Shown: piece after piece, positions 1-64,000 of the stretch
Numbering within the stretch: the first letter of the stretch is position 1
Layout of the letters: each line of letters opens with the position of its first letter
NCBI RefSeq assembly: GCF_964204645.1
Contig: NC_134032.1
Location: 2,752,175-2,816,174, forward strand
Length of the DNA: 64,000 nucleotides
Source: Tubulanus polymorphus
Taxonomy: Eukaryota > Animalia > Nemertea
Direction: 5' to 3'
Notes under the pieces: generated by a model
What the model saw: only the letters and a program-made list of their open reading frames with translations
Told to the model about the DNA's origin: nothing
Database searches by the model: none
Position numbers and translations under genes: made by a program

Positions 1-378
1 CAAAATTTCACGCAGGTTCATTCCGTTATAGTTCTATGTTTCAGAGTTCTGACATGACCCAGTTTAGGAAAAAATACACATGTAGCGATGCATGCGCACG
101 CGACCAATTTCTGGACTTAGAGGATCTCCCCAACACATCCTGATGAGCATGCGTTATAAACAGAGACTTTGGAAACTTTACGGTTTTTGCCTCAGGACGA
201 TGTGACGAAAATTATGGTTATTTCAAAATATGGCGGCCATCTTTGATTGCTTAGTTGCATAATTTATGCAAAACCCACAAAAACCGCTAAATCTACTTAC
301 TTAGAACCTATATACCCAATAAAAACGACATGGACAAGGGATTAAGATTTTTTTGTTGAATAGGTAGGTGCCACCTTT
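1..378. mobile_element. Probable right end of a Kolobok-like DNA transposon (truncated by window start)
   Basis: 231-275 (ggcggccatctttgattgcttagttgcataatttatgcaaaac) closely matches the right subterminal region of the 17839-20636 element (ggcggccatcttggattgctaatttgcataatttatgcgaaaac). Ends ...CCACCTT followed by TTAA. Confidence 0.35.
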
Positions 379-769
379 TAACTAATTTTGTGAACAGCGA
401 AGCTCGTCTACAATTCCAAGTCTTTGGTCCCTTGGGAAAATTGGTCTCCGAATCATGGGTGTCAACTTTCTATACCGCAGCAACGTCAGCAAAGCATATT
501 GGACATCTAGATGGCATTGTGGTTGTTAGAAATGTTGCTGAATTTGCTGCTGAACTGTGTCAGACTCTAACGACCAAAGCTAATGTTTTTGGTAATTACA
601 TGTCGCGGCGTTATCATAAAGAAAAGAAAGTCAAAGAAGATACCACACTCCTTAGTCTACAAAAACCACCACTCCACAAGGGGCAATTCGCTACATTGAT
701 GAGTGACGGCCTCACTTCATCTGTTAGAAAATGTAGCAAACTCGAGAGGTTGGACGGACGACCAATGCC

Positions 770-1230
770 AAATTTTATGTTTCAGTATTTGGAGGGTTCA
801 GCTAGACGGTTCTATGACGATTTAGTAATAGATTAATCAACTAAATTTACTAGCATCATACATTCCTTCAAAGAACTCTTCGAGTCAGACAGTCTGCAAC
901 TCCGAGAAGAGTCTTCTCCGGGTTTCGGCAGAAGAAAGGGGAGTCAGTCAATGATGGAGCAGGTAGACCGACTGGCTCAAAAATCAGTCAGGGACAAATT
1001 GGTTGTTTTCCTCAACGGCTTGGACAGGGCGATCAGGTTAGACGTAATGATGATGAGGCCTGACATGTACGGGAAGGTAGTCGAGCACGCAAGGACTGCG
1101 GAGCAGTTGACCGACCGGGATCAGGTGAACCAAGCTTCCACAAATGACATGACTTTTCTCAAGACAATGGAGGAGATCAAGGGAATGTTCTCACAGTTCT
1201 TACAGCCGATGTACCAGGTACCATCGCAAC
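770..1230 (+). mobile_element. Ty3/gypsy-like gag remnant (degraded)
   Basis: Peptides FQYLEGSARRFY and FLNGLDRAIRLDVMMMRPDMYGKVVEHARTAE resemble retrotransposon gag capsid motifs (LxGxAxxWY; FxxGLxxxIRxxVxxxxPxxxxxAxxxAxxxE). Broken by a stop/frameshift. Confidence 0.45.
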
Positions 1231-2684
1231 TGTACAGCGACAATCAGTGTGACCTAATTTTGAAATTTCTAACTGATATATATATTGTCAGACACACACA
1301 AGCAAATTGATCAATTATCTTGAACAATATATGTGTTCCTGTACCCACCAGCATTAGAAGAATTGCGTCAATATTTACAAGATGGCCATCCTGTAACTTT
1401 TTTATGTGATAAAAGGTTATTTTGACTAGAATGTGCAAGACCTGTAGCTTTCTAATGGTTGACGATTTTTATATTAAGGACTATGACCATGCCCTGTCCA
1501 TAAGATCTAGCTTAAAGTGATAGCAATTAGCAAACATTTCAGGAGGTGCCATAGTATAAAGAGCATAATGTAAATAAAATATGACCTAATCAGAGTGATT
1601 GACTTAAAAATGTATATGGTGTGGACAATGGAGGTTGAAGAAGATTCCACACCCATTCATCACTGGGAAATGCTGACCAAAATCATCCATTCAGAGTGGT
1701 CTGAAAAAATCACCCACATGGCAAGAAATGTATTGCTGCAAAGCGTTTGTTGTAAAGGACCCGTTGAACTTCCTTCCCCTGAGGACATTCATAAACACCT
1801 AAATTTAATGGGAAACTGACGTTCATGAAAACTGTTAAACTGCTAGAAGTACTGCTTCCAACAAGGAATAAACGCGATACGGAGAAACACATAACCAGGG
1901 TTCATTGTCTCAAGCTCAGGTGAAATTCAAGCCATTTCAAGCTAGATTTATACCATTTTCAAGCTATTTTTTAAGGCACGTTGGAAGCAATTTTCGATAG
2001 TCGCAGCCAATTTGCCTATTTTTAACAGGTTCGTATAAAAATGTTAAAAAAGAGGTAAAATTTTGATTCCAGTGGAACCTTCGAGTTGATACGATTCTGT
2101 TAGAGATGGAACCCGTTTAACACAATGATTTTCAGCATTTCCTAGCTTAAATATTCATATCAATCAAGATTTCAGAGTCACAGAGTCACCGTAGATTTCG
2201 AGTTTACCCTCCACAAACAAACCCTGCTTATACTTACATAAAAGATTAAATGAAAATTGATATTTTATTTCCAGATTGTAATTATGACTGAAAATTAACT
2301 GGGGTTTTAGCATCACTTCCCGGGCATGGCAAAAAACCCACATAGATTCCTATCCAACTTTCGCAGTCTAATGCAGAACAATCAAAGATAGTTTACATTC
2401 CCTGATTAATTCTTTAAAATAGGTTTCAATTAGGGTTATTTTTTATGTAAAAAAGTGAAAAGATCATACATGAACTATATGAAGACAACATTGTGTAAAA
2501 AGGTATAAAAAATGAACCAAAGATGTTAAGGATTATCATATTTAAATCATCATGTGTGGAGATTCCATGACTCATGACGGAACATTTTTGTATTACCATG
2601 CACGAATTCTCCGATTGACATGATTATTTTCATGCGTTATTACATTGAAATTAACAATTTTAAATTAACGCATGAAAATTAGCA

Positions 2685-2880
2685 CACATACACGTGTGAA
2701 TCTCTTCACATTAACACGGTTTTCAAATTTACACGTGTGAATTACAAATTCATACGTGTGAATTTTTCAAATTTACACGTGTTATCTTTTTTACATTTAC
2801 ACGTGCCATTTTTCAAATTTACGCGTGTGATTTCTCACATTTACGCCTTTGATTTTTCACATTTACACGTGTGATTTTTC
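2685..2880. repeat. Degenerate minisatellite, ~21-23 bp unit (ttttcaaatttacacgtgtga)
   Basis: About 8 imperfect head-to-tail copies are visible. Confidence 0.8.
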
Positions 2881-3068
2881 TACAACATTATGTATTATCT
2901 TTCATATTGTACACATTGTTGCAATTTATCTCTGAAATAAATAAATTGTCCTATGCACTAAACTGCGGGTTCTTTTTAGTATCATTTTTAGCCGAGAAAA
3001 TTTGTTTTTATTTTTCTTATATCTCAGTAGTCTTGGGGATGCTAAACCATCGTCAATCGAATCGCAAG

Positions 3069-3198
3069 AACAGTTGTGCCCTCCATTTGAGTCACACAAA
3101 CTGATGTGTCCTCCAGTCGAGTCACACGAACTGATGTGTCCTCCAGTCGAGTCACACGAACTGATGTGTCCTCCAGTCGAGTCACACGAACTAATGTG
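3069..3198. repeat. Minisatellite, 30-bp unit (gtcacacgaactgatgtgtcctccagtcga)
   Basis: About 4 near-perfect tandem copies; they explain the MCPPVESHEL repeat in ORF 3002-3199. Confidence 0.9.
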
Positions 3199-3261
3199 AT
3201 CATATCTATATCTCTAGTTTATTGACATAATGTGGCTTTCCTTCAGAATATTGTCCATATT

Positions 3262-4080
3262 AATGGAACAAATGTATCGGATTTGATGGAGAAACATATG
3301 GAGCCATTACAATAGTTAAGAGAAAATCAAAACGGAATTGGACATTAAAATGCTTAACCTGCTGCAAGAATAAAGAAAATTGTCGACATGTTGCACAATC
3401 TATTAATAATGAGTCCGATGTCGTACCAGATATTCGGGATGTTATTCGAGTCCTTCTCAGAGAGAATGTTGAACTAGTCAAGGTGAACATGGGACAGTGT
3501 TTGTCTGTTTCTAAAATATATTTCGGTGATCACAAATAGCATCCACTAGAAGGTGATCCTAATTTTAAGCCGTTAGACGTAAATTGTAAGTGTAGCTATC
3601 CTCTCGATACAGTTCTGCATACGCAACCACCAACTGTGGTTCCACTCATCTTGAGGGATAGAATTAAATTTTGTAAATTATTTTCATCAAAATGTCCAAA
3701 CTGCAATGATATTCTGAATTTTGACGGATGCTCGGTCGGTTTGCTTAATATGGGCGAGTATCTTGTGTGCCATTCTGTTTTCAAAGACTATATGCAATAT
3801 TTTGTGTCAGATGGAACCACACTGCATTCATATCACAATAACTTCCGCTGGCGCCTACACGATTATGGGTGTAGCTCTGAAGAAATAATGAAGAATTTTT
3901 CATATGCACCTTTCAGATTTGCGTGGCATGCTTATTTAGCATTGTTGCACATTTACATTGAGGATGGATTTATGTGCTTTGGATGTGGCACCATTCAAGA
4001 CATTGTAGTGTTTGACGGGATATCGTTATGTTTTCGTAGGGAAATGTTAAATCATAATTCTATCGTTGCCTGCACTAACC
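3262..4080 (+). pseudogene. Fragment resembling the N-terminal part of a KDZ/Zisupton-type transposase (SWIM-like finger plus CxC domain)
   Basis: The upstream frame reads LKCLTCCKNKENCRHV (SWIM-like). ORF 3636-4109 has CPNC...FDG and FMCFGCG...IVVFDGISL, typical of the CxC/KDZ junction. One in-frame stop near 3537; the frame then runs into a minisatellite. Confidence 0.4.
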
Positions 4081-4390
4081 ACAGTTGCCTGATACCGGCG
4101 TTAGACTAGTAGCTCAATACCAGCATTAGGACAGTAGCCTGATTCCAGCATTAGGGCAGTAGTCTGATACATGCGTTAGAGCAACAGTTGCCTGATACCG
4201 GCGTTAGACTAGTAGCTGGATACCCGCGTTTAGAGCAGTAGCTGGATACCCGCATAAGACTACTTAGTAGCTCAATTATACCCACGTAGGCTTGTAGCTG
4301 GATACCCGCGTTAAGAGCATTAGCTTAATATCCACGTAGGCTAGTAGCCCGATACCAGCATTATTGTAGCCTAATACTCTAATTAGAGCA
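4081..4390. repeat. Degenerate minisatellite, ~25-30 bp unit (gcctgataccggcgttagactagta-like)
   Basis: About 11 imperfect tandem copies. Confidence 0.8.
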
Positions 4391-5083
4391 TATTGATATT
4401 GCATCGATATAGGCCTAGCTCATGTCTTAAGTTGAATCAAATAAACTCCATTCATAGCTCAGCCATTTATACAATATACATCATTCGGATATAACATTAT
4501 TCAATCTAAAATGTAAGATAGTTTGGATCATCGACTGGGCTAGGCTATTGAAATTTATTGATAAAAAATTTTAGGCAAATTTTCAATTTTTTCTTCTATT
4601 GTTTCCTTACAGATTTTTCAAGAATTGACAATGCATGTGTTTGTGTGTATGAAATCGACAAATCATTACTGGACGCGCACTGCAATCGCAGCTATACTCA
4701 AATCTGAAATGTAATTTTAGATCTGGCTGCATATGTCGATTCCTCACATTCTGTGATACTGAATGTTACGATGAAATATCAGACATCATTTAATATTCTT
4801 TATTGAAAGTGGATGTTTTTGTGGATATTCAAGGGATACGCATGAACTCACTTATCCAATTTTTAACAAGATGGATATTGAAAGGAGAGCGTCATATTTA
4901 ATGCAATGTCGTGAAAGCATGAGTCGATCGAAAGGTACAATGGCATGTATCGTAACAAATAGTACTTAATGTACCCTCATTCTACTATTGGTATGACAAT
5001 CATAATTCATATTCACAGTTTCTCACTTAATCATCATTTTATAAACTATAAAGCAATCATGAGCAATTAATACTTAATATCCT

Positions 5084-5193
5084 GGGCCAGTTTTAAAGAC
5101 TGGGTATCAACTTTTACCTGGGGGCTAACTAAATTCATTTTCAATTGAGTTTATCCCTGGCTTCAAGTAAATACCAGTCTATAAAACTGAGCC
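5084..5193. mobile_element. Small palindromic MITE
   Basis: gggccagttttaaagactgg ... ccagtctataaaactgagcc are inverted termini, with internal self-complementarity. Confidence 0.55.
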
Positions 5194-5629
5194 GTTAAAT
5201 GTATATGTATGAGACATATGCATTTTTGCTGTTTTAGAAGGTACTGGCAGAAACAGGGCTGCACAAACATTCAAATGAAAATTGACCGAGCTGAAGAAGC
5301 ATTTACACGTGTGTAATGCCGAGTGATTGCATAATAGACATAGTTTGTATAGCCACTATATATATCATATATCACTGGGGATCGTACCCAAGAGTTGGAT
5401 CCAGCATTGTTTGTGATAATTCTAGTAATTCGAATTTGGGACAACAACTGTTTTATTTACCTCCCCAAGAAGAGGATGGAAAACCTAAATACATTACGAC
5501 TTAAACTGAATTTTATACCATGGAATCTAAAACGAAGAGAATAGTTTTTAGAGTCCATGACGATTCCAGGGATGCCGGCTTATGGACCTCAAACGAACCT
5601 CAAAGTTCAAGGACACTCAGGAGTCGATG

Positions 5630-6372
5630 GTTAGTCAATTCGTAGTCCAAGGTGTATTCCCCGCTAACATGAAAATAGCCACAGTCATCCCTCTTCATAA
5701 AACGGGTAGCAAACAAGTTTTCAATAACTATCGTCCAATTTCACTTCTACCAGTACTATCCAAAATATTAATAAAACTTGTGCACATGCGTCTCTTTTCC
5801 TTTTTAGATAAGTAAGCCTATTGTATTCTGAATTCCTCACAATATGGTTTCAGACCCAATCACCCCACCACGCATGCAATAATAGACTTTATTGGCAATA
5901 TATTTAACAATTTAGAAAACAAATATTATTCATTGGGCGTTTGCCTGGATTTATCGAAGATCGAAGGCCTTTGATTCCTTAGATATTAATAAGCTTTAAT
6001 TAAAATTAGATCATTACGGAATCAGAGGACATGTTTATAATTGGTTAGAGAAAATCGAAAAATGTTTTTTTTTACACAAACTTTTTTAGAACACTAAGCA
6101 CGACCTCAAAACTATTAGTGTCTGGTTCAACGCCAATGAACTCACACTAAACTTAGAATAAACTAAATGTGTACTCTATAAACCAAGACGGTCTGTAGTG
6201 TGTAATGACGAATTAACTATTGAAGTTGAAAACCTAAACCTAGGCCTCTCTTCTAACTGTAAATTTTTAGGACTTCAAATTGATGAGGATTTAAATTGGG
6301 AATTACACACTAAACAACTAATAAATTTATTAAACAAAAATCTATATCTTTTAAGAACTGTTAAATAAATTG
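5630..6372 (+). mobile_element. Non-LTR retrotransposon (CR1/L2-like LINE) reverse transcriptase fragment
   Basis: FPANMKIATVIPLHK...NNYRPISLLPVLSKI, then QYGFRPNH, LGVCLDLSKAFD and HYGIRG...WL in broken frames. Confidence 0.85.
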
Positions 6373-7511
6373 CCCATGGGCAAAGTGTGGTTTACCTTGA
6401 AAGCTAGAGGTTGTTTGGGGTAAGGGCATTGCTTGAAAAATCTTTTTAATTCGTGACTTCAAAGTTCTATTGTATTTCATCTTTCTCAAAGAAATATTTT
6501 GTAGTCAAATAAGACCAAAAATATACATTTGTTTGGTCCACGTCCAAAATTTCGTAGGGTACAGGTAGGCGCGGCAGGGAAACTATTTTATATTTTCAAA
6601 GAAATATTTTTCACAATATGAAAAAATATTCAAATAAAATTCATATGATGTCACATATCAGAGAGTGGCTGAATATTGAGTCTTGGGAACGAAACTCTTC
6701 CAATGTATGGCCGTGGAATCTAAAACACCGGAGCGTAGTATTAGATCATTTTAAATCTTGGAATTAACCATTACAATATTCAGACCTCGACCTATACCTA
6801 TAGTTTGCTGCTTAATATTTTCAGGTCACAAGAAATTACAATTTATTATAAATTATATCAAACAGAAAACATAGCGCTCATCTTCTGTTGATGAAATTTC
6901 AGACGCGCCAGCAGGCAGCGTTTACAGTATCACTATAGTAGTGTATACTGTACGAGCGTGTGTTTGTGTATGCAACAGTCTATAGCACAGTCTATAGGCC
7001 TTGTGTAAGTGAATGTTCGCTTGTACTTCAGTCTGGATCAAATTGATCACCGGGTATCAAAATGAAACAATACCTATGGCGGACAATAATTACATTCTCA
7101 TCAGCAATGAGCATTTGAAATTTGCACGTACGGCACCTAGTCCAATGAAACGTTCGCCATTCTATGGCTTTCCCATGATTATTTTAGTAGCGCCGGAATT
7201 CCCCGTATATCCCAAAAACAGCCAATCACATTCGCTCGTAGAGACAACGCCCCTCAAACGAGGTCATTGCAATTATATACGCGAGAGCTAAGAATTTTCC
7301 CGCCAAAAACAGTTTTTTATAGAATTTAAACAATGTTGACCATGTCATCGACGGAGGTTCGCCATATCTTTAATCGCATCGATTATACGTCGTTTAAGCC
7401 GAGAACCAAATAGACAAATGCTCACATAAAAAAACGTACCACGATTTTACATGAATTGGCTCAATGCCAACTTCATATTGCTGACAAAGGTAAACCAAAA
7501 AACTTCCGGTC

Positions 7512-7900
7512 TCTAGCAAATTAATTATGTACTACTTATATTCAAAACCATATCAATTATTCCCTCAGTGTCTGGGGACTACTTCTATCTGCAAAATAAT
7601 CAAATGCTGTCTACAAAATCCAAAAAAAAGCTATCCGACAGATTGATAATACAGCTTTTAATGCAGCAACTGGACCTATCTGCAAGAAATATAAAATCAT
7701 AAAATTTGATGACCTGATTAAGTTTGAAGTCCTCAAATTGGGATACAACCATTTTTATAGGAAATTACCAACCCCAATTTTTGATCTATTCCATATAAAC
7801 TCAGACTTTCATAAATACAATACTAGAAGTAGAAATTATGCCAGGGTTAAACAGCATACCACTAAACTTTTCATAATTCTTTCTTGGCTCAAGTACCTAT
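7512..7900 (+). mobile_element. 3' continuation of the same LINE RT (thumb region)
   Basis: YIQNHINYSLSVWG...IQKKAIR...HKYNTRS, typical of the CR1/L2 C-terminus. Separated from the 5' part by a ~1.1-kb insertion (~6373-7510). Confidence 0.65.
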
Positions 7901-8400
7901 TATATGGCAAAATACTCCTGATCATCTTCGTAAAGTGCCTAGTATCTGTTCTCTTGTCTCAAGGTTTAATAAATTATCTGCTCATAGTTATTGAAATTAA
8001 GTTCGTTTATAAAATCATTGTAAAGAATTTATCATTAACCGTTGCCTCTAACCATGAATTTATTGAATTAATTTTCTCTTGTATTATAATTCATTATTAC
8101 TGTTATTATTGTCATGAATACTGTTACTATAATTTGTACTATGATCATCATTATTCATGTAGTTATTCTATCTATCTATCTGATGGATCATATCTCCTCA
8201 CAAGGACTGATGATCAACACATATCTTCTCAAGATAAACCTCAGATAAATACCAGTACATTAAATCCTGATCACTGAAGGCAGCAAATCATCAATCGAGC
8301 AGAACTCATATTGCAGCAATTACGGGAAATGCAAAGCGACATCCATAGGGCTATCTTGTGTCAGACATCGTAGTTGCCGAATTGAGTGATGAAAATCTGA

Positions 8401-8850
8401 ATTCAAATTACTTCTTCAAACTATTTTCAATACCAAGGTACCACTAATTATTGTGGGCTGTGTGCTGTGAATAACAACATCCTTGGCTCCTCAGATGGTA
8501 CATTTCAAGCTTCAGTTGATATGCTAGACAAAATTGCTGACACAATGTGGATACGTCAGTTTGAAAATTCTACAGTTGGACCGTTGATTAATATATCAGC
8601 TTTACAAGATCGTGAAGGATTTTATAACATAGATGTATTGATAGAATGTCTTCAAAGATTTGGTTACAGCTATTGTAATATAGTTTTTAGCCATAAGAAG
8701 GTGTGCAAGTTTGCTAGAATTAGAAGGCATACTATCTGCTGCCTTCATAGATTCTCAGGATCAAAATTTTCTGATAAAGACTGGTAATAGCGACCATTGG
8801 CTTGTCCTGAAACTCAAAAACAAATTGTTTTGTTTACTTGATTCGAGTTC
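8401..8850 (+). pseudogene. Josephin (ataxin-3-like) cysteine peptidase domain, frameshifted
   Basis: YFQYQGTTNYCGLCAVNN ... GFYNIDVLIECLQRFGY ... (frameshift) FLIKTGNSDHWLVLKLKNKLFCLLDS parallels the Josephin motifs Q-x-C-xx-x-x-NN, GFFSIQV and HW...NS/DS (catalytic C/H/D). Confidence 0.55.
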
Positions 8851-10227
8851 TCGGATTTAAAAAATTCTGGACAAAATGACAGCTCATTATTTTCTGAAGG
8901 ATCACAGTTTGAATGGGGCGATCTATGCAGTATTTAGGCCACATGTACACGTACATGAGAATGACGAACATGTACGAGTAAGTATCAATATTCATGAATT
9001 TCGATTACTCTCTGGATTTTGTACTCACTTGTGTTTCTTCAGTTTTAGATTATTGTGAATTATGCTTATTTATGCTAACATTTTGTAGGGCATAACCACA
9101 TCTGATGTTTGAGGATCAGGAAATGAAGGCAGTCGTAATTCAAAGAAACAGGAACGTGTGGATAATGGGGATTTAAGTTATACTGAAGTGAGGCAAGATT
9201 AGATTTTTACAGTTTGATGAATTTAATATGATGAATAATTCCGAACGTATATATGAAGTTATGTGAAATCAGTTGAAAATAAATCATGTTTTGTAGAACT
9301 CTTCACATCCTGATGATATAGTTGAGACTCAACTAAGCCAGAGAAAGGTATATTCATTTATTCAATAGAATGTTTGGCAATTACTAAATTCTATTGGTTT
9401 GCCATATTGATATGAAGAAGTCGATCTTTGACTTCTCTAAGGTCATATCTATCTAAGGGACATGAGACATTTTGTCCTCTGGAGAATTACATTAAATGAT
9501 ATTCCGTTCATTTTTTATTCTTTATTCAAAATTAAAAGGCAAAAACAACTCATAATTTGTCTGCATACTTAAGCACACGAACAGAAGCCAAAGTAAGTCA
9601 AAATTTAATAACAGCATGAATATCTGATAGGATATAAATCTTTACATTTGTGAATTAGAATGAATTTGTGTTTAAGGGGGTGATACATGAGTGAGTATTA
9701 ATTTAATTTTTTTAATTCCTCATAAGAAGGTTTTCTGTTTTTGCAAAGATAAAAAGTAAGTCAATTTGGATACATTGTTTGAGTCTGCATTAAAAAGTAA
9801 GCTCATTAACTTATTTTCTTGGACTTTCTCTTCTAATGTGACACCACTATTCATCCGGAGTGTAATGGGGGAGAATCGGAAGACTTTGACTTTCAATGGA
9901 CTAACATGTGTTCACTTTTCATATTGAAGTTTTAATATTGGACATGCTAACTGTAACTGCATATGCTGCTGGATTCCACTGAAAAACAGGTATTGTAATA
10001 TTTCTTCGTTTTTGGGAACCATCCAATCGATTTGCATGAAACAGCTGATTATATCAAAACAGAAGTTGTCACTTGACAGTAGTTTTGCATAAGAGGTTTT
10101 TGCCTGATAACACACATATATTTCAAAGATTTTGTGACATTAACTTAGAGGTATTTGGAATATTTCTTCTCACAAGTATATGTAGATGTTGATTCTTATG
10201 AATTTGTATATTTGACCTTTTATGTAT

Positions 10228-11490
10228 AAACTAGGGGTCCAGGGACACCATGCCCACTTGGGAAGTGGTTTCACATGCTCAACAATCTAACAATTTCAAT
10301 ATTCAACGCCCCCTACTGACCATATACAAAAACCAATGACCTTGAAACTCACCACAATCATAGAACATGTCATTTGCTACGATTTTTTAATTGATTGTGA
10401 TAACAAAATATGCGTCGTTACCAATATATTATGGAAACCCTATGTCATTCTACAATTCAACGCCCCCTGGTGACCATGTTCAAAACCCAATGACCTTGAA
10501 ACTCGCCACAATCATAGAAAATGTCATGAACTACAACTTTGCAATTGATCATGGTAACAAAATATGCCTAGGCACCAATATAATAAGGAAATACTAAATT
10601 ATTCAACTATTCAATGCCCCCTGGTGACCATATAGAATTACTAATGGCCTTAAAACTTGCCACAATCATACATTATGTCATGAGCTACAACTTTGCAATT
10701 GATCGTGGTAACAAAATATGCATTGGTACAAATATAATATAGAAATACTAAGATTTTATATTATTCAACGCCCCCTGGTGGCCATATACTAAAACTAATG
10801 ACCTTGAAACTCACCACAATCATAGAACACCTTCTAAGCTACAACTTTCTAATTCATTGCAGTAACAAAAAATTCTCAGCTATCAATATAATGTCGAAAA
10901 ACTTTTCCCACCTTCGAATGAGTACCGATAACACCAAGATGTCAATTGCGTCATAATTGGCTGATCTCAGGTATAAAACATCCCTTTCCAAAGAATAGCC
11001 ATCAGCAATTGCAATGAGAAATGGCAAACCTGTAGGAAGCTACAGGACTCAGAATTCAGGCCAAAATTGACATTTTTGGGCACTAAAAAGGTCATAGGAC
11101 GACCATCTTCAGTCCGATCAACCCAATTTCTGTTACGTGTATGGGCCCTGGGGGGATTCAAATATATACGAAAGATCAAGGTAATTGATCAAAGCGTCTT
11201 CAAAATTTTGCTCAATAAGTTCAAAACGTTATAAAAGTGCTGATTTTGGCAAACAACAATGGCTGCCAGTCGGCCATCTTGATTCTGACAGGGCCAGTTT
11301 TTGGGCTGAAGATGGGTCTAGGGTCGATACATGTGTAACCCAAATATCAAGACATTACCTTGAAGGGTCTTCAAAACTTCCCAAAATAACTGGATTCCGT
11401 CTACGGACGGACGGACGGACGACCGGATGAACGACGGACGAAAAGTGAACACAATAGCCCGCTGGGACAAAAGTCCCCAGTGTGCTATAA
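10228..11490 (+). mobile_element. Helentron-associated non-autonomous element (DINE-1/pearl-like HINE), full length
   Basis: 5' aaactaggggtccagggacaccatgcccac; four ~154-bp internal tandem units (ttcaacgccccctggtgaccat at ~10302, 10456, 10611, 10763); (GGAC)n microsatellite at ~11404-11440; 3' stem-loop tagcccgctgggacaaaagtccccagtgtgcta. Further copies at 15.6-17.7 kb. Confidence 0.7.
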
Positions 11491-12789
11491 AGAAAATAAA
11501 CAATTGCTTTTGGTTTGATAATTTGGCCTTATTAGTTTATAAACTCATTATTATTGTCATATAGTTATCAACATGACACGTTGAACAAAAACAGTGTCTT
11601 TACATGAAAAAGAAAATGTATTGTTTTTTCTCATTAGTTCATTTCGGGTAATATTTCACCGAAATGAGAAATAATTGTGTGTAAAAGCAAATAATCACTA
11701 AGTCATTACTATATTTGTATGTTTGTTGATATATTATGGTTCTCCAAATGTGGTGAATTATGTATGTTATTTGGTGAAAAAATAATAAATTTACAAAGAC
11801 ACATTTCATATGTCAATTTCTTCCCAAAACTTGTTGGTTTCCATGGTAACCACCTGATGGGAATATTTGTCATGAACTTTGAAATTTCATTCCTGTGCGG
11901 TAGACATTTATGTTCTCTAACAGAAAAACATAACCTTTGTGGACCTGAATGCACATGTTGCATTTACTATATGGGACACTGTTGGCAAAAATAACTCCGT
12001 TAGAAATAAGTAAAGTACCCAAAAGTAAAAAATATCAAAATAGAAAAGTGCTAAAGGGTTAATTAGCAGTGGTGCCGTTGGGTGAGGGAATTGAACGGCG
12101 AGCATGTTTTTTATCTAGAAAAACAGTTTCTGGAGAATCGCGCATTCTACACAATTATGTTTCTACGGGAAAATGGAGCGAGAGAATTTGAGATAATTGG
12201 CGGAAACTACACTTTGGCGGCGCTGGACTGAGTTCTGGAAAAGGAAGGTAAGATGATTGACTGACCTCTGTCTCAATCATGATTTGTGTAGTTCGGACGA
12301 TTTAAAATGGTTATACTATACAGGTATCAGTTAAAATGATCCATCATTGCTTCATTAATCAGAACCCTGAGAAATTCTGGGGTCTTAGGATTAGAAATCT
12401 GTTTAGAGACCCATTTATATGGTTCTTAGATTCAATTCACCTTTCTTTCAGACACTGAAAGCGTGTTGAAGAGTTATAAAAGTGCAATTGTTGAATCAAA
12501 TAAAAGCATGTGACCAGCGGAGTTTATAGAATATAGCTTGTAGGAAATTAACATAGTTATGTGAAAATGCATGCTCATACAGCATTAATAAATCCCAGGT
12601 GAGTGAAGAAACAGAGGAAGCACCTGCAATAAGTACAGAAGACAGCGTATCAATAAAAAGTTCAAAACATGCTATTTCGACCAGAAAGTAGGCCATAATT
12701 AATCCATCTTGAATCGGAGAAGTTCCCACTACAATACACTTCCTTTTCATATTATCATACACAAATGTACCATAAAAATTACATGATTA

Positions 12790-13550
12790 CGGTCATACCT
12801 CGATTTAACGCCCCCCCCCCCGATTCAACGACAACCTCGCCTACCGCCTAAATTTAATGGGAAACTGAACATCTAAAATGTACAGGAAAAACCCCGATTA
12901 ATCGCCCCTCGCGTACCACCACCACTAACGTAATCTCCTACTACAATCATATGCAAATGCACTACAATATTTCCTGATTTACCACCATCATAAAAGTCGA
13001 GTAACGTGCCCTCGATTATATTACGAAACGCCACCGTAAAACGATACCGATGACCTCGTTCATCGATCCGATGACCTCACTGTGTTGCATGTCGAGTCCT
13101 CCCACAAAGGTACGATAATCAAAACTATTTCATTAGATGGCACCGCCAGCGCCAAGTGTAAAACAAAAAAATGTAGGAACCAAGATCCATCGCAACAGAA
13201 AATAGCAGACCATTTTTTTCCGTACAATGGAATAAGACCATGATTTAAGGCAGCGTACAGTAGCGATGTCTATGTTTGTATCGATCCCGATTAATATCGT
13301 ACGTACCGTAAATGTTACATGTGATATGATTCCTACTTGCAGCCTACGATGTTCTGATGCACCCCGACATGTTTTGTAAAAAGGTTTTTAATTTTGAAAG
13401 GATGTGTTTTAGATTCTTTCAATATACATCGTTCTGAGCAGATAGTAGGTATTTAGCAGGGATTTGAGCTACTTGACCTGATTTGCTGCCACTCCATTTA
13501 CCTCCAAAATCAGTAATACCCAAATGTGGCGTAAAATCGAGGTATGACTG
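12790..13550. mobile_element. Tc1/mariner (pogo/Tigger-like) non-autonomous element
   Basis: TIRs cggtcatacctcgatttaacgcc / ggcgtaaaatcgaggtatgactg, flanked by TA on both sides. Confidence 0.75.
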
Positions 13551-14179
13551 TATATCTCAAACAGTTTTCAAGTTATCATGTATACAGGAAGTTCATGCGT
13601 CGAAAGTAGATGGCATCAGCCGTCCGTTTGATTGTGCGTGCGTTTGACGATGCAGCGTATCAATTGAATCTCTGGTTTTGGCATAATACAATAGTTTTGG
13701 ACAACTATCAAATTTAAATAAATATACAGTAAGACTCTCCAATGACTGGGAAATGAGAAAGTAAATCCTACAAAATGGCAAACGAATATTTGAGCAGATT
13801 AATAGACCGGTTTGCCCGTTTCGTATAATCGAATATGCCCTTACATTGATTGGCTGCGGGAGATTGATTGGCTGCGGGAGATCAGCCAACTGCAGGGAGC
13901 ATTCATTTTACATCAAATAATCCATGGTATTTTTCAAAAGATAGCCACAAATTCGTTAATTTCTTTTAAATGAATGCGACATTCAAAATTTCATTTCCAA
14001 CAGATATTTGCCGCACGAGTTACATTTTGCACATAAACATAGCATTGCATGACGTTGTGTCAAAGTTACAACCTCATTTGTAAGCAAAGATTTGATTTTT
14101 GGATCCATAACAAGACTGAGATAATTATACCAGCTTTAATCGTCCAATGGTCTTTCATCACTTAACACAGTGGAAATAT

Positions 14180-14510
14180 TGAATATTGCTACTGTCAGGA
14201 ACTTACTGATGGGGATCGTATGGTGGAGTGCGATTATTGTAGCAACTGGTATCACTATAGATGTCTGAAAACAGACATCAACCAGCAAAAAACAGGGAAT
14301 TGTGGACATAAAAAACACATGCCGGTTAATATCGACAATATAAGGATTTTTGTCAACAAGTTATGCCAGATTTCAACAATCCATGGATGCCGAGCGACCT
14401 GTGCATTGGGTGACAGATGTCGTTCAAAGGAAAACCCTCTCGATTAAAGATCAATTGTTGAGTATACAAATAGTATGTACCGATACTTTTCATGTGGGAT
14501 GGGAATTTAT
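14180..14510 (+). pseudogene. PHD-finger-like coding fragment (copy 1)
   Basis: YCYCQELTDGDRMVECDYCSNWYHYRCLK matches the C4HC PHD pattern. Duplicated at 14945-15262. Confidence 0.6.
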
Positions 14511-14944
14511 GGACATTTTGATTTAAATTGTTAATGAACTCTTTCCTGGGGTATCATGTTTGACTGTGATGTTTTTGCGCCAAATATTGACAAAACTTCT
14601 TATCACGTATGATTGCCAGGAAAAACGTTGCTTCATCACGAACTTTATGATGTTGATGACATGATGACAGCTATGGTAACTGCGAAAAAAAAAAACGCAG
14701 GCGCTGCTAACGCCATGTCCCTAGTGTGCAACACAAGAGTCGGCGTGAAACAGGAGTAGTCGGATATGTAGGAAAAATATTTCATCTGCCCAAACTGCTC
14801 ATTGTAACATCATTTATGGGTGCTGATGCATCAGGTGATATTGGTCGTCCGCAGTTATTGTGCATTGGAGTTTCGCAACAGAATATAAAATATAAATTCA
14901 GTAAATATTCAGTAATAAAATATTTATACAGAATAAAAAAATAT

Positions 14945-15262
14945 TAAATATTGCTACTGTCAGGAACTAAACGATGGGGATCGTATGGTGGAGTGCGATT
15001 ATTGTGGCAACTGGTATCACTATAATTGTCTGAAAACAGACATCAACCTGCAACAAACAGGGAATTGTGAACATTAAAACACATGCCGGTTAATATCGGC
15101 AATACAAGGATTATGGTTGACAATTATGCCAGATTTCAACGATCAATGAATGCCGAGCGACCTGTGCATTGGCTGACAGATGTCCTTCAAAGGAAAGTGT
15201 TGAGTATACAAATGGTATGTACTAATACGTTTGATGGACCCATGTGGGATGGGAATTTATTT
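14945..15262 (+). pseudogene. PHD-finger-like coding fragment (diverged duplicate)
   Basis: Aligns by eye to 14180-14510, with an internal deletion and a new stop. Confidence 0.6.
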
Positions 15263-15922
15263 TGATTGAATGTGTTTTTCAGGAGTAGGGGTCATATCCG
15301 AGACAAGCACCGCGTAAAAGGTCACCAGGTCGAGATTGGATATGGTAACGTGAGTTTCCAGCCCGGACACGACCGCAAGTGAGCCTGACAGTGAGAAAGC
15401 CCTTTGGCCCAAAGTTCTGGTGACATCAACATACCTGACCTTCAAGGTCATGTGGAGATCGAATGTATCTAGATAGGGGATAGGACTCAAACTTCCTGCA
15501 ACATGCCAAGGGTGTGACAGATCCAACTGCACAGTTAACATCATGTCTATTCAGGTTGAAAAAGGCAGCATTTCTGAGGGACTGCAACAAGCAGGTACTC
15601 TTAACTAGGGGTCCAGGGACACCATGCCTACTCGGAAGGTGGTTTCAAATGCTCCAACAACCCTGACAGAATTTTAGTTCATGAGGACAAAGACGGAAGC
15701 TCATTTGGTCACAGCAGAGCTAAAAAGTACGTCAAACGGAAATGTCCATCAAAAATGATAAATTCTAAATATTATCCTCAGGTAAATCTGATTGATGTTG
15801 GGTTGATAGAAACTTATTCTCTTCCTACTGTATGTTCTGATGTGATACCGGCGGGAATCAAAACGAAAAGGTCAATATCAACACAACCAGAAAATCCGTG
15901 TGAATCAGATGATGACTCAAAC

Positions 15923-16140
15923 AACTAGGGGTCCAGGGACAGCATGCCCACTTGGGAAGTGGTCAAATGCTCAACAATCTAAAAAATTTAATATTTAACA
16001 CCCTCTGGTGACCATATAGAATAACTAATGTCCTCTAAACTCACCACAATCATAGACGATGTCATGAGCTACAACTTTGCAATTGATTGTGGTAACAAAA
16101 TATGCATAGGTACAAATATAATATAGAAACACTAAGTTAG
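15923..16140 (+). mobile_element. Truncated copy of the HINE family at 10228 (another 5' stub at 15603-15660)
   Basis: Same aactaggggtccagggac start and one internal unit. Confidence 0.7.
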
Positions 16141-16281
16141 GCTACTTACTAAATTACTACGAAAATAGAAATACAAGTACATCCTGAAAACAACAACGGA
16201 ATCTGTAGAAATATAAAATCCTATGAAAGTAAATGAATATTAAGGGATTTAAAAATAGAGTGCCTCAAAATAACAGCAGAA

Positions 16282-17696
16282 AAACTAGGGGTCAAGGGAC
16301 ACCATGCCCACTTGGGAAGAGGTTCGAAATGCTCAACAATCTAACAATTTCAATTTCAAGGCCCCCTGGTGACCATATACAAAAACCCATGACTTTGAAA
16401 CTCACCAAAATCATAGAACATGTCAGCAGCTACAATTTTGTAATTCATTGTGGTAACAAAATATGCCTCGTCACCAATATAATATGGAAATAGTAAGTTA
16501 TCCTACTATTCAAGCGCCCTGGTGACCATAATAAAAACCCAACGACCTGGACTCACCACAATCATCGAACATGTCGAACTACATCTTTGCAATTGATCAT
16601 GGTAACAAAATATGCCTAGGTACCAATATAATAAGGAAATACTTAGTTATTCTACTATTCAACGCCCCCTGGTGACCATATAGAATAACTAATGTCCTTA
16701 AAACTCACAACAATCATAGATGATGTCATGAGCTACAACTTTCCAATTGATTGTGGTTACAAAATATGCATAGGTACGAATATAATATAGAAACACTAGT
16801 TAGGCTACTTAATAAAGAAATGCTAAGATATTGTATTATTCAACACCCCCCGGTGGCCATATACAAAAAACCAATGACCTTGAAATTCTATGAAATCATG
16901 AGCCTAGCGCACATCGACACTGCGATTGGAGACAACTAGTTGCTACCGAACGATTACCCCGCGCACATCGAAATCTAGTTACAACCGGTCAGTTGCAGCA
17001 ACTGCATGGCGTGTGTCGATCGTCGAGATCCAGAGCGCGCACATCGACGGATATGACTGCAATTGAGTACAACCAGTTGCTCAAAAGTAGAACATGGGCA
17101 ACTGGCTGGAACTGGAGATAGATCGACGCTTACCAATCGTAAGCTCGCTCACATCGACACATTCAAGCAACTGATCGTATCCAGCCAGTTCCTCTCATGC
17201 GCCGAAAACTGCCTTGCAACTAGTTGTCTCCAATCGCAGTTTCGATGTGCGCTAGGCTATAGAACACGTTTTGGGCTACAACTTTCCAATTGCGTCATAA
17301 TTGGCTGATCAAAAATACCTGTCTCAGGTATAAAACATCCCTTTCTAAAGAATACCCATCACAAATTGCAATGAGAAATGGCAAACCAGTAGGAAGCTAC
17401 AGGACCCAGAATTCCGGCCAAAATTGACATTTTTGGGCACTAAAAAGGTCATAGGACGACCATCTTGAATCCGATCAACCCAATTTTTCTTATGCTGATG
17501 GGCCCTTGGTAGATTCAAATATAATCGAAAGATCAAGGTAATTGATCGAAGCGTCTTCAAAATTTCCCTCAAAAAGTTCAAAAATGTGTAAAAAGTGCTG
17601 ATTTTGGCGAACAACAATGGCTGCCAGTCGGCCATCTTGATTCTGACAGGGCCAGTTTTTGGGCTGAAGATGTGTCTAGGGTAGATACATGTGTAA
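16282..17696 (+). mobile_element. 3'-truncated copy of the HINE family, carrying a nested MITE
   Basis: Same 5' end and ~154-bp units; 17290-17696 matches 10945-11338. Confidence 0.75.
16901..17258. mobile_element. PIF/Harbinger-like MITE nested in the HINE
   Basis: 43-bp TIR agcctagcgcacatcgacactgcgattggagacaactagttgc with one mismatch. Flanks are ATG/ATA where the empty unit reads aatcATAgaac (3-bp TSD). Confidence 0.8.
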
Positions 17697-17838
17697 TTGA
17701 TAATTAAAAATGAATCAAGCCAACAAAAACAAGAATTGATGCATTAAATACCACCAAACATTGATTACATTGCCAAGAGCAGATTTTCTCCAAGTCCAAG
17801 GCGAAAAAAATTAGGCCTAAGTTGAAATTTAAACTTGA

Positions 17839-20636
17839 GGTAGGTGTAAAGGATTAGAATGTCAATTTTTGTGAAAATTTTCAAAATGTCAATTATTGCA
17901 TTTTCCAACAGCAAATATTTATATCTTATTGAAAAATAACATTTGGTGTACAATAACTAACGGATTCTGGCAAAAAAAACCATTTAAAAATTAGTATCTG
18001 CTTTCTGAAATTTTTTTTTTGGCCCTTGGCAACGTCTTTGGGCCTTGGATACGTATACTTTCCTTTGTGATATCAATAAATTGAGAACAGGCTATGAAAG
18101 AGGACATCCCCAAGAATCTTTAAATAACAGCCAATCACAGTGGCTCTTACAAAACTCATGCCAGGAATCCAACATGGAAGCCTTTCTGTAGCTGAAAATT
18201 TCAAGTCTGTTGAAAATCTTCAAAATACTGCGCAAAAACGTTCTATATCCAACTTTTATACATCTACTCAGTGAATTATATCTATTGTGAAGACAAATGC
18301 GGTGGATTGGTGTTTAATATGGGTTCGAAAAGGAACAAAAATCGAGGTAAAAAGAGGCATTATTGGGGTAACGTGAAAAAACAAGATGGCGGCCCCCAGT
18401 CTACAAACCAGGAAGTAAATGGAACACCTGCTTCTACTTCGAAAATAAGCCGTAATCGCGAACAATATCCGTCTGTGAATGATAATGAACTTACGAAAGA
18501 AGCATATGTCCTATTCAGTGTTAAAAACTTATGTGATTTTATTGAAAACAATACCGTTTGCAAGTCATGTCAGAAAACCGTGAAATGTGACCTAGACTTG
18601 TCTCGTCGAATGGGATTCTATCACAAACTGTTCATACGATGTACTGAATGTCCGGTAACATTCTATTTACCTTCCTCTGAAAATACAATGATTTCGAAAA
18701 CCAAGAGTCCTAAGGAAATCAACGGTCGTAAAGTAGGATTTGCGAGATCGATCGGTCGTGGTTGGAGTGCACTGAAAAAGTTTGCCGTCCATCCTAATAG
18801 TCCTCCTGGTCTCAGTAGACCAGCGTATGCTACTATATTTCGTCACTTACACACTGCAAGCAAGTCAGTAGCTCAGGAGAGTATACACCAAGCAGCCGAT
18901 GAACTTAGGCAACAGAAAGGTGTGACAGATGACGCGATTGTCGATTGCGCCGCATCGTTTGACGGAACGTGGCAGCGACGTGGTTTCGCGAGTCACCACG
19001 GGGTTGTCACTTCGATTTCTGTCGATACCGGTAAATGTCTGGACTACGAAATCCTTTCAAATATATGTAAAGGCTGTCAGTACTGGGAGAAACAAGATCA
19101 TAATTCAATGGACTATCTTCGCTGGAAAGCAGATCACCGATGTCGTATAAATCACACGGGAAGTGCCGGTTCCATGGAAACAGTTGCAACCTTGCGAATA
19201 GCTTTGCGTTCCGAACTCAGCCATAATTTACGATATACTGAGTTCCTTGGTGATGGCGATTCATCTTCATTTAGTTCTCTGTGTAAAGAAAGGCCGTATG
19301 GTCCGGATATTGGATTGAAAAAACTTGAGTGTTGTGGACACGTTCAAAAAAGAGTGGGGACTCGGTGCCGTAAAAAGAAAGCAGAGTTCAAATCTAAAAA
19401 ACTCAGTGATGGTAAAACTATTGGCAGTGCTGGAAGATTGACTGATAAAAAAGTTGATACTTTACAGAATTACTATGGTATGGCAATAAGGTCAAACGCT
19501 GGTGATCTTGATGCGATGGTTCGTGACGCCAGAGCTATCCTTCCTCACGTTGCATCAACCGCTGATCGACCGATGCATCAACTCTGTCCAGAAGGCCCAG
19601 ATTCATGGTGTGGTTTTAAACGAGACAACTCCACTTATAAGCACAGCCATGGATTACCAGATGCAGTGTACCAGTTCCTGACACCGATGTTCGATGAACT
19701 GTCTAATTGAGAACTACTCAGTAAGTGCGTTCACGGCAAAACGCAAAATAACAATGAATGCCTGAACAAACTTATTTGGGATCGTTGCCAAAAGGAAGTG
19801 TTTGTTGAAAAAGAAACTGTTGAAGAGGCAGTATACAATGCAGTTTCTCATTTCAATGATGGATCTGTAAGTGTTATCCGTATGTACAGCTATCTCGGAA
19901 TAGCCGCTGGTCGATTCACTATCGCAGCCTGTATCGACGCGGACAAAATTCGGTGCGATAAATCGACCCGTAAATCATCTGCGGGGGTAAAACAGCGAAG
20001 AAAGACTTTAAGATCATTAAAAAAGGGGTATTCAGATGTAACTAAAGATAAAGAAGGAATAATGTACGCTGCTGGAGAGTTCAATTAAAAGGAAATGTTT
20101 GATTCTGTTACATTTTGTCGTTTTTCTCAAAATCACTTTTTCAGGATTTTTCAGGTTTTTGAAACATTGTGGAGAAAAAACTAATCATTGGATTGCCTTG
20201 AAATTTGGCATACATAATGACAATGTGTAACTCTTGTGCCTAAAACTTTGAGTTTTACTCTATGTGTATTAGTTGTAAAGTTATCAAGCTTTAACCGCCA
20301 AACCCATATGTGGTTTTGTGTGCCGTCACAGTAAAAACCTTAATTTGTATATATTTTTTCAAAATATTCTAACTCTAAGAGTTTTATGCACTAGGTATCA
20401 TTGTTATCTATGTTATTGCCAAGTTACAATACCCTAAGTCCAAAATGAAAGTTGCTAGAATGTTTAGCGAGAAGCTAGTTTTTTGGTAGTTCGGCGGCCA
20501 TCTTGGATTGCTAATTTGCATAATTTATGCGAAAACTAATTTTTTCGTCTAATCAAGCCAAGATGTACCCATATGCAAAATATGAGAACTGTAGCTGTTG
20601 GAACTTGCGATTTCATTCTAATCCTTTACACCTACC
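17839..20636 (+). mobile_element. Kolobok-type DNA transposon, near-intact (2798 bp)
   Basis: Perfect 23-bp TIR GGTAGGTGTAAAGGATTAGAATG (17839-17861 / 20614-20636) and 4-bp TSD TTGA (17835-17838 / 20637-20640). GG...CC termini and a TTAA-like TSD fit Kolobok. Confidence 0.85.
18319..20088 (+). pseudogene. DDE transposase (Kolobok-Hydra type, often annotated Mutator-like transposase) with one premature stop
   Basis: Motifs SFDGTWQRRG, FLGDGDSS, KLECCGHVQKRVG, GRLT and HGKTQNNNECLN. TGA at 19708-19710 is the only lesion; the frame continues into ORF 19798-20088. Confidence 0.85.
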
Positions 20637-20799
20637 TTGATAATCAGTAGGCCTTGATCCAGTTCCACAATTGTGAGTCAGAATTCCAACAACATTGGAC
20701 CCAGTATGGCCATAGGTCTACTTAACAGGGTTCCTACAATACGTTAGATAGGCCTAATTCTATCATAGGCCTATTCAGGAAAACAGATGCACTTCACTC

Positions 20800-21830
20800 A
20801 CTAGGGTTTTCCATAGGGTTAGCGTAAGGGTGAGGTTAAGGGTCCGTTTTTACCCCTAGGGATAGGGTTAGGGTAAGGTGAGAACTTGACAGTGAAAAAC
20901 TTACGGGTGGTTTTGAGTGAGATTGGTGGTCTAGTGGAAAGACGTTAGGCTAGCTTTCTGCTGGTCCGGGTTGGAATCCCACTCTATGCTGCTATTTTCC
21001 ACCAAACTTTCCTTGAATTTTCTAAGTCGCAGGGGTTCCAGTGATCTGGTCCATAAACAAAAATAGGAAGAGTGTCCAGAAATAGGAAAATTTCACAGAA
21101 TAAATAGGATATCCATCAGAAAATAGGACTTTAATATATCAAGAGAGGATACAACCTGCAGCATCATATTCACAGATGTCTTGAATGAACTTCAGTAATC
21201 TGAAACTAGAAAACAAAATTAATTCATTACATTTTTTCATTTCTTTTTTTTCGAAAGAAACATTTCACAATTAACTGATTGACAGCAGCAACTGATAATA
21301 CATTGCAGTGAGGTACCCGGTAAATACAGGTATCACGGTATTACTATTCAAAATCTTATCTACAGTGGAGCCTCGTTATAAAGAACCCTGATATAACGAA
21401 ATGTTTGGATGAAAAGAGATTGACTTCTCGACTACCTCTGGTTATACATGATTGTAACCCCCATAGGCCTATAGCCAAAGCCCAGTTGCACTGCAACATG
21501 TGACATTTGGAACAAAATGATTGGGCATGTTAGGATATAAAGATTAGAAAAGAAGTTATATAGCCAGGACTTACCGAACATGAATGCTGCAGGTTCTACC
21601 AAACACTCAAAATGGTGTTGCACATCATATGAAAAGATATAAAGAACATTTTTGTCAATAAAAAGTGATCGACGAGCTGGAAAATGAGAGAAAATTGGAC
21701 AAATAGGACTTTTTCATATAAAAATAGGACAAGCAGTAAAAAATTGGAAAATAGGACCACTAGAAGCCCTGAAGTCGGCATCAATTAGCCAATCAGAACG
21801 CGCCATTGGCAAAATATCACCTGCCCAATA
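20800..21830 (+). mobile_element. Non-autonomous element with TTAGGG-like repeats and a tRNA-like segment (copy A, interrupted)
   Basis: tagggtt repeats at 20802-20880; A/B-box-like TGGTCTAGTGG...GGTTGGAATCC at ~20927-20980; actttccttgaa and agccaatcag shared with copy B. Confidence 0.45.
21030..21771. mobile_element. hAT-like non-autonomous insertion
   Basis: Imperfect TIRs caggggttccagtgatc / gaccactagaagccctg; many aaatagga(c) subterminal repeats; AAGTCG on both flanks. Confidence 0.55.
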
Positions 21831-22006
21831 CGGGATGTCGACAAATTCAAGTTCTTGAATTACTCGTTTGATGGCGTTTGTCAGAACCGGAAATTGGAAC
21901 CTATATCTGCTATGTTCTAGTTCATTTGCAATGAAATATCTCGCTTCAAGTTTTCAATGAGCGATATTTTACTCACTATACATCGTCATGCGCAATCCTT
22001 TAACGA

Positions 22007-23335
22007 AGTGGATATTTAACCGTATACGGCAAAGTATTTATTTCCGCTATTTTACCGTACAAAACATATATATTTATAGTATCAACTAATAAAAAGTAAC
22101 AATAAAATCATTATATTGGGTTTAGGGTTAGGGTTTCGATAGGGTAAGTGTCGAGACGAGAAGGTGAGAAGAGGGTCCAGAGGGTTCCGTTTTAACCCTA
22201 GGGATAGGTAGGATTAGGGTAAGGTGAGGTACTATATATAGATAGTTAAAACATTCTATGTTTTTCAGCGAGCTTAGTGGTCTATAGTTAGTTAGGCCTA
22301 CCTAATCATTGGTGGTAAGCTTTTAATAATCGGATGAGCTTATACCAACGTTAGGGATGACAAGGGCCAAAACACGGTTGAAAAAAGTAACACTTCAAAA
22401 ACATACTTTCCATTCACTTCAGTCCACAATTGATGGCTTAATTCACAAACTAACACAGGTACCTTTTGAAATAGGCCTAATCCAATTTTTATGTATGTTT
22501 CGAGCGATTAATCATCATTATTTTGAGAAATTAATAAATTTCTTCACAAATTTCGCCATTAGCCGCCATTTCTGTGTATTGCATACATGTGGCATGATAG
22601 ACTAGGTGACCTACAAGGATTTATATAAAACTTCCAGGACGAAACGACAATTTTTATTTTTGATGGTTTTCCAACTTATATTTCAAATGTTCGTGTTTTC
22701 CATTAGGCCGATAAAAAACGTAAAAATAAATTCTGGTTAAAGAAAAATGTGAAAAGAGTTGATTTCTTTATGTTTTCAATTTTGTCGTTTTGTTTCATTA
22801 GTTGTTGTGGACCTGGCCTCAGTCCACAGGTGCCAGTAGGCCTACCATGCACACGTTTTCAAAATGGCCACCGTTGAATTTACTCTCACTTTATGGCCGA
22901 TTTGCACATGGATTAAGATCGTCAGGTGAGGTGTTATAGGTATCAGACAAACTACGAATCTGTTGTGCGTTGATTACAACAAAAATTAGACGGATATCTT
23001 AAGAGACAATGAAATGCCAGCCAAATTACTCGTCAGTCAAATTGGCTGAGGAAGATTCCTTCCCATTCCTGACTGTGGTTTGTGAAAATATCCGATCGTG
23101 AAACTAAACCACAGTCAGGATACTGACTAAGCGGTCTAGTGGTATGACGCTGCGCTAGTTATTTACTGGCCCGGGATCGAGTCCGCTCCATCCGATTTTC
23201 TCTAACTCTGTTCTCGACACTTTCCTTGAAGACACGCACCTCTGTGCGCATGCGCGGCGTAAATCAGCCAATCAGCAACGATGTACAGTAAATAGCAGAA
23301 ATAAATACTCTGCCGTATATGGTAAAATATCCACT
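22007..23335 (+). mobile_element. TIR element with TTAGGG-like repeats and a tRNA-like segment (copy B)
   Basis: ~55-bp imperfect TIR (agtggatatttaaccgtatacggcaaagtatttatttccgctattttaccgtaca versus the reverse complement of 23282-23335); tagggtt repeats at 22118-22230; ggtctagtggtatgacg...gggatcgagtcc at ~23133-23184. Confidence 0.6.
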
Positions 23336-23415
23336 GCGATCGTTTAAATATGATATCCTGACAATAGGCCCATTATGGCTATTGTTGAATTGAATAGGTT
23401 TTCATCCACATCCCA

Positions 23416-25622
23416 CAGTCAGGAACACTTTCCAAAAACGGCTTATTCTGCCAATTTCGGCGTTTTCCGCCAATAACAGCAGAATCAGACATTTATGGAT
23501 TACTCAGTTTTAAACTGCTTCTGCCAATTTAACCGAAATCGGCGTTTTCTGCCATTTTTGGCTTGTTCTTAAAAAACGCCATTTCCGCCATTTTCAGCTG
23601 TTACAGTTTTTTAAACTACATCGTCAGAAACGGCGTTTTTAGCTTAGATAGTTTTACAGGTGCTATTTATAGTGCTTAGTTCGATGGGAGTCCCTATTAT
23701 GACATCATCGCTTTTCTGCTGGCATACATTTGTATATTTGCGCCGAAAAATTAATCTCATTGATCCATTCCAGGCTTCAAGAAAGAATTAAATATAAATG
23801 TACGGGTTTCCGATGGCAAATGTATTTGAATTCTGTTCTTCTGTATACCTGTATTCTATGTAATAAATATATACATACATGTATCCCAAATTGTTTCGAA
23901 AATGTTTGTTGTATTTTGAAATGAGTCTAGATACAGCTGTATTGATTTTGAGTTGTAACGTCATCGGCCACCAATTCATTCAATCACTATCCATCACAAG
24001 TCCAATTAGCTTGGAGGCATCGAAGATGTTAATTACCTTCAATTAACCAACATCATATGCAGTCCAATATATCCCTCAACCATTCTATGCTTTATTAGGC
24101 AAGATAAGACCATGGGCAAAACTTAAAACTAGATTTTTGATACACTAGTTTATACATCCATGATTGATTTGTCTTATGAGAATGATAATTATAATAATAA
24201 TTTTATTTTTTATTTTTAACATATAATATTTACACATCCGTTCACCTCAGCAAATTAATTATTTTATTCCGAACAAAGGTACCGTGTAGACACTAGGGAA
24301 AACGTCTAAGTGGGTGGGGGAATCCTCATATATAACAAGTGGACTGCCAATAATGGCTTAATAGTTTATGATTATAAAACTAACTACGCCAAAAACGGCG
24401 GAATACGCCAGAAATGGCGAATGTTTTTATGTGTACCCATGGCAACGTTTACTTGAAAACTTTATAATAGTTTTTAAAACTAGTTCCCAAATTTATTTTT
24501 ACCAAAAATCATGATTAATAAACTTGTTTCATGCTGTAGTAGTTTTGAGAGTTTTCCAGGAGTTTTTTGGCTTCATATGACGTAATCATTTAGAAAAACG
24601 TAAATTTGACCACTTTACCTAGCTCAAAAATTTCCATCCTAGCGTCATATGAAAGCTTATCATCTGCTCGAGATTATGACGTCATCGGCAACATGCGCTA
24701 ATTGAACCGGAAGTGCGCAAAAAACTTTAAAGCAAAACCACAGGGGCTTGTTAACTGGCTTGGATTTTACTTCCAGGTTGTTGATAATCTCGCGAGAATG
24801 GCGCTAAATTCAAACTGCAAATAAATTCAAAATATCACAGAATAACCTCTTGTTGATGTTGTTTATTTATAGAGTTTCGATAAACAATTAGCTGTTAAGG
24901 ATCAGTATCAGCGGGCGCGACGCCTTACTATATTAAAATAACAAGGGATGAAACGGCTTCGCTTTAGCCTGTGACCGTATTGATGCGGCGGAAACCACTG
25001 CGCATGCGCGGCAACTTTCCGAAAGGTTAAGATCAGTTCAAGTTCAATTGATTCTTCTCAAAAACCTATGTCAAGCCAAGGCAATCACACTTCTAAGGAA
25101 ATTATCAATTTTTGAATTGATGTAGAAAAACTATAATGTGTAGTTTGATTGACAGCTCACTAGCGCTCGGAAGTTGCCGCGCATGCGCAGTGGTTTTCGC
25201 CGCATCAATACGGTCACAGGCAAAAGCGAAGCCATTTCATCCCTTGTTATTTTAATATAGTAGCCTAAGGCGTCGCACCCGCTGATACTGATCCTTAACA
25301 GCCAATTGTTTATCGAAACTCTATAGTGGATAAATAAACAACATCAACAAGAGGTATTTCTGTGATATTTTGAATTTATTTGCAGTTTAAATTTAGCGCC
25401 ATTCTCGCGAGATTATCAACAACCTGGAAGTAAAATCCAAGCCAATTACAAGCCCCTGTGAGCAAAACTCGAAACTTAGTGAGCTGAAACTGGCTGATTA
25501 AGCCATAAACGACTGTGAAAGTTTCAAAACTGAGTGATCCATAAACGGCTGATTCTGCCGTAATTGGCGGAAAACGCCGAAATTGGCAGAATTAAGCCGT
25601 TTTTGGAAAGTGTTCCTGACTG
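23416..25622. mobile_element. Non-autonomous DNA transposon with ~100-bp TIRs and a 5-bp TSD
   Basis: Termini CAGTCAGGAACACTTTCCAAAAACGGC.../...GCCGTTTTTGGAAAGTGTTCCTGACTG; TSD TCCCA at 23411-23415 and 25623-25627. Confidence 0.8.
24739..25460. mobile_element. Foldback MITE (P/hAT-type termini), copy 1, nested
   Basis: ~280-bp inverted arms starting CACAGGGGC; perfect 8-bp TSD AGCAAAAC (24731-24738 / 25461-25468). Confidence 0.85.
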
Positions 25623-26597
25623 TCCCATTCAACCAGGAATTCGTGAATTAATACACCATTATAGGCCTACAACAAAAAGCACATCTTCCCAAACGAGAAA
25701 CTTATATTTTAATCTGTTCAGCTTACAGCTGGTCTTCTCCGCTTTCTATTTACCTTATTAGAGCCAGAGTTATTAGGAAATGTTTCTCAGTTTTCTAGCA
25801 TGATTCATTTCAGCCGCCATGACGAAATAAGGTTTGCTCCGGCAATTTGAAATTGACCGAATCCGCTCCACGGCATCCTCACCTGCCAGGGTCTGAACGC
25901 CGCCTGCCGAGGGTGAAGATGGTGTTTGGTGTGAAACTAGAAAGGATTCGCCATTGAAAATTCCTACATTGACTATTGCTTTGACTATGGGCGACTTCAA
26001 TATGTCAAAAACAATTGCTGGTGTGTATTTGACCATACTGTACCGATACACCGGGTCGCGAAATGAAAATCTGTTGGACCGCGGATTCATCATTAGTCGG
26101 CCTCTAAAAACTGTCATCTCGGTAAAATACATCATCTCGGTGATAAGGATGACCGTCGTTGATAGTTTTCTTTATATGAAAAGTGTTCATAGGAATTGAA
26201 ATTTGGAGTGATATCAGTCACAGCTGTAACCCTTTTTCATTGTCAGTTCTTTTTTGGAATTCAAGTAGATTAGTGAAAATATCAATGATGAAGTTCACTT
26301 ACTTACACAAGTACCGTTTTTACTGTCGCATGCGAGCCCCCTATTTCACACGAATCGGACAACTTTTCGAAACAAAAAGATCTATCCAACTGCATATCTT
26401 CGGGTATAAACCGGTATTCGAAAAACGCCTAATGAAAAACACCGAATCGGAAAACGCATAACGCCTAATTCATAGTAACATCCAAGAAATTGACCTAAAT
26501 CCCTAAGTGAACTATGTACGCAACGCTACATAGTTCACGTCGGAGTGCGTGGAGCCCCGCCTGTTCCATTTTCGTTTCTACTGTCTTTGGTTACACA

Positions 26598-27387
26598 CAC
26601 AGGGGTTTGGCGCACAGGGGTTTGGCAATGGGCTTGGATTTTATTCCGGGTTGTTGATAATCTCGCGAGAATGGCGCTAAATATGAACTGCGAATAAATT
26701 CAAAATATCACGGAAATACCTTGTGTTTATGTTGTTTATTTATCCGCTATAAAGTTTCGATAAACAATTGGTTGTTAAGAATCATTATCAGACGGTCGTC
26801 ACGCTTTACTATATAAAATCACAAGGGATGAAACGCAGTTCAAGTCGTGCCAGCCAGAAAGTTGGGACAGTCACGTGACTTAACGCTTCTCATTTGACTG
26901 AACGCGAACCTGAAGCATATAAGACGGAAACTATGATACGAAAAATGTTTGAGAATAACTTACATTCAAATGCATTTTTTGACTATGAATTATATATTTC
27001 ATCATAATTTATTCTTTATAAGTTATTTATTTCATATGAATCATAATCTGACAATTGATATCGGTCTGTAAATATGTTAACTTTTCATGTTAAAGTTTTA
27101 AATGTGATGGCATCATCAGAATGTCACGTGACTGTCCCAACTTTCTGGCTGGCACAACTCTGAAGGCGTTTCATCCCTTGTTATTTTATATAGTAGCGTG
27201 ACGACCGTCTGATAATGATTCTTAACGACCAATTGTTTATCGAAACTTTATAGCGGATAACTAAACAATATAACGCAAGGTATTTCCGTGATATTTTGAA
27301 TTTATTCGCAGTTCATATTTAGCGCCATTCTCGCGAGATTATCAACAACCCGGAAATAAAATCCAAGCCCATCGCCAAACCCCTGTG
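26598..27387. mobile_element. Foldback MITE, related copy 2
   Basis: Arms share the outer ~210 bp with copy 1; TSD GTTACACA/GTTACAGA; the terminal 15 bp are tandemly duplicated at the left end. Confidence 0.85.
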
Positions 27388-30114
27388 GTTACAGAGGCCA
27401 GTGGTGCAGGTGTGCGATAGTCTGGATCCGCGCCGTGCGGTATCTTTGCGAGACCTTCGACAAAGGATTGAACTTGCGTTTACTGATCTACGGATAAGAT
27501 ATGATCGAAACTAGTAGATCAAAACTAGATTCGCGGCGAACAGACTCAGTTTGTAAAGTGCCTGGCGGCAATGATACCCACTTCACGTCAGAAAATATTC
27601 CGTAAACACCCGCTTCGTGTCCGTGCCGCAGTCCGCAGTGATTCGGTAATGAAATAGATAGACTGGTTACCGGTTTAGAACTTCATATTGAATGGTCAGG
27701 CAACCAGTCGGAAATGGATGGCGCTGCTGATTTTTCAAACTAATCCTATTGGATTGTTCATGTAACATTTTCATTTCAGAGTGTGTTCAAGGAGCTTTGC
27801 AAGATTACCCAACATTGTTGAATGGTTTTTGGTCTGTCAGATAATTCAAATGCGCATGACATTGAACGTGGTCAAGAAATTGCTGCAAATCGAAGGATCT
27901 ATACTTCTTGGTTTATTCGGTGTACGCGACAAATCATCCACTCGGTAGATTTAAACCAGGATACAGAATATGACGAAGCAAATTTGTGGTCTCAACGAAT
28001 GCAGTTAATCATCCTAAGTCTAATCGGTAATTTATAGCCTGCTTGGCTGAATGCAATTCCGGCTTATTCTGTTTTACCGGGAGTTAATCGGGTCATTTTT
28101 GAGGTCTAAATCCTGAGTTCTGTCCAGATGGTTCCGTTTGCATTTTTATTGAAATTTCTGTAGTACACCTTCGGTAGGGTTCTGTCAAACAGGTTTTTGA
28201 TCAATGGATTGGTTTCATCAGTTTAGTAAAAAGGGAAAAAGGTTTATCTTCGAGAAGTGTAGATACCCATTTTTCAGCCACAATACAAACAATAATAACA
28301 TAATATAATATTTAATTAACGTTGAACTGTATTTACAGATTACAGACAAGTAACTTGTAGAAAGCGAAGAATTTTTGTTGATTTTCGCATTTTTCTCGAA
28401 AAATATTAGATTCACTTACTGGCCTGACCTCCGCGCATCAATTCTACTTGCTAGTATAACCACTAAATTTTGTGCCGCGATTTAACATACTCTTGGCACA
28501 CTGCCAACCAACAGCCATAACAAAGTTCAACCAAAAATTCGGCTCGTTGCTAAGGGCCTGTGCTTTTTGTGGGATTCGAATCCATTCTGAAAATTATACA
28601 AAATCATTTTGTAATCCTTCATTCACGTATTTAAACTACCCGCGCGACGCGGCCCGCAAGTTTCGACGAATGTGATACCGGCGTTAGTGGTACTGGGTTT
28701 TCGCTTTGCAATTTCCTTCCATAATTCAATTCGAGCAAACTTTTCCGATACGTAAATCAATTTTTAGTGAAATCAATACCATACACTTCTTCTGAACAAA
28801 ATCGCAAGTAGAATACTCCCTGGTACTAAATTCGAGTCGTTTGGAGCTTTTAATCAACCGGACTGACTATACCAGTAAATATAAAATGGACTCCGGAGCT
28901 TCCTCGGTAACTGATCAGTGCTAATGATTGCTGTTGACTGAACTAACCTGACCAGGATAGTTTAAAATGTCACATATCACAGGGAAAATAACTGATTATA
29001 ACTTATCAATGAAACTTCTGTCAAGAATCGTTTGGGTAGATGTTCGAACGGATTGTTGTTTAGGATAATAAGGTCGGGCTTTGGCGACTGGAACATCGTT
29101 ACAGCAAAGTTTGATTCCTAACGCTGCTCTTAACATGATTGATTTGTGAACGCTGATTTGTGTTTGAGTTCACGTGAGTACGTCGAATCTAATCGATATT
29201 ATATTATAATTGCGATGGTTCTAAAATATGTTGGCCAAAAACTATAACAGCAGTCCTCCACTTCATTATTCTACTGTAGATCTTTATTCAGGAAAAAGGC
29301 TTTTGAAACGACAAGTAAACAACGACAATCCGGATAATATAGACCGTAGCAGCTTGGCTTGAATTTCCATGTATGCACACAAATTAATCCACTTTTAGTA
29401 TATGTTGTTCCCAATTCAGACTACGGACAGAATGACTGAATGTCAAAAGACTTCATCGAAGGTTGTCGGAATCAAAGATTACTCTTTTTTTACCCCAATG
29501 GAAAGAGATAATTTATTCGTCATCCAATGCAGCAAAAATTAGATTGCCCGGACTTCATCAGTCCTATTCGATTTAGATTTAGCTTAGGCATGGCTTATAT
29601 CTAATGCCAGTCTCATCCAGCTATCAACCTTTTGTCCGTACACATCCACCCAGACGGTTCGACAAACATTCATAATTTTCTCAAAACGCATTCGTCCAGG
29701 TGTCGCCACCTCCTGTGGCAGTGCTCCAGATATCATTCTTTGTAAATAAATTAGGGCGCCATGTCTGAACAATCAGTTTTAGACAGACATTTGCCATTTT
29801 GTGAAAAATGTGCTCGTCTAGTTTTTGCCATTCGAAAGATGATGGTCTGAGGGTTGTGTCGCTACAGAGAGAGCAGATTGACAGCTGCATAAAACCATAT
29901 TTGTTCTAGTCACATTGACATCCGTAAGACAGTTAAGATTTAAGAACAATCTTTGCATCTAGGAGCAGCATTGGAAAAAATTTGGCCTAAGGAAAATGAG
30001 CTATCTTCTTTCTAACGAACGCAGAGAAATTCGTATTTCAAAAGGGGCTTTTTGAATCCACAATTTGAATCGGTTACATGTGAACTTTGTACAAGGAGCT
30101 TTCATTTTAGTATT

Positions 30115-33100
30115 TCATTGTCGACGACGTTTATATTTTGCCTGTATTGATTTCAAATCGATAGTCAGTATCGTGTAAAGAAGGGGATTCAGGGACGAGT
30201 TGATCGGCAAGAAAAGAACCGCCAGCCAAGCCGCCACCTGATTCGGTATGTCCACCCGGAACACCGCGCAAAACTGAACGGTTATTATCGGCAGCCAGCA
30301 AAATAAATTGGAAAGATTTATCACCAAACTCCTACGCGCTAAAACCAGCTCGGTAGGGTCGATTCTACCGGAGCCGGACCTGCTTCCAGATACGAGTCTG
30401 TACATCTGCGCATAAGTCGTCATTATCGTAGCGAGTATTGCCGAGTTAGACACGGCAAAAATCGCCAGAGAATATTGCCAGGCGTGTACGTCAATGGTGA
30501 GCAAATTCATAGGTAAACAAACTCCGGTTGTGCCATAGAAATTATGACCGAAGTACGGCAATTGTGAAAGCGGTGACAAAGAGATTAAAACAAGTATAAG
30601 CCAGCATATACAACAAATACCGGTGACGTGTTTTGGGGTTACGAAAAAACTGTCGGAAAATAGATCTGTGATATTCGAGTATCGATGACGTGTTAATACG
30701 AGCAGGAAAGTCAAAGAGCCTTCACACGAAACGGTTACTAGAATCCCGGCAACACGACACAACGAACTGCCCGTCCACATTTCAGAATTTAAGAAATAAA
30801 CGCCTTTGTAAACGTAATCGGCACCCGCGATCAAGAATAAATAAATCGACATCAGAAAATCGCAAGCTGCGAGATTCATGATGAGGATATCAGAGGAACT
30901 GTTGTTTGTTTTGGATGATGATAGTCGAATGCGAAGTAAAATGACAACGCTGTTGGCGAAAAAGCTGAACGCAGCGATGACCCAGATGATCGCTCGGAGA
31001 ACTGAATTACCCATCAGGTCGGAACAGGAGGAAAATTGATCAGCTTCGGGAAGGCACTGGTCGACATTCGGAGCCATGCAGCAAAATTTGTACGCATCAG
31101 ATTTAAGGGAGACTAGTGATGTCAGGTTACCGAAAGTATCATTGTCTGTAGAAATGTAATTTGAATTGTTTGCTAAATCAAGATGCAAAAGTTCGTTTAA
31201 ACCAGAGAAAGCATGTTTAGATATTAAGTTGATGTTATTGCTGCTGATATTTAATGAAGTCATTGAGGAGAGACCTGAGAATACATTTGCACCAAGTACC
31301 GAAATGTGCAGTCCGTGCAGATCAAACATTGGAAGCGATCTTAAACCGCTGAAGCTTCCTTCTTCTAAATATCGAATTGGATTTTCTGTTATAAACAGTT
31401 CCTTCAGACTACCCAAGCCTGAAAATGATTTCGCGTATAAGGATGTTATGTTATTGTGAGTAAGGTCTAAGGAGTTAAGATTACGCAGGTTTGAGAACGA
31501 GTTTGGCAAAACGTGCGATAAACCATTGAAGGAGATATTGAGCGTGCGAAGATAAACGAATGAAGAAAATGTCGACACATTGAAAATTACTGTTATTTGA
31601 CAGCATTAGAATTCGAGTTGTAATCGCTAGGAGGTCAGTGATATCGGTGAGACCGACATTTCTACAGTCAACAGAATGACCTTGACATTTACAACGGTTA
31701 GGGCATGTGACGTTGCAGAAAGCCTCGTCATCGGTCGTATATTTACAATTCATAACACCATCACAAACTTCCGATTGCGGAATGCATCGATTTTCGTGGC
31801 CACATTTAAACATTCCTGGACATGAAAATGTCTCGCAATTGTGTTCATCTTCTGAATTGGGACAATCTGATTGACCATCACACACCTGTCTGATCGGTAT
31901 ACAATACGATATTTCGAGATTTCTACAAACCGGGTAACCAGATGACATCCTTTCTAGAACACATCTGTGACGTCTAGAATAGCAATGCAGAGAATCGAAA
32001 GAACATCTTTGTTCATCAGATTCCTCGCAAAGATTTGTGAAGTTGCTCACACAGTGATTCTCAATATTGCAATGAATCATGGGATTTACTGTTACATTAT
32101 TAGTTGATATTAATTCATCTTCTTCGAGACTCCCACTGCAATCCACGACTCCATCCTGATTCAACTGGGAACTGATACATTCTCCACTGTTACACATGAA
32201 CCCCTCACATAGTTGAGTGGTGCAATAAATTTCATCGGAGCCGTCTTGACAATTCATTACTCCGTCACATCTGTTAGACCTACTGACACATTGACCACTT
32301 TTACATCGGTATTGGCCGGGCGAACATGGAATATGAAAGCACAAGTTCTCATCGGAACCATCCGGACAATCCTGTATGAAATCACAGAACCCACTTATCG
32401 ATATGACCCGTCCATCGTTACAGCTGAACTGACTGTCTAGATGTATATCCGTACAGTTAAGTTCATCTTCACCGCGTTGACAGTCGTATCTGGTATCACA
32501 TACGCGATGGTCGCTGATACATCTTCCGTCGTTACATCGAAACTGCCACGATTTACAACCGCTTATAGAAGCTAACTCTTCATCAGTTACATTGTAGGAA
32601 CACAAAACAGAATGTACAACGCCTATTTCTGTTGCGTTATCAATGGTTGGAGCAGACCAAACCAGTGAATAAATATACGTGATTTCATCCCTGGTTAGTG
32701 TTGGCCTTATCGCTCTGAATCTGTTCCATCCATCAGTTACTAACACAGCGCCATATTGGTGTTGATAGTTAAACGTAGTGATAACGTTATTCACTTTATT
32801 GTCCGTTAAAGAAGTGAACGTGCCTATTTCACCACGAATAGCGCGACACATCTCCGTCGCTGTTTCGATATCTAAACCTCGTTGTTTGTTCCAGTCTGTC
32901 AGTATTTGGTAGCACCGTCCGGCTATACCTAGCCAATTTCGGGTACAGGTTGAGTTTAAAGTGATAGTGTTTAGCGTCATATTGTCACTAATGGCTACTT
33001 CTGTTTCATTTGCAATCGTTGTTAGAATGTCCCCTTGCTTGTTATCATATCGATCTGATTCGCAAACAAAACTAGTGTGAACCTCCTCGATTTGACACGG

Positions 33101-33307
33101 GAATCGAACCCAGTTCGCCGATCCTCGCGGATTATTCAGTATCATCGCCGTACACGGCATATTGACGTCATTTATCGGTTGTTTTCGAGGAGGAGATATC
33201 AATCCATGAATAACTTCTGGTATCGTTTCGTTACTAGTAGGTTTATACCACTCCGTGTAGCTCAATGGTTTGCCATCAGTCCACGCGTAATGCCCATCAG
33301 TATTCGG
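30115..33307 (-). CDS. GRL101/LGR-like GPCR, exon 3: C-type lectin end, second lectin-like domain, multiple LDLa repeats, LRRNT/LRR, rhodopsin-type 7TM (frameshift near 31580)
   Basis: Acceptor ttttacag|CCG is in frame with ORF 31481-33265. LDLa repeats (CDxxxDCxDGSDE); hinge SDAYKFCC...FSSCSDLM; TM motifs NLAACDFLM, CWLPI and LPINSSLNPLLYT. Confidence 0.8.
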
Positions 33308-33498
33308 CTGTAAAATACACAGTTAGTTTGTATGCCTCCTTTAGCAATTGAGTTTCCCTTTATGTTCATGATTTCTAGAATCGTGTATCAATAATCGGTA
33401 AATTTTGCCTATTTACTATATGATCGGGGCCGTTCAAATAAGTTACAATTCGCTTAAAATGCCCCTGAATAAAAAAGAAATTCTAGAATGGAATTTAC

Positions 33499-34827
33499 CT
33501 GCAATTTCAATCCAACCATTATTACGAGCGCTTTCTGCGAATATGCCTCGTCCAGAAGTTTTGTCGCGAATAATCTTTTTATAGCCATCATTTCCTGTTC
33601 TGAGTTGATACTGAGTAGATGTCCCGCGTACTCATATCTACAGTGCGATTCAGCCTTCTCCCAATTCTGACGTTCGTGTCTGATGTATTTCACGCAAGAA
33701 AGATATCCAGACTCGATGAATCCAGATTTACAGCGATTACCTTCGCTTTCGGCTGCTTCTTTTAATATAGCATATTGTATTTGGAACGTCGGCACTCGGT
33801 CTTTAAGCAGGAAAGAGACTCCATTAGCGATTAAACTGTGAAATACACTACCGAGTAATGAAAATTCAAGCGTACAGATTTTCGAGTCAAGTGGTTGGCG
33901 CCGCGTGCTGCCAATCAACTGAGTGAACAAAATCGCATCTTTATCTCTTGGAGAAGTTTTTGAGCACGGCGTTCTTTCTATGTGTTTGATAACGAATCTG
34001 TAATACCCCTGTTCATGTCTAGTTCTTGCTTCCATATCAATAAAGTCGAAGCGATAGATTTGAGAGCTTGCTAAGAAGCCCGCGAACCCCGGATAGTTCG
34101 GCGACTGCATGATCCCGCATTTGTCTTTAAACCGTTCGAAAATTGTTCCAGCCCCGAATGTCCTAACCTTTTTCAAACCTAGACATTTACGACGCAGTTT
34201 AACTATCAGCGCATACTGCCAGAACCTGTTATCGCTGTTTATCGTGACGCTGTTCAATAAGAGACCGTTATCGAGATACTGACTTGTTAAAACCATAAAT
34301 CTGCGGCACGGTAGTTTCTGATCAGTAGGAAAACATCGATCGATCTGATATTCGTGTTCTGATAGTATATGAATGTTCTTCAAGTGAAGGCGTCGGTTTT
34401 CAGGCGTAATTACGACGCAGTGTGACGTAATATCGATCTGGCGTTCTCCTTCCTGTAGCATGTATCCCGTACAGTCCGTCGGTTGAAATCCTATATCTTG
34501 GTAATATCCGTCTTCCAACAACTGTCCGTCCCAGTTGTAAGCGTATGCTACTATAGTAACCGGGCCCCCTGATGTAATCAGACTGACGACGTTACGGTCG
34601 TACCTGGTCGAAGTGGGACAATACGGACCGTAGCGTCGGGCCGTTAAGTTACCCCCGTCGTATATGTAAAATCCGGCTCGTTCGCAGTCCTCCGATAAAA
34701 TCAACATGCGTAATTCATCGTCGTTGATGTCGACCTCGGATGTGAACATTATTCTATCGACGCGATACGAAATCGTCGGCTCGTTTCTAGCTCGGAACGT
34801 TGCAAAAAGTGGTAAATGATTTAAAGG
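33499..34827 (-). CDS. GRL101/LGR-like GPCR, exon 2 (degenerate CUB-like region plus start of C-type lectin domain)
   Basis: Acceptor ttctccgcag|CCT is in frame with ORF 33454-34749; donor CAG|gtaaat. WEKAESHC...GHLLSINSEQE is a CTL motif that continues in exon 3 (YAWTDGKPLSYTEW). Confidence 0.75.
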
Positions 34828-34920
34828 CTGCGGAGAAATATATTAAAAGTCGTTGGAAATGCATATTTTGGCGTTTCATGATATTTCGAAGAAAATAAAA
34901 ATAAACTGTAGATTGTATTA

Positions 34921-35429
34921 CAGTGGAACCTCGTTAGTACGATTTGTGCGATGGAAAAAAAACGTGAGAGTCGCAGAGGCCGTATGGTTAAAGCCGCCAG
35001 TCATTGGTCTCGTCAATCCAGGGTTTATGGGTTCGAACCCTGGTGGCGACAGCGTTTCTTGGTCAAAGGTTCTTCTCTGGTCTCTCCCCCATTGGAAAAA
35101 GAAACATCGAACCCGCTCATAATGACCGTACTAACCGAATTTCGTAGTAACCCTCGTAAAACAAATCCTCAATTACCTCAATATTTCATCTTTAGCTTAA
35201 AACGCCGTATCATACTCCTGCTATTTGTTTTCACTGTCACTGTCAATTTAAAAAAGGGAACTCAAGTGGACGATAGTACTAATAGTCTTTATTTACTATA
35301 GAAATGAATAGGAGATCGTGAAATTTTTACATCGTATTACCGGGAATTTCGTATTAACGTGATTGCGACTAAGCCAACATTTACCGGTATACAATTTTTT
35401 TCGCTGCACGCCGAATCGTACTAACCAGG

Positions 35430-35430
<1 letters not shown>
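34921..35430. mobile_element. Tigger/pogo-like MITE in GPCR intron 1, interrupted by a tRNA-derived SINE
   Basis: TA|cagtggaacctcgttagtacga at the left; inverted cgtactaacc motifs at the right, ending at a (TA)n tract. Confidence 0.5.
34970..35050 (+). mobile_element. tRNA-derived (Ser/Leu-like) SINE head or tRNA pseudogene
   Basis: GTCGC...GCGAC acceptor-like ends, A box AGGCCGTATGGTTAAAGC and B box GGTTCGAACCC. The anticodon arm does not fold canonically. Confidence 0.6.

Positions 35431-35482
<52 letters not shown>
35431..35482. repeat. (TA)26 microsatellite
   Basis: Read directly. Confidence 0.95.
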
Positions 35483-35485
<3 letters not shown>

Positions 35486-35553
35486 TTCTAGTGAAGGAAA
35501 GCCCAATAGAAGGGAAGAAGGCTTCGATTGTGGTTCGACTGTGTTGTACTTAC

Positions 35554-36755
35554 TGACATCGACAAAACACTAACATCTGCCATGGAAAGCGATTCCGTGT
35601 GAAAGTAAACATCGATTCGAGACTTGATCTTATCGCCCTTCGTTAAAACGCACAGTATGACGAGAAAGCCTTCAGATTTTACGCTAAGCGATTCCAGGGA
35701 GTTGTAACCGAGTAAAATAGCCGTTCCTACAACGCGTAAACCTTCTAGTTTATATACACCAATGACGTCACCGGATGTGACGACATCGCTAGTCCAGTTG
35801 AAGACGACGTACTGTAACACCTGCACTGCGATAGACCAGCAGTGTAAGTGTTTTGATCGAGTTACTATGTGTAAACTGTTGTCATCGGGAATGAGCACTC
35901 CCGATTCGTTGTCAGAGATCTGAATCAACGAATTAGTGACGTTCCAATCGGATATTTGGTAAATTTGCACTACTAACTGCGCATGAAATTTGAAATAATA
36001 CGACAAGCCTGAGATGGTAGCCCTGTTGGATTTCGTATAAAATGTTACCGATGGTTGTCCGGATTGTTCGTGTATATTGGCGATAGGTTCACTGCTGGTG
36101 TTCCAGCCGTCATAAATTCTAACCGTAGCCGATTCAAAAATACGTATTAATTTGAAACTAACCTCTACGAATGTCAGATTCAGAGCATAATCATCCGCCA
36201 GTCCGATCCATTCTAAATAGAGCTGGCATTGTAATGTTTTTATCGCGAATTTGTACCCTTCCGATGTTTGTAACTTGCTCAAGTGAAGAAGATAGGGTGT
36301 TCTACAGTTATGACTCAAATTCAAACGGCTTCGTTGATGGCGATATACGATATAAAGCCGACTTCCTCGCGCACCGTCGACGTTACTTCTAAATATCAAC
36401 GAGATCGAATCGTTACGGAGGATTTCTCGTTCTCCGTCACCGCAGAATCTGCTGTCAGACTCGCCGACGAGAAGGTAGTCATCCTGGCAGAATATCGACG
36501 ACTCGATATCGTAGTAAAGTTTGATGTTGAAAGTTCCCCCGGGTGAAGAGCCGTTGACGAACCAACCACATTCAACACCGCGCGTTAACGACGGGTAACT
36601 CGGTGAAACGATGTAACCGGACATAGAACCTACGGGGTACCAAGTGTTGTTACAAGACGACTCGACCGTCACTGAGTCGGGCAGATCGGCGGCGCGTGCG
36701 ATTTTCGCCAGACGATCAGCGACGCTACAAACAGCGCTCTCAGTCGCTGCTCCAT
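35554..36755 (-). CDS. GRL101/LGR-like GPCR, exon 1 (signal peptide plus CUB domains; 1-nt frameshift near 36710)
   Basis: ATG at 36755 gives MEQRLRALFVASLIV, which joins LAKIARAADLPDSVTVESSC only via a frameshift. CUB motifs SGYIVSPSYP, CGW, CQDDYLLV, RFCG and FRSN; donor TCA|gtaagt, phase 0. Confidence 0.7.
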
Positions 36756-37246
36756 ACCGAACAACGAATACGTGACCGAATAAGCAAAATAATTAGAAAT
36801 TCTAGTTCTGATTTCGTTTCGTCGAACACCAACTCGACGCTAATTACAATTCCTCCAATTACGCGTTACTGCAAAGACACGAAATGAATATTTTTCTTTC
36901 CAGCTGCAATTATTTCTATTAAATAAAAAAAAAAACTGGTTTAAATTTTCAACTAAATTTCGCATACGCCCCAGAGTATTACCCGTAATTGGCTATGTTT
37001 AAAAAGATATAGACGAATACGTGGAATTCGTTGCGATAATCTTATCAGAACTAACACTAAACCAGAATAGAGGTTGATAGCATCTACGGGCCTTTTTAGC
37101 TTGAAACACGGAGAGCATGATTAAACCACCACTGACGCATTCACTTTATCGAGAATATTCTTCATACTTTTACTCTTGATATCTTAACAGACTCGCATGA
37201 AGGCATTCGATGGTCACTGCCGTTGTTATCACGGGTTGTGACTTCA

Positions 37247-37386
37247 GGGACCGGTTGCACAGTCCTGGCTTAGACTTAAGACCAGTCTAAGACCAACTTA
37301 GTTCTTTAGCCAATCTAACAACTTAAGACCTGTCTTAAGATTTAAGAATACTTTTGGACTTAAGTCACGACTGTGCAACTGGCCCC
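37247..37386. mobile_element. Small palindromic Harbinger-like MITE
   Basis: TIR gggaccggttgcacagtc / gactgtgcaactggcccc; internal cttaag repeats. Confidence 0.6.
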
Positions 37387-40300
37387 AACAACTACAGCAT
37401 ACATACAAACTACCTACACATGATACCGAAATACCATCTTTATGAATTTTTGATGTTACACGTGCACGACAAGCTGTATAACCGCTGACCAAATAGACAA
37501 GTTCGCGGCACAAGATTTCGATTTGCTTCTCCTCAATGTCCCAAGTGCTTAGAAATTGCTTGAAAATGCACTGGAATTTGAGTTGAATTCTCCAAACCCT
37601 TTTTGGGCAGCGTGGATACTTTAACATGTCATTTTCCAGTATTCATGCCAATGTCTTTGTGCTCTGATCAGTCTACCACTGGATCCGCCCCGGATTTTCT
37701 TCAAGAAAAATTAGGAGAGCAAAGGCAAAAATAAAAGTAATATTTTTTTGTAATAGGCGTTTTAAAATGGAAGGTAACAGAAAAATAATAAAAAAATCAC
37801 TTTTTTCTTATCATGTTCTACATAGATCCTTGAAAGGGACTGCAGAAAAAAATTAATAGGTTAAAGTTGTGATGAATTGGATCCAAACGATGGGAGAAAT
37901 GAAAAAAAAACTAAGCTTGCAAATCAAAAATGAAAAAACTTACGTTTTAGCAAATCACAGGATAGAAAAAAAATTACGATTTACATAACTTTTACAATTT
38001 ACTAGATTGAAAATTAAGACTGGCATATGAAGAAGAATTGTTTATTGAAAATCGTGATGAACACACGAAGGACTAAAAAGATTCTTTTTTTAACTTGTGA
38101 TTTTAGCAGAAGTCTATAAGATACGGATCCACGCGCGCTCCAAGTGATTAAGGAAAAATGCCTTAATTTTAATCTAAAAACGCGTTCTTATACAGCGTAT
38201 TTCTACCTGAAGACAATTCTTGTTCACCGCGAAAAATACTGAAAAACAAAGTCAAAACGCATTTTTTTCTGCGACGAATCACTTTCGCATAGAATTGAAA
38301 GTTGCCAGTACAAACCGGCAGAAATCTAACACGGTTACACGGTTCGGCAACGCGTCCTGTCAAAACAGACGTCATTTGTTTCCGTTGGTTTTAAATATCC
38401 GTCAATAACAATTAAAACAAAATGTAGCTTCATAGCAGCGATAACGGGTTTCTGCCTAACCTGGTTCATATGTTGCAATGGGAAGCGTAAAAAAGAAGCG
38501 CGACCTCGGTCAACAATATGCTGGATTATGTGGATCCAAAAGGGTTACCATGTAAAAAGTACTGATGTACAAAGTCTAATCAAAATGGCTTTGAGGATAC
38601 CGAAGATATGGTCCCCCGGTGGCATTTGTATCAACTTGAACGTCGCGTGTCGAGGCAGGTGGTGGGCAGAAAAAGAAATATTTCCGGGAAGATTTTTTTG
38701 AAGACGCAAGGCATTGATTGATCAATTGTGTTGTTTTCTTTCTTAATTTACATTTGATTTGGCAGGTAATCTTGCTTAGGAGTCCGTTGGGCAAAGCATC
38801 GAAGCAACACAATCTAACTTGTTCATGTCTCAGATGCAGCGCGCCAGGACGGTCATTATATTGCTAACTTATCCAAATTACACTTACACAGCCCAACGTT
38901 TTTTAGTGTGTAAACTTTTTCATACTCTGCATTATATGACATTGAGGAATTGAATTTTAGCCATCTGAGCCCTCGGCTTGATTCGAGCAAAAGACCTTAA
39001 CTGACTTCACAGAATTTGATTATGAGTCTAGGATTTTCTAAATTTCTGAAGAATGCTTTCTCTGGTTTTAAGATCCATTCAATTTCAATCTTGATTACAT
39101 AAAAATAAGTCAATTAAATTTTCATTTCATTGAAAGAAATTCTATTGAACACAGATTTTGAACTGAATGACTAGTTGATTTATCCAGGCGAAAAAATTAC
39201 AGCAAAATCAACTGATGATCAACGAGGTGAAGTTTTCATTTTTCTTCGAATATTTGTCTACCCCCTGATGAAACATTAACGCCTGATCTAATCGCACCAA
39301 TTAGTCAGCCACAGTCGATTTTTATGCCATCTGACCTCTTTCCACCTGCAATTAAGCAATGAAATGTAATAATTACTCGGTTATATAATATCATAGAGGA
39401 GTGAAAGAAAGTATAATAACTGATTACTTATCCAAATATACAAACATGGCAACTGAAAAAAAATAACAATTACATAAAACGTCAAGTACTTACAGCATCT
39501 GAGACAGTTGCGCTTAAGTTACGACAATGACGAAAAAGCTTGCTGTGGAACGTACACTTGCACACTGTGGTTTAAATTTATTTCCACCAGCTGCAGGAAT
39601 CGGCAAAGAAATTGAAGACCGTAGTGACCAGTTCATTCCACGAATAATAGCTGGAAAGAAAGTAATCGAAATAAGTAGTCGTACACATAAGTGTAAACCA
39701 GCCCCTTACTAACAACTTAGGCTTTCCACTGTCTCTATTCACTACATTTAGGGTCTATTCTAGGTGTATCCCCCAAAAAAGCTAGGTCAAGTAGCAAGCC
39801 AACAATGATCATTGCTTCACCGAGTACTCATTTGCTACCATATGTACTAATATTATAAAGAAATCATGTAAAACATTCCCTGGTTAACGGATTCTCACCT
39901 TAAATTACCAAAAAACTGCTGTCGTTGTCATCGATCTGAGTCGTCGACTGAACGCGGAAGTAAATTTCTGTATGAAAATTCCTACTATTTCTGTCCATAT
40001 TACGTTGAATCGAGCCAGAAATCTTCAGGAAATGTAGCCAACGTAAATTATTTACGAATAGAATTGACCAATTGACTCATTTTAAGGATCATGGTTTCGT
40101 GAAATTCATTGATGTCCTAAAACTCGCGATAAATTTAAGCCGAAAATGATTTCAACCATCCGCCATGTTTCATTCATAAGACACTTATTACGCACCGGCT
40201 GTAGTTATCGTTCGTGGGAAATGACGGATCCGGACTGATTGTAAGTCCGATTCCGTGATTTAACGGTTGACTTTGAAGCTCAAGGTCGTGCGGTAAATTT

Positions 40301-40726
40301 TAGGCTTTTCGGAGTGCACTTTTATCAATGGATGACGATTCTTTGCGTTATTCCTGTCGCTGTTTAGACCCGGTAATTATGCGGGATTAATTCATAATAG
40401 ATTACTTTACGCAAATTCGAAACGGTCAGGCGCTGAGTTATATTTCTGGCAGAATTTAAAATTACGTTTATAAGCTGTTGGTAGTCGAATCTGAGAGGAG
40501 TTACATTTTATGAAAAATTTTTGGCTGGAAAGTGGACCATTTATAATAATAATAATATTCAACAGGAATACAAGAGGGTTTCTGCGAAAGCAGCAGAAAC
40601 CCTAAATATTCACGTCGTGTGTATATATCATTTACGTCACCGGCAGTTGTGTCGCAGAGGTCTAATAACGGCCACATCGCATTTACAAAATAATTACGAC
40701 TCAAGAACTGCGTCTCACTTACATCA

Positions 40727-40967
40727 GAAAACATCGCTTTGAATTACATCAAACCTGACAGAAAACATCGTCTTAAATTACATCAAACCTGACAGAAAAC
40801 ATCGTTTTGAATTACATCAAACCTGACAGAAAACATCGTCTTGAATTACATCAAACCTGGCAGAAAACATCGTCTTGAATTTCATCAAACCTGATGGAAA
40901 ACATCGTCTTGAATTACATCCAACCTGACAGAAAACATCGTTTTTCAATACATAACATCGTCTTAAA
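40727..40967. repeat. Minisatellite, 34-bp unit (gaattacatcaaacctgacagaaaacatcgtctt)
   Basis: About 6-7 head-to-tail copies with no unique spacers. Confidence 0.9.
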
Positions 40968-42670
40968 CTACATTGACATTCAAAATTACCCTATAGATAA
41001 ATGTAATTATTGTGGAGGAATTTATAAAAACACACTCTCGATTCGCCGCTATAACGCCTGAAATCATTTATGATATTACAAAACATTACATTCTAAACCA
41101 ATATATGTACGTTCAATTTCGTCGAATTTCATATTTATTCCTTTCAAATTTTTCTGAGGTTTCTGGAATACTAACTGCACGCAGCATTCTAAAGAATATC
41201 AACCGTTTACATAAAGAGTGGTCTGTGAGTTTGGCACCGAAAAGGTTTAGCTGTCTGAACCCCTCGCCCACACTCTAAATATTCAGGGCTTCACCTGAGG
41301 ACTAATAAAATGAACTAGAAACACAAGATATAAGACATTATATCAGAACACTTTCAAATTTCAAAAACCTGAATATCCACACTTCACATGTGTTCAGAAC
41401 TTCACCTGAGACATTTCTAATTGAAAATGAACTACAAACACCAGACATTAGACATTTTATCAGCTCACATATTTATCATATTTATCCATAGCTGATCGCC
41501 CATACTTCACATGTGTTCAGAACCTCTGGGTTGAAAATTCCCCCGAAGACGGATCAGGACTGTAAAATGTTTTAAAGGGGATGCACTGAAGGGTTCAGGA
41601 CAGAATATAGTGTGAAGGAATGCAAGGCTGCACATTGATACCTCGATTTCGTCGTTGGATCTGATTGACTGGTATTCGATCGACTTGCAAACGCGTCGTA
41701 CAATTCTAATTCCGCCGATTTGTAATTTTTACGGGGCATCGTATCGTGAAGAAAATGGCATGTACGCGTTCGCGAACTTAATGGTTGAGCAGCGCGAACA
41801 TGACTGGATGCAGTATGATGGATATCTTAATCGGAAGCAAAATCGAGAACCACGAAATCGATGACGAGTTTAACACGTCGACTACGGCGTGGATCGTGTA
41901 GGGCGTCCACGCCGCGCAGAACAACAACATCGAGTCTTGGTTAGTAGCGAGCGCCATCTTACGGCGTTTCTTGCGTCCTTTCGAATTAAGTCCTCTGTTG
42001 GTGTTTATAGAACGTGAATAACATAGCTATGAGAGGAATGATGAACCCGCCGATGAAGGCCGATAGTAAAAACGAGACGCACGATTTCTTCTTGTTTGGA
42101 AAGTTGTACGAACAGTAAACGGGTATAACACACTCCGTATGCTGGACTCACACTTGACATTCGGAGTAAGCGTTCGCTGTGGGGGAAAGGAGACCGTTTG
42201 CTGTGTCGCTTGAAGTGGTTATCGAGTTTTATGCGGCTTTAGGCCTACCGGTACTGAGCTTTACTGTCTCAAACAAACACAGTATAATTGTTGCGTTTAT
42301 TAACGGACTCATTGGATTGAACTTCAAAAGAAAATTTACGATATTTAGGTGGGTTGTTATTCAATAGGCCTACGACCAATCTGTCCAGATGTTAGGCCTA
42401 CGCATATACATAGGCCTACATAGGCTAGTAGCCTCTACTAGGTTAAAAATAAGTTCACTGTAAAGGAGTAATCAGATTTATTAAAATGCATGTTAATTAG
42501 TGATTAACTGGTTGTGACTTGCAACGATCAATCACAATTATCAATTTTATTGCCAAAAATAAAATGTTTTTTGAAAATTTTTTTGAGCAGACAGCTTTAT
42601 AAGCCAGACTTCTCATTTGAAATTTTTCATCATAAATGAAACTGGTATTTCATTAATTCCTAATGACTTA

Positions 42671-43036
42671 AGCAGGGCGTAGGTCGGCCTTGCGACGGCT
42701 TGTATCTCACTGCGATGCCATCACTGCGACCGCCAGCGACGATTTTCTCGCAACGACTCATCGACCTACGCTCCCTTGCGACGGGTTGCGACTTTCAGCA
42801 ACGCCAGTCACAAGGAGTCGCACGTGTTCTACTTTCTGCGACGCGACACGACTGTCACAACCGACTGACGCGCTCTTGCGACTCGCAGAAACTGGTCGCA
42901 CACACGACGCGCTCTTGCGACTGGCAGAAACTGGTCGCACACAGTCGCTGACAATCGTATCGCAACCGACTTGCACCAAAACTTGCGATGCAACACGAGG
43001 ATCGCATCGCGTCACAAGGCTGACCTACGTCCGGCG
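42671..43036. mobile_element. Harbinger-like MITE with internal tgcgac repeats
   Basis: Imperfect TIR agcagggcgtaggtcggccttgcgacg / cgtcacaaggctgacctacgtccggcg. Confidence 0.65.
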
Positions 43037-44685
43037 ATAAGTTAATGCGGAGCCACAGAAATATCTTTTTTTTCGTTCAAACGACCTTTCGCTTGAAAAT
43101 TCTTTCGTCGGAACAAAATTTATTTCATTCCAACCAATGATATTCTTTTCGATTGAACCAATTTGAAAAAATCGTTAGAACAAAGTTGAACAAACTTTTT
43201 TTGTCCAAACGAAAGGTTTTTCGTTCGAACAATTGTTCGATCGAACAGAATCGCTTTAATTTGAACATTCGTTCGAAAAGATTTTCATTCGAACTAGTAT
43301 ATTGTAAAAAAATTTTTCAACCAAAAGTATTAAGTATTTCGACAATCGAACAGAATTGTTTTCATTCAAACATTCGTTCGAAAAGAATTGTTTTCGCTCA
43401 ACCAGATTTTTTTGCAGGGACAAAATGTGTTTCATTTCAACAATAACAAAGCTTTTCATTCGAATACATTTTTATGTCATAATGAAGAAAGTTTTGGTTC
43501 AAACAAAAAGCGTATTGTTCGATCAAACAGAATTGTTTTCACTCGAACAAGATTTTCTTGTCGGAACGTTAAGTTTTTTGGTCGAACAACGTGTAAAGTT
43601 TGTTTTGGAAATTTACTCGGTCTGGTATATATTGGATTACTGTGTATGTCATTTGCCAGGACATTAAACAGAAGACGGGTTAGGACCTTGCGTGACTCCA
43701 CTAGTTAGACCGACTTATTCCAAGATGAGGCGTTCCGTTGATTTCGGCTACAAGTTTTCGTTCAGAGATAACTTCTGAGCCATTTGGGCGACTTATCATT
43801 GATACTGTTTCCTAATAGCCTGTTTAGTAATGGCTGATGTTGTGCCTTATCAAATGCTTTGTCGAAATCCACCGTTGAACAGGATTCTAAGACTGTGCAG
43901 AAAACCCGTTATCGCTGCTTTGCAGCTATATTTTAGTTTTGATTTTAATTTATTTCAGAGAAAAGCAGAAGATTAAAATTACAATAATGTTAAACAATTC
44001 AAATAAGAGAGAGAATCTTCGTTTTTAGATAGTGGAATTCGTCAACGGAACACAAGCTCACTTTGTATTATTCAGTAATGTTCAAAATGTTTGGGCTGTA
44101 TGGTCCGAATATGGGAACCAGAAAATCCACTTTAACAAAACATCGCCTCCCAGTGAGATCAACTCTATTCAAAATGAAAGCCCTATCTCTCAATTCAGAC
44201 AACTACAAGCGTGCAGGTGTTTGGTTGAATGTGTTTATATTACAGTCGACTATAAATTATAATTGTTAGAAGAAGAGACTTATTCTACTGCATTGTTCAA
44301 GTCCAGTATCTTCTTCTTCATGTTTTCTATTTAGGGATACATTTTTTCCAAGCGATTTTTATACTAATTGATTTAGTTAGGTGCTCTAGGCAAAATGTTC
44401 AGGCAATTGGATTTCAGAAATTTGAACAATACGAGCTGTGAGGATGTGTTGGACCAATCAGACTGAAACACCATGCGCCTTTCGTACGTACGCAGTCCTA
44501 GAAATACATTTGGGGAGTGTTAAAATCTTTGGGAAAAAGCCAATGAAAATTGTATTTATATATGACATGATTAGTTTAAAAACCAATCAGATTTTTAGAG
44601 GTTGGTCCAGATTTCGGAATGCACATATAATCAGTATTTTGGTGTCATCCGCCGCATTTAAATGAGAATTTCATCAGACGAGATC

Positions 44686-45012
44686 ATGAACGCGATCAAC
44701 ATTTTACTGGTCGGTGTTTTCTGTTCCGTCGTCGCTGATGCGGTTTTAACCGAGTTCCGTATTCAACAATTCACTCGACTGCCAGAATGTTTGATAGGCG
44801 ACAAACACCGCGAGATAAACTCACAAAACTGGGCGAAAACAAACCACGTGATCGCAAACAGAAATGTTCAAAACATCATCAAGTGCGCTCGTGATTGTAT
44901 GAAAGATCAGAAATGTTCGGACATGTCGTTCAACGGAGGATATCGTTACCTGTATGACGTCAACACCGACTACGCGTGCAGTGCCATCAACGGCATAACC
45001 AAGTACTACAAG
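44686..45012 (+). CDS. Exon of a secreted PAN/apple-domain protein
   Basis: Signal peptide MNAINILLVGVFCSVVADA; PAN-like VQNIIKCARDCMKDQKCSDMSF...YLY (last Cys appears as Arg); ends at donor AAG|gtaggt. Confidence 0.55.
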
Positions 45013-45820
45013 GTAGGTTCATTCAAATACTAAATATCAAGTAAATTACAGTAGACATAGTAACAATTTACTGAATGCATTCTTAGAATTTTAAAAATCT
45101 TTCAACGCAAAAAGAAATGATCCAGTTCAATAACTGTTACAGTAAACTTTGAACTTGATTTTTAGACTCCTGTGTCCATATATTATCACAGCACCCACCA
45201 AATATACAACACATTATACGAATAATCGATTCATTTAAGCGAAGAGTTCATTCAGATTTAATTGAAATGTAGAAGGAAATTGAACGTTGGCGACCAACTA
45301 TCTACAAGCGACACCTGGCGCATCCTCGCCTGCCATACGTGGAATCCTCGATTGCGACAGTAGCGGTGCGGGTATCTAATTAAAGCAGTTTATCGTAACG
45401 ATTTTACTTGTTTAAAATTGGATGCAGAATAGTGCGAGGTCGGGACTCGAAACTAACAAATGTGGCTTGGACTCTTGTTTTTGAAGTTGTCATTCAAAGA
45501 GTTAGTTCGTTGATGAGATATAGAACTGTTATAACTGAAATGTACCGTCCTCGTCAGTCTTTACAGTATGATATATACTTTCTATGGTCTTGCGCTTTAG
45601 GGAAGTCTATTTTTCATGATATTATGACATCAGTTAGTATAAAGTGACTTATAAGTCTTAATTACGGGTGGGTTCTAAATCTATGTATTAATATGTGATG
45701 TACAAGTCACTATAATAGATAGATAAGTAAATACATGAAAAAAATAAAATATTACGTTTCTGTCTCTTAATGCAAAATGATTTCGTGAATTAATACGTTT
45801 ATTATTAACATTTGTTTCAG

Positions 45821-45935
45821 AAGAGAGATGATGGACCGACCACTCCCGGTACGAGTCCCAGCAACCGAAGCAGCAGCAGCAACAGCAGCAGTCGCAGCCG
45901 TAGCAGCAGCAGTAAATCCATGTGTAGCAAAAACA
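45821..45935 (+). CDS. Probable downstream low-complexity exon of the same gene
   Basis: Strong acceptor tttgtttcag| and donor |gtaagt flank a (GCA)-rich segment. Reading frame uncertain. Confidence 0.4.
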
Positions 45936-46119
45936 GTAAGTTATTTGCCTATTATATTTGCATCTGGTTATCGCGGTAATCAAAGGGGATGAATAACACA
46001 CGAAATCTGCCGTAAACTATGCATGATTCTAACCCACAAAATCTAGAAAGGGGATACCTCAAACCAGTCGGCCAAGGCGCTTTTATGATATCTCAAGACG
46101 ACACTGTTACCAAAACGGA

Positions 46120-46530
46120 AGTAATAGGGGTAATGGGCTTTCAAGCCAAAGGTCGAACGGTCGAGCTCATTAAAAAACAAAACATTAAAAGTAATTTAAA
46201 ACTATAATATATTTTCATTACCGTGTGTATTTTATATTATAACTAAATATTTATTCTAAGATATTAATAATTTTAATTTTAAAAGCATATTGTATTAAAT
46301 CAATTGGTCGCTCCACTTCGCTACCGCTCCGCTCCGCGACCAATTGATTTATTTACAATACGCAAATTCATATAATCAAATATATTTTAATAATAATTAT
46401 TATTCTATTATTCAACTGAAATACACACGGTTATGAAAATATATTATAGTTTTAAATTACTTTTAATGTTTTGTTTTTAATGAACTCGACCATTCAACCT
46501 TTAACCTGAAAGCCCATTACCCCTATTACT
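46120..46530. repeat. ~410-bp imperfect palindrome at the left edge of the viral region
   Basis: agtaataggggtaatgggctttca... pairs with ...tgaaagcccattacccctattact. Inner stem taaatcaattggtcgc/gcgaccaattgattta surrounds a GC-rich loop centred at ~46323. No TSD found. Confidence 0.85.
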
Positions 46531-46736
46531 CTTAAAATATTCATGTAAATGAATAACATTTAAATTGACAGATTATTCAATATAAAAGTATATATTTACA
46601 ACATTATTTCAATATTCATATTTGTGTGAGTTAGATTTTTAAACATTAAAAGTGTTAGTAAAGTGTGATTGAAATAATACATGATATAAATCATTGAACT
46701 TCTAAAATCAATTTTAATAAAAAATTTAGTATTAAA

Positions 46737-49700
46737 ATGGAAGCAAATAAGTACTACTGCCCAACATGTAATATCAATATAGATAAATCCCAAAAAGCAA
46801 GACACAATAAAACTAAAACACATTTAGAGAATAAATTGAAATTAGAATATGAAGATGATATATTAGAAACTAAATTAGATGAATTAAAGAATGAAAAAGA
46901 AACATACAAATGTGATACATGTAATCAATCATTCAGTGATAAAAGATATTATAATGAACATTTAAAATCTAAAAGTCATATTAGAAATAAGAATAATGAT
47001 ATTTTAGGTGAAGATTATTTTGATAAAGATAAGAAACAGAAGACAATTAAAAGCATAAAAAATAAATTAAACAATAAAAGGCCATACATGGAAGATGTAA
47101 GAAATTATATTAATTCATTAGATAATAAAAAAGACATAGATATAACCGAAGCATTTAAAAGTGATATTGGTCCAGCAGCTATTGAGTTTAAATTTCATAA
47201 AGGAAAAACATTAGAAGAAAATAAAAAACATTTAGAAAATATGAAAGAAATAATAAAAATAATAACTGATGTTGAATATCCTAAAATAAGTATATCTTCT
47301 AAAGTTAAATTCATAAAATCTGAAGATAAACCAATATATAATATAAATTCTCATTCACAACATATTATATCTAAACAACATATAGATGATAAATTAGATA
47401 AATGTTATAATGAAGTAAAAACTCAAATAGAAGAGAAATATTTTGAAGGATCTGGTTTAATATTTGATGAGATAATATTTATGACTTTACATGTTTATAA
47501 AACAAAATATAATAAGTTAACTAAATCAAAACCAATTGATGAAAATAATTTATCATATTATAAAGAACCAGATATTGAAGCATCGAGTTATATTAAACAA
47601 CCATTTAAAACTAATGCTGTAATAAATGTACAAAATGAAGATGAAAATGTTTTCTATGGGCTATAATAAGTTGTTTACACCCAGTTGAAGATTATAAACA
47701 AAATAGTTTTAGATTAACTCATTATAAACCATTTGAAAATAATTATAAGATAGATAAGTATCCTGTTATAATTAAAAACATCCCAAAAATAGAAAGAGAT
47801 TATAATATAAAGATAAATGTATTTGATTTAATCAAATTACCAAATACAAAAGGTAACAATATAAAACATTATACATTAGAACCTTTATATCTATCAAAAG
47901 ATTATGATTCAAATGATGTTATAGATATACTATATAATGAGAATCATTATATGTGGATTAAACAAATCGATTTATTTTTTAAATCAGAAAATGATCACCA
48001 TAAAATATATCTTTGTAGAAAATGTTTACATAAATTCAGTAATGAAAGTACATTATTAAATCATAAACAATTATGTGAAAATCGTGATTATTGTAAATTA
48101 GTTTTACCAAATGAAAAGGATAAAATATTAGATTCAAAAAATATGATTACAAAAATAAAGTTCCATTTGTTATATATGGAGATTTTGAATCATACATTAT
48201 ATCTAAACAACATATAGATGATAAATTAGATAAATGTTATAATGAAGTAAAAACTAAAATAGAAGAGAAATATTTTGAAGGATCTGGTTTAATATTTGAT
48301 GAGATAATATTTATGACTTTACATGTTTATAACACAAAATATAATAAGTTAACTAAATCAAAACCAATAGATGAAAATAATTTATCATATTATAAAGAAC
48401 CAGATATTGAAGCATCGAGTTATATTAAACTACCATTTAAAACTAATGCTGTAATAAATGTACAAAATGAAGATGAAAATGTTTTCTATGGGCTATAATA
48501 AGTTGTTTACACCCAGTTGAAGATTATAAACAAAATAGTTTTAGATTAACTCATTATAAACCATTTGAAAATAATCATAAGATAGATAAGTATCCTGTTA
48601 TAATTAAAAACATCCCAAAAATAGAAAGAGATAATAATATAAAGATAAATGTATTTGATTTAATCAAATTACCAAATACAAAAGGTAACAATATAAAACA
48701 TTATACATAAGAACCTTTATATCTATCAAAAGATTATGATTCAAACGATGTTATAGATATACTATATTATGAGAATCATTATATGTGGATTAAACAAATC
48801 GATTTATTTTTTAAATCAGAAAATGATCACCATAAAATATATCTTTGTAGAAAATGTTTACATAAATTCAGTAATGAAAGTGCATTATTAAATCATACAC
48901 AATTATGTGAAAATCGTGATTATTGTAAATTAGTTTTACCAAATGAAAAGGATAAAATATTAGAATTAAAAAAATATGATTACAAAAATAAAGTTCCATT
49001 TGTTATATATGGAGATTTTGAATCATTAAATAAAGAACTAACTGATCAAGATAGAAAAGAAATATATCATAAAAGAAAGAAATTAAATTCTAATGAAAAT
49101 GATTTTTCAGATGAACCACCAAAAACAAATACTATTAAAAAGATTCATCAATCAGCTGCTGCTTTCGGGTTATATATTAAATCTGATTATCCAGAACTAA
49201 TTGAAAGTGAATATTATAATTATAGAAATGAAAATGTTATCAATCATGTTTGTGACTTATTAATTGAATATGAAATAAAATTTAATGAAAAGTTAAATAA
49301 AAATATAGAAATTATAATGACAGAAGAAGATAAAGAAGCATTTGCGTTTGCAGATAAATGTTATTATTGTGAAAAGATATTTAATTTTAGAGATAAAAAA
49401 GTAAGAGACCATGATCATTTGAACGGAAAGTTTAGAGGCGCCGCACATGAGAATTGTAACTTACAAGCTAAGAAAATTAACTTTGTACCAGTTATATTTC
49501 ATAATCTATCAGGATATGATGCACATTTATTTATCAAACAGTTATGTCATAAAATAGAAGAAATCAACAATGAAATAGAAAGATTAAATTCAAATAGATC
49601 AAAAGATAAAATACCAACTTATAAATTTAGAATGTTAGCTAAAACATCTGAGAATTATATATCATTCCAATTTGGTTGCCTAAGATTTATAGATTCATAT

Positions 49701-51591
49701 AGATTTTTAAATAGTTCATTGGATAGCTTATCAAAATCATTAGTTGATGATGAATTAAAGATATTAAAATAATATTACCCAAATATTGATGATTTTAAAT
49801 TAATGAGATATAAAGGAGCAATTCCATATTCTTTCTATAAAAATCATAATGATTTTAACATAACTGAATTATTAAAAGAACAATTCTATGATGAATTAAA
49901 AAATGAATATGTTAAAGATGAAGTATATAATAGAACATTGAATATTTGGAATCATTTCAAAATAGAAAATCATGGACAATTAGTAGATTTATATCTAAAA
50001 TCAGATGTATTATTATTAACCGATATATTCGAAAGGTTTAGAGATGTAAACCTAAAATATTTTAACATTGATCCTTGTCATTGTTATTCAAGTCCAGGTT
50101 TAACATGGGATTGTGGATTAAAATTTACAGATATAAAAATGGATTTGTTAACAAATATAGATCAATTACTATTATTTGAAAAATCTATAAGAGGAGGAGT
50201 TTCAGGTGTATTAGGGGATAGATATTTCAATGTAAATGATAACCCTGGATACAAGTTATTATATATAGATGCAAATAATTTGTATGGTTGGGCAATGATG
50301 GAACCACAACCTTATGGAGTATTTGAATTAACTGAAGTTTTACAGAATGAAAATAATGATAAATTTGATTGGAAGAAAAGAATTCTAGATATTGCAGATG
50401 ATTCAGATACTGGTTACTTCTTTGTTGTAGATTTAGAATATCCTGAAGATAAAAAATTTAAATCTAGAAATCTAGCTTACTGTCCCGAACATAAAACTGT
50501 AACTCATGAAGAACTATCAAATTATCAAAAAAGAATTAAACCCGAAAATCATATTCATACAGAAAAAATAATGGTAACTCAGGAAGATAAATATAATTAT
50601 GTAGTACATTACAGAATGTTAAAGTTTATTTGAATCAAGGAATGATTATAAAAAAAGTACATAGATATATTTCATTTAGCCAATCTAAGTGGTTAGAAAA
50701 ATATATAGATTTTAACACCAAACAGAGAACTGAAGCTAAAACTGATTTCGAAAAAGATTTCTTCAAGTTAATGAATAATGCATTCTATGGTAAGACTTGT
50801 GAAAATATTAGAAATAGAAATGATATTGAGTTAGTTAGTAATGGTAAAAGGATAAGGCATTTACAATTTTTAGGTAACAGAATATTTGATGAAAATTTAG
50901 CTGCAGTTAAAATGAGAAGAACATCAATGAAATTTAATAAACCAATCTATGTTGGTGCTTCAGTTTTAGAATTATCAAAATTACTAATGTATGAATTCTA
51001 TTATAATGTATTACAACCACTTTTTGGAGAAAAACATATAGAAATATTATATTTTGATACCGACAGTTACATATTAAAGATAAAAACTGATAACATAACA
51101 GATGATTTAAAAACATTAAAACATCATTTTGATTTTAGTAATTATCATAAAAATCATGAATTGTTTTGCAATGATAATAAAAAAGTTCCAGGGAAGTTTA
51201 AGGATGAATTAGGTGGTGAAGAAATGATTGAATTCATTGGTATTAGATCTAAAATGTATTCATATAAAACTAAAGAACATAAATCTAAAAAGTTAAAAGG
51301 AATAACCAAAAGTGTAGTAGAAAAAAGAATATTCATTTCAAAGATTACATCAATTGTATATTCAATGAAGAAGTTAGAAAACATAAGATGAGATGTTTAA
51401 GATCTGAAGATCATGAAATGTTTATTGAAGAAATTGAAAAGATAAGTCTAAACCCATTTGATGATAAAAGATATATTCTGGATGATGGAATTCATACAGT
51501 TGCTTATGGTTGCAATTTAGATGAATACTTAAAATTTAAAAGAGAAGAAACAAAAGAGAACGAGATAATGAAAAGAATTCTAACGTGTTAA
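46737..51591 (+). pseudogene. polB: Protein-primed family B DNA polymerase, copy 1 (intein-free), disrupted
   Basis: N-terminal C2H2-like fingers; SSYIKLP..AVINVQN; Exo motifs VIYGDFES, FHNLSGYD, LYLKSDV; Endo VII-like VRDHDHLNGKFRGAAHENCN; Pol motifs YIDANNLYGWAM, KLMNNAFYGK, YFDTDS; FDDKRY. Frameshifts at ~47650, ~50630 and ~51330, stop at 49770, and an internal 832-bp duplication. Confidence 0.92.
47363..49025 (+). repeat. 832-bp tandem duplication inside polB copy 1
   Basis: ctaaacaacatatagatg occurs at 47371 and 48203, and both units run to ggagattttgaatcat. Confidence 0.9.
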
Positions 51592-51716
51592 TCAAATTTT
51601 AATAAAAATATGTATTATAAATGGAGAGTTAAGTAATTGGGAAAGTAGGCTTTCAGATCAGAGGGCGAGAGGGCGAGACACCACTCATCACCACAAGTAA
51701 TTTTTTGTCCTAATAA

Positions 51717-54700
51717 ATGGGAGAGAATGAACACCAGCCAGAAAACAATAATGTTAATAAAAATCAATATTATTGCCAATATTGTAAAAAATACATCGAT
51801 ACATCTCATAAAACACGACATGAAAAAACTGCAAATCATATAAAAAATGTAATAGATTTTGAAACTCCAGAAAATTCCAATGAAAGAAAAGAAAGATTAG
51901 AAAATATGAATGTGGATGAAATAAAATATGAAGTTTGTAATGAATTTATAGTAAAAAGGAATTATAATAGACATCTCGAATCACAAAAACACCGCCAAAA
52001 TTTGAGTAATAATGTTTTAGGAAAAGATTATTTTGACGATAAACCTCAAAAAGTAAAAAACCAACTTCAAAAACTAAATCCATTTCAAATAAACCTTACA
52101 TGGAAAATGTTAGAAATTATATTGATTCACTAGAAATAAAAGATACAATTGAAATTTTAGAAACATTACATAGTAAAATTGGTCCTGCAGCTATTATATT
52201 TAGATTTTTTAAAGGTACAACAATAGAAGATTATAGTACATTTAATGAAATAATAGAAAAATTACTAGATTTGATAACAGATGTTGAATATCCAAAAATT
52301 AGTATCTCTGGGAAAGTAAGTTTTATAAAGTCAGAAGAAAAAATGAATTATAATATTCAAACACACTCTGAAGAAATAATTTCAAAAACACAAATAAAAG
52401 AGAAGTTTGAAAAAATATTTGATGAATTTAAACGTCATATTGAAGAAAAATATTTTGAGGGTTCTGGCTTAACATTGAACGAAATTATATATTTAGATTT
52501 AAATGTTTATAATACAAAAAGGAATAAAACATCAAAAAGTAATAAAATGTTTAAAAATGATTCAAACTTTACAACAGAAAAGGATATTAAAGCATCATCT
52601 TATATTAAATTACCATTTACAACAAAAGCAGTAATAAATGTTCAAAATGAAGATAATAAATGTTTTCTATGGTCAATTATTAGTTGCTTACATCCATCAC
52701 AGGAAAATGTTTGTAGAATAACAGATTATCGGAAATATGAAACATTATATAAAATTGATCAATATCCAGTAACTATAAAAATGATTCCTAAAATAGAAAA
52801 AGTTAATAATTTAAAAATAAATGTATTTGAATTAATGCAATTACCAAAGACAAAAGGTGAAAATATTAAAGATTATACATTGGAAGCTTTATATTTAACA
52901 GAATATTATGATGATGAAAATGCTATAGATTTGTTATATTACAAAAAAGATGAAAATGAACATTATATGTGGTTAAAACAAATTGATTTATTCTTTAGAA
53001 CAGAAAGTGATCATCATAATAAAATTTATCTATGTAGAAAATGTTTATCTAAATTTATGACTGAGAATGCGTTACTAAAACATAAAGAATTATGTGATAA
53101 TAAAGATTTTTGTAAATTAATAATGCCAACAGAAAAAGATTATAAATTGAAATTTACTAATCATAAATTTAAGAATATTGTTCCATTTGTAATTTATGGG
53201 GATTTTGAATCGTTGAATAAAGAATTAACTGATCAAGATAGAAAAGAAATATATAACAAAAAGCAATTATTAAAATCAATGGATAAAGGAAATGAATTAA
53301 ATGAAGACGCAACACAAGACCCACCAATTATAAATACAATTAAAAAAGTTCATCAAAGAGCTGCTGCTTATGGAATTGACATCATATCAAATTATCCCGA
53401 ATTATATGAAAGTCAATATATTTCTTTTAGAGGTGAAAATGTAGTTAATGATTTTTGTGATAAAATGATTGAATTAGAAAGTGATTTTACAAAATTATTA
53501 AACAAAAATAAAAGAATAGTTATGACAAAAGAAGATGAAATCGATTTTAATTATGCAACTCATTGTTGTTATTGTGAAAAACGTTTTTATTCATTTGATA
53601 AAAGAGTTAGAGATCATAATCATTTGAATTCAAAATATCGTGGAGCTGCTCATGAAGATTGCAATTTACAAGCTAAAAAAGTAAATTTCATACCAATATT
53701 ATTTCATAATTTATCAGGATATGATACCCATCTATTTATAAAACAATTATCGGGAAAATTGGGCGCAATTAATCAAGAAATAGAAGAATATAATGCTATG
53801 AATGAAGCAAATGTAAGAAAATATGATTTTAAACTATTAGCTAAAACATCTGAAAATTATATTTCATTTCAATTTGGTTGCATTAGATTTTTAGACTCTT
53901 ATAGATTTCTAGCAAGTTCATTAGATAATTTATCAAAAAGTTTAGTTGATAATGATTTTGTTATAACTCGATATTATTATCCAAATGAACAAGATTTTAA
54001 ATTATTGAGATATAAAGGCGCAATTCCTTATTCATTTTATAAAACACATGATGATTTTAATGTAACAGAATTATTAAAAGATCAATTTTATGATCAATTA
54101 AAAGAGGAGTATGTGAAAGACGAAGTGTTTAATAGAACATTAAATATTTGGAACCATTTTAAGATGAAAAATCATGGCGAATTAGTTGATTTATATTTAA
54201 AATCAGACGTTATGATATTGGCTGACATATTTGAAAAATTTAGAGAAGTTAATTTGAATCATTTTAATGTTGATCCTTGTTATTGCTACTCTAGTCCTGG
54301 TTTAACCTGGCAATGTGGTTTAAAATATACAAATGTAGAATTAGATTTATTAAAAGAACCAGATATGGTTTTATTATTTGAAAAATCAATTAGAGGTGGA
54401 ATTAGTGGTGTTATGGGAGATAGGTATTTTAAAGCAAATGATGAATATAAATTATTATATATTGACGCCAATAATTTATATGGTTGGGCAATGATGCAAC
54501 CTCAACCATATAAAAATTTTATATTAACAGAAGTTGAAAATGGTGATAAAACTGATTGGGAAAACGCAATTGCGAGTTTAAAAGATGAAGCACCAATTGG
54601 TTATTTCTTTGTAGTTGATTTAGAATATCCTGAAAATATAAAGTTTAAAACAAGAAACTTACCTTATTGCCCAGAACATTTAACTGTAGATGAAGAAAAT

Positions 54701-56736
54701 AAAACCGAAAGATCATGTTTTTACAGAAAAATTAATACTTACTCAAAATAATAAATACAATTATATTGTTCATTATAGAATGTTAAAATTTTATCTAAAA
54801 CAAGGAATGAAATTAAAGAAAGTACATAGATATATTGAATTTAATCAATCGAAGTGGTTAGAAAAATATATAGATTTCAATACTCAACAGAGAACCATAT
54901 CAAAAACAGATTTTGAAAAAGATTTCTTTAAATTGATGAACAATAGTTTTTATGGAAAAACATGTGAAAATATTAGAAATAGAAATGATATTGAATTAGT
55001 AAATAATTCTGAAAGATTAAGACATTTACAATCAAGTCCTAGACATTTAGGAAATAAAAGATTTGAAGATTATTTAACAGCAGTTAAATTAAAAAGAACA
55101 TCAATGAAATTTAATAAACCTATATTTATTGGTTCGACTGTTTTAGAAGTATCAAAATTATTAATGTATGATTTTTATTATAATGTTTTACAACCACTTT
55201 TTGGGGAAAAGCATATTGAAATATTATATTTTGATTCTGTAACAGCTGACACCCCAATATTATTAAAATGTAATAATAAAATATTGGTAAGAAGAATTTC
55301 AGAAATAATTCAAAAACAAAATGAATGTTATATTTCATATGGTGAAAAAGAATTAATACAAATAAATGGATTAATGGATGTTTGGACAAGAAATGGATGG
55401 AAAAAATTAAAGAATATTATTAGACATAAAACAAATAAGAAAATCTATAGAGTTAGAACTAAATTAGGATTTGTTGATGTTACAGAAGATCATAGTTTAA
55501 TTAAACGAAATGGTGATGAAATAAAACCAACTGATATAAAAATTGGAGATGAATTATTACATAAAAGATTTTCCCCAAGAATGAATCATATGTCATTTGA
55601 TGAAATAATTGATAATATTTATAATATAGAACCCGAAACATTTGAAGAAAAAGAATATTCTATCAAAGGATTTTTCATGGGTGATGGTTCAGCAGGTGTG
55701 TATAATTATGTTAATCGCACTCAATATTGCTGGTATTTATGCAATCAAGACTTAAAATTATTAGAAAGAATTAAGAAATTCTGTGAAGAAGTTTATTCAC
55801 ATAAAACATTCAAAATCATAGATGTTATGAAATCATCGCAATGTTATAGAATACATGTGAATAATCCTAAAGATTTTGCTATAGAATATAATGATGAATT
55901 CTATATTCATGCAATAGTGAAAAGTAATACTTCGACAAAAGAAAAGATAGTTCCAGATTATGTATTGAATGCAAAAAATAATTTAAGAAAATGGTTCTTC
56001 ATTGGGTTCTATGCTGCAGATGGTTCAAAAAGTTTCAAAAACCGAAAAATAATATCTTTAGCTCAAAAAGGAAAAGTTGCTATATCAGGATTAAATATAT
56101 TATGCAATTCATTAGGTTTTAATATGAATATTGGATTGATTAAATCTAAACAAAATTGCTTTAATTTAAGCCATGTAGAAAATGAGTTAACTGAAGAAGT
56201 TAAAGATTTATTTGAAATATATAACCCAACAGATTATGTTTATGATTTATCAACTGAAGATGGTACATTTAACTGTGGATTTCCATTAATAGCGGTCAAT
56301 ACTGACGCCTACATACTAAAAATCAAGACAAACGACATAACAAAAGACTTAAAAACATTAAAACATTATTTTGATTTTAGCAATTATCCTAAAGATCATG
56401 AACTATTTAGCAATGATAATAAAAAGATTCCTGGTAAATTTAAAGATGAATTAGGAGGTGATGAAATGATTGAATTTGTTGGGATAAGAAGTTAAATGTA
56501 TAGTTACAGAACAAAAGATCATGAAGCTAAAAAGTTAAAAGGAATAACTAAACATGTGGTTGATAAACATATAGAATTTCAAGATTATCAATTGTAATGA
56601 AACACAAAATGAATTGTTTAAGATCAGAAGATCATGAGATGTACATTAATGAAGTTGAAAAAACTAGTTTAAATCCATTTGATGATAAAAGGCATATTTT
56701 AGATGATGGTATAAAAACATTACCTTATGGCCATTA
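51717..56736 (+). pseudogene. polB: Protein-primed family B DNA polymerase, copy 2 (intein-containing), disrupted
   Basis: Same domain order and motifs as copy 1 across ORFs 51717-52133, 52100-54751 and 54690-56495. Frameshifts at ~52060 and ~54698, stop at 56493, C-terminal SLNPFDDKRHIL at ~56665-56702. Confidence 0.92.
55236..56300 (+). mobile_element. Intein (355 aa) with LAGLIDADG homing endonuclease, in polymerase motif C
   Basis: YFD|SVTADTPILLK ... DVTEDHSL (block B TxxH) ... KGFFMGDGS and IGFYAADGS (two LAGLIDADG helices) ... YVYDLSTEDGTFNCG (block F) ... IAVN|TDAY. Removing it restores the YFDTD motif seen uninterrupted in copy 1. Confidence 0.93.
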
Positions 56737-58047
56737 AAACATAAAATCAATATCATCATACTCGAAATCACTATTGGCTTCTTCATTTTCATTTAATTGT
56801 TCAGGTTCTTCTTCCATTCCATTTTTCTCATTTAAATAAAGTTCTATCTTGTTCCACATTTCATCTCGCTCTCTTTGTTTCTTTTTGTTTGTTAATTCAT
56901 CAAATGGAATTATAATATCTAGGTTTAAATAATTTACAATCTTAATTAAAAAGAATTCATAATTTATTGAATCTGTTATTCTATTTTCCAAATGATACAT
57001 TAATATTTGTTTGAATATTTTTTTTATATTTTTCATATCTTCTTCTGTTAATTTAGGTTTTTCATAATAATCGTTAAATAATAAATATAAATACATTTTC
57101 TTTTGTTTTGTGTTAAATGTTGATGGAATAATTGTTTTTATAATATCTTTCTTAGTTATTTCACCATTTTTATTTTCTATTATTTTCATTTTTTCAAGCC
57201 ATTGCATATATTCTGGTGTATGATCTTCTATAGAAAATATTTTAAAAATTTCATCAAGATAATTTAATTTTGGATCTATGAGAAAATCTCTAGTTTTTTC
57301 TTCACCCAATAAATTCTTTTGCCATCCACAATCAACACAAAATAACACAGTACCTTCTTGCCTTAAGGTCGCATAAATACATTGTGGACATTTTCGTTTA
57401 TAATTTATTGGTAATAGATCTTCATTAAGCTCTTGGTATTTTCTTACGTTTTCTTTATGTTTTATTGTTCTATTATGTAGATTTGAATTACTTGTTGTAA
57501 TAATCAATTTACAATATTTACAATAATATGTTTTCTTGTTAATTCATTATATTGTTTTTCTAACTTTTCAACTGTTTCTTTATTATCTGGTAACGTTTTC
57601 TCATATTTTATTTTTTCTAATAAACTATTTTTTCTTTCATTGAATTCAGTTTCAAATTTATTAGAAATTTTATCTATATGTACTTTGCGAAATTGATGAT
57701 TCTCCCAATCTTCTATATTTTCACGGTTATATTTTTTTCGACAAGGCTCATAGAAATGATCTTTTATATTATCCTTATCATAGAATAAGAAAGGTCTTTT
57801 CCAAATAACTTCAGGTTCAACTTCAGCAGAATTACTATTACTTTCATTACTATCAACATTAGCCGTTGCGCCATTAATTCTACACTTCTCTGAATGTTTT
57901 TAACATAATTTCTTGAGAATAATTTATTACATTTTGGGCAGTTTATTTTAGGGGGTTTATAATTTTCTTCATGTTTTTTCATATGTCGAGCCATATTACG
58001 TTTCTTAGAAGTTCACCACAAATTTCACATCCTATCTTCTCATCCAT
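56734..58047 (-). pseudogene. Poxvirus/NCLDV VLTF3-like (A2L-type) late transcription factor with N-terminal zinc fingers; 5' half frameshifted
   Basis: Zn ribbon CPQC...FCVDCG and C-terminal SINYEFFLIKIVNYLNL...TNKKKQRERDEMWNKI resemble the VLTF3 pattern Y.YVL.K...LL...LK..K....D.IW.KI. Upstream TAAATG start MDEKIGCEICG...RHMKKH and CPKC in shifted frames. Confidence 0.7.
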
Positions 58048-58115
58048 TTATTAAGGAAAAATTTTATTAAAATTAATTTTTAGTGATGAGCGGTAATTTT
58101 TTTATGTTATAAATA
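58048..58115. promoter_or_regulatory. Compact divergent promoter region (VLTF3-like gene / penton)
   Basis: Minus strand has AATTTTAATAAAATTTTTCCTTAATAAATG; plus strand has TAATTTTTTTATGTTATAAATAATG. Confidence 0.65.
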
Positions 58116-58874
58116 ATGGTAGAATTAAAAGAATACAGAATATTTGTTGATTCTAGAAAACTTACAAATTATAAATCACATAATTTACTAGTACAATTAG
58201 ATAGAGAATTTAAGAATTGTGTTGATTTAAAATTAGTTAATATAAGTTTATGTAATTCTTTTTACAATGTATCGGATAAAAGTTTTGATCATAGAGACTT
58301 TTTAATTCATATTAGAAATATAAATAAATGGTTTCAACTAATTTTAAAACCAGGGTTATATAATTTAGAAACATTAGCCCAAGAAATTAATCGGAGAGCA
58401 CGATTAAAACTTAAAAGTGAAGATAAATTTTCAATTAGATTTATAAAAAGTGATAGTTCTAATAAAATTAAAATAAAGTTAGATGATGAAAACAAACATG
58501 CATTTATTGTAAGGAAACCTTTAGCTAAACTGTTAGGAATTAAACCACAAATTGTTACAGGAAACGTAGACGGTAATTCAAATATAATACCTTTTACACA
58601 TTTTTATATTTATTGCAATTTAATCGAGCCTACAAAAACATTTGAAGCAACTAAAGATACAACATGTAATTCTAGTATATTAAATATTTTACCATTAAAA
58701 AATGTTAAACAATTTGGAACGCAAATAAATTATAATTTAACAGAATGTGATTTCAAACCATGCATTCCTCGTTTTAATAATTTTAGATTAGAAATTAGAA
58801 ATCATAATGGATACTTAATTGATTTAAATAATTTCCCTGTAATTTATGAATTAGTTATAAGATGTAAAGAGTAA
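58116..58874 (+). CDS. Minor capsid protein (penton, single jelly-roll)
   Basis: IFVDSR...LVNISLCNSFYNV...PGLYNLETL...LAKLLG...YIYCNLI...LEIRNHNGYLIDLNN...ELVI matches the Polinton/virophage penton pattern. Intact 252 aa. Confidence 0.8.
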   Translation: MVELKEYRIFVDSRKLTNYKSHNLLVQLDREFKNCVDLKLVNISLCNSFYNVSDKSFDHRDFLIHIRNINKWFQLILKPGLYNLETLAQEINRRARLKLKSEDKFSIRFIKSDSSNKIKIKLDDENKHAFIVRKPLAKLLGIKPQIVTGNVDGNSNIIPFTHFYIYCNLIEPTKTFEATKDTTCNSSILNILPLKNVKQFGTQINYNLTECDFKPCIPRFNNFRLEIRNHNGYLIDLNNFPVIYELVIRCKE

Positions 58875-58890
58875 TTTTTCACCTATATAA

Positions 58891-59253
58891 TTGAATATAA
58901 CTGTTGGACCGAGTATATGTTTTGGGTTTGATTTTAAACGTGAGAAAGAAATGAAATTTAACATAATTGATGTAATAACACATATCAAAAATATTGCATT
59001 TTCTAATGAAATAACATTTGAGTATGAAACAACAATTGATAAAGAAACTTTAAATGTGGAAAAGATTACCGAGTCTTTAAGATTTTATGAATTAGATGAA
59101 GATTTTATCATATATGATATCAAAAACATATTATCCAAAATATATGATAATCATAAAACTAGTAATAAAAAAAATGTTGAATTAATCATAAATAAGTTAA
59201 CTAAATATTTTGAAGATAGTAATTTTTTTGTGGATAATAACTGGATTATATAA
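58891..59253 (+). CDS. Hypothetical viral protein
   Basis: 120-aa ORF whose TTG start sits exactly where the conserved promoter predicts ATG. Confidence 0.55.
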   Translation: MNITVGPSICFGFDFKREKEMKFNIIDVITHIKNIAFSNEITFEYETTIDKETLNVEKITESLRFYELDEDFIIYDIKNILSKIYDNHKTSNKKNVELIINKLTKYFEDSNFFVDNNWII

Positions 59254-59437
59254 TGGCGCATTACTATCAGTTGGAACTGTTGGTTATTCAATGGTATTAA
59301 AAAAAGTATTCAAAATGGGAAGTGTTAATGTTGATAGATTTGATATAAATGATATTTTAAAGTTAACATTAGCAGTTACTTTATCTAATTTAACTATTGA
59401 TTATTTGGAAAAACAAAAATATATTCCTCCCATATAA
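59210..59437 (+). CDS. Small membrane-associated viral protein (5' end uncertain)
   Basis: Two hydrophobic segments (GALLSVGTVGYSMVL; ILKLTLAVTLSNL). A promoter-like T run at 59220 has no matching TAAATG, suggesting a small deletion. Confidence 0.55.
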   Translation: MKIVIFLWIITGLYNGALLSVGTVGYSMVLKKVFKMGSVNVDRFDINDILKLTLAVTLSNLTIDYLEKQKYIPPI

Positions 59438-59464
59438 GAAGTGTGTAATTTTTTTGCTAAATAA

Positions 59465-59887
59465 ATGGCTTCTGCAATTATAACTATTATAGGATCGGCA
59501 ATTGTTAACGCTTTAGCATTTACTGGTGGTGGTTATTTATTTAAACATATTGATAAAAATAGTTCATTAGGAGAACAAAGAAGACATAACTTAGCGTTAG
59601 AGAAATACAATAAAGCTGCAGAAGAATATAGAGAAAAGAGACAAAACTATATGGATTACATCAATAAAGAATTATATGATCAGAAGATTTCACATAGAGA
59701 TTTTCAATCAGTTGATGATGCAATGAGTTTATATAACGCAGTAACAAATAAAGAAAAATTACATCTATACAAACCTAAATTATCAGATTATTATACCCCA
59801 AGTAAAGAACAACAGAAATATGAAATAATATGGATTTTAGGTGGAACAGTTATTGTTATATTTGTTGCTTATAAGTTTACTAATTAG
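59465..59887 (+). CDS. Viral membrane protein (N-terminal hydrophobic helix, coiled coil, C-terminal TM)
   Basis: MASAIITIIGSAIVNALAFTGGGYLF...RRHNLALEKY...IIWILGGTVIVIFVAY; has the promoter motif. Confidence 0.75.
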   Translation: MASAIITIIGSAIVNALAFTGGGYLFKHIDKNSSLGEQRRHNLALEKYNKAAEEYREKRQNYMDYINKELYDQKISHRDFQSVDDAMSLYNAVTNKEKLHLYKPKLSDYYTPSKEQQKYEIIWILGGTVIVIFVAYKFTN

Positions 59888-59906
59888 TAATTTTTTTGTT
59901 AAATAA

Positions 59907-60341
59907 ATGGAAGATAAAGTTGATAGTATTGATATTATTCCTCATGATATAAATAAAACTAAATTAAAAACATATTTAGAAAAACAAATATTAGAATTTG
60001 AAAGTGACTTAAAGATAAAAAAAAAAAAATATTTAAAAAGTAAAATTATATATTATTTGATTATAAGTGGTTCGGTTACAATTAGTTCTGTAATAACATT
60101 TCTAGCAATATTCAGCCCATTAACACCTTTAGCTATATCAATTGGTGTATTAGGATTAAGTTCAAGTGTTTTAACTGGTATAAGTTCAAAATTAAATATA
60201 AAAAGTAATAAAGAAAAAATTAAAACTAATATAAAAGCAATTAATAAATTAAAGAACACACTAGATTATATAATAAGTTTAAATGGTCATATAACAGTTG
60301 AAGAACAAGATAAATTATTAAAAGAATTAGTTAATTATTAA
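59907..60341 (+). CDS. Viral 2-TM protein
   Basis: Two adjacent hydrophobic helices flanked by basic coiled segments; has the promoter motif. Confidence 0.75.
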   Translation: MEDKVDSIDIIPHDINKTKLKTYLEKQILEFESDLKIKKKKYLKSKIIYYLIISGSVTISSVITFLAIFSPLTPLAISIGVLGLSSSVLTGISSKLNIKSNKEKIKTNIKAINKLKNTLDYIISLNGHITVEEQDKLLKELVNY

Positions 60342-60357
60342 TTTTTTAGTTATATAA

Positions 60358-61660
60358 ATGGGGTTTCCAAAAGCTTTCCAATATAATAAATCAATTAAAT
60401 ATAATATTCCGGCAATAGATTTTAAGAAAAATATTACATATAAAAATATAGTTTTAAATTCATTAACTAATTTAGAAATTTATGTTAATGAATCACAGTT
60501 TTTTATTTTTAAAATGGAAAATATATTTAATACATATGAAGTTACTTTTACTCGAGATGAATATCATATATATAAAGTAAAATCTAATATGAAATATTGG
60601 CAGAATCAATTAAATTTTGCTGTTTATTGTGCAACAACAGGATGTGGAATAAGTTGGAATGATAATTTAAATAACTTAGATAAAAATTTAAAGTATTCTG
60701 ATTTAAAATTAATTCACACAATATTTAGATTTCACACATATTTTCAAATCAGAATAATATTAAATGAATTAGAATGTCCTTTACCCGGGTCTAAATATTT
60801 TAAAGAATTGGATAATAATATTAATATATCTAAGTTTTATAAAATATGTAATGAATTTAATATAAATATTAATTCCGATTTCAGAGCGCATGGTAAATTG
60901 CAAGGTGTCGGTGAACAGTATGAAATAAAAAGAATTGATTATATGCATAGAATTGGAGCTTATCATAATTATAAAATTGATAATAATAATGGTTGGGTTA
61001 ATTTCATTTTAGAAAATGGTGAAGGTTTTACAAAATCAGGTATACAAAGAATAAATCAATCTATTAGAATTTATTTGATATGTATTTTAGGTGCGCAAGT
61101 TGAAACAAGATCACCGATAATTGGAAATGATAACACTTCATTCGATGCGCAGAAACAATTTAAAGTTTTATTTGAAGATTCAATTCATAATGATAAAAAT
61201 AGATCGATTCCAGAAAACATTATAAGATATCAAAATTATTTAGATAAATCTCATGTAAGACTTAATTATTGTATAGGCCCTAATCTATTAATTATTTCTA
61301 ATGATTTAGTATTAAAGATGGGAAACATAATTGGTTATAATAATCTAATTAAAACTGCAACAATAAATAATTCATTTGGGTTAAATGATATAAATAAAAA
61401 GATTATTACTGCTCCAAAATTAATGGAAGGTGAAAAAAATAAAAAACACATTCAATCAACTGAAACTAAAACTAAGAATATTAAATTAGATAATGATTCT
61501 AAAATAAAAGATTACAATACATCAGAAAATAATAGAACTGATAAAATTCAACATGATATAATTAAACTAAATGATGATAATAAATCCCATGAAATTTACT
61601 AAATTAGCTATAACTTGTATAGGAATTGTAATCGGAGGAATATTATATTTTAAATTTTAA
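60358..61660 (+). CDS. Hypothetical viral protein with C-terminal TM anchor (1-nt frameshift near 61597)
   Basis: 414-aa ORF with WQNQLNFAVYCATTGCGISW. The shifted frame continues TKLAITCIGIVIGGILYFKF* to 61660, and this stop overlaps the next promoter. Confidence 0.7.
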
Positions 61661-61676
61661 TTTTTTTATTATATAA

Positions 61677-63371
61677 ATGGATGTAGAAGGTGGAGAAGAT
61701 ATTGGAATGGATCCTTTTGGTGATGAACGCGGTATAAGTGATGAACCACAACCTGATTTTAATGAAACTAATATTGATAATGATGATGAATCAGCATATA
61801 ATACTAATTTAGGTGAAGATGATGATTATAATGATGATGATGATGATCCCGAATTACGTGAAAAATTAAATAAATATTTAAAAGCTCCTGAAATTGGTAG
61901 AATTTCAACTAGAAGAGAAAGAAAAGAATTTATGGAACTATTAGAAAAACAAAAAGAAAAATATCCCGATGAACCTATGGAATTATATAAAATGAAATCT
62001 AGAGTAACAGATACAATTGTTAACGAATTATTACCAATAGTTGTATTACATGAAATTGATACAGAAGATGTTGTAGAACAAATTTTTAAAGATGACCCAT
62101 ATTTCACAGATAATTTAGAATTTAAAAATGATTCATGGTATTATAATGTTAATTTAAATAACAAAATTGTATCAATTCAATTATCTAGAAAGGATCAAGA
62201 AAATATTTATGAACCTGAAATGCTAGCAAGATCTACAATTGAACGTTCAAAAGGTGGCGCAGAATTTCTAAGAATTATATGGAATGCACTCGATAGAATA
62301 AATGAAGAAGAACCAATTCCTAAAATTGATATAAACAAATATTCACCATTTAAAAATCCATTTAAAAATCCAAATCCTACTGATTTTAATCCAGAAATGG
62401 AAGAGAATAGAAATCGATTAGATAGATTAATATCTTCAACACCCGAAACATCGAGAAGAGACACTCAACCAATTGATAATTATTCAAGTCAATTACAATT
62501 AGAAAAACAAATTGATAGATTAAGAGATTCAGAAGAACTGATGAATAGTGCTGGAATAAATCGACTGCAATATTTACTAGAAAAAGGATTTCTTAATTTA
62601 ACTGATGAAGAATTAGAAGCATTTCCTGAACAAATACGTAGAGAAATTAAAGGTATACAAGTATCAGCTGATGAAATTGCTAATATTAAGATGAGATTTT
62701 CTAAAATAACCATGTTAGAAAAAGAATTAACTAATGCAGATGAAGAATTAAAACAATTAGAATTAAATAGAGATCATCAAGTAGTTTATGAAGCTGATTA
62801 TGAAAGCAGAAAGTTAGCTTTTGTAAAAGAAATAGATGATTTAGAATATAACATAAAATTACAAAAAGAAGAAAGAGATATATTATTAAAATCATATGAT
62901 CTTAATCATATTAAAAAATTAAAAGTTATTTTTAAAGATTTGTTGATAAAACCAAATTCTGAAATATAATTAAAAGACAGAATAAAGTTATTATTTAAAT
63001 TAGAAGGAATAACAGTTCTTTCAATTCTAACAGCTGTAACTATGGTATTTACAACAATTGGTTTAGCAATATCAAATGCTTTGAAATCTACTCCTACTCC
63101 CACTCCCAATAAACCAGATAAACCTCCAGGTAATAATTCTATACATGATAAAGTTAAGGATGGTTTAAAGAAATTAGCAAAATATTTATGGGAACTATCA
63201 AAGAAATCTGCTGCAGCTTTACCAGGAATTATTGCTTCAATTGTTGGTTTTATATTGAAATCTGCAGGAAACATTATTAACTTTGCTGCTGAACATATTA
63301 TTTTATTTTTAATTACAGTTGTAAGTGCTATTATTTTTGGGTTAGTAAACATGATATCAAAAAATAAATAA
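61677..63371 (+). pseudogene. Acidic/coiled-coil viral membrane protein with C-terminal hydrophobic and amphipathic helices; one premature stop
   Basis: ORFs 61677-62969 and 63042-63371 are in the same frame, separated only by TAA at 62967-62969. Confidence 0.7.
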
Positions 63372-63391
63372 TTAATTTTTTTGTTAAATAA

Positions 63392-64000
63392 ATGAGTGGG
63401 AGTTATATAAGTCCTTCTAAGAATCATAGAATATCTAATGCTATTAAAGCAGAAAGATCACATCATATAATTACTCATAACCCTTCAAATATTAATCCCG
63501 ATGAAACTTTATATGTTAGAATCCCTCGATTAACACAAAATACTTTTTATGTTCCAAATAGTATTTATTTATCGGCTGATATAAAAGTAATCGGTAATAA
63601 TAATAATTATGTCGTTGATAATGTTGGAAGATATTTGATTAAAAAATTAACAATAAAGATTGGTCCAGAAACAGTTTCCTCATTAGATGATTATAATTTA
63701 TTTATGCATTATAAAGTTGTATGGTTAACTAAAGAAAATAGAAATAATATGATATTTCAAGGAATCCAATCAGAAAACCAAAATAAATTAAGATCAGATG
63801 CTAATAGCGCAATATTAACTAATGATGTAGATAAATTGATAAAAAGTATATATGGAAGCAAATATAAAATTCCATTAGATTTTGAATTGATAAATAATAA
63901 TGCACCTTTATATAAATACGCAATTCAAGAAGATGTTATATTCGAAATAACATTTGCTCCTGTAAATGAAATTGTATTATCTAGCGTTAATAAAGATATG
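63392..64000 (+). CDS. Major capsid protein (double jelly-roll, Polinton type), 5' part
   Basis: Not in the ORF track because there is no stop. Open for 203 codons: MSGSYISPSKNHR...IITHNPSNINPDETLYVRIPRL...VPNSIYLSADI...VDNVGRYLIKKLTIKIG...YKIPLDF, matching the N-terminal jelly-roll of Polinton MCPs as I recall them. Has the promoter motif. Confidence 0.8.
   Translation, partial: MSGSYISPSKNHRISNAIKAERSHHIITHNPSNINPDETLYVRIPRLTQNTFYVPNSIYLSADIKVIGNNNNYVVDNVGRYLIKKLTIKIGPETVSSLDDYNLFMHYKVVWLTKENRNNMIFQGIQSENQNKLRSDANSAILTNDVDKLIKSIYGSKYKIPLDFELINNNAPLYKYAIQEDVIFEITFAPVNEIVLSSVNKDM

Follow-up and report, generated by a model that had tools for sequence, protein, structure and literature searches.

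A nested pair of Polintons with a poxvirus-like TAAATG motif at gene starts and a VLTF3-like gene in the genome of Tubulanus polymorphus

Maverick/Polinton elements (Polintoviricetes; adintoviruses) have in common with the locus described here an AGT terminus, a pPolB gene, a probable major capsid protein (MCP), a probable penton and a multi-copy presence in an animal genome, as well as, by way of relatives of this locus, an rve integrase (L019) and, in loci with an MCP homolog, an A32 ATPase. The element likely belongs to the group 2 Maverick-Polintons, going by gene content. It differs from Maverick/Polintons in the clade-wide TAAATG starts with a fixed upstream T- or A/T-run, in the long terminal palindrome of one subfamily (A) and in an intein at polymerase motif C. 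We found no description in the literature of either a TAAATG promoter programme or a terminal palindrome of 260-410 bp in animal Polintons. The presence of VLTF3 in animal polintoviruses is already published: coral polintoviruses encode this gene (PMC11131425, citing Krupovic and Koonin 2016), and the VLTF3 found here is set apart by its N-terminal zinc fingers. Also published are the entomopoxvirus-associated Polinton-like viruses (PLVs), which are of Polinton type, are proposed in PMC11296320 to parasitise poxviruses of invertebrates and were recovered alongside their helper from occlusion bodies, whereas here a promoter and a factor are the evidence. The words "promoter" and "intein" are absent from the main text of PMC11131425, as are "promoter", "VLTF" and "TAAAT" from that of PMC11296320.

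The late promoter of vaccinia combines a T core, a spacer of 5-7 bp and TAAAT(G/A) (PMC5294985, section 6), and the late/intermediate transcription of this virus (TAAAT initiator, A2L/VLTF3) parallels our locus in this layout and in the VLTF3 fold; unlike vaccinia, the element described here is an integrating virus of the 15-25 kb class. Endogenous virophages of the Mavirus type and protist PLVs are likewise integrated pPolB/rve elements that lack an RNA polymerase and use one common upstream motif, but their hosts are protists, their helpers mimivirids, their motifs different and their capsid of the virophage type. The yeast elements pGKL1/2, as described in PMC6211774, are very AT-rich pPolB elements with a TAAAN initiator near the ATG, and differ in lacking capsid and integrase genes and in bringing an RNA polymerase and a capping enzyme of their own. 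No virions of animal Polintons have been observed according to 10.64898/2026.06.19.733378, and the clade described below offers a sharp handle on how they are transcribed and whether any of them depend on a helper.

Two nested Polintons of a multi-copy family

The window analysed is a 64,000-nt stretch of the T. polymorphus genome (NC_134032.1, positions 2,752,175 to 2,816,174). Its viral region starts at 46120, and not at 46531 as had been claimed, and contains two Polintons of one clade, the second of which (51632) is inserted within the first. The original prediction of a single element gives way to this arrangement because the region holds pPolB genes of separate subfamilies and a second terminus at 51632. 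The features are:

46120..46531, no strand: left end of element A, a 412-bp imperfect palindrome, first AGTA, last TACT
46737..51591, + strand: pPolB-1 of element A, no intein; 7 ORF pieces, internal 832-bp tandem duplication
51600..51631, + strand: start of the element A gene after pPolB-1; A-rich run and TAAATG, a few codons, then element B
51632..51690, + strand: left terminus of element B, AGTAAT..., without a long palindrome
51717..56737, + strand: pPolB-2 of element B; 5 pieces, T-run/TAAATG at start
55236..56300, + strand: intein with LAGLIDADG domain, 355 aa, PF14890 and PF14528, in polymerase motif C
56734..58047, - strand: VLTF3-like late transcription factor; zinc ribbon and cyclin-like helices, N-terminal zinc fingers; broken; T-run/TAAATG at start
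58116..58874, + strand: probable penton/minor capsid protein; upstream T-run and TAAAT, with the ATG shifted by 3 nt
58951..59253, + strand: ORF of 100 aa, function not assigned, without the motif
59253..59444, + strand: small hydrophobic gene, broken
59465..59887, + strand: conserved Polinton small membrane-type protein, 33-37% to L038, L039, L098 and L102; motif at start
59907..60341, + strand: two-TM protein with a weak SLATT-like match (PF18142, E=0.0088, below cutoff) and an L118 homolog; motif at start
60358..61656, + strand: conserved Polinton gene, function not assigned, broken near its end, 35% to an L039 gene; motif at start
61677..63371, + strand: acidic/coiled-coil protein with a hydrophobic C-terminal part, likely a single broken gene; motif at start
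63392..64000, + strand: probable MCP, N-terminal 203 aa, exits the window; motif at start

In region 46120-64000, two integrated Polintons of a multi-copy invertebrate family thus form a composite that is defective, with the majority of genes in the present copy broken. An AGTA terminus with a sharp read boundary is found at both 46120 and 51632, and L017 and L021 share this terminus; the right end is outside the window, in which 12.4 kb of element B are visible. Read depth jumps at 46120, from about 65 to about 3300, with mixed flanks on 1851 reads there, and before 51632 we found 494 clipped reads of run X5. Many sites carry integrated copies of the family. The insertion at 46120 is polymorphic, and an allele of this site without the element exists. 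In run X1, the depth of the element per flank was about tenfold above that in X2 and X5, these being contig depths and not copy numbers.

The palindrome at the left end of element A (fold z=-22) pairs 46120-46200 with 46450-46530 and 46173-46232 with 46419-46478, and the terminus of L017 is a similar palindrome of about 260 bp. Its interpretation as a separate MITE is disfavoured, as its flanks show no duplication, read depth is the same at its centre as in the interior next to it, and the layout in L017 is identical. The terminus of element B can be aligned to each arm of the A end, as well as to the termini of L017 and L021, and a search of 51600-51730 detected no inverted repeat. At the position equivalent to 51600-51631, a gene of 234-256 aa starts in L017, L019 and L020.

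Both polymerase genes were recognised through PF03175, bearing out the pPolB that had been predicted, with the amendment that there are two genes, from two subfamilies and elements. We collected 367 pPolB homologs, beetle genome proteins at 32-33% among them. In a quick IQ-TREE built on one 281-column piece with SH-aLRT only, from which L022 and other short loci were left out, pPolB-1 clusters with L017, L019 and L020 (86% to L017 over 268 columns); the row nearest to pPolB-2 is L021 (76% over 238 columns).

A T-run/TAAATG motif at gene starts

A run of at least five Ts placed 4-8 nt ahead of TAAATG occurs at 7 sites in the element, every one at a gene start; 200 simulations with an order-2 Markov model gave a mean of 1.3 and a maximum of 5, and 46 kb of host DNA contain a single case. 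The actual spacer at these sites is 6-7 nt, and all 7 fit the late promoter layout given for vaccinia in PMC5294985. With TAAATG at 8 of 12 listed starts, the fixed-spacing element originally described before nearly every gene is real and specific to gene starts, and precedes most genes. Its reading as a pox-style promoter agrees with the vaccinia late layout, the link to starts and the confinement to one clade; transcription by a helper polymerase is a further step that we infer.

TAAATG starts are specific to one pPolB clade: five close loci have them at 14 of their 16 ORFs, as compared with 27/603 ORFs in 134 other pPolB loci. The five do not count as independent cases, since one gene is common to L019 and L020, and L022 joined the set after its motif was noticed. 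Across the clade, TAAATG is preceded by either a T-run or an A/T-run. Base composition was rejected as the cause of the motif, given that AT-rich pPolB loci have 2/90 such starts and that L022 carries the motif at a locus GC of 0.44. We also rejected a splice acceptor (AG follows the T-run in 1/7 motifs) and stop-start packing with TAA as the upstream stop, since the stops occur 17-21 nt earlier, intergenic gaps being 17-21 nt. The motif places T at -3 of the ATG, which is the opposite of the Kozak context.

The VLTF3-like gene, the intein and the capsid genes

The VLTF3 identity proposed for the 56.7-58.0 kb protein was sustained by Foldseek, in which the top matches of its model (pLDDT 80) were cowpox VLTF3 (E=1.5e-6, prob 1.00, TM 0.64) and entomopoxvirus MSV065 (E=6.9e-6), with a VLTF3 annotation on most of the top 30. 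PF04947 matched the 157-aa piece at the cutoff (25.7 bits; cutoff 25), and the 268-aa piece and three intact homologs gave no Pfam match to it. The zinc ribbon has four conserved Cys and is followed by a helical domain; 26/30 Atlas matches belong to the common Pox_VLTF3 set, and a wide PDB search with the model returned cyclin/TFIIB-type proteins only (best Z<=6.6). Because the fold identities are just 15-22%, and pox VLTF3 may top the list through a length matching the query, these matches do not single out a donor of the gene. Relatives number only 3 among 1.84 billion representatives, and word-based protein searches returned 0 and later just the 2 input homologs. In L021 an intact homolog is convergent to pPolB, making 1/5 motif-bearing loci, on partial contigs, in which a VLTF3 homolog adjoins pPolB.

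The intein is inserted between YxD and TDS (junctions YFD/S...N/TD), with Ser first, Asn last and Thr at +1, and does not have the usual penultimate His. Among 37 viral intein matches the junction was YGD/S in 25 and VGD/S in 5 (the remaining 7 are not displayed). The intein is allelic to those of giant-virus PolB, occupying the same motif-C site, and to this extent is of the NCLDV PolB type that had been proposed; its closest relatives are in P0008-family (Polinton-type) pPolBs at 47-48%, ahead of giant-virus PolB inteins at up to 41%. Since the nearest relative (48%) sits in another Polinton-type pPolB, the intein records past exchange rather than a present shared replication factory, which the original prediction had read from it. 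Nor do VLTF3, promoter and intein point independently to NCLDVs, as had been argued: the first two form one system and are therefore not independent evidence, and the third is closest to a Polinton-type intein.

The penton call draws indirect support from an Atlas link (0.98) to viral clusters without names, with phmmer matches in L005, L040 and L056; its single-sequence fold model (pLDDT 29.5) gave no identity. For the MCP, the call is supported by homologs (33-35% identity) beside Pox_A32 ATPase genes in L039, L098 and L076, while PF16903 matches weakly and below cutoff (E=0.0017 here; 3/4 aligned members), and PDB sequences gave no match. Viral contigs scanned with the exact motif, the VLTF3 alignment, the MCP piece or the MCP alignment yielded no match.

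Possible helper dependence and its rivals

The genes of this family may owe their transcription to a co-infecting large DNA virus, pox-like or another cytoplasmic one, whose RNA polymerase they would use, a proposition whose chances we consider evenly balanced; helper dependence is what we infer from the sequence. Somewhat more tentatively, and at slightly less than even chances, the clade could consist of germline-integrated true virophages of an undiscovered invertebrate pox-like virus, with pox late promoters on all genes, a VLTF3 of their own for hijacking the late transcription complex of the helper, and a long, hairpin-forming terminal palindrome. Integrated copies would stay largely silent until the arrival of the helper, whose polymerase would initiate at the AAA of TAAATG, inside TAAAT, with slippage adding a short poly(A) leader where a 5' UTR is missing, in the manner of vaccinia and the yeast pGKL elements. 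The element's VLTF3 may join, or compete within, the helper's late initiation complex, while pPolB would copy the linear genome, and insertion of new copies would fall to an rve integrase, present in the close relative L019. Subfamily A, seemingly without VLTF3 beside the polymerase, might rely on a factor supplied by the helper or by subfamily B. Both best VLTF3 fold matches are poxviral, in support of this model. In the visible part of the element we detected no gene for an RNA polymerase, capping enzyme, VLTF1 or VLTF2. Precedents are the entomopoxvirus-associated PLVs as proposed poxvirus parasites (PMC11296320), the promoter mimicry described for protist virophages (10.64898/2026.07.28.741278) and the TAAAN initiator with slippage described for pGKL (PMC6211774). 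From this clade one would expect a large DNA virus, pox-like or otherwise cytoplasmic, in the host group; were the virophage reading true, endogenous copies could give animals an antiviral defence that is inducible, and the helper could be traced through the motif as its footprint in genomes. None of the 37 giant-virus loci reached via the intein is a clear helper, as TAAATG starts no more than 3 of 8-9 ORFs in any of them.

Against a helper, mriyaviruses and ariadnaviruses keep VLTF3 but no RNA polymerase, and probably replicate in the nucleus (PMC11253617; 10.64898/2026.08.29.747986). The element could similarly be an autonomous nuclear virus whose TFIIB-like VLTF3 redirects host Pol II to T-run/TAAATG, a self-contained late promoter; a minimal system would then show that VLTF3 can direct host Pol II. 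Many germline copies require access to the nucleus, and the VLTF3 model appears cyclin/TFIIB-like (Z 6.1-6.5 to TFIIB, Brf1 and cyclins, short of what the tool treats as trustworthy). However, mriyaviruses and ariadnaviruses also retain the VLTF2 missing from the visible part here, initiation at TAAAT would give a leader of 2-3 nt, the motif occurs in subfamily A loci that have no neighbouring VLTF3, and the VLTF3 gene itself bears the motif, so that we regard autonomy as rather unlikely.

The remaining explanations are less probable still. That the motif is a poly(A) signal (a U-rich element with AATAAA reaching into the following ATG) or, the genome being compact, serves translation re-initiation accords with AATAAA in 5/7 motifs and with motifs of the structural block directly behind the previous stop codon, but is improbable: two motifs have TATAAA, the motif is missing at the convergent pPolB/VLTF3 gene ends, and it precedes first genes (51717; 571 in L017; 361 in L021) and divergent genes (58047; L022, two ATGs 26 nt apart) with no co-oriented upstream gene, which argues against a poly(A) signal. 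Poly(A)-signal avoidance does not discriminate, as sense-strand AATAAA has an O/E of 1.02 (61 in 14.4 kb), a value of about 1.0 recurs in all the other sets, Polinton or giant-virus, and most sets show a like depletion of T5NT. A polymerase supplied by the right part of the element outside the window or by a partner linear element, and not by a large virus, has the yeast pPolB elements with their TAAAN initiator and own two-subunit RNA polymerase as its model (PMC6211774), and just 12.4 kb of element B are visible; we rate this the least probable reading, given that no such polymerase gene was recognised in the close loci searched, that the gene set is that of a normal capsid-encoding Polinton, and that the pGKL upstream element is described in the same source as resembling early, not late, pox promoters. 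Finally, promoters, VLTF3 and intein could be relics of an earlier helper-dependent phase of what is now mainly a transposon on low-level host transcription, in line with the broken genes and polymorphic insertion of the present copy. To our knowledge no helper is known for this host, which also counts towards a relic. We nevertheless think it improbable, though marginally less so than a poly(A) or re-initiation signal: the motif is near-exact at every start across loci whose pPolBs differ by 25-60%, and this retention indicates ongoing selection.

Two nested Polintons at a corrected left end

Near 46 kb the GC content falls from ~0.38 to ~0.23 and stays low to the end of the window. The original prediction placed a single Polinton-like virus here, beginning at 46531; the real start is at 46120, marked by a palindrome and a step in read depth.

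46120-46531: imperfect palindrome of 412 bp, starting with AGTA and ending with TACT (fold z = -22)

Another such terminus, which aligns with that at 46120 and with the termini of two pPolB loci fetched for comparison (L017 and L021), lies at 51632, where 494 reads are clipped and where it cuts a gene just begun with TAAATG. In a quick pPolB tree (120 rows; SH-aLRT 95-98), pPolB-1 grouped with L017, L019 and L020 and pPolB-2 was nearest to L021, placing them in different subfamilies. The window therefore holds one Polinton (element B, with pPolB-2, VLTF3 and the structural block) inserted in another (element A, with pPolB-1, subfamily A), rather than one virus with two polymerases. The majority of genes in this copy are broken, and pPolB-1 contains an 832-bp tandem duplication.

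The palindrome is ~260 bp long at the L017 terminus, and no long palindrome was found at the termini of L021 or element B. It could fold into a hairpin end in subfamily A, and read data suggest that, elsewhere in the family, termini have no more than its first 45-57 bp in common with it. Its central loop is GC-rich (46120-46531; L017 190-447).

Run X5, a set of raw DNA reads from a separate study, shows depth rising at 46120 from ~65 to ~3300, with 1851 reads whose flanks at precisely this position are mixed and unlike one another. Over the element, depth exceeds that of the flank ~3- to 17-fold, except in one bin near 62.4 kb, where the two are level. Because of the depth step, the mixed flanks and the raised depth, we conclude that the family is multi-copy and occupies many integration sites, which excludes contamination as its source. 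A contig from run X1 follows the flank up to 46120 and then continues into other sequence, representing an allele without the insertion. No record among those listed bridges the junction at 46120, and this single insertion is thus without independent confirmation. Over 46120-64000, the element-to-flank depth ratio in sample S1 (run X1) was ~tenfold above that in S2 or S3 (runs X2 and X5), possibly reflecting extrachromosomal amplification, or possibly library bias.

A VLTF3 fold and a polymerase intein in element B

58047 to 56734, minus strand: VLTF3-like gene, in pieces
55236-56300: intein in pPolB-2, between YFD and TD of polymerase motif C

From sequence alone the support for VLTF3 is thin: PF04947 matched a 157-aa piece with 25.7 bits but neither the longer piece nor three intact homologs, and only 3 relatives were found among 1.84 billion representatives. 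A structural model built on a four-row alignment (pLDDT 80) retrieved cowpox VLTF3 as the first Foldseek match (E 1.5e-6, TM 0.64), followed by entomopoxvirus MSV065 and, below it, VLTF3 of many nucleocytoviruses. The predicted fold settles the identity proposed for this gene, in agreement with the Atlas protein clusters (score 0.93; 26/30 matches in the Pox_VLTF3 set). Identities to the fold matches are 15-22%, from which the donor cannot be named. In L021, an intact homolog is convergent with pPolB, a layout as in element B.

The intein has 37 relatives in viral contigs (17 named as giant-virus MAGs), with a best identity of 41% and, in 25 of the 37, a junction between YGD and S. The closest inteins overall (47-48%) were in the P0008 pPolB family, in a comparison that covered viral contigs, P0008 and, on the archaeal side, PDB only, where the match was PI-PkoII. 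P0008 has 136 members, and those listed sit on long contigs. Within this cluster, copies with the intein (1537 aa) occur alongside copies without it (about 1190 aa), which suggests that it is actively homing inside one genome. As judged from these sequence relationships, the intein shows a past exchange with large DNA viruses, which possibly happened once for the wider clade. Its position at motif C and its giant-virus relatives match the type first described; the intein does not prove that a factory is shared today.

A pox-late-type motif at gene starts

51717, 58047 (minus strand), 59465, 59907, 60358, 61677 and 63392: sites of at least 5 T, 6-7 nt and TAAATG

All seven occurrences of this motif in the element fall at gene starts. 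Simulations, 200 in number, averaged 1.3 occurrences and none gave more than 5; the host part of the window has one. The motif is thus real and tracks starts, although not "nearly every gene" as first described: TAAATG occurs at 8 of the 12 starts examined, with near variants at pPolB-1 and the probable penton gene, and is absent from two small genes. First genes and divergent genes have the motif and convergent gene ends do not, so that it behaves like a signal for gene starts. In L022, a locus with a GC content of 0.44, the ATGs of two divergent genes (1884-1911) stand 26 nt apart around a nearly palindromic spacer that carries TAAATG in both directions.

Among 142 pPolB loci, TAAATG starts 14/16 ORFs of at least 100 aa in five close loci (L018 was omitted, its start being cut; L019 and L020 overlap; and L022, whose nearest relatives in the clade are P0004/P0005, entered the count after its motif had been noticed). 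The corresponding counts are 27/603 in the other 134 loci with scorable ORFs and 2/90 in those of them whose GC content is at most 0.30. In L118 (453-13480), a less closely related Polinton that has a PF21738 capsid, 5/15 ORFs start with TAAATG and many with AATAAAATG; this may be a distinct and looser instance of the same signal.

An A-run precedes the T's before pPolB-1, the cut gene, VLTF3 and most L017/L019/L020 genes. By site, this flavour occurs at 46737, 51621 and 58047, and the pure T-run across the structural block (59465-63392). The two flavours may mirror the pox intermediate and late classes; pPolB-2, which has the T-run type, is at odds with such a split.

The layout equals that described for the vaccinia late promoter in the available text of PMC5294985, namely a T core, 5-7 bp and TAAAT(G/A) overlapping the start. 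In vaccinia and yeast pGKL, TAAAT-type initiators yield poly(A) leaders through slippage (PMC6211774, in part). Parts of the published record likewise describe VLTF3 in coral polintoviruses (credited to Krupovic and Koonin 2016 in PMC11131425) and in some PLVs (10.64898/2026.06.19.733378; PMC8502044), helper-like promoters and short terminal palindromes in protist virophages and PLVs (10.64898/2026.07.28.741278), homing-endonuclease insertions in Polinton pPolBs (PMC11161782) and KilA received by trichomonad Polintons from egoviruses (10.1101/2024.03.23.586382). PLVs accompanying entomopoxviruses are also published, in a paper whose main text, as available, lacks "promoter", "VLTF" and "TAAAT" (PMC11296320), and the available text of two reports on Polinton end motifs holds nothing on promoters (PMC8097293; 10.64898/2026.10.13.758929). 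Full-text searches, which covered the main texts of mostly open-access papers, found no literature on TAAATG promoters in animal Polintons. In the animal Polinton clade described here, a start motif of pox-late type extends over the whole genome; one subfamily carries VLTF3, and the other has the long palindrome at its terminus.

Candidate modes of transcription and the host surroundings

The original interpretation is supported in part: the pox-late-type layout and the start signal uphold its reading of the motif as a promoter, with dependence on a helper as a putative further step. In the most likely reading, on which our judgement is evenly balanced, the RNA polymerase of a putative helper would transcribe the element in the cytoplasm, with the element-encoded VLTF3 as its accessory. 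The main rival, rather unlikely in our estimate, is that VLTF3 redirects host Pol II; it ranks as such because mriyaviruses and ariadnaviruses retain VLTF3 without a polymerase (available text of PMC11253617 and 10.64898/2026.08.29.747986), but these viruses also retain VLTF2, which was not seen in this element up to 64000. An internal AATAAA test did not separate the transcription readings. We consider it improbable that the element is a relic, slightly more so that the motif is a poly(A) or translation signal, and least probable that an own or partner polymerase is at work.

Upstream of the element lie several host features, of which the receptor gene and the transposase mark the window as animal DNA.

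18214-20088, plus strand: Mutator-like transposase (PF20700) with an internal stop
30115-36792, minus strand: host receptor gene with LDLa repeats, LRRs and 7TM, in very long open exons
40691-40962: 34-bp unit repeated in tandem, with 6 or more copies that overlap in register
44662-45033, plus strand: ORF of 123 aa lying immediately before the element; its start is signal-like and it weakly matches a PAN domain

LDLa-LRR-7TM receptors are typical of invertebrates; in this one, lectin- and CUB-like stretches were seen upstream by eye. Among the loci fetched for comparison, 46 (L097-L142) lie inside bacterial and archaeal MAGs of a genome collection and are probably mis-binned Polinton or PLV contigs.

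Follow-up and report, generated by a model that had tools for sequence, protein, structure and literature searches.

A clade of pol-c homing inteins in the polymerases of Polintons, including one from an animal genome

Introduction

We describe a clade of homing inteins that reside at the pol-c site of the protein-primed DNA polymerases (pPolBs) of Polintons. One or more of its members come from animal DNA; the member studied here lies at positions 55236-56300 of the 64,000-nucleotide stretch of DNA analysed here (the window), within an AT-rich Polinton-type element. The reading that we favour with reasonable confidence is that of a homing intein in a Polinton pPolB, belonging to a single clade of such inteins across many Polinton families, which likely came once and anciently from the RNA-primed PolB of a giant virus and has likely persisted by homing. 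A broader reading, which we offer only tentatively, is of an active, so far unrecognised homing-intein system in animal genomes, derived from giant viruses, that sweeps through multi-copy germ-line Polinton families, drives the escape of insertion sites in empty copies and marks these Polintons as virophage-like passengers of giant viruses.

In surveys, the inteins of eukaryotes come from fungi, algae, protists and giant viruses (PMC5784728, in part), and the available portion of a review describes multicellular organisms as lacking them (PMC5874633). A search of the full-text literature on Polintons, adintoviruses, pPolBs and animals did not find a description of a Polinton intein, although supplements, subscription papers, Repbase or InBase could hold one. 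None is described in the available passages of PMC12220804, PMC3671162, PMC5718144, PMC13768754 and 10.1101/299784; the words 'intein' and 'LAGLIDADG' do not occur in the accessible text of PMC10748475, nor does 'intein' in that of the main text of PMC8502044. A clade of endonuclease-bearing inteins in Polintons, one of them demonstrably within animal DNA, constitutes a route into animal chromosomes and adds protein-primed polymerases to the known intein hosts. It also offers a marker, readable in sequence, of earlier encounters between Polintons and giant viruses, and a source of new Ser1/Thr+1 inteins and of LAGLIDADG nucleases whose hosts are mesophilic.

An unbroken intein with a homing endonuclease

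The insert is a stop-free run of 1065 nt (355 codons) in frame within the open reading frame at 54690-56495 in the window translation, and is bracketed by YFD of the N-extein and TD of the C-extein. A first-pass annotation of the sequence had claimed such an uninterrupted insert splitting YFD from TD, and an intein-free second copy of the polymerase (below) confirms it. Profiles, the empty copy, individual residues and the predicted fold identify the insert as a class-1 Ser1/Thr+1 intein of 355 residues on the forward strand, with a LAGLIDADG homing endonuclease, at the pol-c site.

The N-terminal splicing region (55236-55571, forward strand; residues 1-112) contains Ser1, Arg63-His64 and the block B pair Thr83/His86. 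The endonuclease domain, recognised by profile, residues and predicted fold, covers residues 135-312 approximately (55638-56171, forward strand), and its LAGLIDADG motifs lie at 55668-55688 and 56004-56024 on the same strand (residues 145-151 with Asp150, and 257-263 with Asp262); profile, residues and predicted model all give two LAGLIDADG helices with acidic catalytic residues. The C-terminal splicing region (56187-56300, forward strand) holds block F Asp337, Val354 and Asn355, and the Thr+1 codon follows directly at 56301-56303. The canonical intein residues are complete except for the penultimate His, which is Val354. Every feature listed in the annotation (Ser1, TxxH, two LAGLIDADG motifs, block F, the terminal Asn, Thr+1 and the penultimate Val) has been located by residue.

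The Hint and LAGLIDADG profiles by which the annotation had proposed to check itself were all matched: TIGR01445 at 32.9 bits (cutoff 24.5), LAGLIDADG_3 at E 9.5e-6 (above cutoff), and Pfam Intein_splicing at E 6e-7, where the 29.7 bits fall below the cutoff of 35.8. The intein also matches PI-PkoII (E 5e-8). An AlphaFold model based on a 17-row alignment (pLDDT 90, pTM 0.90) matches the endonuclease-bearing inteins TliVMA, PhoVMA, PI-PkoII, PI-PfuI and PI-SceI, with a best E of 1e-18; according to this model, a Hint fold is present.

Arg63-His64 is likely motif NX, which the available part of PMC10189870 describes as needed in Ser1 inteins, its position here being assigned by analogy to that work. 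A His occupies the NX position in 26 of 27 pPolB inteins and in all 206 RNA-primed pol-c inteins. Val354 could impair Asn cyclisation. As a special trait of this intein the penultimate Val was considered and rejected, residues other than His being common across the family: the 206 RNA-primed pol-c relatives have His in only 88 cases, Lys in 87 and Val in 3, and the 27 pPolB inteins have His in 21, Lys in 4, Ser in 1 and Val in the window intein only. Some 40-55% of reads carry a compensating insertion and deletion in the endonuclease domain (55837-55843), and therefore at least two sub-lineages of the intein exist in the species.

The host polymerase and its empty neighbour

The intein host, polymerase copy 2 (51717-56730, forward strand), has a zinc-finger N-terminus and a DNA_pol_B_2 domain. 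PF03175 (E 9e-16) confirms that the element encodes a protein-primed PolB. The weak PF03175 score and an HNH-type insert suggest, at the level of sequence, the pPolB2 or Beta class; published work ties the EndoVII/HNH-type insert to the pPolB2 of nematodes and oomycetes. The annotation had called the intein intact, and this holds for the intein itself but not for its host gene, whose reading frame breaks near 52.1 kb and again near 54.7 kb and meets a stop at 56493-56495. That gene, broken in the window copy, is endogenous viral and not a cellular animal gene; the window copy is a decaying insertion in which the intein has by chance stayed unbroken.

Upstream lies copy 1 (46737-51509, forward strand), which is intein-free, carries an EndoVII/HNH insert and shares 74% DNA identity with copy 2. 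It aligns with copy 2 up to 55235 and again from about 56299, with the insert absent, and both intein junctions are thereby fixed; its empty site falls between 51058 and 51059, 4.2 kb upstream of the intein. Over 24 bases on each side, the flanks of the two sites differ once upstream and seven times downstream. Gene conversion between the copies near the site was considered and found unconvincing, with third-position identity of only about 0.79 there against 0.56-0.75 elsewhere. Copy 1 is also broken, by frame breaks and an internal duplication.

Several features of the pair can be recorded here. Two pPolB genes of complete length stand in tandem, both at multi-copy read depth. The duplication within copy 1 is an 832-bp tandem repeat at 47364-49099 whose units are 98-99% identical. 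The EndoVII/HNH-type nuclease domain (48783-49772, residues 179-228) also occurs in many relatives on long contigs.

Relatives in at least 12 other polymerase families

Intein searches covered the best 120 of 336 longer proteins, 43 proteins of similar length and the best 150 of 2112 representatives. From the matches and their cluster members we extracted 271 inteins with both ends, 261 of them distinct: 27 in pPolBs, 206 at pol-c of RNA-primed PolBs, 13 at a second PolB site and 15 elsewhere. The RNA-primed class was set by the junction motif, with PF00136 found in 12 of 12 proteins scanned, and 4 of the 27 pPolB inteins, whose flanks are short or divergent, were classed by hand. Among the matches listed, the closest to the window intein are all in pPolBs: P0283 (74%) and P0281 (67%), both partial, and P0002 (61%). 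The remaining pPolB inteins are 40-52% identical to it.

Counting the window, pPolB inteins at this same site span at least 13 families, and several of the clusters hold 41-136 members, on contigs of 50 kb to 1 Mb. P0013 is named from a symbiont MAG 'ex Ctena'; Ctena we take to be a clam, and the sequence is probably host DNA rather than symbiont. Ser1, Thr83, His86, Asp150, Asp262, Asp337 and Asn355 are kept in all 27 complete pPolB inteins at 42-77% identity, a conservation that is biased because the search query carried the endonuclease and decayed inteins or mini-inteins are therefore under-sampled. All 27, seven of which belong to one family, are 333-355 residues long, and none is a mini-intein.

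The same intein family also occupies D|TD-like sites of unrelated proteins (P0028, P0008, P0106 and P0321, with PF03747 and topoisomerase II domains), and non-allelic jumps must therefore have occurred. Searches for DNA around intein-bearing pPolBs did not find P0002 in viral contigs or P0003 and P0279 in metagenome contigs, and an extein query returned three viral loci, in none of which an intein start follows the motif. In two RNA-primed PolBs (P0010 and P0327) a second intein lies only three to five residues from the pol-c site. P0111, which is encoded on a 1.86-Mb contig and named as the DNA polymerase delta catalytic subunit of Chloropicon primus, carries a related pol-c intein (31%); here the intein may sit in a cellular Pol delta of the nucleus.

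Ancient residence, patchiness and apparent signs of homing

Over 28 pairs drawn from eight main-clade hosts, intein identity is 42-77% and extein identity 41-81%. Since intein divergence tracks extein divergence, entry was ancient, preceding the radiation of the main clade, and was not into the window element. The polymerase P0006 departs from this pattern: its extein is 18-26% identical to the others but its intein 42-49%, and the intein nests inside the clade (AU p=0.03). Belonging to a different pPolB class, P0006 may record a second jump of the intein, as judged from one 5.3-kb contig.

On an extein tree of 21 intein-bearing and 117 empty rows, built with the insertion site left out, presence of the intein requires 14 state changes, 11 of them forced by starred branches. 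Eight of 124 candidate rows were dropped as having no matched site (two with a truncated intein, three with altered empty sites, three unscorable). Such patchy presence fits gain and loss alike.

A more specific pattern is found in the P0003 cluster of 136 members, of which 15 were listed and 13 cover the site, seven filled and six empty, at about 99% identity. All ten fixed differences between filled and empty alleles fall within 53 columns around the site, with none in the other 1068 columns, in a tract reaching about 7 residues upstream and 44-45 downstream, although its boundaries were chosen after the data had been viewed and it represents, at the protein level, 13 of 136 members of one family. 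Close outgroups have the flank of the empty alleles, and at the junction the filled alleles agree with intein-bearing alleles from other families. One polymorphism, at residue 863, is present among filled and empty alleles alike. Five of the empty alleles vary at 12 of the 53 tract columns against 29 of 1068 elsewhere, as would be expected at sequence level if altered sites escape cutting. The search for a donor of the whole tract found none, the best outside match being the family's own empty alleles at 75%. In the P0007 family the sole empty allele has flanks identical to those of the intein alleles, which fits precise loss and an uninvaded site alike. Across 116 matched empty pPolB sites, Cys replaces Thr at +1 in 34 (P0162-P0278), a candidate escape variant.

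A single entry into a Polinton ancestor, followed by vertical inheritance and many losses and with homing no longer of consequence, would also yield the matched divergence of intein and extein in the main clade; the deep intein groups follow the extein groups, and P0142 looks like a precise loss. We nevertheless regard this history as unlikely, given that none of the 27 inteins has lost either endonuclease aspartate over deep divergence, that the P0003 differences are confined to the site flanks, that P0006 is incongruent, and that an intein is present in only 5 of the 117 scorable pPolBs among the best 120 matches. From these sequence patterns, homing appears to continue among Polinton inteins.

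Probable origin among RNA-primed pol-c inteins

The annotation had proposed comparing intein and extein phylogenies; the comparison, besides the matched divergence in the main clade, nests the pPolB inteins among RNA-primed pol-c inteins. All 27 form one clade among the 261 distinct inteins (FastTree 1.0), and the 13 pPolB representatives group together at 100/100 in an IQ-TREE analysis of 60 rows (13 pPolB, 42 RNA-primed, 5 others), with three inteins from other proteins as the root. Their sister group (97/95) is made up of 18 RNA-primed pol-c inteins, with the GVMAG loci L001 and L009 among them. Support at the node that unites both groups is 96/74, with 74 as the SH-aLRT value. In an AU test, from which 14 rows were dropped as near-duplicates or, in two cases, second-site inteins, a constraint uniting all 33 RNA-primed rows was rejected (p=0.003).

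PF00136 is present in 10 of 10 sister hosts scanned. By name only 2 of the 18 sister rows, L001 and L009, are giant-virus contigs; the neighbouring genes of L009 look giant-virus-like. A GTDB scan yielded 11 archaeal loci, of which a single near-full-length alignment has 25% identity and the other ten are short best segments; an archaeal donor was rejected on that sole near-full-length match. With the nesting, the AU result and the low archaeal identity, ancestry within giant-virus-type pol-c inteins is therefore the best reading of the sequences.

A donor among other carriers of RNA-primed PolB inteins, be it another group of large DNA viruses or a protist Pol delta, seems to us quite improbable. 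It gains from the sister group, most of which consists of unnamed metagenomic proteins and four of whose hosts have short, divergent PolBs (P0020, P0022, P0023 and P0337), and from P0111, named as an algal Pol delta; because this protein carries a more distant relative of the intein, donors need not be viral. P0111 falls far from the pPolB clade, however, while both L001 and L009 are in the sister group and the latter sits among giant-virus-like genes, and the prokaryotic matches amount to one near-full-length locus at 25% and ten short segments.

The annotation had inferred a transfer from an NCLDV PolB to a pPolB during co-infection. Ancestry among RNA-primed PolB inteins, including those on giant-virus contigs, is upheld; a jump into the window element is not, the nearest relatives being other pPolB inteins (61-74%) and intein divergence tracking that of the extein. 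Widespread Polinton inteins, which it had named as the finding that would count against the transfer, do in part exist, and they do not refute the transfer but place it earlier, in the common ancestry of many Polinton families. That the window element received its intein recently and directly, from a giant virus infecting the same cell, is already largely refuted and very improbable: the site and N-terminal motif are as in giant-virus inteins, but those are 41-44% identical to the window intein while closer relatives occur in other pPolBs, 13 families fall in one clade, and the GC content of the intein (25.4%) shows no shift from that of its extein (23.7%).

For the favoured reading of an ancient, homing Polinton intein, we propose a cycle whose splicing and homing steps are taken from established intein biology. 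In unbroken copies the precursor would splice by the class-1 oxyester route, using Ser1 with His64/His86, attack by Thr+1 and cyclisation of Asn355; this would restore the D-T-D motif, and the polymerase would work only after splicing. Once freed, the intein would cut related Polintons at pol-c sites that are still empty, and repair on the template of a filled copy would move the intein together with a short flank (in the P0003 family about 7 codons upstream and 45 downstream). Empty alleles with a changed site would escape cutting, which would explain why empty sites vary and why copy 1 has stayed empty next to copy 2. For the first entry, a Polinton and a giant virus would have had to share a cell; this is the weakest step.

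Comparison with known systems

The annotation's placement of the insert at the site used by the PolB inteins of Mimivirus (R322) and of archaea agrees with the available part of PMC549080. As published descriptions rather than sequence alignment have it, the window intein resembles that of Mimivirus R322 in its D|TD site, which separates Asp from Thr in polymerase motif C, its Ser1, Asn and Thr+1 junctions, its length of about 350 residues and its LAGLIDADG domain. Unlike the hosts of the Mimivirus and archaeal pol-c inteins, its own host is protein-primed (PF03175 type), has about 20% extein identity and is integrated in an animal genome.

According to PMC10710043 (in part), nuclear scaffolds from Klebsormidium, Tetrabaena and a labyrinthulomycete contain viral PolB inteins; there, as here, the intein reaches a eukaryotic nucleus within an endogenous viral polymerase gene. 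Those cases, as far as that excerpt goes, concern viral-like polymerases in algae and protists, whereas the present one involves a multi-copy animal Polinton in which empty and filled alleles occur together. The predicted homing cycle in a eukaryotic nucleus and the fold recall fungal VMA1/PI-SceI and Prp8 (PMC5784728, in part), whose hosts are single-copy housekeeping genes; the host here is a mobile-element gene with many non-allelic copies. Each genome contains many copies, filled alongside empty, which makes homing, co-conversion and the escape of sites directly measurable.

HNH and VSR nuclease insertions are known from Polinton pPolB2 (PMC10748475, in part), and the available text of PMC11071308 guesses that such nuclease inserts stem from intein invasions. 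The polymerase of the window element likewise has a nuclease domain, the EndoVII/HNH insert, but the published insertions are described in those portions without a splicing domain, and the window intein is a complete Hint and LAGLIDADG unit at a catalytic motif. Metazoan Hedgehog/Hint domains also bring the Hint fold and autoprocessing chemistry into animals (PMC5784728, in part); they have no endonuclease and, unlike the window intein, do not interrupt a conserved site with empty alleles. A Hedgehog-type Hint domain was rejected as the identity of the insert.

The element and its genomic setting

The Polinton-type element extends over 46000-64000 (no strand assigned), from a left edge near 46.0-46.1 kb, where GC content falls from about 38% to 23%, within a range of 21-26%, to a right end beyond the window. 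The left flank contains an LDLa-LRR-7TM rhodopsin-type receptor gene (30118-36792, reverse strand), in long exon-like reading frames split by frame changes, as well as a Mutator-like transposase (18214-19707) and a KDZ transposase represented by a KDZ-associated CxC4 domain (3540-4106). We take the receptor to be GRL101-like and assume that a receptor of this type points to an invertebrate animal. The receptor and transposases in the flank, the drop in GC and the multi-copy depth of genomic reads support an animal host for the element.

Read depth was taken from 12% of genomic run X5, which bears the same species label and comes from another study. The intein has a depth of 130-252 and the extein bins beside it 177-378, a ratio of 0.75; intein depth is also 6-10 times that of the lowest host bin. 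The C-extein stop of copy 2 is not shared by 220 of the 223 reads covering it. With depth at multi-copy level and the stop missing from most reads, the intein is therefore a trait of a multi-copy family, of which the window copy has decayed. Empty copy-2-type alleles may exist in the species: among the joints listed (15 of 42 and 15 of 597) no reads join copy-2-type flanks without the intein, and a 21-read junction carried copy-1-type sequence. An assembly chimera or contamination by free virus, for which one might cite the sharp GC change at 46 kb and the fact that no contig of the read runs examined spans the whole stretch, is hardly credible against precise junctions, Logan contigs crossing the 5' junction (X1 record 6, X2 record 13, X4 record 20), uniform coverage by another study's raw genomic reads and a large number of relatives whose contigs measure 50 kb to 1 Mb.

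Downstream of the polymerases is a gene for a VLTF3-like late transcription factor (56734-57207, reverse strand; Pox_VLTF3 E 1.1e-5, just above cutoff), broken further upstream. It is followed by a likely minor capsid protein (58116-58874, forward strand), presumably of the penton type, whose nearest clusters belong to Preplasmiviricota and Nucleocytoviricota, with DUF5901 on 15% of one cluster. A candidate double-jelly-roll major capsid protein (63392-64000, forward strand) is represented by its N-terminal part, which runs off the window; Capsid_N matches it at E 0.002, an Atlas comparison scores it 0.97 with recognition below that tool's threshold, and a single-sequence model has pLDDT 31. 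PDB sequence searches with both capsid candidates gave nothing usable, viral loci sought with a capsid query were not found, and AGTAGT is absent at 44-47 kb.

The pattern AATTTTTT-N(4-10)-ATAAATG occurs six times, each time ending at the start of an open reading frame, that of pPolB copy 2 included, against an expected 0.01 in whole-window shuffles, which understate chance in AT-rich DNA for a pattern drawn from the same data. The sites, each a T-run with TAAATG, are at 51699-51719, 59447-59467, 59889-59909, 60340-60360, 61659-61679 and 63374-63394, and the motif resembles, we presume, a poxvirus late promoter. Motif and VLTF3 gene together fit dependence on a giant-virus transcription system; they are consistent with a life style in shared cells and do not demonstrate it.

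Near the left edge, at 46120-46530, lies an imperfect palindrome of about 410 bp with inner arms 98% complementary and roughly 1000-fold read depth. On the host side are a 34-bp tandem repeat at 40691-40973 and, at 41.4-44.0 kb, very high-copy host repeats with a depth of up to about 2900.
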